Made by a program: the position numbers and the translations under genes | Shown: positions 1-64,000 of the stretch, piece after piece | Layout of the letters: every line of letters begins with the position of its first letter | How positions within the stretch are numbered: the first letter of the stretch is position 1 | The notes under the pieces: generated by a model | What the model was told of the DNA's origin: nothing | Seen by the model: only the letters and a program-made list of their open reading frames with translations | Database searches by the model: none | Source of the DNA: Tubulanus polymorphus | Taxonomy: Eukaryota; Animalia; Nemertea | Assembly (NCBI RefSeq): GCF_964204645.1 | Contig: NC_134029.1 | Coordinates: forward strand, 10,504,850-10,568,849 | DNA: 64,000 nt | Reading direction: 5' to 3'

Positions 1-941
1 ATCTATCAGGGTATCATATGCTCTCATAAAACTGTAGAATTCACACGGATCGCCATCAAATTTGGGCATTTCAGTTTGTGGTAAAGTCAAGGCCATTGTG
101 GTTTCTATTTGCCTGGACAATAGGTTTTCCAGGTTATATGATGGATTTACACTGACATGACCATATTCAGGTGTGAAGGACACGGCCTCCGGCCTAAGCG
201 TAGTACCTGCCGCTACTGTCGATTCGAATGGCGGCTTGTCAATCGTAACTGCGTTTCCATTAGATACTGGAGCGGCAGGTGTGTAACCCCTTTCGGCAGC
301 TGTAGAGGAATATACCTGTTCGTCTTTTCGTGCTGACGTAAACGACGGATCATCTCTTACTGACGACGGAAACGACAGATCATGTCTAACTGTAGACGGA
401 TACGCACGATCATCTCTTACTGATGACGGAAACGACGGATCATGTCTAACTGTAGACGGATACGCACGATCATCTCTTACTGACAACGGAAACGACGGAT
501 CATGTCTAACTGTAGACGGATACGCACGATCATCTCTTACTGACGACGGAAACGACGGATCATGTCTAACTGTAGACGGATACGCACGATCATCTCTTAC
601 TGACGACGGAAACGACGGATCATGTCTAACTGTAGACGGATACGCACGATCATCTCTTACTGAGGACGGAAACGACGGATCATGTCTAACTGTAGACGGA
701 TACGCACGATCATCTCTTACGACGGAAACGACGGATCATGCAATTTCAACGAGTTATCGACTACAGACGATTTCCAGTTCCGTTTGGTAAGCGATTGAAC
801 TTCGACCTCCAGTTCCTTAATTCTATTTTCTAAACGACCTAGATACTCCGACTGGTTTACACTAGGCCTACTACAATCACTATAGTCTTCATCCACAGTC
901 AAGAAGGAACTAACCCTCTTCATAAATTCTGCATACTCCAT
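1..941 (-). mobile_element. Bel/Pao LTR retrotransposon gag, 5' part, frameshifted; continues off window
   Basis: Minus frame open from 720 to 1 ends ...LTLPQTEMPKFDGDPCEFYSFMRAYDTLID, typical of Bel/Pao gag (DUF1759 entry). ORF 717-941 joins it if 4 nt missing at 720/721 are restored. Confidence 0.8.
341..740. repeat. 60-bp tandem repeat (two related 30-bp halves), ~6.5 copies, inside gag
   Basis: Near-identical lines at 361, 421, 481, 541, 601, 661; unit encodes VRDDRAYPSTVRHDPSFPSS on minus strand. Confidence 0.97.
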
Positions 942-1629
942 GATCAGCTGATGATCATACTAGCATAGCAGCTAGTCACACGTAATAACTTCAGAACTAA
1001 AACAGCAGTACTTACACGAGTCGCATGTTTAAATTAATATAGCATCGAAAATCCAACAGACAATACCAATAATAACCAGGACGTATTTCGCTCTTGATAT
1101 ATGCTCGATTTCGTTCCTTTATTTGTTCCAAACAGTACAGTTGTTCCAACCAATTGTGACACTAACAGTAATGGTACACACAGTAGTTCCACATACAAAA
1201 CACTGCAGCCGCTGTTTACATAATTCAAGCTCCGAATATCGAGATTTCTAGAAAAATACAAAATGACCTTAAAAATCCGAAAGGTTTAACATCTTCAAAT
1301 CTCAATATAAACTAAAATAAACTTACAAACATGATACGATCTCCTGGCTCATATAACTTCCGAAAAAACAACGTGTTCTGCCCTGCAGCTATACTTCCGG
1401 AGCAGGGAGCACCATAAAAGGGGGGCGCCACCATACATTTTGGCATCAACACCCTTAAAGTTCATCCTTACCTATTTGAAAGAGTACTTACAAAATATGG
1501 TTTGTGGTAAAAAAATCTTGCTTTCCAGCTGTTTCTTAAAACGATTTTTACTCAAAATCTTTATTAAGAAATGAAGCAGTAATTTACCCTGGGTTTGGAT
1601 AGAACTGAGTGCTCTCCTGAATTTCAATT

Positions 1630-2269
1630 ACCATATTTTCCAGTGTATAAGTCAAGTTTTCCGGACCAAAAATCATGTAAAAAAAAACGTAGGTTGACTT
1701 ATACACCGAATACACTATCAATATCGTTTAAACTGATGATGTTTAAGAGTTCAAGGTTGTTATGATGAAATGGAATATTGATTTATGTTAGGCTACACTT
1801 GTATACCAATTAGATAGCTTCTTATAGTTTGGAAATGGTTCAAAATTAACTGATGTTAAAAATCAAATGAGAAAGAAAAGTGCACGCGTGTATCATTGTA
1901 CAGCAGCGCTGGTATGGCAGGTGCCAATAATCAATAGGCCTACGTGTACAGCAGTCTATTCAGGCACGCAGCATTCAATGTATACACGATACATTTAACA
2001 GGTGGATACAATCAATTAGCACTAATCCGGTAATTTACTATCAGAAACAACAGATCCCAATGATTAATTGCAAACAGTGGTAAAGACTCTCAACTACTAT
2101 GAGAATGACCACAACACTGTGTTCAAAAGTGTGTTCAAAAGTGACTTATATAAACACGTGAAGAAGGGACTCGACTTATACACCCACTATAGCCTTAGTT
2201 CAATTTTTTAAACTGAAAATTTGACCTCGACTTGTACACTGCGTCAACTTGTACACCGGAAAATAAGGT
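1630..2269. mobile_element. Tc1/mariner (pogo/Tc2-type) MITE
   Basis: Imperfect TIRs accatattttccagtgtataagtc / gtcaacttgtacaccggaaaataaggt with internal repeats of gacttatacacc. Confidence 0.65.
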
Positions 2270-2437
2270 GGACTAATATGTTAAATTCATCTAGTAATGG
2301 CTGAAGTACAGGGAGGCGCTTTTGAAAATAAACTAAGGCTTTGGAGATATCGAAGACTAGTTAAAACTTTTTGATTGTGTGAGGGCTACCTCTCATAATG
2401 ATGTTTTCCATAACATGCCAAAAATAATCTATTTCAG

Positions 2438-2568
2438 GAATACGTGTGATAAGCAACGCAGGTGGAGTGAACCCTTTTAGTTGTGCACATTCCCTATCAC
2501 AGGTGGCGAAAAAGTCATCGGTTGATTTGAAAATTGCTGTTGTGGCAGGTGATGATTTAAAAGCCTAC
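2438..2568 (+). CDS. AtuA-like exon ([13 protein letters not shown]...VAGDDLKAY)
   Basis: tttcAG|GA acceptor, TAC|GTAAGT donor, 131 nt, phase 1 to 0. Confidence 0.92.
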
Positions 2569-5500
2569 GTAAGTTTGCTACTTTATATAGGCCTAGCTAG
2601 ACCATGACCTAATGGGCTACCTCAGTAACAATGAAATTCAGATGGACAACGGGCATCGCCAGGAATTTCCGCATGTATGTCAAAATCAGTAACCAACACA
2701 ATTGCTATAGGTGTGAATCAATGGAGAGGGTTAATAAGAAAAATTTGAAATTTGAAATGTAATTTTGGACTTAAAAAAGTTTATTGCTTCTCGGGCTTTT
2801 GTTATGAAACCCTTATTTCATTTTCGCACTGTCTGAATGTGTCTGTGGATCTGTGTGTCTATCTTTCAGCGACTAAGCTTTGTAAACATCGGGTCAATCT
2901 TGTTAAATCTGGGGGACAATGTTAGTATGCAGGTTTAGTTGTGCAGTGCTAAGAATAGGTGCAATGCACCACTTAGGGACAGAACAAGGCACTAAAACCT
3001 TGATTTTTCAGCGACTTGTCTGAGGAACATGGTCGAAATATAAAAAGTTGTCTTGACAAAATTCAGCTTTTGGCCCTAGATATACATATACATACAAAAT
3101 GCAATGGGAACTAACACATAGAAATTTTGGAGTTGCTTCATGCATAACGGATGATTTCCCTCTTATATAAAACTAATACTGCATGTAATACAGCTTACTA
3201 CGCTACATATTATTATCATATTACACTACCAGTATTTTATAACCTTACAGTGATATAAAGGTTTAGGCTTTTAATTTCATATAGTGAAATACAAAATTTG
3301 CCAATTTGCAGCATTTTACAAATTGGTCAGAATTTAGCCAAGAAATAAAAACACTGTTTGCTGGTGTAATACTCTTAGACAGGTATTTCCTTCTCAGATA
3401 GTCAAGTTTTTGCAACCTATGATAAGATGATATTCGTCAATATTTTCAGTCACATAATTTTGACATATTCATTTCTGTACATCTATGTAAAGCGCATCCT
3501 AGTCTTAACTTAGCAATCTGTTTAATTACAGAATCATCTTCAAAATTAAGATAGGTTGGAGGTTCTGCATTCCTTTTAAAACTAGAGTAATTGGTAATGT
3601 CTTGTTTCAAGCCTAAGGTCGAGAGGTCGAGCTCATGAAAAATGAAAATAAATTCTCACACGCTCGAATTCATTTTCATTTTCTACTTACTCGCCCCCTC
3701 AACCTTTGACTTGAAACAAGACATTACCAATTACTCTAATAATTTCATATTTTTAAAGAGTGAGTTAAGTGTTAGCATAATAATCTAGATAAATAAGATC
3801 AAATATAGATTTCGAATGATGAAATATAAATTTTTAACATAAAAAGTGTGAGTGAAATAATTCATATTTAAAACATTGAATAATTGTATGAGTTAGATTT
3901 ATTTTAATAAAAGTTTTGTTATAAAAATGAAGAAAGAAGAAGAAAACCCTAAATTCAAAATCGAATAAAAGAAACCAATAAATTATTTTCATTATTTAAC
4001 ATTAAACATTATATCTCAGCATCAAATTTAGTGTATGAGAGGCATTATAAAATTGATAATATTACTATGATTAATCAAATATTATTAAATAAAACATATT
4101 TAATTATTGAACTAATAGATACTTTTGATAATGGAATCAAAAATCCTAAAATATTTAATACAGTTCTAAATTATAAAGGATCTTTGGATGAAAACATAAT
4201 AAATATTCTCAAAACTCCTTTTAATGAAAGAAATGATGATTTAATACTTTCTAAAAGTTACAATGATTTGATTAACTTAAGAATTGAAAAAAGACACTTA
4301 TATTATTTCAATTTTGATGATAAACAAATTATCTATAATGAAAATTCATCAAATATTGGAATTCAATGTGAATCAGTTGATAATAATTCTTATAAAGATA
4401 TTGGCATTCAATGTTATTTAGATGATGAATTTAGAAATTCAATCCTAATGAAAAAGTGCATTGTTATTGTGGAGGTAAATATTTAAGACCACATAAATCA
4501 AAACATTATCAAACAATTAAATGTATCGAATATGAAAAGAATAATAAATATATATTGAAAAAAGATTAAGCTGTATGTTTCAAATATATAATAGTTGAGA
4601 AATTAGTTAATGAATAACTGTTGGACAGTAAGTTTAATTGTTATTTGATTTAATCATACAAAAGTTTAATATTTTAAAAATGATTATAAAATATTAAATA
4701 TTCATCAATTTATTAATTTTTTAATTTTTTTCTTAAATAAATGGATGGTTTCATTCCAACTGGGAAAAGTGATTTAAAACATTATTTAGTTGCTGGAGGT
4801 TTAATATTGGCAGTGCTTTACTTTTACTATGAACATATCAGTAAAGATCTAATGAATGAAAATATAAAATTAAGTAAGAAATTGAAAAAATTAAATGGGA
4901 ACAATCATCGAAATAAAAGAGTTATTGAATATCCATCCCATATATAGTTCTGTTTGACCTCATACAAAGTATTTTTGACAAATTTTATCTTTGGAGATGT
5001 TTAGACTTTGTCTTCAATAGTAATGTATACTGTCGTGCGGGGTGTTCAATTTGCCGTTGCTTGCCGCAGAGCGAGGGGAACTAGCTCCTTTAAAGAAAAT
5101 AAACAAATCCAAATAACATACAGTTGTCAGATCCGTATTTATTCATCCATGCAGCAGAGTAGAATTAAAACAGTTTACAGATAATATGAGACTTGTTGTA
5201 CCGTTGTTAATTGTTTAGTTATGAATTATAAGTAATAATTATGATAAGTAACTTGCAAATAACTGACAAATCATACATTTCATTATCAGAAATATGAACT
5301 ATAATACATTATGTTATTAGTAAAATATTATTATGTAAATTAAATATCTTTCATTTCTTTGCAGAATTTATATCTGATATCCTTTTACTATCTAAATTAA
5401 AGATCTTTAATAATACTTAATTCTCTCAGAAATACAAGCCATTTGATACATAACTTCGGCCTAAGCTATATCACAATAATATCATACGCTCACCTTTAAA

Positions 5501-8500
5501 GAAATAGACAAATCCAAGTAACATACAGTTGTCCGATCAGTATTTATTTGTCTGTGCTTCAGAGTAGAATGACATGCTTGTCAAAGCTACCCTTTTGTAG
5601 GGAAAACTGTATGGCCGGTGAGCATTTCACAGTTTGGTCAGCGAAGAGTAGTCTAGTGTCAGTCTGTTAATTAATTAATAAGTAACAGACTGACACCAAC
5701 CAAACTATCAAACATCAGTCTGCTAGTTACCGCTGAGTTCTAGACACCAAACAAGTCCATGCCTTCATTATTATACAAACATTATAACCATCGATAATCA
5801 ACACAAAAGAGAGATAAAACGATATTGATATGAATAACAATACTACAATACATTGAAAACTAGAAATTTAGGATATAATGTATTATAAAATTGAATGAAT
5901 TACTGAAATAAAAATCCAATATTTTCTAAAGGAATGTCCGGCATGACATCACCCCCTTGGCCGCAAATCTTTCCTCCGGAAAGATGAGAAGATTACAGTG
6001 ACTGGCCTCGGGCAATTCATAGCTAAATTTTGGCGTAAAAGATGATGGAGGAGTTACATGACCTTGATGAGCAACAACGATATGAGTACAAAAAGGCATA
6101 CAAAATATTTTAGGGATAGTTTAAATCTACGTGGAATATTAATGGTTTTCCTAGAAAGGCGATTCGTAACTTCCATACCGTCAATATCAATATTGAGCTG
6201 AAGGCCATAGAAACCAGTGGGTCTTAAGTTAGATATACGATGGGGCATTTTGATATCCCAATATAGTGGACATAAGGGCAAAGAGACCATTTCCAATGTG
6301 ACACAATGTATTCCTGATGTGATTTCAATATTAATCTTAGTATGTTGATCTGATTTCACATAAAAACAACTTAAACAATATGTTCAGTAATAATAGAAAA
6401 TTAATAAAAACAGTGACGTACACAATAATCTCAAGTTTCTCGAAAACGTCAGCAAATGTAATGACAGGCTTGTTAGAAGGTTTTGGTACATCATAAATAA
6501 AAGCGGGCATTTTCTGATTTCGATGGCAATGGTGACCCGCAGCTGCAGATGGTGAGGTTAATGATGTGAAGATCGTAAGCATAAGTAGTGCAGTCATCAC
6601 AGTTTAACCTGCAAGTTGAATACGGTTCTTCATTATTTACCAATGGATGGATGTGTTTGGTTAGAGGATTGCGTATTTCTCAAAACAACAAGCACAGGTT
6701 GAAAAAAAACTAATAAATATAGCTGCCAAGCAGCGATGACGGGTTTTCTGCAAAGCCATTCAGAATGATGGGAATTGTAGTAAATTGAAATATCGATACA
6801 TAGAATAAAATGCATTGACAGATTCGAACCTAATATGCTGTGTAAACGCTAAATATGATTCAGCATTGAAACCGAACATACGCGGATGTACAATCACAAA
6901 TATTAATTTATTTTACCAGGCATTTATTTTGGCATTCAAACATCATGATACTGTATTATCACCATGCTTAAAAATGGATCTGTCCTATTAAGAACTCATC
7001 TTAAGCACCTGCTGAGTCGATAGATTGAGTGAATTCACAGATAAATAGATTTAAGAAGTTAATGTTTTTATTGAAATATTTGAATAAATACATATATTGT
7101 AGTGTAGATTCAATCAATAAATTATGAATTGATCTGGTCTGGGTTTCCGGCTGATGTTGATTTTGGCTTTTATGGATTACAAATTCTATAGTGATTAACA
7201 ATTGATACCTGCAACATGTGTGTAAATCAAACCTATTCCACTAGTTGCGTGTGTTTCCTAATAAACGGGAGAGTCACTCTTGATCCGAGTTATTAGAAAA
7301 ATAATGTTCATTTAGTTATAGAAATTCATTGCCTTTTTGGAAATTTTGTAATAATATTTGTTCTGCCCTAATTTTTATTACTGTATGAACCAATGATATG
7401 CTTCGTAAATATGATAATAATTAATAATAAATTTGAATTTGAATTAAATTTGAACATGAGAATCAAGCATAACTTGTGTTTTTTCAACTTGTATTTTGTT
7501 AACAGTTCCAGAGTTTCAATTACAATCAAATCCAAATTGGCTAAAAAGTACATAGGACTTAATGAAATGAACCGTTACTGCAAACCTATTCCAGTGTTAT
7601 GTCGATCGTGTTGAATCACTTTCCTTGAGTTGAAAGAATCAGATCTTCTATGGTGCAACATCGGTCGAAGAGAGATATCTTGGTGTTGACTGTCCTTGAC
7701 CATCTAACTTCATGCATTTGACATTGGAATCAGCATCATACCCATTTGAACTGCAAAATATTCATACAACATGAAAACCTACATTACATGTATACAGTAA
7801 TCAAACTTTCACCGATGTTGGATATTTGAATGAACGTTTGGCTTATTTCAGTATTCTAAAGCAGGAAATAATAAGCCCAATAAATAGGCCCTATTCCCAT
7901 TGGAACAATTTTATAATGCGTATAGCAGCACTTATCAGTCAAGTATGGAGAAATCGGTATACCAAACCTACGAACAGCAAAATGAACAGGCCTACAATGA
8001 TTTCTGGTATACAAGCCGTGACCACATGAACGTTTTGGTTTGACTATTAATGTCAGCAGATCAGAGAAGGCCTGGCCAAATTTAATCACATGGCTCAAAT
8101 CAATTAGCCTTTCTGCGTGTGAATACTTCACTATATTGTTTTAAAAATAGGCCTATCGAGTGAATTAGTACAAAGACTGAATTAGACTTTAGGCTAGTCC
8201 TGACCAAATCCTATCCATGTTATAATTGCACCAGTTATAGTAACATCACTGTAGGGCCGACGAGAGGGAAAAAGTTGTGTTTGTAGTACATAGGCATGGT
8301 AGGCTTGTCGTACTCCCTTAATACTTAAATTGCTGTTGTTACCTGTACGTGACTGTACGGTGATTTCTACAGGTTAGCCGTATGTGAGTACGTTGATACT
8401 CAGACTTGCAATATTGGGATTCGAAACCAAACGAAAAAAAATCCAGTTGTAGTCCAGTGATTTACCCACCGTGCCACAGAACGTAACTGCAGGGTGAATG

Positions 8501-11500
8501 AAATTTGATTTACAAATAGCCTAGCCTCACCTAACCCAAACTCTATTCTTTCACGCATGCAACCGAACCAACTGACCAACCAGTATATTTATTCCCAGTA
8601 CGCACCAACCGGCACAGGCCTAACACTGTTTGTCAACTGTGTGTACCGTAGTAGGCTATCGATCACCTGATACTTTTCTGTCGTTTGTTTTCTCTCTGAG
8701 ACGAATGTAATTCTGCACCGTAATTCTAGTAGCCCTCCGCGACTCAACGACCTTGATTTAAACTTGATCAATTCAAAATCTGTTTATTGACGCTTTTGGT
8801 TACATGAACTGATCGGCAATATACTTAAATGAAATAACCGGAATAACAAGAAATCAAAAATATTAAAGAGGTAACAAACAAATGCCCGTAAACCTGTCAA
8901 GCACTCATACGTGGGACTGGTAAACTATTGGACTCGGACTCGCTGAGCAAAAAATTCATAAAATTGACTTTGAAATTGATTGTGGAGAAGAGAGGGAATA
9001 ATTCGATAGCTCTTCCTCATAAAGAAGAGAGAAATTTCGGAAAGAAAACACAACATGGCTACTAATTGAACGGGGCGAAATTTCCGATGTTTACGGCTCG
9101 ACAGTGCCTTTATAACGTGGATTGAAGTGAGCTGAAGGATATCATATGGATTGTATCGGCGACAGCGGTAAGGTAAGGAAGCCTTTACACTTTTAACAAA
9201 AACTGTGTGGAAAAGGGAAAAAAAAATAAATAAATATAGCTGCAAAGCAGCGATAACGGGTTTTCTGCACAGTCTTTGAATCCTGTTCAATGGTTAACAC
9301 AGTTTTATAAGAGTAAGCTCGACAAACAGTCAATTAGACCTTCTTGAAACCATGGACAACTGGACTTGATGTCCTATTTGACTCTGGAAAATCGACTGTT
9401 ACGCGATAATTACTCTTTATGATTTCAACAAAGCATTTGATAAGGTACAACATCAGCCATTACTAAACAAGGCTATTAGGAAACAGTATCAATGATAGGT
9501 TGCCGAAATGGCTCAGCATTATATCTGAACGAAAACTTGTAGCCGAAATCAACGGAACGCCTCATCTTGGAATAAGTCGGTCTAACTAGTGGAGTCACGC
9601 AAGGTAGTATCCTAAGTCGTCTTCTAATGTCCTGACAAATGACATACACAGTAATCCAAAATATACCAGACCGAGTAAACTTCCAAAATGACCTTAACTC
9701 GCTGTTCGACCAAAAAAACTTAATAATCCGACAAGAAAATCTTGTACGCTTTTTGTTTGAACCAAAACTTTTCTTCATTCTGAAAGCTATGTTATTGTTC
9801 AAATGAAAAATTTTTTGTCCCGGCAAAAAATTTGCTTGAGCGAAAACAATTTTTTCGAACGAATGTTTGAATGAAAACAATTCTGTTCGATTGAACAAAA
9901 TACTTAATACTTTTGGTTTGGAGAAAAAACTTTTTACAATATACTTGTTCGAACGAAAAACTTAATGTTCTGACAAGAAAATTCTGTTCAAATTTAAACG
10001 ATTCTGTTAGATCGGACGATTGTTCGGATGAAAAAACCTTTTGTTTCAACAAAAAAGTTTGTTCAACTTTGTTCTAACAATTTTTTCAAATTGGTTCAAT
10101 CGAACAGAATATTATTGGTTCGAACGAAATAAATTTTGTTCCGTAGAAATAATTTACAAGCGAAAGGTCTTTTGAACGAGAAAAAAGATATTTCTGGGGC
10201 TCCGCAGTAACTCAAAGCCGGACGTAGGTCGGCCTTGTGACGCGATGCGATCCTCACGTTGCATCGCAAGTTTTGGTGCAAATCGGTTGCGATACGATTG
10301 TCAGCGACTGTGTGCGACTAGTTTCTGCCAGTCGTAAGAGCACGTAGGTCGGTTGTGACAGTCGTGTCGCGTTGCAGAAAGTAGAACACGTGCGACTCCT
10401 TGTCACTGGCGTTGCTGACAGTCACAACCTGTCGCAAGGGAGCGTAGGTTGATGAGTCATTGCGACACAATCGTCGCTGGCGGTTGCAGTGAATGGCCTC
10501 GCAGTGAGTCACAAGCCATCGCAAGGCCGACGCACCCCCGGCTTAAGTCATAGGAATTAAAGAAATACCAGTTTCTTTTATGATGAAAAGTCTGGCTTAT
10601 AAAGCTGTCTGCTCAGACGAAATTTTCAAAAAAATCTTCATTTTTGTCAATAAAATTGATAATTGTGATTGATCGTTACAAGTCAGAACCAGTAAATCAC
10701 TAATTAACATGCACTTTAATAAATCTGATTCCTCCTTTACAGTGAACTTAGCTTTAACCTAGTAGAGGCTACTAGCCTATGTAGGCCTATGTATACTGTG
10801 TTTGTTTGAGACAGTAAAGCTCAATACCGGTAGGCCTAAAGCCACGTAAAACTCGATAAACACTTCAAGCGACAAAGTGAACGGTCTCATTTCCCCCACA
10901 GCGAACGCTTACTCCAAATTTCAAGTGTGACTCCAGCATACGGAAAGGAGTGTGTTATATACTTGTATTTAGTAAATACCTTGTGCATTTGACAATGATC
11001 GGTATGTACTGTAGGAAATATAGAGTATTGTTATAGAGGTTGAAGCCCGCGGCCGAATAAAGTAATATATTATTTTATTTTGATACCTCGTCGACATAAG
11101 AGCTTTTCTCCACTATATCTCTTCGGCATGTTTAGGCCTACGACTCCCCGGTACACTCATGATTTATCTTAGTAAATACACGGTTAATTTGGTAAAGAAA
11201 AATAGGTATTGCTGAATTAACTGCTTAACTCCCGCAGCCAAATCACTGGTAGTAATAAATTAATTTGTACTCGATTTGAGTGAAATGGGTTACTGTTAAA
11301 ATTAGTTTTTATAAACCGCGACAGAATGTGCAATCTTTCGGTTATAAATTTGTTAATTTATGCTTGAATTGATAATCGACGTGACAAGAAACGTGCGGTA
11401 GATTTCGGAAAGAGGACTTAGAAAAACATGTTGGCTCTTTGAATGGGGCTCAATTTTCGATGTTTACGGCCCGACTGCTTTTGTAACGTTGATTCTTCAA

Positions 11501-14500
11501 AATGCGCACGGAGTATTTGTAGATCGAAGTGAGCTGAATGATATCAGACGGATTGTATCGGCAACAGCAGTAATGTAAAAAAGCCTATGTACTTTTGACA
11601 AAAAAAGTGTGGAAAAAAATAATAATAATAATAATAATAAATATAGCTGCAAAGCAGCGATGACAGGTTTTCTGTAAAGCCATTCAGAATGATGGGAATT
11701 GTAGTAAATTGAAATATCGATACACAGAATAAAATGCATTGACAGATTCGAACCTTAATGCAACCACTGTGTAAACGTAAAATATGATTCAGCTTTGAAA
11801 CCGATCATACGTGGACGTACAATCACAAATATTAATATATTTGACCATGCACTTATTTTGGCATTCAAACATCATGATACTGTATTATCACCATCCTTAA
11901 AAATGGATCTGTCTTATTAAGAACTCATCTTAAGCACCTGCTGAGCCGATAGATTGAGTGAATTCACAGATAAGAACGAATTATGATTTAGAATAGATTT
12001 AAGATATTAATGTTTTTATTGAAATATTTGAATAAATACATATATTGTAGTGTAGATTCAATCAATAAATTATGAATTGATTTGGTCTGGGTTTCCGGCT
12101 GATGTTGATTTTGGCTTTTATGGATTACAAATTCTACAGTGATAAACAATTGATACCTGCAACATGTGTGTAAATCAAACCTATTCCACTAGTTGCGTGT
12201 GTTTCCTAATAAACGGGAGAGTCACTCTTGATCTGAGTTATTAGAACTAGGGGTCCAGGGACACCATGCCCACTTGGGAAGTGGTTCCAAATGCTCAACA
12301 ATCTAACAATTCAGGTATCAAAGGTATAAAACATCCCTTTTCAAAGAATACCCATCACAAATTGCAATGAGAAATGGCAAACTCAGAATTCGGGCCAAAA
12401 TTGACATTTTTGGGCACTAAAAAAGGTCATAGGACGGCCATCTTGAGTCCGTATCCCAATTTTTGTTATGCTGATGGGCCTAGGGGGCATTCACATATAT
12501 CCGAAAGATCAAGGTTATTGATCAAAGCATCTTCAAAATTTCCCTCAAAAAGTTCAAAAATGTGTAAAAAGTGTTGATTTTGGCGAACAACAATAGCTGC
12601 CAGTCGGCCATCTTGATTCTGACAGGGCCAGTTTTTGAGCTGAAGATGTGTCTAGGGTAGATACATGTGAAACCCAAATATCAAGACATTACATTGAAGA
12701 GTCTTCAAAACTTCCTAAACTAACTGATTTCCGTCTACGGACGGACGGACGACGGATGAAAAGTGAACGCAATAGCCCGCTGGGACTAAAGTCCCAAGTA
12801 GGCTAAAAATAATGTTCAATTAGTTATAGAAATTCATTGCCTTTTTCGAGTTTCTGTAATAATATTTGTTCTGCCCTAATTTTTATTACTGTATGAACCA
12901 ATGATATGCTTTGTAAATATGATGTAATAAAATAAATTTGAATTAAATTTGAACATGAGAATCAAGCATAACTTGTGTTTTTTCAACTTGTCTTACTTGT
13001 CTTTTGTTAACAGTTCCAGAGTTTCAATTACAATCAAATCCAAATTGGCTAAAAAGTACATAGGACTAAATGAAATGAACGGTTAGTTACTGCAAACCTA
13101 TTCCAGTGTTATGTCGATCGTGTTGAATCACTTTCCTTGAGTTGAAAGAATCAGATCTTCTATGGTACAACATCGGTCGAAGAGAGATATCTTGGTGTTG
13201 ACTGTCCTTGACCATCTAACTTCATGCGTTTGACATTGGAATCAGCATCATACCCATTTGAACTGCAAAATATTCATACAACATGAAAACCTACATTACA
13301 TGTATACAGTATTAATCAAACTTTCACCGATGTTGGATATTTGAATGTACATTAGGTTTATTTCAGTACTCTAAAGCAGGAAATGATAAGCCCAATCAAT
13401 AGGCCCTATTCCCATTGGAACAATTATATAATGCGTACAGCTGTACCGTACACTTATCAGTCAAGAATGGAGAAATCGGTATACCAAACCTACGAACAGC
13501 AAAATGTACAGGCCTACAATGATTTCTGGTAATACTAGCCGTGACCACATGAACGTTTTGGTTTGACTATTAATGTCAGCAGGTCAGAGAAGGCCTGGCC
13601 AAACTTAATCACATGGCTCAAATCAATTAGCCTTTCTGCATGTGAATATTTAACTGTATTGTTTTAAAAATAGGCCTATCGAGTGAATTAGTATATAGAC
13701 TGAATTAGACTTTAGGCTAGTCCTGACCAAATCCTATCCATATTATAATGGCACCAGTTATAGTAACATCACTGTAGGGCCGACGAGAGGGAAAAAGTTG
13801 TGTTTGTAGTACATAGGCATGGTAGGCTTGTCGTACTCCCTTAATACTTAAAACGCTGTTGTTACCTGTACATGACTGTACGGTGATTTCTACGGGTTAG
13901 CCATATGTGAGTACGTTGACGCTCAGACTTGCAATATTGGGATTCGAAACCAAACGAAAAAAAATCCATTAGTAGTCCAGTGATTTACCCACTGTGCCAC
14001 AGAACGTACTGGTGGGTGGATGAAATTTGATTTACAAATAGCCTAGCCTCACCTAACCCAAACTCTATTCTTTTACGCATGCGCGTTTGCAGATTACAGG
14101 AACTCAAGTACAGCGTTTTTAGGGAACTCACGTATGGTTAACCTGCGGATATCACCGTACAGTCACGTACACGTTACAATTTCGTACTTAAAATGGTATT
14201 GGCTACTAGGAACTCACGTACGGTTAACCTGTGGATATCACCGTACAGTCACGTACGCGTTACAATTTCGTACTTAAAATAGTATTGGCTACTAGGAACT
14301 CACGTATGGCATTATATACTTAGTAGGGACCTCACGTACGCGGTTAACCTGTGGAGATCACCGTACAGTCACGTGCGGTTAACAACTACGTACTTAAAAT
14401 GGTATTGGCTTCTATATAATAGGCCTATGGACAAATAAATACCGGTAGGCTTTCTTATAATCTTAGCTTCCACACTTCACAACCGAACCAATTGACCAAC

Positions 14501-17500
14501 CAGTATATTTAGTCCCAGTACGCACCAACCGGCACAGGCCTAACACTGTTTGTCAACTGTGTGTACCGTTGTAGGCTATCGATAATCACCTGATACTTTT
14601 CTGTCGTTTGTTTTCTCTCTGAGACGAAGACGAACGTAATTCTAGTAGCCTTCCGCCGGACTCGTAAACTCTTGGACTCGGACCCACTGAGCAATAAATT
14701 CATAAAATTGACTTTGAAATTGATTGTGGAGAAGAGAGGGAATTATTCGATAGCTCTTCCTCGGAAAGACGAGAGAAATATCGGTAAGAAAACACAACAT
14801 GGCTACTAATTGAACGGAGCCAAATTTCCGATGTTTACGGCTCGACAGTGCCTTTATAACGTGGATTTATCAAAATTCCCATGCAGTATCTGGAGATTGA
14901 AGTGAGCTGACGGACATCATACGGATTGTATCGGCGACTGCGGTAAGGTAAGGAAGCCTTTACACTTTTGAAAAAACAAAAACTATGTGGAAAAGGGAAA
15001 AAAAAATAATAATAATCACCCGAATTTCAATAGGGTTTTCTGTGAAGAAACAGAAAACCCTAATAAGAAACACACGAATCTCAATAGGGTTTTCTGTGAT
15101 GTAACAGAAAACCCTAATCAATGGAGAAGAGAATTTCATCCTACAAGAACTCAATAATGAATACGCCACCCTTGAACTTATTGATCACCCTGGAGAAAAT
15201 AAGAATGTTTCTTCTTATGTCTGTCAGATCTACGATTAATATGAAACTCAGGGGGTCAAAAGGACACGATTTTGATGGCCCACCTCATCAAATGTTATAT
15301 CATATGAAAGTTTTGACTACTTAATACAAAATAACACTAACTTGTAATGCATGCAAATAGTGAAATTCCTGATTGCTAATGGGTTATTGGTGTTGGTAAT
15401 TCCTGTGTGGTACATTTGAAACAAGTTGTGTTCTAACTGGCCTCAGAGACTCTTGATGTTTTTTCCTTGCCCTCATAACGGTTTGGTTGTTAATGACATT
15501 TTTGTGCGTCTTTTCTGCCACAACACTAGTTTCAACATCATGAGATCAGATGCATCAAAACTAAGACAGAGTTTGATTTAAGTACTGGCCTGAGGCCAGT
15601 GGATTACTTGTTGGGCCAGTAGATTCTTTATGCCTATAAATCTGTTGGGCCAATGGTTATTTCAGTTACCAATGTAAAAGGAATTTTATCTATGTGCAAA
15701 CATCCGTTTATCTTTGTCCCTATTTCAAAGTTTCCTCAGTAAGCTCTCAGCATACAGTCAACTCTAAACGTAGCTTAGAGTTGGCTTCCTTTCTTGGAAT
15801 TGCGTGTGGAGTAAGGTGCGCAGCCGTTATATATTTCATTTTAGGGCTATCAATTAGATGAAAAAGATATCATTCCATTGGATGGGAATAACACATCACT
15901 TCCTGAGAAGCTCCAAAGTGTAAATGCATATTTAGGGTAAGTATTTCAAGTTGAAATCTTGTTCTTTAAACACGTATTTTATGAATGAATGTAATGACAA
16001 TTTAATAGCTGCTCACAATGTGCGGTTCATGCCAGCGCAAATAAGTTTCTTGCCGTTGTTAGTACAGGGCAATAGCTATCGACTAACCTCAAGAAAACCC
16101 AAGGTTGTGCATGGTCCAGGGAAAAAAGTTTTTTTTCAATCTTGGTATTTTGCTTGGCATGGTTGATTATCATATTTAAATGTACTGCAGTCAGTGTGCA
16201 TCGTGTGAAAACGTGCCTCAGACGCATGGACTAGTTTAAGTTTCCAGGAAATTGGCTGACTTCCAAACTACTGCCAATCACTCTAGCGACTGCCGTTGTA
16301 AAGCTGGTAGTGTATATTCAATGGATTGTTTCGTTTTGAACACATCGTGATGCTCTGGATCTTTTTATCTAGACTATTAGACAAATTTTATATATACCAG
16401 GTGAAAAACTTTTTTCGGTGAACTCACAGAGAGACTAGCAGGGACAATTAGTTTGAGTAGCCTAATAGCAATAATGTGTTCTTAAGCTGGCTGCTTACCA
16501 ATTATCAACAGTTACTTGCCAATCACTAACACTATCAATTGAAATCAATTAATTTGATATTTCTAAGATTAAAAATATGCAATTTCATGTAGGCCTATAC
16601 ACTACTGCTGGCTTTATTTCGCTGTATCATTTGCCTTATTCAGATTGTTTTTTTCTGCTATTTTTTTGTGTGCAACTGTTTTCCAAATCATTTTGAGAGC
16701 CCTATCTATCGTATTATTGATTAACTTTAGTTCATTGACAGGCATAGGTGTAAGGATGTACTGTGGTCAAGTGTGCCACTCATGGCAAAATCAGAGTTAA
16801 ACATAGTTTCTAGTCCTCAAGCGTAGTAGGGGGTACCTTGATTCTATACAATAGGGAACATTGCAGGTTGCCCCTAAAACAGACGTGAGTGCGTTATTAT
16901 GTGCCTTTGCTCCAATGGAATCACGCACAAAAATGCCCTTATTTGAAATCAGCACCCTGCCCTTTTTTAATGCTAGATGAAGCACTGAGTGCTATTCCCG
17001 TTATTCAACACACTAGGGTGGAATTTTCCCAAATTTTCACATTTTCTCCAGCACTATAGGGTATTAATAAGTTAATTAGTTAACACAGCTTCTCAACATA
17101 ACTGAATTCTTCTAAACATTCGTATTTGAAGTTTCTGTTGGATTTGGCTGAATTTGCTTTGTAGTGCAGGACCAATTGCACAGGCTCTAGATGAAGGTGC
17201 TGATGTTGTTATTACTGGCAGATGTGTTGATAGTGCTGTTGTCCTAGCCCCTCTCATGCATAAAGTAGGTACAAATGCAGTTTTAGATGTAATGCTAATA
17301 TTGTTCAAATATGCGCTTGCAGGAAACTCATATTAATACCAATGTATATTTTTCGATTTTTAGTTCAAATGGAAACCAGACCAGTATGATATGCTTGCTG
17401 CTGGCAGGTAGGAAACTAATCTTTTTCTTATGTGGGGCATTAAAAGTATCACAATATTTCCTAATCAATGGCTCTTGAGGAGCTATAAGAATTGTATCAT

Positions 17501-20500
17501 CTTGATCTTGATCTTGATTATATACGTCGAGTATCCTTATAAGGCGTATAACGACGGATGAGAGAGGGCGTGCGAGGACGTTAAAAGTGTCTTCCTATGC
17601 CTTGTTGGAAGGCGCAGGAATCGCTGGCAGAGGCGATAGCCTCTTCTAATTGGTTCCACTCAGCGGTAGTACGCACAAAAGAGTTTTTGTACTGGTCTTT
17701 CCTGCTGAACGGCACTTTAAAGCACATAGAGTGATTGAACACTGTTCTCTGTACTAGATTTGTAGCTTCAAACTCTCTTAGATGTCCAGTTTGTATTTTC
17801 CTCCTGTTTGCGCGAACTCGTTCCAGAAACTGGTCAGGTGGAAGTGCCGGTACTAGACCCCCAACAATCTTATACATAAGAATAAGATGAGATTTCTTTC
17901 TTCGAGTTTCTAGTTGTGATAGGTTTTACGAATCGAGCGATGTGATACACATCCTGGATTATGAGTTGTGTAGTCTCTAGTAGTGAATCTAACAGCCTGG
18001 TGTTGGATGCGTTCCAAACGATCAATGTCACTTCTATAATGCGGGTCCCAGACGACTGCTGCGTACTCTAGTTTCGATCAGACAAGTGCTAGGTATGCCA
18101 TTCGTTTACAGTTCTCTGGGGCATAGCGCAAGTTTCGGCGTAAGAATCCCAGAATAGAACTGGCCTTTGCTGCGATAGAGCCAATATGTGCATTCCATTT
18201 CAGGTCCTCCGATAACAAGACTCCTAGATATGGGCTGCTGGTGACTCGCTTAAGTATCATGTTGCCTAAGCAATAGAAGTATTCTGACTTAGCACAGATA
18301 CTGAGTATGTTACATTTCTTGGCATTGAAGCTCATACCCCAGTCATGTGGCCATCGTTCAAGGCTTTCTAGGTCCTTCTGTAGCGTAATGTGGTCACTAA
18401 ATGATCTGATGACTCGGTAGAGTAGGCAATCGTCTGCGAAGAGGCAACAAGCAGGGTGGGGAACAAAGTCGAAAGCCTTGCTGAAATCCAAAATTGCTAT
18501 GTCTACTTGCTCGTCTGAGTTATAGGACATAGTTAAGTCGTTCACTGTTGTAAGGAGTTGGGTTTCACATGAGTGTCCTGCTCTGAATCCATGATTTAGG
18601 TTAGTTAGAATTCTGTTTTTCTCAAGGTGACAGCGAAGGTGGCTGCACCCTTTTTGAGCACCTTACTTGGTATGGAGGTAAGAGAAACTGGTCTCTAGTT
18701 CTTGGCTAAGTGGCGATCTCCATTTTTAAAGATGCAAGAAACATTCGCTGCTAACCAATCTGACGGTCGCACACCACTATCAACCGATTTTTGGAAAATC
18801 TTAAGCGCTGGTGCTATGTGATCCGCACATTCTTTAAGTATAGCGTTTGGTATGTTGTCCGGTCCAGTAGCATTGGCTGGGTTTAAATCCCGGAGTAACT
18901 TGGCTACTCCTTTCTTTTCGACCGTGATTTCTGATATGGCGGGGTGGCGCTTACTTGATGTCGGCGCTGGTAAAGGTGAACCATCGTTCCGTGTAAAGAC
19001 GGATTGGAATTGTTCCAATAATATCCTGGCCTTCGTCTTAGGGTCGCTGTAGAGTTTTCCATCTTTTTTTATGGGGGCCACACCTACACAGTCCTGTCGT
19101 TTACGTTTCACATAGTTCCAGAACGGTTTAGTATTCTTTTCTCGAAATCCTTTTTCGATGGTATTGTTTACATAGTCCCACTCTGCCTTCCTCATATCAC
19201 GTCTGCACTCTTTTTGAAAATGGTAGTAGTTTTTCCAGCTGTTGTGTTTCTTTGCCTTGTTATAGAGTCTTCTTTTCCGGCGAAGCAATTTCCTGACATT
19301 ACGGGGCTGAGCGGGTACTACGCACGCTTTTTTTGGTATATGTTCGTCACACGAGGATAGTAGGCCAGTGAGACCACAGAGTATTGGTATCAGAATACTG
19401 GTCGTACATTTCACTTATTGAACGTGCAATCTTTGTTAGGTCTTGATACTACGTGGTACTGATAATATGTCTCGGTGCTTGGCTTAACATGTTGTGGTTT
19501 GATGTTTACATCAGTAACGGTCATTACATGGTCGGCGATGCCTGGTACTGATTTGATGCTTTAAGAAGCGATGGATTTGACATGAAAACAAGATCCAGTA
19601 TGTTTGACTCTCTTGTCGGTTCTCTATGGATCTGAGTTATTTGGTTCTCGGAGGAAAGATCCAATAAGAATCTTCTAACTTCACGCTCAGAGCACATGTC
19701 TTATTTTATCCCAGTGTCCCAATCTATGTTTGGGCAGTTGAAATCGCCTGTGAGTATAACATGTTTGGGGTTTACGGAGCTGATTAGTAGCTCTAAGGAT
19801 TTATTCAGCTCATTTAGGTATGTCATAATATGCTGCGGCATGTAAAAGGAGCTAATCCATCCCTAATCTCAACTTTACACCATAGAATCTCACAGTCAGT
19901 CGATAGCTCAGGCCTGATCTCAGACACGAGGTGGCTGTGGACTAGGATGAATACTCCACCACCTCCCTTGTGTCGATCCTTTCGATAGACAGTGTAGTCT
20001 TTTGGAAAAATTTCGCTAGAACCAATCGAGCCATCAAGCCATGATTCCGTGCCACATACGATGTCGGGTTCCAGACACTTGACACATGCGGTGAACTCAG
20101 ACCATTTGTTTACTATGCTCTGAAAGTAAGCGGTTATTATACGGATATTCTGTTTTGGTGGTGCGTCAAAAACCGAGTCATTTATATCTGTGTGTGGAGC
20201 TCTAATTCGCTGGTTTGAGGTATGCAATTTCCGGTCATTATCACTGACGCTCCGGTGGCCTCGACTATCCTCCTTTTGTCGATTTACATTTCGACTGCGT
20301 TTGCTATCCCGGTGTATAATCGGACTGCTAGCTTTGAGTGGGCTGAAGTCGAGGCTTGACGTGACTGAGTCGATTGTTGCATCAGATAAGAGGCTGAAAT
20401 AGTTTGAACATTCCAATTCGTAGGTCCGAAAACTGAAACTGTCGCTGTTTGCACTGTCACATTTGAAGCAAAACCACAGCGCTGATGGTCTATTTAAGGC

Positions 20501-23500
20501 ATCATAGCTAGCGGAGTCCAGCTCGTAGTGTTTCATGTTCAGGTCGTAGCTAGGATTTGATATGGATTCAATATGAACCATTGTGTAAATTTAGGAAAGT
20601 CTATATTAAGAATTTTGTTTCTTGTTATACAGTGAACCCCGCATAAGTCGTCATTGAATTAGGCGTATCTTCACATATCTCGTATAATTGATTTAGTCAC
20701 AATTAGGATCAACATTAGGATCAGTGTGGCCGAGCGGTTAGAGCGTTAGTCTGGGAAGCCAGGTCGTGGGTTCGAACCCCGTACATTGCCGTAGTGTCCT
20801 CGGGCAAGACACTTATCCTCATTGCCTCTCTCCACCCAGGAGTAAATGGGTACCTGGCCTGATAGACGACTACTGAGCGTTTGTTAGCAGCTCAGTGTTA
20901 CTTCTCCCCAGGGAGAGATGACTGATACATGTTAGAGTATAAAATTGGCCGGGGTAATAATATCGAAAATGTAAAGCGCTCTGAGCAGCCTGGCTGGATT
21001 TAGCGCTATATAAGACACATATTATTATTATTATCATTAGAATTTTCTTCTTTAATCTTTATGAAATTATGCTTATAACTTGTACTTCATATGTTGTATC
21101 AATTTTAGAAGCCAAATTTTCTGATTCCATTCAAAATACATCGCGTAAGTCACATCGCAAAATGCCGGCAGCAGATAAAAAAATACGCTACAATATTGTC
21201 AGTGTAAGACGTGTTCAGACAGTTACAATGTAATTATTTTGTGACGTTGTCTGTGTGGTGCACGTGACAGCTTTAATTGATTGATTGAGCGATATAGGAT
21301 CTGCTCATTATATGACCGGGAACATGACAAACCATGCTGGATTCTGAGCGTCGTATATAGCCGCGATCACACGAGCATTTTTGGCCCTGGCCAAATTTTG
21401 CCGTTTCACACGGGTGCCAAATAAGCCTGAGCCTGTTTCGCCCAGGCCAAATTTGGCTCGACCAAAAACGTCCGACCAGGCCTGAGCCAAATTTTACCAC
21501 CAGACAAATGATTGCTTTTGATTTGCAACTGATCCACTTCGCTTTGTTTGAGCATTGTTATGTATTGAGTGAATGGTTTGCGTGTCAGCGCACTCTCTAA
21601 TCAGGCAAGGGCCAAATTTGGCCTGATCCTGATACGTGCCAATTTGGCCTGGGCAAAATCGTGTCCGTGTGATCGCGGCTTATATCGTATATTCCACGGG
21701 TTATTCGTATAAAACCATGACTTACAGATAACTTGTAAAAATACATCTTACACTTAACTCGTACATGACGTAAGTCATAGTAGAATCGTCAGTCCCGAGG
21801 ACTACGACTTATTTGACTGTATTTACAAGCTTCCTAACAATTTTGGTAATAATTTTTTGATAATTTTTAGGATAGTAATAGATATTCTGTTAGCTCTTGA
21901 TGGCACAAATTGTAACCACTGGATATACACAGCTGTTATTTTGTCAAAAGGAAGGAAACAGGGGTTGGAATTTTTATAGAAAAGTTCACATATCAGCTCT
22001 CGGCCAGTTGGAAGGACTGGGAAAATATATGCAAAATTACAATGAATTTTTCCCCATTATACTCATTGATACTTGACCTTGTTTCATTATAATTTGCGAA
22101 GAACTTCAGCATCCAAGTTCAATGTAGGAGCTGAAGGGCTTTCCTAGTGACACCATTATCAAGAACATACATATAGAACATAGTGTTGATTGTTCTGCCA
22201 TGTGCTAGTGAGTCATGAAGAATGCCCATTTCCATGTATATCATCAAAAGATGATCTGGTTAGCTTTCTCTCTCCTTCTTTAATGTAGCCTACATCAGTA
22301 TCCCTCAGAAATATAATCATTACTCCGGAAGAGTATTTGTATTTTGGAAGGTAATGACTATTTCCAATGTGGCACATCCTAATTCGGTGACAATCAGCAT
22401 CTTATGCATTATGGGACAAGCCCTGAATTATTGCAGTTAAAATGCGCCGATGAATGCTTACTAAGAATCATCACAGTGTATATAAAATATCTGAAAGCGT
22501 CCAGAATGTACGCGTGTGGCAACATAAGTATGCCTATATACATACATACATTCCTACCGTTGCCACGCACGTGTCTGCAACCGATCGACAAAATTCATAA
22601 ACATCATAGTATATACGAAATCACAGTGTTGCAATCCCTCGGCGCTCGCAATTTTGTCGGCTACGCCGTCATCTGGTTTGCATGTGTTACTCAAGAAAAA
22701 ATACCGCAGATTTAAAGGTCGGCATTCTCATCCCTGCAGCTAGAAGCATCAAATTCAATTCAATTTCATTCAGATTAAAACGAGCAAATTCAATTTGATT
22801 TCAATTTGATTAAAGACATCAATTCTAATTCAAGTTTTGTTCAGTATAAATTAATCGCAAATGATTGAGATGAAAAAAATAATTAATTGTAAGCATTTGT
22901 CTCTGTTATTTAAAGAATCAAAATTGTACTATGTTAATTAAAACAGGAGCACAAGAGTGCATGACCTTTAGTTAAATCTTTGAGCATGATTTTCAATTCA
23001 TAAACATAGCTGGAAGCAGCAATCACAGATTTGACTAAAAAGACTGTAGGTGGTTCGATTTAATCAAAGAGCTTCTCATATTTAGGGTTTATACTCGTTT
23101 TAATATCGAGTTTGGTTTGACACAACAAACATAAAATGCTGACGTGAAATAAAGGTGATCCTTATCAATTAAATGTAGAATTTGATTGAACACTGAACTT
23201 AAATTCAGTTCCTCTCAAAATATTATAGAATACAAGTTAATTAGTTGAACTTTTTGAACTTTGAACTGTTTTTGCCCAATATAACCTAAATAATCACTAA
23301 AAATCGTATATATCTAAGTTCTGAAGTGATCGAATTCTTGTTGTATAGCAACCAAATTATTGTCTGGTTGCCAGAGGAACGAAGCTCAGAGGGACGAGAG
23401 GTAGAAGCTAAAAATAACAATATTTCATAGATGTAATATAATGTATATCTCTGTATTCATTTTAACTAGTTCACGGTGAGTTCCGGAAATCGACTGAGGT

Positions 23501-26500
23501 TTCAACCCTAGTTTGGGTCCCCACATCGATTTCCCCAACCCACTGAACAACAACGCTGATTGGTTGAACACAGGCAGAGCTCGAGCCCTGATAGGTCAGC
23601 TAGGGTCACCTAGGAACCCCAAAATATAAAGAGAACACAAACTGACAGATACACGTCTTTTGATTACTCATTGTTAAAATAGTTCCGGGTCTCAACCAGA
23701 GACAATACAGGAGGAGCCGCCGGGTCTGAGTATGAGCAGAGACAGGCGTTGTCAACTGCCATACTCAGAGACCGTCACAAACTACATAATTAATAAATCT
23801 AGCTTGTGATACAATAAAATTTTACATAATCTAAAAACTCAGATATCTTTTCCTAAGATGATTGCATACTAATATTTCGATACGATTAATAGATATAATG
23901 AAAATAATGATTATGATATAGAAACGTACTTATAAAATGATTATAATATGGACCGTCTCAATCCGATTTGTTACATTCTCCCCCACTATGTTCTTCAACT
24001 TAAGCATGTATTGCTAAAGTTGAAGAGGTCAGCTACAAAAACAGTTTGTTTTTTTTTTTTACTATACAAGTATCCGACTATACAAGGTTTGGACATAATA
24101 CATCGAAATCGTGTTTTTTTTTTGTACTTCACCAGAGGTGAACACAATACATCATATTATATTTTGTTGTCAAATACCATGTTACAACGCTGTATACAAT
24201 ACTACGAAAATGAAAAAAATGATTACATATTACATCATATAACACGACAGAGTTAAGTATTACGAACCAAATCAATTTAATCAAATCCGTCCTGCGACAG
24301 TGTCGGTAAGGTTAGTATACTAACTAAACCAACATGGGTAGAAAAATGTACCGTAAAATTTCTTGTAGCGATAATCTTACGAGCCTTCTGTGCCTGCCAT
24401 ACAGACACCGGAAAAACGGAGGGAATAGACTAAACTACAGATATAAGTTTATTAATGATTAATTAAAATCATTGAAACAGAAGTGCGACTTAGGGCGAAA
24501 AGTGCCATGGATAGCTAGTCTATCTACACCTGCAGGGGGTTGTATAACCAAAAAATGTGGACAGAGGTCTAGATCAATTAAACGAACAGTAATGCAATTG
24601 GTTGCATTAAAACTGGTCATTAAAAGAGGGGAATGACGAGATGATTGGCGATATTGGAAGAAAATAACTAAAAGGAAGACACTCATCATTAGAACTAACA
24701 AAACAACCAAAAGACTTAACCCACTAGATATATAGTGAAAGTAGTCCTCCAGATCGAAGGGTGACACCGTAGAGGAGGGTACCTGTTGTTGGTAGTGGAA
24801 CCCACTTAGTTTCATCGCTTGCACCGGGCGCGCTATTGATAATGCAGTTAGGGAGACAGCCATTGCTTTATGGCTGAACCAGAGTTTGACGACAACGAGA
24901 CACAAGATTACCGAAAAACCTACTGAACAAAAGAGAAGAATACTGGTCCAGTCAGTAAATGAAGGAGATATGGAGATGTCCCCTGAAGCAATAGATTCTG
25001 CCAAGGTCCTTAAAACTCTACGGTCTGACTTTATGGATTTAGACAAGCGTCGCAAATTGAGATGTCATCATCGGCGAATAGTGCATTCATCGAATGATTT
25101 TACAAATCAAAAAACGGAATAGAAACAGGAACGGGTGCAGATTGAATCGTAGATCCAGAAAGGTTCGCGTATAGTTCTTTCGGGAAGAAAGACTGAATGA
25201 CCGCTATGTTAACCGGATGTAATAGAATCAATCGTGTACTAGGTTTGCATGAGTTTAAACGAGGTCGAAGCTGCATAGTGCCAGAGGAGAGGCGACATAA
25301 ACAGGGGACTGATATGACGCAAAAGTGACACCCGTTAATGACTTTATCTGAACCACAAGATAAGGAAAGTTTAGAAATCTGGTACACTAGTACCTGAGAT
25401 GGGGTAAGTTCCATGAGTGTCGGCGATACGGAATCTAATCGCACTCTGAAGTCACACAGTCTTGCAATGTTGTTCTTATCTTTGAGATACAGGGCGGCTG
25501 AACATGACGGGTCAGTGAATGATTTCAGTGGCAAATTAAATGGACATTGCAACGTGCCCCCTACAAGAAGGCAAGCTTGGCGATCAACCTCATTAAAACT
25601 GGTGGAATACTGACTGTCAGCTGTCGCAGCGAAATTAGAAAGCAAATCGAGCAATTGAGTCGAATGGCTCGAAGACCCATTAACAGGAACCGGGAAGGTG
25701 CGTATGTTAAAAAGTTGTAACGTCTTAGACAATAAGCTGAGTGGAAAGCGAATGGTAACATATAGATTAGTGCCGTTTCTGGAGTAGACAGGAACAACGT
25801 TTTTGTATATAGACGATGGGGATTCGCTAGTTAAAGGGAAACTCTGAAACTTGGTGACGAGGATAGCGTTTATACTATTGATGGAATCTCTAATGACCTC
25901 CGCATTAATCTGAAACTGAGATCATTTTCCTTCAACAAGTTAGTTAACCACCTCTTTGAATTATAAAAGCTGTAGTTCGACTTCTTGACTGGCTTCGACA
26001 TGTTTTGTGTAGGTAAGCGGGTAGTGCTACGCGCAAGTTTTTTTTAGGTCAATTGAACTCGGGTAAATAATTTTGAGATAGGCTGATGATTGCTCTTAAT
26101 ACCCTTAAACGCAGCATCCGTACGTTTATTAATGAGTTTCGCAAAAGATGATTATGGTGGCTGATGAGGGCCATCGTGAAAAAAAAAACACGAATATGCA
26201 CAGAGATGCTAGTTTTCCAGAAATATCCGGAATTCCGGAAATTTAGGATCGCCGATGTCAATTCCGGAAATTGGGTGAGAATTCCTCGCAGCGACCAGTA
26301 ATGGCACGGACCGTAAAAGCGTTCGTTTGATTGTACTCGTCGTCGCTTCTGTGTTATTTTATCTTGGTTTCTGTTTCCGAGGACGTTCTGCTACAATGTA
26401 TATAGGTGTGCTTGTTGTGGTATCTGTGCGTGCGTAGGCGGAGCGCCACTGTTGTGACTCCATTTCCAATTAATAGTCAAATCTTTACGCGCCGTTGTAC

Positions 26501-29500
26501 ATCGTCCCGCTGACGGCCAACAATGTGAAGATGCACGTGGTAATAATTAAGATTATATTTAATAAATATCATCTCAATTATTAATTATGTCCTGAGGCAC
26601 GCAGCTTTGTAACTTTCTTTTTACCTGCAGCTGTCAAGCGGGACGGTCTGCAAAATGAGCACGCACGGAAAGATTGTCAGTCGGGAGTCGGCCGATATAA
26701 AGGCAATTGACAGCGGTATAAAAAATAAATTTAACTGGCACTGGCTAGAGTATAAGGACAGTAACGGGGACTACTTATCGAACTACATTCGTAAGTTAGA
26801 CTTAGCTGGCGTGGCGTACTGCGTCGTTTGTAAAGACCAGGTCAAATACGGTAGTGGCGAGAAAAAAGATATTCTTCGTCACCCGGATAGCGCGCGGCAT
26901 AAGAAGGCAGCGAGGGGTGTGAAGCACAACGAATGCCTTCCGTCGTATTTTCAGATGGAAGATGCCGATCGTGATACTGCCGCTAGTACATCGACACAAG
27001 GAAAAGTATCCGTCCCGTATGGTGCTGCTCCGCATATTGAAAATGTAGTAACAGTTACCGAGACCACCCAGATCGCTCTAGAACGCATCTCCGGCGGGGA
27101 GGGCCTCCAGACCCCCTTTCTAAATTCCGGAATTTTGGTACTTTGGCCCTAGCATCTCTGTATGCAAATGAGGGCGACATTACGACAAAACGACAAAACC
27201 AAAATAACGCGACAAAACAATTATTTTGGTTTTGTCGCCCGCGACAATTCAATATTTTGGTTTTGTCGCCCGCTACAATTCAATATTTTGGTTTTGTCGC
27301 CCGCAACAATTCATTTTTTGGTTTTGTCGCCCGCGACGATTAAACTTTTTGGTTTTGTCGCCCGCGACAATTCAACTTTTTGGTTTTATCGCCCGCGACA
27401 ATTCAATTATTTGGTTTTGTCGCCCACTTTATTAGCTTTTGAATAATGAGGCCAATTAATAACGGAATGAAGACTTACGCTTTCGCCTATTTTGAAGTCG
27501 ATTAATCTGATATAGTGTCGATTATTAAGGTCATTTTGGCAGATTCTTTTTTTTAATAAAGTGATATTAAAGCGATCATTCAAGTGATCCTACTTAACAA
27601 AAGATCACATATTATTTCTTTTTCTAAAGATGTACGGAAGCTTATATGTACGGAAGCGATAAAGGGCCTCGAGTTGTCGCGTTCAAACTCGCCAAGTCGC
27701 CATATTTATGTCGATATATCGCGTCAAGTTGACATATCGTGACGTTTTGACGACATATTTCGTTTTCACGACCTTCGTTTTCCTCGCGACAAGTCGACAA
27801 ATTCATGACGACTTGAAACTCAATCCTCATATCACTGTCGTCCTCATCTTACATTTCGACGTGTCTTCAAATGACAGCTTGTCCCGTGGAAAATGGACGA
27901 AAAGGCGAAATTTGTCGTGAAAACGTCACGATATGTTGACATATTCATGTCGACTTGACGCGATGTATCGCGATCTATCGACATAAATATGGTGACTTGG
28001 TGAGTTTGAACGCGACAACTCGAGGCCCTTTATCGCTTCCGTATATATGGGAGCCGTACAAAACTGTTGCGACCTTTTATCACGACGAAATTATGTTGAA
28101 AAAACGTGATATATCGCGATTTTTCGACATAATTAAGTCGATATATCGTGTTAATATCACGATAAATCGTTATACGGATCACGCCTTTCACCAATGTCGA
28201 CACCAACATAACCGTACCGTGGACATAATTATCACTACTTTAGCAAATTGTCGCGGGCGACAAAACGTAATGTCGACCTCATTTGCATATTCGTGTTTTT
28301 TTACAATGGCCCTTATCAGCCACCATAGATGATAGATGGTTACCATGTTGGTTAAAAGCATTTGACAGTTTTTGAGTGCGAGCGTTCAAAGAGTTGATGA
28401 TGTGACGAGCTAGTAACTCGACATCGTCTAGGATGGCAGTACCAAACAGCGATCGCAATAACGACCCATTGAAACCGAGTGGAGCCCCTCTCTTGGAAAG
28501 CGTTTGGGACTCGGTTGAGAGGCTTCAGGGATCAATGACTGAACTTTCTCATTCACGTGCAAAATGTGAGCATTCACCCGACGCTGTCACTCATTCATAT
28601 CTATAGCAGCAGTGTTGCGTAGTTGGCATGTGAGACTAGATCCATGACACTGAAAAGCGAGCTAAATTGATGGGTTGAGGAAGTACAATTTGATAGGTAT
28701 GTGCCCAGAATTCATTTGATTGTCCCACTCTGCCTTCTCTTGACGTTGGCCATCATCCGTTGCAAGGGCTGGACTAAAAAGCATCACCGCACACATTATG
28801 AAGAATCCGAAATGAGAGACGTTCCAACCTAAGAAAGAGAAATATGATACATAGGAAAAGATACAAGGATTGGTTAAATATGATACCTCGGGCCTTGAGG
28901 GATCTAGCACAGCAACCAATGAGCCTCAGCAACGGTCCTATTAAGATTTCGATCTAAAAACTATAACGTGAACAAGTGATACAGGAAATAGAATCGGCGC
29001 AACGGAGTACGGGGCAGAGAGAACAATCAGTGGACAATCAGTGGCTCTAGCGTTTAAGGCATTTAGGTGGTTGGCGGTGTCTAAGCCAACCGGCTCGTGT
29101 CCTCAGTCTATGGAACTCGTTTCTCACGAAATCACTTATATAAGTCTCGGGCTCCCACATCTTCTCATTGTATTTAGTCCAACTGACTAAATACTGTCGC
29201 TGCCCGCTACGGACATGGACCTTAAGCAACCTTTCGACCTCATAATATATACCTTCGTCTGGCAGGTCCTGACCCCGTTGGTCAGATTGTTGCGACCCAG
29301 CATCAGGTGCTTGGATAACGGGATCTTCCGCCGGTAGGAGTTGTGGAAATTGCAGGCAGTCGTTTAATGTCTTTAACCTCATAGCGTTTACCAGAGACGG
29401 ATATGGTCGATCGTCGCTACAGCGTTTGATTGTGTATGTATGATTTGGACCATTTTCAGGGATATGATAAGGACCCGCCCAAGTAAGTACTAATTGTTTT

Positions 29501-32500
29501 GATTTCCCTTTCTGAACACGATGATATGAAACCATCACCTTGTCTCCTGGTTCATACAAGGGTGTTTTAGCATTGTGTCGCTGATCGTAGTTCTGTTTAT
29601 TTTTGTCCTGCAGGATCTTCATATTTTCATTGGCAATCTTTTTAACAATCTGTAAATTTTGTTATATATTCTCAATGTGAGCTTTTACAGCAGAGGGCAA
29701 GGCTGGCTTGGGAGTCAATGACGTATCAATTGGTTGCAACATTTCCTTGGCAAATAGAATATGAAATGAAGAGAACCCTGTCGCTTGAACAGAAGGTGTT
29801 GCTCGAAGAGCCATAAATACTGTCGGGAGCGTTAAATGCCAATCAGTTTGGTCCGTACTACAATCAGACTTCCGAGCAATAGTCTGATTTTGCCGCTCAC
29901 AAGTAGCATTTGTTTGAGGATGATAGCTACTAGTCATGTGACGAGTCACCTGAAACAATTCGCACACAGCTGAGACTAATGCCATCATAAAGTTTGCTCC
30001 TCAATCACTAATTAGGGACCTCGGAGCACCGTACCGAGCAATAATCTCTGAAAATAGAATGCGAGCAACCTCAGTCTCTCCTTGAGTTTTGAGCGGGAAC
30101 GCTTCCACCCATCGCGAATAACTGTCGACAGAGAGTAATATATACCGATGACCATCCGTAGTAGGCGTAAGGGGGCCTAAAATGTCCATGTGCCATCGTA
30201 TAAATGTGTCCGTTATAGGCATGTTAGTCAGGCCGGGACGACTTTTGTGAGTCGGGTTTTTATTCTGCTGACATATATGACAAGTAGATACATAGTTGTG
30301 CACATCCTGTTTCATACTGGGTCAATGGTATTTCTGAAGCAGGGCCTCGTATGTTTTCTCTTCCCCTAGATGACCACCACCAGCGGCTGAATCATGGTAA
30401 GATATAAGTAGGTCCAGTTGTAAGGCTTTAGGAATTACTACCTGGCTTAGTATTCTGAGTTCTGGGTCGACTTTGCGGCCACGGTGCTGATAATCCCTGT
30501 GAAGAATTCCATTGTTAAGATGGTACTGCCAGGCTGTCATAGAAATTTTGCGAGCCTCTTTCTCATCCAGAGGTAGTTTACTGTCTCACAAAAATTCAAT
30601 CATGGGCGATGTCTCACTACACAAACTTTGAAGCTTTCCATTCTGTTGGCTGGTTGAGCCTGTGCGATGGACATCACTCCTTGCACTAAGTCGTTGTAGA
30701 AAAATTCATGTTCTAATAATTTGACGTCAGAGAGTGCGCTCACTGAGTTTATGTCTATCGTAGACTGATATTCGACTGAGCTAACATTGCCCAGTAGAGA
30801 TTCATCGTCCAAGTTAGAGGAAGGTTCTTGTTCTGATACCAAAGGGGAGCTAAGTGTCATTGATGGAGTCGAACGGATGGTTATGATATCTTCCGGTATA
30901 CGTGTATCTAAATCAGGGAGTTAGTTCTTAGAGATAGGAGCGTTTACTGAGGGGTTGACCATGTTGTTTGTGAGGCTGGGGTCTGGAGTAAGCTCATTCA
31001 ATGGTGTGAGGTCCGTTGGTACCAGGCTCGGATCAGGAGTTCTGTTTTCTGGAGAATCGGAGGGTGACTTTCAAGGCGACGTAGAATACTCAACAACATG
31101 CTTACCATGCACACAGCGTAGCCAAACCAGTCTTTGAACTTAGATGACAAATAGTCCATAGCTACTGAGCGACTACCCTCCGGTAGCTCTACCGATAAAA
31201 TATGATCTAGAGTTTGTACGTCATCACAGTCGTCCACGACAGGGATTTGTGATCCGTGAAAACCGTAAATTTCTTAGGTAGTAGATATGTACGAAACGTT
31301 GCCGGCTACAATAGCGTAGCATTCTTTATCACACATTGGCCAATGTTTCTGTTGCTCAGATAATGCTTTACCCCATAGCAAACAACTCTCTCTTCTCCAT
31401 CATTGTCTTTTTTACCTAGAATAAACCCAATCGCCTCATCGCTAGCATCGTAAGTTAAGATAAATTCCCTATTAGGGTCAGGGTACACTAGCACAGGTGG
31501 CGATTGAAGTGCATCTTTCAATTGGTTTAATGCATCCTCACACGCCTCTGTCCAGTGAAACCTAGACTCTTTCTTAAGGATATTATTCAGTGGAACTGTC
31601 ACATAAGCATAATTATGAACAAAACGTCGATATAAATTGACTAAGCCTAAAAAAGAGCGAACATCTTTCTTAGATTTTGGTCGGGGAAACGATCGAACAG
31701 CCTCCGACTTGGCAGGATCCGCCTTGATACCCTCACTAGTGAAAATAAACCCTAAGTATGGTATACTGTTGACTGCGAATTTGCATTTCTAGGGCTTAAG
31801 AGTGAAGTTTGCCTCTCTTAAGCGATCAAAAACTAATCTAAGGTGTTGTAGATGCTCCTCGAAGTTTTTTGTGGCTCTCTGACTGAATCCTAAATATCCA
31901 CAAACCTGGGGAGTAGGTAATTTATCGGCTTAGTTACTTGATTTAATTCACGGAAGTCAATAGCAAATCTGAATGTTCTGTTCTTTTTCTTTACCATCAC
32001 CACTGGAGCGCTCCAGGGTGAAGTCGAGGGCACGATAAGGTCATTATCTAACATTTCTTGGATTTGTCTATCCTGATCCTCACGAACATCCTTAGTTTGG
32101 CGATAGGACCGTTGTCGGATAGGTGGCGTATCACCGGTTTCATTTACTTAAACTAAACTTCTAATGATACAATTCAACTCATGCATAAAGTTTTGATGGG
32201 TCTCACGTGAGTTCCATTTTGTGTCTTTTCCCAACGCCGGTATCTTGAACAACGACGATGTCACCAACCTGTAAATCAGAATTCTGATGATGTCACTTTG
32301 ATATTTCCTGCAAAGAAGTTATGTATAGCTTTTGGAAGTGCTTCCACACATATTCAGTTACAAATTTGACTCGTTTCCAGCGAGCTCTATAAATATCATT
32401 TTCGGCCATTAAGCTGGTGTCAGTTTCGACCGTAGTTGAACCCATTAAATGATTCGGGATATTGGCAACTACTGTTGTGTCTTCACATGACGATGTGGTC

Positions 32501-35500
32501 AGTGTCGGCTGTTCATTATCCAGCACCGCTCTCAGCTCTTCTTCAGATAGTGTCTATCTATTTATCCGTCCATACATGATCTTTCGCACGGACCTGATTT
32601 GTCTCGAAGTAGCCTCCCATGTGGCTAGACAGTAGTGGGTTAAATTTCCATTCCTTGTCATCTTTTATCAAATCTTCCTCAATCAGTTCATATCATGTAA
32701 GTCTTTTAGCATTTTTCTTTACACGCTTCGATCAAGTTTGTACCATTGTTGGACCGTAATATTTTCAGTCTGCCTAGTCTATTAACAAATTTACTTATGG
32801 CTAGTAAACAAGACTGGTTATCCAATCTATGCTCTTACTCAAGGATCGCTCCTGTAAAATTACATGAGAACAACACTCCATACCGGTTCTCTTCACGCCG
32901 TCCTTTTGTCACCCGCAACGGTCCCAAGCAGTCGATACCCGTATTTACGAACTTGTGCAAAGCTGCGGTTCGGACTTTTGGTAAGACTCCCATCTACTGC
33001 GTTTTTAACTGTGTCTGCAGGCTGTTGTGATCACTTTTCGTCCATTGTCTGTCCGTTCAAGTGTTTCCATTAGTTCGTCTGTAGACAGAATCCAGTTATT
33101 TTAGGAAGACGTATCCATGAATTGTCTTCATATATGGTTCGTATATACTTGATTTGGTTATCTACCAAAGATACATCTTCAACCCAAACATTGGCCTCAT
33201 CAGCATCAATATGGCCGCCTGGTGGCAATTGTTTTTTCGCCAGATTTTGCACTTTTTGCAGATTTTTCTGGTTTTGTTGCATAACTATATATACGATGTT
33301 ATAGTTCTTTCAACTTGCACTTCATTTTCCCAGTTTACTCTGTTATTAGATATAGCTTTGTAACTTGCTCAGTCGGTCTGAAATTTGCTGCGCTTTCCTG
33401 AGTTTGTTGAAAGAAAGAATGAATTTATTTCTGAAAGAAGTTGAAGGAATTCTGTAGAATAATAATTATATTCCCGCCTGATGTCATATCGGGATATCCC
33501 TTGACTTTACGCACTGATATGGCTGTGGTGATCGCACTTTCTAAAAAAAGTAATTCATACTCGTTGAAGTGTGCCGCTACTAGTTGTATTGTATTGTAGG
33601 CCTAGAAATATCTTCCGATGAAATTTAATTCAACTATATTGAACTAAAATTTATGCATACACCCATGGTTTTCTTGACGAAACGTTTGTATTGATATTCA
33701 GATGAACTCTTAACAATATGCATTAAAAACACCATACAGTTGGACCTATATAGTTTAGTATATAATGGAATTCGATCCCGGTTTTTGATGCAGCTTACTC
33801 GCAATGATCCTGCCTCTGGAGCGTGGGTATCGTGATGTTGACCTCTGCGTCTTACTTGGACAACGTCATGACACTAATGCCGGCTGTACACTAGCATCAA
33901 TGCTACCACAACAAAGCTGCTGTGGCAAATACCGGTGGCATTGGCGTGCCAAAAATCGTTCCCCGCAGACTTTCGACAATGACGCTGCTATCCCGTTCTG
34001 TGCTGCCACTTTTATTGATCATGTGGTCTATAGAAAATGGCGTCGCCTAATGCAGAATTATCTTGTTCCGATAGTGAGGATGAGGAAGTGCTCCTTTTGT
34101 CTTATTATTGCTCCAAAAACGATGAGGATGGAGAGCTAGCTATAAAAAATAATGGTGCCAGTCTTGGATTGCCTGGAGGTTGCAACAGGGGGCATCTAAC
34201 AACTTTGTCAAGAAGTTAGATGTAGTATATCCTGCACAGTTTCGGGCTTTCCACCGAATCATTTCATCACATCCTGACTATGGTTGGACCATTGATTTCA
34301 AAGCAGGATACTGTTTTAAGACCCTTGATGGCAGCTGAAAGACTCACTGACTCTTTGTTTTTTAGCTACAGGTAAAGTGATAACTTCATCTTCAGAAAAT
34401 GGAAAATAATGTTAGGCCACACGGAGAAATACCTTACTTTCTCATTAGTATCAGGCGCATTGGAAGCAATTTTTGATTGCTGCGGCCAAATGCTGATTTT
34501 GGACAGGTTCTAAATATTGCTGCGGGGAATTTACTTAATTTCCTCAAAAACATGGTATTCAAAGAAAAAAAAAACATCATTTAGTAAATTATTTCTGCGG
34601 CTTTAGCCGCTACAATCGCTGCACTTCCAACGCCACTGATTATTATCAGACTCAGCGCAGCTGAATCGATTAGTATTAACCGGAGTGTAGAATTCGTGTT
34701 GACGGCTATCTCCGCCGAGTGTGAAATGATTCATGAACCAAGGACTGCATTAAGTTGGCCCTTATGATGGCAGCTAAATGGCGACCGCTTTTGAAGGCTA
34801 TTAATTAAGCCTAGATTGGATAGATTCACAATTTTATGCAGTTTTTTTTTGGATTTTTAGCGATGTTGTGCGATGTCATCTTGATCTACTAACATAAACA
34901 CAACATGACCAGATTTCACAACATTTGCTCTCAAATTTACAAGTAGGCTTTCTATACATTAATGATACAACATACACAATTCTTCAATAAGAAAACTACA
35001 AAAGAAGATATAAAATTGACAAGGATTTTGCATTTTTCTTGCACTGTGCTGAAAATTTAATGTTGATGTGTGGCATAGTTTACACTATTTACTTTACTGT
35101 GGAGGTGTGATAATAGTGCCCTCGTTTGAGTAAGACGTGTAGCTCACCAAAATCAACGAAGCCGTTAATCTTTAGATAAAGGATATTTTCTTAGTAAAAA
35201 AGATTTGTTTGAGAATACTTGAACTAAAATTAAGTATGCATACGGCTGCGGTTATCTTGATGAAAAAAATGTTTTTATCGATATGCAGAGGAATTTTAAA
35301 CCATACTAATTTGCATTGAAAAAACACCATACGGTTGGACCAATATTGTGTAGTATAGTGTAGCTGTTGATGGCGGCGTGTTACCTCAGGTAATAGTGGG
35401 GTAATGTATACACCCCTGTACTATCTAACTGGTTTTGAATGAAGCTTATACACCCTTCTCGTAATATGGCACTATACCGCGGCAATAGACGGAACTAACC

Positions 35501-38500
35501 GGAAGTGATGTCATATGGTGAGCGAGTGTTACTACTTCGTTCGTAAATCATTGTGTTTGAGGCGCTATTCAGAAGTGATTTATGCTCCTTTCATACTAAT
35601 CGGATGGTACAGGTACGTCATGCAGCAATCCATAGATAATTTGGAAATCGGTGCATTAGACTGCAGAAAACCATTACTTTAATTGAATATCAGATAGGCC
35701 TAGTTAAACACCGACTAACAATTCAATTCAATTTTATTATTCAACAAAATTACAAGCAGTATAATGGCTAATAATCCATCTCTACTAATCGCAAACGAGC
35801 GGGATAAAAATAACGAATATTTGATAGACATAGTTATTATTTGGGTAGTGCCAATGTCTAGTTATTATTTGGGTAGTGCCAATGTCTAGTTACAACTGAT
35901 AAATCTACCCAATAGTCTATTTGGGTAGAGAAATGTGCTGGTTTTAAAACATTTCTCTAAACAACTCTTGGACTTTGATATCTTTACTCAGTTATATTTG
36001 TTAATTCATATCGGTAATTATTTCAGCTTTTTTGTGTTTATTTTTTGCAGTCATGGATAACCATAACTACAGTATCGGTACCGCTAGTCTGCATGAACAG
36101 AAAAACCCACCACAGCAAGATCGTGGTTAGGATGACAGTGGCGAAAAACATCTGAAAACTTTCAAAAGAAAAGATTCAAAGGTAATTAGTTATCAGTTAC
36201 ATGAGACGTTAACATCCCTAGGGGGGGCGACTTTCAAATTAATAGGTGATACTTTCTGTTTTCACAAGGCTCACTAAAACTTGAATCATAACCGTTTGTG
36301 TATTTAATCTTTTTAGAGTAACAGAACCTGCTCTGTACCGTACTGCACAAGGTCGGGATATTATCTTGTTGATGGCCATGGCACAGTTTCGTATTTTCTA
36401 TTTTCAAAGGACGCAGATATGCGAAAAAAGTGGATAGTCAGCATAAAACGAGACGTTGGACAGTATTTCACCATAACCAACAATACTTTGGTGTGCTCGC
36501 TACATTTTAAGAATACTGATCATCGTGACGTTTCAAAATTCTCAGGGCGTCGATATTTAAATCCAACTGCTGTTCCTTAAGTATTTTCATGCTGGGAAGG
36601 CAAAACCCTCTATACCGGTACAAAAGAAAGAAAGTGAAATAAGCCGATGTTGTGGCGTGACAATGTTCCATCTACGTCATCTGCTAATTCTGGTACTGAT
36701 CCAGTAGATTCTGATGTCGTCATTATCAGTAGTTATCGAAGATGAAGTGAACTTGCAACAACAATTGCATTAGACGACTACGAGAAACTGTTACAAATAG
36801 TATCCAACCTTGAAGAGGAAAATAAGAACTTACAGGCTCATATCAAATCATGATATTTGCTGGTACTGACTCAGCATCACATAAAAAGGCTCGTCCCTTT
36901 GTTTTGTCACCCACAAACCAGTTTTTCTTGTTTTTGATGAGGGTGAGGCTTGGTCTCATGGAATTGGACTCGGCCTACAGATTCACAATATCTGTTGCAA
37001 CAGTGAGCAGAATTATCATAAGATGGGCCAATTTCTTATATTTAAAACTTGGCACGCTTCCAATTTGGCCTAGTAAGGAGCAAATAATTAAGAGCGTGCC
37101 TATTAGTTTTAAACAGAAATACCCAAACACCCGTGTTCTTATTGATTGCACAGAAATTAAATGCGAGATGCCATCATCATTAGTTTTGAAATCAAAAAGC
37201 TATACTTTGAAAGGACTTATCGGGATTAAACCAGCTGGGCATCTAAGTTTTGTATCACAATTATACACCATTATTATTGTTATTATAATACAATATTTAT
37301 ATAGCGCCTTAATCCAAAAATGGCTCTAAAGCGCTTTACAAATAAAAACATTAAGCTAAAAACATCTTACAAAACATTTAAAACGTGCACATGAAGAATT
37401 TAGTTAAAATGTCTGGTGAAAAGTTCAGTTTTAGGATAAGTTTTAAAACATTGTAGTGATTTGGCTGATCTGATGTGGATAGGTAAAGCATTCCATAAAA
37501 CTGGTGCAGAGCAAGTAAAAGTACGTAAACCATAGCGCTTAGTTCTAAAAATTGATTAGATGACCGTAAATTACGTGCTGGAACATAGACAGATATCATT
37601 GATTTTATATACTCCGGTGCACTGTCATTCAAAGCTTTATATACATACAACAAAATTTTATATTCAATTCTAAAATGAAATGGAAGCCAGTGAAGTTTGG
37701 CTAGAACAGGAGTAATGTGGTTCCTTTTACTCTCCATTGAAATAATTCTGGCAGCAGCATTTTGAACTCTCTGTAATTTACATAGCAGATCAGAACGGAT
37801 ATCATATAAAAGAGAGTTAGCATAATCTAGCCTAGATATAACAGTTGCCTGGACTAGGGCTCTACAAGCATCCTCTGTTAAAAATCTCCTAATTCTACTA
37901 ATATTTCTCAAATGAAAATGACAGGTTTTAGAAATGTTTAGAACATGCTTTTCCATTGTAAGGTTCCGGTCAAAAATTACGCCTAGATTTCGAATGTTAT
38001 GAGAAACATTGGCACTGCAAGGTCCTACCTGTAATGACAGATCTTTGCAAAGATTGGTCATTGCCCGAGGACAAAACACAGAAAATTTTGTTTTATCATC
38101 ATTTTGCATAAGGCCATTGCTAACAAGCCATGGTTTTAAATCACGTAAGCACTCTTGAAGTTTCACAATACCAAGATCAATGTTTTCAAGCTTAGGCTTC
38201 GCAACAACATAGTCCTGTGAGTCGTCAGCATATAAATGATACATCAAGTCTTGTTTTTTGAAAATATCTCCAATCGGGCCTGTGTATAAATTAAATAATT
38301 TAGGTCCTAGCACAGAACCTTGAGGAACGCCAAACTCAACCACTTTCTCAATAGATGGATGATCGTTAACTAATACACGCTGGGTTCTGAGAGTACGACC
38401 GTAGCCAAGACAGCGCAATATCAGAAATACCATAAGAAAAATTCAACCTGTCTAAAAGTACATTACGATCAATTGTATCAAATGCTGACGACATGTCAAG

Positions 38501-41500
38501 CATTAAAAGTAAGACTACATTGCCGTCATCTAGGGCTACTGCAATATCAGAATGAATCTTTAAGAGAGCAGTCTCTGTAGAGTGTAAGGGTTTATAAGCA
38601 GATTGAAACTTATCACCTAAATCATGTTGAGTAAGGTGATTATCTAACTGAGATGCAACAGCTTTTTCCAGTATTTTAGATTGAAAATGTAAGTTGGAAA
38701 CAGGACGGTAATTCTTAAGGTCCTCTTTGTTCAAACTAGGTTTCTGTAAAAGTGGAGAGACATTGGCCATCTTAAAAATAGATGGTACAACACCAGTTTC
38801 AAGAGATACATTAATTATACGAGTAACACAAGGTAACAAAACATCTATACATTCTTTTAGCAACCACGTAGGCAGAGGATCTAGATTACAGGATGCAGAT
38901 GGGGATGACATGATGAGTTTCCGAACATCATCACAAGTTAAAGGATTAAAGCACGATAGACTACTGCCACAAAACTGGACATCATTACTGAGATGGTTAT
39001 CGTTAACAGAGGACAACTCTCTGAGTTTACTACAGATGTTGACAATCTTATTGAGAAAAACTCATTAAACCAATTAGCCAATAATTTAGGGCACGCATGA
39101 GTTGGAAAAATAGCACAGTCTGATTTCCCCATTAATTTACTTGATAACTTAAAAAGAGCTTTCATGTCATTGCCACACTCAATAATTTTTGAGGAATAAT
39201 AGTCATTTTTCGCTTGCTTTAAAAGATCGTTGACTACCGCACATTGTTCTCAGTAGATAAGTTGATGAACAGTCAGTTCAGTTTTAGTCCAAAGTCGTTC
39301 ACGTTTTCGACATTCTTGTTTAGCAGTTCGAAGATCATCAGTATACCAAGGTGCATGTGGACACAAAGTGACCTCTTTAGTCTGAGAAGGAGCATGCGTA
39401 TCTATAAGCTTTGAGGTGGCGGAATTATAATTAATCACTAATTCCTGCACAGAACAGTCTATATCCGTTGCTTGACAGTCGGTTTCCAGGTCTTTCTTGA
39501 AATCAGGAACATTAATCGATCGAAAATTGCGAAAAGTAACAGTCTTTTTAACCACGGATGGACGATTTATAGAAAGGTCGAAAATAATCTCATAAAGATC
39601 TCTTAAAACTTCAGCATTAGTTACAAAAACCAGGATCACACGCAACAGGAGGACACACAATCAAAGAACAATCCATTTTAGTTATGACTAGATCAAGAGT
39701 AAGACCTGAGTGATGAGTTGGTACAGTAACATGTTGTACGGTTTCTTCCATTTGTTTGTTATATAACATAATTTCTATCATTATCACAGCATAGATTTCA
39801 AAATACATAGTATTTTTTCAGTACTGCGGTAGCATAAAAATGAATAACTATATTATTTCTATTGTAAATTACTAAGTATTGTATATCATCATACAACTTT
39901 TTTACATACTGTCGAAATTTATTGTTATGCCAATATTGAACAATACAACATTATAATAAATTCTGGTTTTATTGTTTTGAATTAATTCAAGAACATTTAT
40001 ATAACAAGGAAATAAGACATTCAGTCAGAGTGGTCAGTGACAGCAGGGTTTAACTTCAGTTTGATGACAAGGCAGGTTGAAAGAACTTAAAATAAAAGTC
40101 CATCAGTTTAACCATCGACTCATTCCAGAAATCCGGATCAAACTTTACACGTATGATGATCATGCCCTTCTGCGTGACGATGAGAAAGTCACACCAGGAT
40201 AAGCCAGTAAGAGCCATTTGCCCTTGAATTTGTGCATAATATTCATGTGACTTTTTCAATCTGATTTTGTCGTCAACTTCCACACAGCAAAACTTTGGAT
40301 TTGTACAAGCACCTTGTGGCTTCATATCTCTGAACAATTATGGGCATTTCACCTCTAAAAGCCTCTAAAAATCCAGCCTTTTTATCAATGACTGTACGAT
40401 TGGGCGATGCTCCCAGCCAAGGAACCTGTGGATGAACCACCAGGCCAGATTCAAAACACATTACAGGATTACCACTATTGTTCATATATTCCATGTATTT
40501 ATTCACTGTTTTTGACTCCCATTCTCTTCCATATCTAATTGACGGTACCTTGGACAGCTCTTTTCTCACTTGTAAAGACCAGAGAAAATCTAAAGTCAAT
40601 GACTTGCGTTCAAGGATTTTACCAAAATTACTACTTACAATTCGACCCGCTCTGGCTTAAAACCACATTTCATTAGAATTCTGGCCAACTGTAGATTTCT
40701 CTAATTCAAAACATTCGTTTAAATTCATGGACACTTCACTGTATTCATTATTTTTCAACAAGTCATCGGGTAAGATAAAAGGTCTCGCTAAATTTCTGTT
40801 GGCGTTACCAAAGGAAGATTTGGATATGTTGTCATGGTACATGAAAAAAGAAGTAAATCACCAAGATCACAATAAACTGTCATGTCGCCTTCAATTACAG
40901 CTAGTTGATGAGCCTAAGTTGACTCGATCGGCGTTTCAAAACCCATTTTCGTTATCACATATTTTTTCGAGGAGATACTATAGTTCTGACATAGGCCAAA
41001 ATGAGGGTTAACAGCACATAACTCATAGAGAAGGGTATCTGCACCATCTTTATTTCTAATTGCCGATCCCCTAGCTTCATAAAGGGTACTTTTGATTCCC
41101 TTTTCGTTTTTATCGTACACAGGTTTTACAACACAGTAACCCATTATTGGTTCACTCGATAACCCACTAGTCCTGGGTCTGTGCCATTGTTGTGGATTGT
41201 GTGTACATGTGCCTACCAAAGGAAATTTTGAATAATTCATCGAATTACAGTGGCTAAAAAAAATATAAAAGTCCAACTACATGATTACATTGACCGTTAA
41301 CACCAGCCACACAAGAACATGAGGCACTTTTCACAGTTCCATCAGATGACACTGAGCACTTTACTTTGTGAGGTTCTTCATTTTTCTTCTGCGACCAATA
41401 ACATAAACACTTAACAAAGCTTTATGTTTTATGCGAAACAAGTTTTATGCGAATTGTCATACGCTGAACTCACATTATGGATGTAATTCTCGTAAAAAAC

Positions 41501-44500
41501 CTGTAGCCTTCGTTCATAGTCTTTTCTATATATGTTCCTTCCACGATATGTTCCTTCCACGATTCTCCTTCCTGACGTTTCAACATGTTTTTGTATGGAT
41601 ATATACGAAAGATCGCATGGCACAATATTAGCCTTATCACCCCGTGCTAAGTCTGATGAGTCACTGGCAGATGCAACTGGTTCGCTTGATGGTTGTGGAG
41701 GATTGCATACAATACATTTAGCTTTCTTGCTTTTCGAATAACACTTCTGAGGATTGGGACCAATAATTGCATGGTTTATCTTCTTGTTCTCTTCTACTCT
41801 AATAATAAAAAGAGGCAAGACGTGATTAAAGTAGTGAATTTACACAAAGTATGAACATTTCTTCTTAATGGGAATAGTCTTATTAACCACAATGTTATCT
41901 GTGTAGGACCTACCTGTTGACCAAAACGGCTTTAGTATCAGCAGACTTCTATTTCAAAGCTCGACACTTTAACCAAAACTATAATTCGGTTTTCTTACAA
42001 TCTCTTGGCTCTTTAACCAACGATGCACCAGGGATGTCATTTACAGATAACTAAAAGCATGCAAACAATTAGACTTAGTACGTGCGCAGGCCTATCAATG
42101 AAATCTAATTTTAAGATCAGGCTGATATAAAGAAAATGCCTATGTCCTTACCTCTGTGCATGTGCATTGCTGACTGAGACTGGCACTGACAGTGACATTC
42201 CTGCTACTACTAGTGCTAGGAACCGGGTTTCCAACCTTATTACTTTTCGAGCTACTAACTGGTGCATTAGTTACACATGTCAACATCGACCTTGTCGTAG
42301 GGCCACTTCTACTTTCACTAGTACTGGGACAGGACTGTTGACTGGATCCTAAAAGCCAAGAAAATCAGACATTCGTTAAAAAAATAAAGCACTTCATTGA
42401 ACATCATTCTAGCTAAAATCTCTACCTAACTTAAAAGGAGACTATCGGTGACAGTGGCACAAATTAATTCTCTACTAGGCCTATATGTGACTATGTTATC
42501 TGTAGTAGTAATTAAACTATTCAGTGACAGAAGGTAAATGAATAAACTAACGCAACACTGATTTAGAAGTAGTCATATCACTCTCCACCCTTATTGATAG
42601 AACTCGACACGATGAATAGAAATTAATTGAATTCCATTGTGCGATTTCTATTGTCGGCAATTCAATTAGGTTTATGACTCAATGGAATCAATTATATACC
42701 CTAGCAATGTAATAGCATTGTAATAGAATAATGTTTTACCAACCTGAATCCATTTGTAAGCCGATAACGATGAATAAATCAAGTGAACTGTCGAGAAAAC
42801 TAACTAAGAAAGAACGCGATAATGGATAAACAAACACCCGGAAGTTAAGCGCCTCACCGTATGACGTCACGGGTTGATTATCGATCGGTGTCGCCATCTT
42901 TAAGAGAAGGATGTATACTGCTTGTATATATGCCTGGTAGTATTGACACCCAGGCACCTGTTTTTGTTCGACTTTGCTGCTGGATGTATAAATAAATTTG
43001 ATCCAGGTCACTACGATCTTTATCGGCGAATTGAGGTCAGCTTGTATAAACAAAAGTAGGGCAAAATTGAAAGCTTTATAAATCGACCAGGCAGCTAGTA
43101 TGCTGTATTATACATGACTCAGTGGATATAATGGAGATATTTATAGACAAATTGAAGGTGCGGATAGCCCTGGGGGTCCCCTAGGGCCCCGGCCAAAGGT
43201 CAAAAATAATTTTTTGAATTCGAACGCTGTACTCGGCGCGGCTTACTTGCTACGATCCTGCCTCCATGTGGGTTTTGTCTTGCTGACCTCTGCTTCTTAT
43301 ATGGACTACGTCTTGACGCTAAGGGTTATGGTGAGATGATTACGTAATAGGGTAACTTCAATCCGTGTGCTTTTTAGCCCACTTGGGACTTTAGTCCAAG
43401 CGGGCTATTGCGTTCACTTTTCGTCCGTCGTCCGTCCGTCGGTAGACGGAATCCAGTTATTTTGGGAAGTTTTGAAGACGCTTCAAGGTAATGTCTTGAT
43501 ATTTGGGGTACACATGTATCTTCCCTAGACACATCTTCAGCCCAAAAACTGGCCCTGTCAGAATCAAGATGGCCGACTGGCAGCCATTGTTTTTCGCCAA
43601 ATTCAGCACTTTTTACACATTTTTGAACTTTTTGAGGGAAATTTTGAAGACGCTTTGATCAATTACCTTGATCTTGCGGATATATGTGAATCCCCCAGGG
43701 CCCATCATCATAACAAAAATTGGGTCGGTCGGACTCAAGATGGCCGTCCTATGACCTTTTTAGTGCCCAAAAATGTTTATTTTGGCCCGAATTCTGAGTC
43801 CTGTAGCTTCCTACTGGTTTGCCATTTCTCATTACAATTTGTGATGGGTATTCTTTGGAAAGGGATGTTTTATACCTGAGACAGGTTTTTTTCATCAGCC
43901 AATTATGACACAATTGGCGGTCATCTTGGTGTCACCAGTACTCATTCGTAAGTGGGAAAAAGTTTTTCCTCATTATATTGATACCTAAGCGTATTTTGCT
44001 ACCACAATCAATTAGAAAGTTGTAGCTCATAACGTGTTCTATGATTGTGGTGAGTTTCAAGGTAATTGGATTTCGTATATGGCCACCAGGAGGCGTTGAA
44101 TAATACAATATCTTAGCATTTCTTCTATGCATATTTTGTAACCACAATCAATTGGAAAGTTGTCGCTCATGACATCATCTATGATTGTTGCGAGTTATAA
44201 GGACATAAGTTTTTCTATATGGTCACCAGGGGGCGTTGAATAGTAGAATAAATTAGTATTTCCTTATTATATTGATACCTAGGCATATTTTGTTACCATG
44301 ATCAATTGCAAAGTTGTAGTTCATGACATGTTCTATGATTGTGGTGAGTTTCGAGGTCATTGGGTTTTGAATATTGTCACCAGGGGGCGTTGAATAGTAG
44401 AGTGACTTAGTATTTCCATATTAAATTGGTAACGAGGCATATTTTGTTATCACAATCAATTACAAAATCGTAGCTGCTGACATGTTCTATGATTGTGGTG

Positions 44501-47500
44501 AGTTTGAAGGTCATTGGTTTTTGTAAATGGTCACCAGGGGGCGTGGAATGTTGAAATTGTTAGATTGTTGAGCATTTGAAACCACTTCCCAAGTGGGCAT
44601 GGTGTCCCTGGACCCCTAGTTCTTACGGTACGGTGTGAACTGCATTGCTGTTAGAATGATACTACGTTACAAAAGATTTGTTTCTTCATTCGAAAATGAA
44701 ATTGATTTTGAATACCCCAGAGGCCTAACCCTATTAAATAAATGTGTAGGAGTGCGATGTTTAGGAGGGTTAAAGCGCAATAGGCCTAAGCCTTCTCTGT
44801 CCAGATGCTAGGCCTACGGGCATACGTAGACCAAACATCTCCACAATATCGGATCAATGTTGAAATGTTAAATGTTGAAACGACAATATTGGACCATATT
44901 TTTACAACATTCATTCACTCACTCAATGTTATTTTTCATTTGCAACATTCCTGCAACATCCATACAACTTATATTATATATTACAATGAATTATACTTCA
45001 TTTTTTAATCCATTAGCCTATATCCTCACCTTCGGTTGTATGCATACAGCTATAGATAATAACTAATCAACTCGAAAGTAAACTCGAGTCGATTGATTTT
45101 TATTTCCCTCACAAATACAAATGATATCAGTTATTAATATGACGCAAAATCTATTAATATTATCATCTTCGACCGCATCTTTATCCTTGATCACTGATTC
45201 ATCTGAAAGGAATAAAATATATGAACATATCAATTATGTAAAATATATATTGCCCCATTTTCTGAACTGTGCCTGGCGAGAATTTCTATTAGGGAAGAAG
45301 CGTGTTCTAAAATCTCTTTATCGATCAATTAAGACAAATTAACTACATATACTAACATCAAATGAAATCTAGACCAGTGAAACATTCACATCCATCATCG
45401 ATAAATGTCCAAATCATCCTCAGGGGGTAGAAAAATAGAATAAACAACCACAAAGAAAACTTCTGAGTCAAACAAAGAAAACAAAATGGTGGGAGCACAC
45501 TGGGAAGGAACTACAGACCAATCATTTCGTATCCATTGATGAAATATGCACAAAGCTGTACAATGCTGTAAATCCTTTAGCTTAATATTATCAGTCACTG
45601 ATTATGAATCTTTATCATTGCCAAAAAGGACTAGATTTGACAATTGATAACACTGCCATGTGCGTAACTAACATCAATTAACATCAATATTGCAGCAATG
45701 TTGTATAAACATCCATATTTCTTGCTTCCGTCAATATAGGGTACACTTGTTTTTGTAACATTGCTGAATCCTTTGCTGAGCGCATTTTTCGGCTGGTGTG
45801 CAGGCCCTATATTCTGCGCTAAATGCGTACGAACTTTGCACAGCGCAACATGCATTTGTAAAATTCGTTCGTGTGCGGGGGGCCTTTAGATGACACTTTT
45901 GAATACTCAAATTTTTCAATTGTTGTCAATCATGTCTGTTGAATTATATGCAATTTCTCCATCTATACATAAATGTATATCAGACAGAGCAATGAAAGAG
46001 ATTTTCAAGACCTGAATGTCATTGGATAAAGATGACATCATTATGACACGCCGAATCAGTATTTGAGATGATATATATGTTCGGAGTAAATCAGCCCCAT
46101 TTACGTCAAATGAAAATGCTGATAAAATGAGAATTGACACCCTCATGTAAAATCAACTTTCATATTAAATTCTTTTGTATTTAATGGATTGTAGAAGATG
46201 GAAGTAAACATAAACAAAAATTCAGTTATTTTCACTTTACAGCGTATTTCATACCATAACACAAAATAGCTGTGCATGATTTTCAACTGCTTTTGCTATC
46301 ACTATATATATTCTTGTTTTTAGTCTTGCAGGCCATTTGGTGGAATGTGGAGCTCAGTCAACTGGTGGAATATTCACAGACTGGGACCAAGTGAATGGTT
46401 GGTAGGTAGCCATTATTATTTTCTACATGTAAAGTATGTTGTTTTATGAAATTGAGTTGTTCTTTAAAGCATGGAATAATGTGATATCCAGTAAATCCTT
46501 TTGTTTTACTAATCAAATGTAAGTCAAAGAAAATGTATGACTGTTTTATTGTTTTATTGAAATAAACTCAAAACTGAATTAAAACTAACAACAGAAGATT
46601 AAACCATCAACCTGCATTAAAGGTCATTAAATCGTTAGTCATCCATTTTTAAGTGTACGTCATCCATCCGTCCATCCATCTGCAGTTGTTTCCGTGCCCT
46701 ATCGTCGAATCCCTTCAACAGATTCTTTTAACAAATTTTTTTTCCTGAAATTCCAAAAAATTGTGTTTTACTAGATGAATTTAGTTAGTGATTAGATTTT
46801 AGTTCCAGTAGCTCCAAGGTCAAGGTCACAATTTTCAGTCGGATCTACCATACACTGAGTGGGAAAGTCAATGTTATACATATCTATTGGATGACTCATT
46901 GGATAATATTCAGATTTGGATGCCTAAAAATCTTCAATATCTTCAAATATCGGGAATGAACTAATTTTTGCTGTGAATAATCCAGTGTGTTGTTGGACCA
47001 TCTAATGTGTACCGGTACCCCATTATCAATTTCATACATCTGACTTGGATGCAGAATTACCAACAGAATCATTTACAGAAACATTAAACCATTACTGGTA
47101 CCTCCCTTTCTAGGTGAATTTTGTGTATTTCAAACTGATCTCATTTAGAAATGTTCTTCTTTGGTAGGGAGAATATCGGGTTTCCTATTGTTGAATGTTC
47201 TGCAGATGGTTCATTTATACTCACTAAACCACCCAATACAGGAGGTTTAGTATCATTTGCTACTGCTGCGGAACAACTTGTTTATGAAATTGGGGACCCC
47301 AAACGTTATGTGCTGCCTGATGTCATTTGTGATTTCTCCCAGGTCGATATCAAGGAAATTGAAGGTAAACGCAAAATCATTGAATTGTTTGAAACTGATA
47401 CAGAAATCTATCCCATTACATGTTTATGTCTACAGACAAAATCAACTAAATCTTACCAGTATTTTTAAGTGCCTGCTGAACAAAAAACCGTTGGATGTTT

Positions 47501-50500
47501 GAAAATAAATTAGGCCATCCCAAAATAACTCTGTTTGTTATCACCCAACCGACCCAATTTGAAAGTGAAAACTTCTTGGATTCATTGCAATACATTTAAT
47601 TTTTGAAAAAAAACGCTGATTAACTTACTCACTGCCGATGTATATGCTACCGCGGTGTGTATGTTTGTAGTCATGTGTGCATCGTGAAACCGTTCCCCGG
47701 CGTGTGTATTCAATGTATTGACTCATTTTGAACACATGGATGACAGACACTCTGGATGCTTGAAATCTAGGCTTTTATACAACTATTTCTACCTACTGAC
47801 TCGCCCTGAAAACGTGAGTTGGTGTCGCTGGAAACAGACTGTTAATTTGGGATGGCCTAAATGTATTTAATTTCTGAATTTGCATGCAAATTTTTGTTTT
47901 CATTCTAAAAAATTGAGTCAACTCATTGGAAGCCACTGGTGACTTTTTAGCCCAAAAGTTTTTCAATTTTGGCCATGGAATTTAGTCAAACCATTCAAGA
48001 TTATGTCTTATATACCCTATGCCTGTAGAATAGATCATTTGACAAAGTTGATAAGATGTACCTGTGGAGAACGGGAACTATTGGAGGTGAACAAAATATG
48101 AAGCAAGTCTTGTGCTCTACTTACTAGACCATTGTGACTGCATGAATAGTAACTACACTGTAAATTGTTTTGATACAATGAGAGTCGATAATTAAAATTC
48201 CTGCTCACTGATTGGCTAAAATTTTGTTTGTCTTCGCTTGGCTCCTATAAATATGTTACCACTCATTTATAGCGGTTGCATTAGTTTGTCCAATGATTGA
48301 CCACCACACCAAATTTCAAGGTCCATTATTTTTTCACCGCGACAGTCGCAGGTACATAGTTTCATATGGATATATAGATATCAAACTTCTTAGACAATCT
48401 TCAAAAACCAATGATGTAGAAATTGATGTCGAACTTAATTTAGTCACGATAATTTGATTATGATCAGTGTTTCAATCATAATTGTGGCTTAGATTATGCT
48501 TTGCGAAGGCATTTTGATATTGAATTCTAGATGATAATTCACAGACAGAATTCTTGATTCACGCCGAGACTTTTTGATTTCGTTAAATGAAAAAATCTCT
48601 TCATTGAAGATTTTGAAATAGGCATTAATATAAAAAATATTCTCATTTTATGACCACTAAAGCTGCTACCAGTACACGCTGTATTTCAAGCAAAGAAATC
48701 ATTCCTGCGGCTAATTATGTTACCATTCATCAGTTCATTTTCTGTATTAAGAATTTATCCTTGACTTGTTTTGCAGATAAGAGTGGGCCCCAAACTATTG
48801 AAGCATAATTTAAGTGACAGTGAAATTAGTCGCTAGCCATAGCTAGCTACGTCGTGTGAGAAAAGAATGAACTTGAAGCATATTATTCCGTATTACAACT
48901 GCTTATATATTCTATTCTACACTAACAAGATATATTATTTAACTGCGCATGCACTGGGGAATGGAGACGTGGATGACACTGGGTTATCTAGAGTTTGCGT
49001 TAAAGGATTGAATTACGGTGATGCCTGACTGAAAGTGAACTGATAAGGAGAGTTGAAGCTATAAATTAGTAGAATTTAACCTAAAGAGTTGTTATTGTGA
49101 ATGAAGTTGGCTGTGTCATCGATATCCTCCCCCGCCAGAGATAAGTAAGCGGTTACACGCGCTACATATATTTGCATTGATGACGATTTGAGTTAAAAGT
49201 TCATTGTAGGAGTTCGCGATTTATAACAGTTCGAGAGGTCACGATAGCGCAGAGTCCCTTGATTTGAAACATACAAAAACACTGATTAACCTCTTCGCTA
49301 CCATAGGTAATGTAACACGCCTCACCAGAGCATTTTCCCATATTTTAACAAATTTTCGTGTTTTTCGCTCTCATTGCTGTCCTCACTGCTACTCTCTGGC
49401 TCACATTCGTCTAGAATCATTGATAATGCATTATCCACATCAAATCTGGATCAGGATGACATTTTATAAAAGATACAGCTAAAAACTACAGATAGAAAAA
49501 TGCATGCATGTGCCCTTTTGTTCTCCGCTCAAAATGGTGCATTTTGTCACTCAAGCGTAAATTCAATTCGATTTAGTTCGGTATTTTAGGCTCTAATTCG
49601 CCGTCTATGAGTAAATAGTAAAACTATATTGAAACGCAAGGTCGTTTAGTATTGCTACACACCAGTGGTGTAATGACTCACCACACCAGCATTTGTAGTA
49701 AATGAATATATTTGCGATATAAATATAGGTCATGCATGGAGAGAGAAGGTCATTATTTGCGACGTAGATATACGTCACTAGTGGTAGGGAAGAGGTTAAT
49801 ATTTCACTTACTAAAGTTTGAATGATATATACGGTTATTTAAGTTTACACACGCGCTATCACTATCTGTCGATATTATCGTTCGCAATTGTTCGAATTTA
49901 CCGACGTGCCACAAACGCTGCTTTACTTTGAAGTTCTGAATTTGTCCGGTCTCTCATTTTGTACATTTCCCGTCTTATTCTCAATGATAAGACGTTCCAC
50001 ATTGATTTCGAAAGGGTATAACTTGGCAATTGCCCGACATGATTTCCAATTGGCTCTTTTCACATGGGCGGCTCTAATGAAACCGTCTGACCCCGAATGA
50101 TGTTATAATGCCTAGTTTCCATTTTTGAAGGGGTAGACCCTTGTCATATATGAATGACCATGATGTCGCCGATTTTTTATGTGTTTGCCAAAGAATTTCA
50201 TTTTTAGCCCACTTGGGACTTAAGTCCCAGCGGGCTATTGGGTTCTCTTTTCGTCCATCGTCCGTCCGCATGTCCGTAGACGGAATCCAGTTATTGTCCC
50301 CCGCGCGGCGTAGGCCGCGAGTGGGGGACTTGGTATCCGCCTCCATCCGTCCGTCCGTCCGTCCGCATGAGCTTGTGAACGCGATTCAAGAAGAACCGTT
50401 GATCGCAGGACTATGATATTACACAGTATGATTACCCCTAGGGAGAGGATGTGCCGTATTGATTTTGGGGTCCAAGGACCAAAGGTCAAGGTCACTACAC

Positions 50501-53500
50501 GTCATTCATGTGAAACCTTGTGCACGTCATTCAAGAAGAACCGTTGATAGCAAGGACCATGATATTACGTAGTATGATTACTGTTTGGGTGGGGATGTGC
50601 CCTATTGATTCTGGGGTCCAAGGATTAAAGGTCAAGGTCACTACAGGTCATTCATGTAAAACCTTGTGAACGTGATTCAAGAAGAACCGTCGATAGCAAT
50701 ACCATGATATTACGTAGTATGATTACCCCGGAGAGGATGTGCCCTATTGATTTCGGGTTCCAAGGACCAAAGGTCAAGGTCACTACTGGTTATTCATATG
50801 AAACCTTGTAAACACGATTCAAGAAGAACCATTGATAACAGAATCAGTTTCTGATAACAGATCAGTGTCTTCAGGGGTCATTCATTCCCTACTGGCTATC
50901 GCGGGGGACATAGATATGTAGTATCAAATTGCCTTGTTTTGGGAAGTTTTGAAGACGCTTCAATGTAACGTCTTGATATTTGGGTTACACATGTACCTGA
51001 GACATATCTTCAGCCCAAAAACTGGCCCACTCAGAATCAAGATGGGCGACTGTCCGCCATTGTTGTTCGCCAAAATAATCACTTTTTACACATTTTTGAA
51101 CTTTTTGAGGGAAACTTTGAAGACGCTTTAATCAATTACCTTGATCCATCGTACATATTTGAATCCCCCAAGGGCCCATCAGCAGATCTTTTATGCAGCG
51201 GTCAATGACAATCCTGTACCCCCCCCCTTGTCAGACATCGACGCCTATTAGACGTTGTATCCGTGACGAAAGTAATCTTTAAAAGAGATCATTGTCATGA
51301 CGACCAACTTTTCAATCAAAGCCAAAATCATGTCCAAGAGTAAATCGGTAAGACGTCTTATGATTATGACTGTTGTCTGTCGTATTGAAATTTCTGAAAC
51401 ATCATTTAATAAATTCAAATTCAAATAATGAAGAATGTTCTGCGGTCCGAGACAGAGAAACGTTCTGTGGATGATAGCTACGGTTTTTTTTAACCGGAAA
51501 TATGGCGACGGGCACCTCGAACTCGGCGATGCTACAGCAGCAGGATTCTTCGTCAAAGTAAGTTATTATGAGATGACAAAAAACTCCCAAAAATAAAAAG
51601 CACAAATTGTAATAATCTTTAATGCACACTATATGTGTTTGTTGAATCAGTATATAAGCATTTGGGCTGGAAAACAGCGGATGAAAGAGTTGCGCAATTC
51701 CATGAAGTTCGTTGACGTTGTCAAGGTTGTGTGGAGTAGGAAGTGTATACGGAATTCCATCAAATTTTTTCTGGTTTTTTTTTGTCCTCGGGCCACAAAT
51801 CTAAATTTAGTTGAAGTAGGCCTAGGCCTATCAATGGGGGCTATTTACAATCTCTGATGACTATTTTATCTATTTGAGTGTCGGCACATGACATGAAAAG
51901 CCTACTGCTGTTTCTCAGAACAATTTCTGTTCACTCCTTTCACCAGAAAAGAAACAGATTTCTCACCTCTATGACAGGAGATCTTACTAAAATTGACATT
52001 ATTTAGAAGTAATATAGGCTGTATATTTTAGGAATAGATGATGAGTCTAGTGATATTAGCCTAACGCACATAAATCTAAAAAAATTAATATTCTGTAGCA
52101 AAAGTTTTGAATACTGGGTATTCATAATGTTGATTTTTTTGCTCTCAGTACAATTTATCGGAGTAGAACGAACCCAAACTCAAAAGTCTGGAACAGCTAC
52201 AAAGGCATTAACTCAATATTTAACCTTGACTCCGGAAAACATGAAGAAATTTGAGACTAGTATCTAAACACAAGCTCGCATCTTCAACACAGGAGACTCC
52301 ACGAAACATATTGATTATAGAAATGCCATAAATAAGGCTTCTGAAGGGCTGGCACTAAAATACCCTGCATTACTTAACAATTGAGGATTGCTCCTGAAGC
52401 AGGCACGCAAAGCGGTGAGTTTTGGTAATAAGTTAAACCTTATTCTGAGTAGATTCTGAGTAGCCTGTTCGACTGTTCTGTTTTAGATTAGGGCAACAAA
52501 AAAACAAAGCAGATTTTTCTCTTGTGGCAGTAAAAATATTTCTAAAAGTTTCAGCTCCTTCCTCCGATTTTGACAAAACTTGTTTGGTTTAATCTATGTG
52601 TCTGAGGCTAAAATTTCTATTCAACTCTGGCTTGGAGTGCACCCTGGTGGAATTATATGCCAGAAACGCAATGGAGCTATTTAACAACCAACAGGCGTCT
52701 GTCGGGAACTATATATGAAACACATAATATCTATATTGTATCTAATTATTGCTTTTCAGATAAAGCCATCATATGCCTTTAAACGGGCTTCATCATCCAC
52801 TAGCACTGGGTCTGAATCGAGTACGACTAAACGTAAACGTATATCTGCTGATGTCCGAAAACAAATAGATCTACAAATTGACGCTGAATTGAATGAACTG
52901 AAACTGTCGAACGAATTATTATTAAAAAAACTCAAGGACCGAATTGAACTTAATCTAATCAATCAGGCAGATTTCATACGAGAAGAAATAAAGAGTAACA
53001 GGGACAAAATTGATATGCTTGATATGCTTCGTGAAGAGAAAAGGAACCTGGAAAAAAGAATTTGAAAGCTGTTTGAGATAAGAGACACCTAACGAAAAAG
53101 AAAACGGTATAAAAACGAGAAATGGTTCTAGGCGAAACGGACGATGCCCAAGTACCAAGTTATTCGGGAGTTGATTGTGGAAACCCCTCTTCTGTTGCAA
53201 GTGAAAGGTTGGTAAAGTCTCCCATTTCTGAACTAAATAAAAAGTACCTAAATGACCGAATGAGTGATGAACCAAAGTATACGCAGCATGGGTCACATGT
53301 TAAAGTATCACGGTTTAAGTCGATCTCTCTTGAAGAATGTCAACAATATGCTTGTAGATTATTAGCCCATAAGTCAGAGTCTTGTACATGTATGAGAAAT
53401 ATAGGCATTGCAAAGTTTATTTTAGCAAATGAGTCTGTTACATTACGGGATATATACAATCATTGCTACCCTCGGTCAAAATATTAACAGAAAACGTATT

Positions 53501-56500
53501 TTGATGTGGTCCTTGAGATGCCAACGGTCGTACTCGAAATGGGACGGGTCGTGAAAAAATTTGATAAGAGTGTGAGAGAGACAGTTATATGTTATTCAGC
53601 AGATGCCAGATGTATGTTACGCTAGTATGGTTGAGTTGGGAAGGAAGATTGGTATGGTAACAGAGTCTGGGTCTGCGATAGGATTGTTGTCTAAAGAAAA
53701 GTTGAAACTTCTGTATTGTCTTGCATCGAGTGAGAAAGATCGGCAGTTACTCACTTATGCTGCAACTGCAAACATATCAGCTTGTCAAGCAAGGAAGATT
53801 TATGGTTTGAATACTTCAGAATTGCACAAGAAAGTTGCTGATAATATAGAGAAAATGAAAGGGATATACTCGGCATACAGTGAACTGACTGAGACTCAGG
53901 ACAAGTTACTACTAAAATCATTTGCCTGGTAGAACAGGCTGCAGAGAAAAGTTCTGACAGTGATTGTGATGAGAGTGATAGCACAATATTGGATACTGAT
54001 TCTAGCGATTCAAAAGGTGAACCATTACCAATTGATTCATCATCATCTGAGGAGGATTACCAAGAAGATCTGACTGAAATTGGTACTGTTCAGGATCCGC
54101 AATTTCTAACTCTTATAAGGGAGAAAAAAGAAAAATTGAAGCAGAAAAAGAAAAGGTTGATTATAGAAAAATAGCTGAGGAGAGGCTCATGCAGCGTTGT
54201 GTGAATACAACTACTAAGAGCATTTTACAAAGACGCCCTGATATAGGAAAACAGTTGGAGCGAATTGTTAGGAGTGCCGGGGTTGGTGCTGATAAGTGGC
54301 ACTCCTCAGGTTCCTTAACCTGGGAGCGACGGCCTGTGGGTCAAAAAATGACTGAAAATGTCGAGATTGAGGGAAGCCATAAGTGAAGAAATTGGAGAAA
54401 AAATTAGCCATGGCGCTTTAGGTCAACTTTGCGTAACACGAAACAAACGATTCCGATCGTCTAAGAGATATAAAGTTGTTGCCAACATATTGTCAAGATG
54501 AGCGAGGAAAGGCTTTGATGTTAAGATAAACATAGATGAACGATGGTCCAACGCTTTGTATAGAGGATTGAATAGTCTTCAAGAAACGGACAACAGTAAC
54601 ATATTGTACATAAATAGAGACGATGCTGCTGGTTTCAGGTTAAATACGTTAACATGTGCCAACAAATTCAAAACATTAATGGTTAAAGGAAGTGAAGACC
54701 TCGCCACAAGGACAGACTTTACAACTAAATATACTGCACAACTCCAGGTAACAAGTTACCATTTCACTGGCTCAAAGACCACAAAAGAATATTATGTTGG
54801 TATTGTGAAGGCAAATTGTCTGAAAATGAAATGTCCCTCTCAGCATGCTCTCAGACATTAGACTGTTGACTGAAATGCCAGAGCTTAAACATGTGTTTTT
54901 CAAACCAGATGGGCAAATGCGCCTCATCGATTCAATACGTGTTGATGGTGGTGGAGACGAGAATCCAGATTTCAACGAACAGCAATTTTTGTGGACTAAA
55001 ATGGTAGAGATGGGAAAACTGGCCACATTTGTAACGACACGATATAGTGGAGGCAGCTACCTCAATAAAGTGAAGCACCTGAACGGCCAACTCAGCAGAG
55101 CCCACGCTAATCTATTCATACCCTCCAACCCACTTGGCTCGAATAAAGATGAGTTAGGAGCATAGGACGAGGAAAAAGTCTGTTCAAATCTGAATGCGGC
55201 TATAGATATATATATATATATCTCAGTGTAATGGTACTCCATTTAAAGACAGCACTATAAAACACTACAAGGCCCGAAAGAAAAACGATTTTATGGAGAG
55301 AAGGCCAATCATGCTCCAATATCTGAAGTTAACTGAGCAAGGAAGGGCAAATTTTACAACATCATTCTCTGAAGACGACAGGGTAACCAAGTGGCTGAAA
55401 CATTGATCCGCGCCTCATGAAGTGAAATTCGTGTTTGGTCTAGCCTGCTGCTTTCAGGCTGGCTGTCCTCATCCCCTGTGTATGAAAAGGATTGGTGACA
55501 AAATAATGAATTACAGATGGTTTGAAACTGGACCAACTCTAGACTTCTTTCCTTGGCCATCCATCGATACAAATAGATCAAGGGAGGAATGCAGGAACTG
55601 AACTGAATGTTATGGGCATTTTAGGACATACAGTGATCTGTTAGTACTTCACACTGAGGGTAGCAATATGGTTCCATATACTCATTTGCCGACATATGTA
55701 ATCAATAGTATCTTCCAGGAAAACATGGATGAGGCTAAAAAATTACGGAAGAGAGACCCTACAGCAGAAATCTCTCTCCGGCAAAAGTTTTGTTTTACTA
55801 TAAACATTTAGTTGAAGTGCATAAGTCTAGGAGGAGGGGAGCTGAGAGAGCGGTAGCCACGAGGGCTGCACGCGCTTCTGATAATATTAAATAGAGATTC
55901 AGATGTACAGTAGACTCCGTCCAAACCAGAACCGGTCTACCCGTTCAATTCAGTGAAATAAAGATACTTTTTCCGTTTGCTACATTGATTTTCACGCTTC
56001 ATTAAACCGTGGAAAAATGAAAGTACCAACTGTACCGGTTTAGGCGGAGTCTTCTGTGCTTGGTTGACTTTGATACATCAATTCAAATTTAAACTATTTG
56101 TCTACTTTCAGTGATGGGTATGAAGAGAATTAAAACTACGTGTGAATGCTGTAGAGTTGATCTCAGGGAATGAGATATATCTATCATGTGTATGACTTCA
56201 TACCTATATGGAAGTTGTACAAATTCAGCTTATTGCCTGTTGTCTGTGCCCTACCCATGTACCTTCTTTACACCATCATTTTAATCTTGAAATTAGGCAT
56301 TCCAGTGCTTTTAGATAATTTAGAACGATAGATTGTTAGAATCCTAAAGAAAGAATTTATGCCTGGAAAATTTTGATCGTCGTGCCATAATTTTTGTTAG
56401 TGCTGATCGTTTTGGGGTGGGTGCAGACAACAGACTGAGCTTCATAAACTAGGTTAAGTCAAATTATAGTCAGTATTCATGTTTCTTATGATTCCCCAGT

Positions 56501-58540
56501 TGTCCATTTTGCTGTTCATTGTGGATAAAGGGCAACTTTGGAAACACTAACGGAATATTCAGTGTATGCAGGTCTGAGTGGATTTCTCTTGCCTCAGTAT
56601 TGTCAATCTATCCACACCAGAACAACAACAAAGTAGACAAATGGGGGAATTGAGCGGTAGTTAGAAAGAGGGGTTCTGTCTCTAATTTTTTATTTCTTTT
56701 ACCTCAATATGTTAAAGTCAGAATATTGTTTTTCTAAGTATGAGAAATGTGAATTCTGAAGTATCAAAAAGGAATGTGAAATTTAAGAGAACATATTTGG
56801 AGATGTATCTGATAATGATAGTTATAGTCTAAGCTACATGTAAGCGGTTATAGTCTAAGCTACACGTAAGCAAAACTAGGGCTTAGGAAATTGGGTTGTT
56901 ATAGTAGTCTGTCCCTACTATATGCATTTAAAACTTTACACTCACCACTGCAGTTTTTGTTATCGATTTAACTCGTACTGTATATTTTATACAAATTTTA
57001 TTACTTGGCAGGCCTAGTTATTTCTTGATAGTGGAGGCCGTATCATTCCTGTCCATGTACTTTGTTTATCTACAGAAAACTGCATAAAGGGTTGATAATC
57101 CATTTTTTATTTTTAATAAAGTTAATTGATATTATACCTACTCGTTCTAAGTGACTTAACTGCTGGCGAGTGACGACGCATCTGTAGAATTTTGCCATTA
57201 TTCCCTCCCCCTTCGATCTGACTGGGGACAGACATGCTTTTTGCTCTTGGCTTTTTAGAATTTGAAGCAGAAAGGATGAGGCTGGTTGTTTATAATTATT
57301 TATTATTTTTCCAAATATATTGATACCTAAGCATATTTTGTCACCACAATCAATTGGAAAGTTGTATGACATGATCTATGATTGTGGTGAGTTTAAAGGT
57401 CTATAGTTATTCTATATGGTCACCAGGGGGCGTTGAATAGTAGAATAACTTAGTATTTCTTTATTATATTGGTACCTAGGGATATTTTGCTACCATGATC
57501 GATTGCAAAGTTGTAGCTCATGACATGTTCTATGATTGGGGTGAGTTTCAAGGTTATTGGTTATTGGTTTTGCATCTGGTCACCAGGGAGCGTTGAATAG
57601 TAGAATAACTTTATATTTCCATATCAAATTGGTAACTAGGCATATTTTTTCATCACAATTAATTACAATATTGTGTAGCTGCTGACATGTTCTATGATTT
57701 TGGTGAGTTTCAAGGTCTTTGGTTATTGTATATGGTCACCAGGGGGCATTGAATAGTGAAATTGTTAGATTGTTGAGCATTTGAAACCACTTCCCAAGTG
57801 GGCATGGTGTCCCTGGACCCCTAGTTATAAGTTGTGCTACCATCGACAGTGTCCCTGGATCTGCCCTGGTGTCCCTGGACGCCTAGTTTTGGATAGCATC
57901 CCAGATCATTTCATTCTGATATCACCACTTGTATAAACCAGATATTTAGAATCACAATGAAAATGCTAATATCTACATCTAAATGCAGGATTGAAAGATG
58001 CTGTTCAAGTGACTGGAGCACGTGGATATGCGCCTTCTCATCATTATAAAGTATGTGCTACGTATGCAGATGGCTATCGAGCTACAGCAGTAGCTTGTAT
58101 TGGTGGAATGAGAAGTAGAGAAAAAGGTCATAAGACAGCCCAAGCAATACTCAAACGGTAAAACATTATACTGGAGGAAGCTTGATGATATTTCTAGTCC
58201 CTGCAGAAATATATTGTAATTGCACAGCTTTGAATCTGAAAAAATAAGAAGTACTTTATTCATTTAATTGTCTGCAACTTTCCCTCTATGGTGTAAATCA
58301 GTTTTGTAATTTGCCTGTAAAAATGTTTGTTTTTTCACTGAACCTTCTACCTTGAATTATATATTCTATGTGGCACCATTTCTTGATCGCAAGGGAACTT
58401 GATAAAACATAATAATCATTTTTTATAGAATGAGAGGCATCTATAAACAACTTGGTTTGAAAGATTTTCAAAGGGTGAATATTCAAATTCTTGGAACAAC
58501 AGATAGTTATTTTCAGGAAAACAAATCATCACATTCCAAA
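2438..58540 (+). CDS. atuA: AtuA/DUF1446-like (acyclic terpene utilisation family) host gene, 8 internal exons, partial at both ends
   Basis: Spliced translation contains [108 protein letters not shown]. All junctions are GT-AG with matching phases. Confidence 0.9.
3583..3738. repeat. 156-bp foldback / small MITE
   Basis: 29-bp perfect inverted termini tagagtaattggtaatgtcttgtttcaag; arms pair imperfectly up to a ~10-nt loop. Confidence 0.85.
4031..4569 (+). pseudogene. AT-rich virus/Polinton-like gene, frameshifted; C-terminal CxCGGKY..H..KH motif
   Basis: ORF 4031-4486 continues in a shifted frame from 4441: [42 protein letters not shown] (stop 4567-4569). Confidence 0.5.
4741..4947 (+). 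CDS. Small single-TM protein (68 aa), virus/Polinton-like
   Basis: Intronless ATG ORF after T-rich leader and TAAATG; hydrophobic [15 protein letters not shown] then basic coiled segment. Confidence 0.4.
   Translation: MDGFIPTGKSDLKHYLVAGGLILAVLYFYYEHISKDLMNENIKLSKKLKKLNGNNHRNKRVIEYPSHI
5031..5948 (-). mobile_element. 3' LTR of a minus-strand LTR retrotransposon
   Basis: TGTCGTGC...GCATGACA inverted ends; polypurine tract (minus AAGGGGGTGA) abuts 5949; internal duplication ~5085-5165 / ~5493-5570. Confidence 0.75.
5949..6600 (-). pseudogene. 3' internal remnant of LTR element: env C-terminal extension module (signal peptide-TM-cytosolic domain), frameshifted
   Basis: ORFs 6337-6600 and 6054-6359 align by hand with the C-terminal part of the env at 24277-24870. 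Confidence 0.7.
9300..9710 (+). pseudogene. Degraded CR1-like RT fragment
   Basis: [16 protein letters not shown] and [10 protein letters not shown] motifs in broken frames. Confidence 0.65.
10215..10544. mobile_element. GC-rich MITE, Harbinger-like ends
   Basis: Imperfect TIRs aagccggacgtaggtcggccttg / caaggccgacgcacccccggctt. Confidence 0.6.
12246..12806 (-). mobile_element. HINE/DINE-like family B copy (internally deleted) inserted in array unit 3
   Basis: Absent from the paralogous site at ~7295; reverse complement of the elements at 43373 and 60857; inserted in an A/T run with no TSD. Confidence 0.85.
14100..14410. repeat. ~87-bp tandem repeat, 3-4 copies
   Basis: ggaactcacgta.ggttaacctg.ggatatcaccgtacagtcacgtac recurs at ~14122, 14209, 14295; inverted relative to 13850-13920. 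Confidence 0.8.
15845..15936 (+). CDS. AtuA-like exon (GYQLDEK...SVNAYLG)
   Basis: ttttAG acceptor, GG|GTAAGT donor, 92 nt, phase 0 to 2. Confidence 0.9.
17165..17264 (+). CDS. AtuA-like exon ([24 protein letters not shown]...MHK)
   Basis: tgtAG acceptor, AAA|GTAGGT donor, 100 nt, phase 2 to 0. Confidence 0.93.
17364..17407 (+). CDS. AtuA-like exon ([15 protein letters not shown])
   Basis: ttttAG acceptor, AG|GTAGG donor, 44 nt, phase 0 to 2. Confidence 0.9.
17497..20580 (-). mobile_element. RTE-X/CR1-like non-LTR retrotransposon, degraded (PHD remnant-APE-RT)
   Basis: [53 protein letters not shown] motifs; (CAAGAT)n 3' tail at ~17497-17518; frameshifts and an RT deletion. Confidence 0.9.
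20719..21034 (+). mobile_element. tRNA-derived SINE with Deu/Nin-like core and L2-type tail
   Basis: A box TGGCCGAGCGG, B box GGTTCGAACCC, core ctccacccaggagtaaatgggtacc, tail aagcgctctgag...gcgctatataag(ATT)n; possible CATTAG TSD. Confidence 0.85.
21359..21680. mobile_element. PIF/Harbinger-type MITE
   Basis: 15-bp TIR agccgcgatcacacg, 3-bp TAT duplication. Confidence 0.75.
23432..23975 (-). mobile_element. 3' LTR of env-bearing Gypsy element
   Basis: TGTAA...TTACA ends; PPT (minus TGGGGGAGAA) adjacent at 23976-23985. Left boundary less certain. Confidence 0.7.
26201..27160 (+). mobile_element. Internally deleted hAT-like element with BED-type zinc finger ORF (26655-27152)
   Basis: 12-bp TIR CAGAGATGCTAG, 6-bp TSD TATGCA; FNWHWL..AYCVVC..ILRH..SARH. 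Confidence 0.8.
27190..27425. repeat. ~30-bp tandem subterminal repeat
   Basis: ttttggttttgtcgcccgcgacaattcaa, about 7 copies. Confidence 0.9.
27649..28043. mobile_element. Second IS3EU-like MITE nested in the first
   Basis: TACGG...CCGTA termini, ~100-bp TIR, 6-bp TSD TATATG (27643-27648 / 28044-28049). Confidence 0.8.
29047..32140 (-). pseudogene. Gypsy pol: RT-RNaseH-integrase-chromodomain, degraded and 5'-truncated
   Basis: [87 protein letters not shown]. Confidence 0.92.
32150..33420 (-). pseudogene. Bel/Pao integrase fragment
   Basis: [43 protein letters not shown] motifs. Confidence 0.7.
34017..34371 (+). pseudogene. Harbinger transposase N-terminal fragment
   Basis: W..SWI..R...[33 protein letters not shown] in broken frames. 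Confidence 0.65.
36053..37269 (+). pseudogene. THAP + DDE_Tnp_4-type transposase, truncated by L2 insertion
   Basis: [25 protein letters not shown] (THAP); [43 protein letters not shown]. Confidence 0.88.
37270..39746 (-). mobile_element. L2-type LINE, 5'-truncated
   Basis: [55 protein letters not shown]; 3' aagcgcttt..gcgctatataaat(TAA)n. Confidence 0.93.
40056..41830 (-). pseudogene. SWIM + YqaJ-like (lambda exonuclease fold) gene of the ISL2EU-like element
   Basis: SCSCVAG...CNHV; [11 protein letters not shown]; [11 protein letters not shown]; YGREWE; [15 protein letters not shown]; [17 protein letters not shown]. Confidence 0.88.
43373..44620 (+). mobile_element. HINE/DINE-like family B, full copy
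   Basis: 5' subTIR/stem cccacttgggact..agcgggct, (GTCC)n, ~150-bp internal tandem repeats, 3' ttcccaagtgggc + hairpin + CTAGT, T-run target. Confidence 0.85.
46324..46401 (+). CDS. AtuA-like exon ([20 protein letters not shown]...)
   Basis: ttttAG acceptor, TG|GTAGG donor, 78 nt, phase 2 to 2. Confidence 0.93.
47168..47364 (+). CDS. AtuA-like exon ([10 protein letters not shown]...[10 protein letters not shown]...KEIE)
   Basis: ggtAG acceptor, G|GTAAAC donor, 197 nt, phase 2 to 1. Confidence 0.93.
47511..47859. mobile_element. Academ-like MITE
   Basis: TIR taggccatcccaaa, 3-bp AAT duplication. Confidence 0.65.
49290..49795. mobile_element. piggyBac-type MITE
   Basis: TTAA|CCTCTTC.CTACCA ... 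TGGTAGGGAAGAGG|TTAA; a related end occurs at ~59833-59920. Confidence 0.75.
50203..51185 (+). mobile_element. HINE family B 5' half carrying a nested HINE family C (~50293-50937)
   Basis: Family B sequence resumes at ~50938; nested element has tgtcccccgcg/cgcgggggaca subTIRs, (GTCC)n and ~150-bp ggtcaaggtcac repeats. Confidence 0.8.
52740..55900 (+). pseudogene. Large degraded DDE transposase, Zator/TP36-related
   Basis: Chained ORF fragments with [54 protein letters not shown]; resembles Zator DGGPDENP; acceptor at 52739. Confidence 0.55.
55908..56056. mobile_element. Tc1/mariner-type MITE
   Basis: TA|CAGTAGACTCCG.C.AAACC ... GGTTTAGGCGGAGTCTTCTG. Confidence 0.6.
57315..57825 (+). mobile_element. 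HINE family B 3' half
   Basis: Same ~150-bp repeats and 3' end as 43373-44620; extra end duplication at ~57849-57887. Confidence 0.85.
57989..58157 (+). CDS. AtuA-like exon ([12 protein letters not shown]...KTAQAILKR)
   Basis: tgcAG acceptor, CG|GTAAA donor, 169 nt, phase 1 to 2. Confidence 0.9.
58429..58540 (+). CDS. AtuA-like exon ([13 protein letters not shown]...SHSK)
   Basis: ttttatAG acceptor, AAA|GTAAGT donor, 112 nt, phase 2 to 0. Confidence 0.88.
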
Positions 58541-59039
58541 GTAAGTTCAGTATACCATCTATGGTATAGATTTTTATTGCTATATGGAGCGAATTTAAAG
58601 GACATGGTTTCCCGATGAAAGGTATTTTCAATGTGCAACTAAGCATATATTCATACAGACTGTTCACTAATGCATAATCCATTCTCCATTTGCTAGGAGG
58701 CTGAATTTTGAAAAAAAGGGCTTTATTTTGATTTACAGGGGGTTTTCCCAAAAATCTGAATGCAAAAATATCAGTTTTAAGGGCCTTAAAAATTTTTTCT
58801 AATTGTATACCCATATGGTATCATCTACTGTTTTTATTTCTAGGTTTCATTTTAAGATTAAAAAAATGTATTTCAAATTTAATTTCTGTGAACTCATTAG
58901 TTGATTTGTTTTTCAGAGGACTTTTAATTTGCTCTACTGAAAATTTATCCATTATGATTGAGCAAGAGGTCAGGGGAAAAATAGCTTTTTCTCAAATCAA
59001 CATTCAGAATTAAACAACAACTTTTACTAAAGTTGTTTT

Positions 59040-59250
59040 TGTTTTCATTCATGAGCGATAGTTTACTCAGCATACGCTCGCGTAATGCTGAAAAGTCCGC
59101 TGTGCGGACGCTCGGATACGTTATAGTGACGTCATCGCTGCTCATTAGCATATCAAAATACAGTAGGTGGCGCCACGTGATGGGCCATAAAAGCCGTTTT
59201 TCAGCATTACGCGAGCATATGCTAGGTTAACTATCGCTGATAGATGAAAA
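59040..59250. repeat. Internal inverted repeat of a probable MITE
   Basis: agcgatagttta..agcata.gctcgcgtaatgctgaaaa mirrored at ~59196-59238. Confidence 0.7.
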
Positions 59251-60856
59251 TACAAACAAATCTATGCCACTTCATGATTTATTTCTGAATGCAAATTCCT
59301 TACTGAACAAATTGATGCTTAATATTTAGAGATAAACTGACTATTAACGAAATTACGGACCAAAACGTCGCACGGAGAGCAGGTGTGACAGACAGTAGGC
59401 ATGTATTACCTTGATGTGCTTATTTAGGATCCGCCAAAACCGTCCAAAATTAGTTCATTTTCGATGAGCTTTGGACTGGATTTTTAGATTCCAGAATCCA
59501 TACATTATCACAGGACCCACCAAATATACAATACTTTTATTATTCTACTCAAATAGAGTTTTCATGAATGATTGAATCATCTATGAGAAAAATTGCACAT
59601 GTTTGACCAACCTCTTCTAGCCAACCTGGTGGATCCTTGCCTTCGATTGCCGCAGTAGCTCTGCAGGTACCCCCTTAGCCATGTGATTTGAATTACACAT
59701 TCAATCAAGTTTTTAAATCAATGATACAAAACAGATAAACCAATGTTTTTGTTCCTGCCATCTCCCCCTCTGAGATACTTAAAACACATGATTGTACTGT
59801 GTAGATTATATTGAAGCAGAAAGTGTATTTAACCTTTTCATTACCACTTGTGACGTAAATTTACGTCGCAAATAATGACCTTCTCTCAGCATGCATGGCG
59901 TAGATTCAAGTCGCAGATGTATGCAGACCTGCCAACTGTTACGATTTTCCCGTAATCATTACGGATTGACGGCACAAATTACAGTGTTACGAGTGGGTGT
60001 TCTAAAATACGATTTTAGTCTGTTTTCATAACGTTTTACGACAAACTCAAGCGTTGTTTCTTTTAAAATGTGTCGCAAAAGAAGTTAAAACATAAAGATT
60101 TTATTATCGGAAACAAAAATAAGAGTCCTTTAGTGCGCATTCTGCTAGTTGATATACGCGCCAAGCATCCAATAAATGGCACTGTGTTGACACAAACTGC
60201 TGGAATACATGTGTCTTCCTGCATGCACTCAACACTGTAAATCTTTCAGCTGGCTGTCACCGGTGCAACCTACTACTATTGATCTATTGTATATACTCTC
60301 TTGCATGCCTTTTAAAAGATACAGCATATACTGCTGTAAAAATAACAGCGACGCTTGCAGGCGTTGAATCATTTCTTGGAAGTGACCCGAATTAAGTTAA
60401 TTTATTTGTATATCAATCCATGATTCTGCTTTATTTATTAGGTCAAAATGAAAAATAAATTAGAAAAAAAATTTGTTAACAACGACCTCTCACCGCCAAC
60501 CAGTGGCATCGGTTCTCTTGCTGTTATCAGTGTATCTGTTATAAGTAATGTTGGCTACTGCGATCCCAAAAACCGTAAAGTTTCCCAAGTCTCCGTTCTA
60601 GCTAACGCATGCGCATAAGTCAGTGCTGGGAATTGCTCTTAGTCGAGAAATCGGCACAATGCGCATGCGGCACTACATGTGAACTGCATGTGAACTTTAA
60701 TGACTACAAGTCGCTGTAATTTCCATTAGGTTCGAATCCCGTAAAAATATTGATCTTATTTACGCTGGTTCATCTTATAAGCGGGGCTATCAGGTTCAAA
60801 ACCCGAATATTACTGATCGTATTTCAAGCGTGTAACAGAAAAATACATTCATCCTT

Positions 60857-62120
60857 TTTAGCCCACTTGGGACTTTAGTCCAAGCGGGCTATTGCGTTCA
60901 CTTTTCGTCCGTGGTCCGTCCGTCCTTTCGTCCGTCCGTAGACGGAATCCAGTTATTTTGGGAAGATTTGAAGACGCTTCAAGGTAATGTCTTGATCTTT
61001 GGGTTACACATGTATCTACCCTAGACACATCTTCAGCCCAAAAACTGGCCCTGTCAGATTCAAGATGGCCGACTGGCAGCCATTGTTGTTCGCCTTTTTA
61101 CACATTTTTGAACTTTTTGAGGGAAATTTTGAAGACACTTTGATCGATTACCTTGATCTTTCGGATATATGTGAATTCCCCCAGGGCCCATCAGCAAAAC
61201 AAAAATTGGGTCGATCAGACTCAAGATGGCCATCCTATGACCTTTTTAGTGCCCAAAAATGTTAATTTTGGCCCAAATTCTGAGTCCTGTAGCTTCCTAC
61301 TGGTTTATCATTTCTCATTGCAATTTGTGATGGGTATTCTTTGGAAAGGGATGTTTTATACCTGAGACAGGTATTTTTCATCAGCCAATTATGACGCAAT
61401 TGGCGGCCACCTTGGTGTCGGCAGTACTCATTCGTAAGTTGGAAAAAGTTTTTCCACATTATATTGATACCTAAGCGTATTTTGTTACCACAATCGTTTA
61501 GAAAATTGTAGCTCATTACGTGTTCTATGATTGTGGTGAGTTTCAAGGTCATTGGTTTTTGTATATGGCCACCAGGGGGCGTTGAATAATGCAATATCTT
61601 AGTATTTCTATATTATATTCGTATCAATGCATATTTTGTAACCACAATCAATTGCAAAGTTGTAGCTCATGACATCATCTATGATTGTTGCAAGTTTTAA
61701 GGCCATTAGTTATTCTATATGGTCACCAGGGGGCGTTGAATAGTAGAATAACTTAGTATTTCCTTATTATATTGGTACCTAGGCACATTTTGTTACCATG
61801 ATCAATTACAAAGTTATAGTTCGTGACATGTTCTATGATTATGGTGAGTCTCAAGGTCATTGGGTTTTGAATATGGTCACCAGGGGGCGTTGAATAGTAG
61901 AATAACTTAGTATTTCCATATTTAAGTGGTAACGAGGCATATTTTGTTATCACAATCAATTACAAAATCGTAGCTGCTGACATGTTCTATGATTGTGGTG
62001 AGTTTCAAGGTCATTGGATTCTGTATATGGTCACCAGGGGGCCTTGAATATTGAAATTGTTAGATTGTTGAGCATTTGGAACCACTTCCCAAGTGGGCAT
62101 GGTGTCCCTGGACCCCTAGT
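60857..62120 (+). mobile_element. HINE/DINE-like family B, full copy
   Basis: Colinear with 43373-44620 including both ends. Confidence 0.87.
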
Positions 62121-62209
62121 TAATATACCGATATATATGTTATATTTTCAGCTTACGGCAAGACCACTTGAACACCTGTCATCCCCAAAAATAAAAATGA
62201 TCCTCTTAA

Positions 62210-62482
62210 CCCTTTCAGTGCGTCTACAGCGCAATGCGATGTATAAATTGGTGATGGATTTTGCTAGTGTACTGCAGTGTATTGATGTAATTAGTATTTA
62301 GTTTAATATCTCTATTCAAAGATGGCAGCACCTGTCAAACATGAAATATAAGTAACTAACAACACACCGCACCGCGGTGTAGAAACACTTTTCCCGTTAT
62401 TCAACACACTAGGGTGGGATTTTTCAAAATTTTCAAATTTTCTCCAGCGTAATAGGGTAATAATAAGTCGGCACTGGAAGGG
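62210..62482. mobile_element. piggyBac-type MITE
   Basis: TTAA|CCCTTTCAGTGC ... GCACTGGAAGGG|TTAA; related internal sequence at ~16998-17072. Confidence 0.78.
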
Positions 62483-63062
62483 TTAAGTGACCAAACAAAC
62501 TGCACCTTCCCGCTGCGCAAAAGTTCTCGCAGGTTCATTCCGTTATACAAGTTCCATAGAAACAAAAACAGTACAAATCTCATTTTTCTAATGAGTAATA
62601 TATATTCATTAAGTGAACGTTTTCGGGAGTTACATTATCCGCTCTTCAGGCATAGCGCAAGTGATTAAATTTACATATCATACTGTATGGTATTTATATA
62701 GAATAAGACAAAGCTAATTACAAACGATTTCAAATTACTGAGTGATAATTACAATACAAAGATAATTAATTTTTGTCAATTTTTTCTAAATTTGGATTGA
62801 TCGCCAATGGTTTTTCTATATGACCTAGCCCTGCGGTATTGCATTTAGCCACCGGCGAAATCCGCCATCTTTTTTCTTGGTGTTCTTGTATATGAACGCG
62901 TCGGATTTTTTCGCCAAAAAATCAAAGGGATTAGGAAGTTGAGGGAGTAATCACTCTCGTAACGGTGAGTCTGTTCGGTTTGGGGGCTATCCCTTGTTTC
63001 TTTTTTCCCGAAATAATTAAACTAATTTAATTCAATTTAATTTAATTCATTTGACCGATTAA

Positions 63063-64000
63063 TTGAATAATTATGCCGCCCCTCCTAAAGGTCGGCATCG
63101 TGGCGGTGAGGGATGTGGACAGTTATTCGGTGCCTGGGATGACCACGTTTCGTGTGCGTCGTGTAGGCATAAATCTGGGCAAATCTGTTCTAGGAGTAAT
63201 CCTTGCAAGACTTGCGAGGTTTGGTCCGTGGATCTTTGGATTCGGGCCAATAAGGCTCGGAAGCTGAAATATCGTCATCGAGTTAATAGTAGGGATTCGT
63301 CGGTTTCAGCCAACGTGCCAACCGATGTTTCTAATTCTATTTCAAATCGTATAGCGGAGCGGTTGCCGATCGTACTTGCACAGTCGGCTTCCCAACTCCG
63401 TTCACCGGGGAGGAACGTTAGTTCTCCGGCACCGGTCTCCGGTCAGTCGCTGGTCGATCACAAGTTCAGCCGGTTCGTCCAGTTCAGGGTATATGTTCTG
63501 AACCGAGCGCGCTCCGCGGTAGTCGAGATACCGGCACAAGCTGGCCAGCACCGGTCTGGTCGGTACCGGTCCAGGTACTGGTCCGGTCCAGACGTCACCC
63601 GGTTCTAAACCTCCGGTTCGTACATCGTCTGATTCTGACGTTTCTAATCATAGTCATCGTATATTTCAAATCGTATAGCGGAGCGGTTGCCGATCGTACT
63701 TGCACAGTCGGCTTCCCAACTCCGTTCACCGGGGAGGAACGTTAGTTCTCCGGCACCGGTCTCCGGTCAGTCGCTGGTCGATCACAAGTTCAGCCGGTTC
63801 GTCCAGTTCAGGGTATATGTTCTGAACCGAGCGCGCTCCGCGGTAGTCGAGATACCGGCACAAGCTGGCCAGCACCGGTCTGGTCGGTACCGGTCCAGGT
63901 ACTGGTCCGGTCCAGACGTCACCCGGTTCTAAACCTCCGGTTCGTACATCGTCTGATTCTGACGTTTCTAATCATAGTCATCGTCGCTCCGGGGATAGAG
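63063..64000 (+). mobile_element. DIRS-like retrotransposon gag start; continues off window
   Basis: C....WDDHVSCASC...CSRSNPCKTC..W Cys/His cluster typical of DIRS1 gag N-termini, followed by S/R/P-rich sequence. Confidence 0.6.
63338..63985. repeat. 324-bp direct tandem duplication
   Basis: ttcaaatcgtatagcggag at 63341 and 63665; copies look identical. Confidence 0.95.

Follow-up and report, generated by a model that had tools for sequence, protein, structure and literature searches.

A conserved second product of the F-type env of chromodomain Gypsy elements: a predicted membrane protein with a matrix-like domain

Main Finding and Proposed Mechanism

The env genes of a group of Gypsy retrotransposons encode, in frame behind the F-type fusion protein (F), a second product that is real and conserved and, within this known group of elements, apparently undescribed. 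In a single frame there follow one another a signal, the F ectodomain, a first transmembrane helix (TM1), a basic loop of four residues, a hydrophobic region (h-region) of eight residues with a −3/−1 site, a spacer, a second transmembrane helix (TM2) and a domain of about 105 residues. On balance we favor the view that this frame yields F plus a second membrane protein set free by signal peptidase, whose cytosolic domain would act as a membrane-tethered matrix, gathering F and capsids and driving budding.

According to this proposal, cleavage of the internal signal would leave F nearly without a tail and would release, in a 1:1 ratio with F, a type I protein with an outer stub of about 32 residues and a cytosolic domain. 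The domain, for which a single beta-sandwich like that of mononegaviral matrix proteins is predicted, would oligomerize under the membrane via a basic face and would link the envelope to a Gag apparently having no folded matrix domain; in some members a terminal YPxL motif might recruit ALIX/ESCRT. A matrix or budding role of the domain, which had been suggested in a sequence-only reading of the DNA, is one that we infer by analogy. Gypsy elements with an env outside insects appear to be without a Gag matrix of the retroviral type. If true, a matrix delivered by env would explain how their capsids reach a membrane and bud. It would also be the first case, in the literature searched, of a retrotransposon with the matrix fold of negative-strand viruses and the first case of this fold being membrane-anchored.

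The Element in the Window

The window, i.e., the whole stretch of 64 kb from Tubulanus polymorphus that was analyzed, contains on its minus strand a decayed Gypsy copy (Table 1). Its pol is recognized by Pfam (RT_RNaseH_2 4.6e-18, rve 2.8e-7, Integrase_H2C2 7.4e-7, Chromo 2.9e-6), and the order RT-RNase H followed by integrase was found by Pfam both here and in the relative L003. In the frame from 25064 to 24459 lie the last part of the F stalk, then TM1, the internal signal, the spacer, TM2 and the first half of the domain up to a stop (24461–24459); the second half is in another frame and closes at a stop at 24279–24277. Both halves match a profile made from relatives (Table 1). The second signal, at 24863–24816, and the polar stretch, second transmembrane helix and domain, which the sequence-only reading had placed behind the F anchor, were all located. 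The domain does run to the stop near 24277 but not continuously, the frame being interrupted about halfway, and it measures about 105 residues rather than the approximately 120 aa proposed.

Table 1. Features of the decayed Gypsy copy and of the second copy of the env extension in the 64-kb window.
Feature	Position	Strand	Basis
Second extension copy, divergent and broken, with signal, spacer, TM2 and domain	6061–6597	−	Domain profile iE 2e-18 (6335–6111); middle profile iE 0.006; tblastn 3e-4
Polypurine tract with TG behind it, where the 3′ LTR likely starts	23975–23987	−	By eye; similar purine tract and TG behind env in L001 and L002
Matrix-like domain, second half (basic helix, conserved His) and tail, in a different frame	24277–24459	−	Domain profile positions 57–100, iE 9e-4
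Matrix-like domain, first half, premature stop at its end	24459–24608	−	Domain profile positions 8–56, iE 3.4e-9
TM2, anchor of the second protein	24657–24719	−	Family median KD19 2.63; net charge after > before in 88/88
Polar spacer, in the second protein predicted to be a luminal ectodomain	24720–24815	−	Family median 32 residues, 1/3 S/T/P
Internal signal peptide with a basic n-region and a short h-region; cleavage predicted behind VQA	24816–24875	−	VQA at offsets 18–20; A/S/G there in 76% of 88 relatives
TM1, membrane anchor of F	24888–24941	−	Hydropathy; family median KD19 2.31, then 2.3 K/R in 6 residues
Remainder of F ectodomain and stalk, spread over three frames	24951–26160	−	Ectodomain profile 191–508 iE 2.4e-90; 140–196 and 509–548 weaker
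Unrelated insertion of ~2.1 kb splitting env (31-nt tandem repeats, inverted arms)	26165–28310		Gap between profile positions 147 and 140–196; repeat families D5 and I6
Broken 5′ part of F-type env with a signal-like start, a basic cleavage region and a fusion-peptide region	28318–28800	−	Ectodomain profile positions 9–147, iE 2.3e-19; translation
3′ part of decayed Gypsy pol (RNase H, integrase, C-terminal chromodomain at about 29244–29128)	29047–31788	−	Pfam matches; numerous stops and frame breaks

YPxL is absent from the tail of this copy, and a second LTR copy was not found within the 64 kb. The env copy of the window is dead. Predictions of structure and topology were therefore made on natural relatives, and the proposed mechanism concerns the family and not this copy. 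The homologue that had been noticed near 6 kb is real and also broken; the F part upstream of it has been replaced by another repeat (6703–7298), which is found again at 11627–12246.

It should be mentioned that the window is rich in other decayed elements. The insertion splitting env, a non-autonomous DNA element, carries seven 31-nt tandem units (27193–27469) and 80-nt inverted arms (27644–28048). At 32400–33000 on the minus strand, upstream of the Gypsy RT, there is decayed integrase-like text, BEL/Pao-like by eye, which appears to replace the gag region. Two more decayed RT regions (Pfam RVT_1) on the minus strand (18078–20590 and 37378–39061) are unrelated to the env extension, and several copies of a dispersed repeat family, which has 154-nt tandem units inside it, are found in both orientations (12241–12817, 43370–44623, 50193–51184, 57259–57830, 60850–62122).

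Relatives and Conservation

A phmmer search of 1.84 billion representative proteins returned 100 relatives at E ≤ 0.001 (20 at ≤ 1e-10), most of which align across the anchor, signal, second helix and domain; the extension is therefore not a product of chance. Those with a name are from Mytilus, Haliotis, Ruditapes, Mya, Tegillarca, and Crassostrea (bivalves and abalones), and 30 have lengths of 740–864 aa. RxxR is present in 69 of 79 relatives, the family profile matches a solved fusion protein (PDB 9w4d) at 7e-15, and Pfam Baculo_F is passed by 8 of the 29 full-length relatives scanned. Alignment A1 was made from 93 of the 100, excluding six sequences that stop short of the domain and a repetitive match of 1658 aa.

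Since these relatives had been picked via the extension, the search was repeated with a profile of 29 full-length envs and with candidate words from the first 500 residues. It yielded 78 matches, 71 of them new, and 65 of the new ones extend to the end of the ectodomain. The domain is present in 53 of these 65 (nearly whole in 50). The extension is thus a trait of the family, and the domain is conserved in natural, uninterrupted relatives, its absence from intact copies having been named in the sequence-only reading as a refutation. Among the 12 without the domain, 11, as judged by eye, either break off within or a little behind TM1 or the internal signal or are spliced gene models; only the distant protein P0186 (1 of 65) has an ordinary anchor and a short tail lacking the domain. 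Mean pairwise identity of the 29 full-length envs is 30.6% in the ectodomain, 19.6% from signal through spacer to TM2, and 26.6% in the domain, and the distances in ectodomain and domain correlate (r = 0.49; 0 of 2000 permutations were as high).

The chromodomain was found by Pfam Chromo at the C-terminus of the integrase in the window, L001, and L003. In the latter two env lies downstream of it, L003 also having gag and pol, and upstream of env in L002 a Pfam scan gave no match, chromodomain included. In L003 (4744–9612) a stop closes gag and pol carries on without a change of frame, an arrangement suggestive of readthrough.

Several env sequences (P0131, P0165, P0208–P0211, and L003) are filed under genome bins of bacterial symbionts (Sedimenticola, Ca. 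Thiodiazotropha) and most likely are contaminating host DNA. The two nearest clusters among the feature neighbors of P0103 are F-like proteins of 839 and 897 aa, a length that would leave space for a like extension; 60–76% of their members are viral, mostly Peploviricota among those with a record.

Signs of Budding and the Gag Protein

In EIAV p9 the late domain, of the ALIX type, is YPxL, and late domains are also found in the matrix proteins of filo- and rhabdoviruses (PMC8402826). Behind the domain the motif occurs in 13 of 69 tails, as compared to a mean of 0.51 in shuffled tails (maximum 4 in 2000 shuffles) and to 0.16 expected from the remaining protein, and it occurs in 3 of 50 tails of the second set (together 16 of 119). 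It is about 25 times more frequent than in the shuffles and absent from 103 of the 119 tails. On a quick tree 11 changes are required and the clustering is no greater than in shuffles. For part of the tails these counts are suggestive of a link to budding. The basic helix contains at least three K/R in 54 of 70 domains, and the net charge, as counted from the sequence, has a median of +3 and is positive in 100 of 128. Six Gag N-termini inspected by eye (five of them predicted gene models) showed no MG start and only a low-complexity stretch ahead of the capsid domain; from its sequence, Gag seems to be without a matrix domain of its own.

Another explanation would retain the architecture and the descent from a matrix protein but give the domain a different job, the protein now being a tethered chaperone or trafficking factor of F or an antagonist of host defence that forms no lattice. 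The majority of tails lacking YPxL, the modest net charge, the rmsd of 3.2–3.6 to Borna M, and the cysteine cluster that is found instead in 11 of 69 tails would fit such a change, which we nevertheless consider rather unlikely in view of the excess of YPxL and its scatter across the tree, the retention of the basic helix, and a Gag seemingly devoid of a matrix domain.

The cysteine cluster lies directly after the domain (P0036, P0045, P0046, P0050, P0054, P0056, P0063, P0074, P0088, P0093, P0101) and is possibly a zinc site or an acylation site. Several Gag N-termini start with a short basic motif of the [YF]xLRS or TRS type.

Fold of the Domain

In all five PDB comparisons of the predicted domain, the best structural match was M of Borna disease virus (PDB 3f1j). 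The likeness to a bornavirus-type matrix protein, put forward in the sequence-only reading as a speculation, is thus found in the models at the level of the fold and with middling Z. With Borna M and related matrix domains 92–97 residues could be aligned (rmsd 3.2–3.7; identity 11–18%), and in the predicted structure the matrix-type beta-sandwich spans the whole domain. Matrix proteins from four virus families occupy the top ranks in independent structure searches, and in two PDB comparisons Borna M is ahead of Usb1 by 1.7–1.8 Z units and of the first non-matrix row by about 3. At the level of sequence there is no match in PDB sequences or Pfam, and no Pfam family covers the domain. None of the three outcomes that the sequence-only reading had named as refuting was observed. 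From these models a matrix ancestry of the domain appears likely. The domain is matrix-like rather than a mononegaviral matrix protein proper, because it shares the env frame and comes after a transmembrane helix.

The likeness could also reflect a common arrangement of beta-strands in an unrelated fold, e.g., in a decayed 2H phosphoesterase like the RNase L antagonist of rotavirus VP3. This we regard as improbable, considering the ranks and the lead in Z given above and considering that at least two HxT/S motifs are present in just 7 of 128 domains, the single conserved His not being followed by xT/S. A domain of the coronavirus M/ORF3a type was likewise rejected: the three-helix membrane bundle before the beta domain is absent, and a single helix separates the domain from the predicted cleavage site.

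Topology and Internal Cleavage

In the 88 rows evaluated, the six residues after TM1 contain on average 2.3 K/R and lack D/E. A basic loop of four residues is succeeded by a hydrophobic stretch of eight residues (KD ≥ 1.5 in 88/88), which as a segment is too weak to stay in the membrane as a helix (KD19 ≥ 1.6 in only 2 of 91). In the polar region beyond it A/S/G is found at offset 20 in 76% of the 88, and a −3/−1 site within a three-position window in 72 of 88 versus 21.7 (maximum 34) over 1000 shuffles, as counted by a simple −3/−1 rule of our own rather than by SignalP. The spacer, one third of which is S/T/P, has a family median of 32 residues, and the net charge beyond TM2 exceeds that before it in 88/88, as predicted by the positive-inside rule. 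These patterns make it very probable that, as proposed in the sequence-only reading, signal peptidase separates F from a type I protein whose domain lies in the cytosol. The domain has two near-invariant cysteines and a small excess of sequons (67 in 73 domains versus 50 ± 6.6 when shuffled) but no conserved sequon position (the best in 10 of 74, as compared to 21 of 29 in the ectodomain).

That the internal signal is uncleaved or does not cross the membrane, so that env stays a single polytopic protein and the domain is either a long tail of F or luminal, would be in line with the short h-region, the two cysteines, the sequon excess and the use of a simple rule, but is most improbable given the −3/−1 residues at a fixed offset, the positive-inside charge after TM2, the spacer rich in S/T/P, the lack of a conserved sequon, and the presence in some tails of YPxL, a motif working in the cytosol.

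Relation to Chu-like Viruses

When BFVD was searched with the model of P0080, the first 11 rows were long chu-like virus proteins, one of them from an unclassified Riboviria sp., and 6 were at E ≤ 0.001. With the domain alone, the first 11 rows were seven long chu-like proteins (TMq 0.45–0.57), three named M proteins (from two bornaviruses and San Jacinto virus), and one bornavirus protein of 134 aa, only 1 of the 11 being at E ≤ 0.001. Since the domain alone also returns it, the chu-like match does not rest on the helices. Chu-like matches include A0A7U3NVC9, A0A0B5KT86, A0A455LK50, and A0A1L3KMZ8. The best matches of both models are the long glycoproteins of Shayang fly virus 1, Taiyuan leafhopper virus, Hubei coleoptera virus 3, and hymenopteran chu-related viruses, with 1040–1235 aa versus about 780–860 aa for the retrotransposon env. 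Shayang fly virus 1 and like viruses are presumably Aliusviridae and their relatives. In Viro3D the Aliusviridae are among those with class I fusogens (PMC12583693). We infer that the domain match lies at the C-terminus of the chu-like glycoproteins and there has the same signal/TM layout, the search itself giving no target residue range.

For Jingchuvirales the ICTV profile names GP, NP, and L, with no gene for a matrix (PMC10770922); the long chu-like glycoproteins may hide the matrix that the profile omits. This predicts where the matrix of chu-like viruses is located, which can be checked in public sequences, and the likely donor of env would be narrowed to chu-like viruses. A further proposition, for and against which we see the chances evenly balanced, is that an ancient one-frame cassette of a class I fusion protein and an anchored matrix is common to the Gypsy lineage and the chu-like viruses. 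The elements would have taken over from such a virus a complete module for envelope and budding, and the glycoprotein of chu-like viruses would end in the matrix that they seem to lack. Borna-, paramyxo-, and filoviruses may have derived their free matrix proteins from the tethered form, or these proteins may have been fused into it.

Comparison with Known Systems

The literature search, which did not extend to most subscription journals, turned up no paper describing such a matrix-like domain, be it in the env of a retrotransposon or in the glycoprotein of a jingchuvirus, and nothing on such a domain is contained in the parts covered of PMC11122063, PMC13030845, and 10.1101/2024.12.15.628590. 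The elements closest in organization are the chromodomain F-type errantiviruses of molluscs, annelids, and cnidarians, which likewise have a Gypsy pol, a C-terminal chromodomain, and then an F-type env (Chary and Hayashi, PMC13524379). In that paper, which reports the chromodomain clade with its F ectodomains, the analysis is confined to the ectodomain between signal and transmembrane helix; the words "matrix," "budding," "cytoplasmic," and "jingchu" each occur 0 times in the main text, and supplements and figures may show extra helices.

Borna M is the single-domain form of these matrix proteins and is tetrameric, and its oligomers have a positive membrane face in common with those of paramyxo- and pneumovirus M (PMC3887258). 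The domain described here resembles Borna M and its like in its predicted single beta-sandwich and in its similar size and basic character; whereas the matrix proteins of borna-, paramyxo-, pneumo-, and filoviruses are soluble and have a gene of their own, it is encoded by env and sits on a transmembrane helix. Envelope polyproteins cut by signal peptidase are known from alphaviruses (E2-6K-E1), bunyaviruses (Gn-Gc), and influenza C virus (p42), in which, as in the env proposed here, an anchor is followed by an internal signal that opens the next membrane protein. Coronavirus M provides an example of a cytosolic domain that is anchored in the membrane and acts as a matrix.
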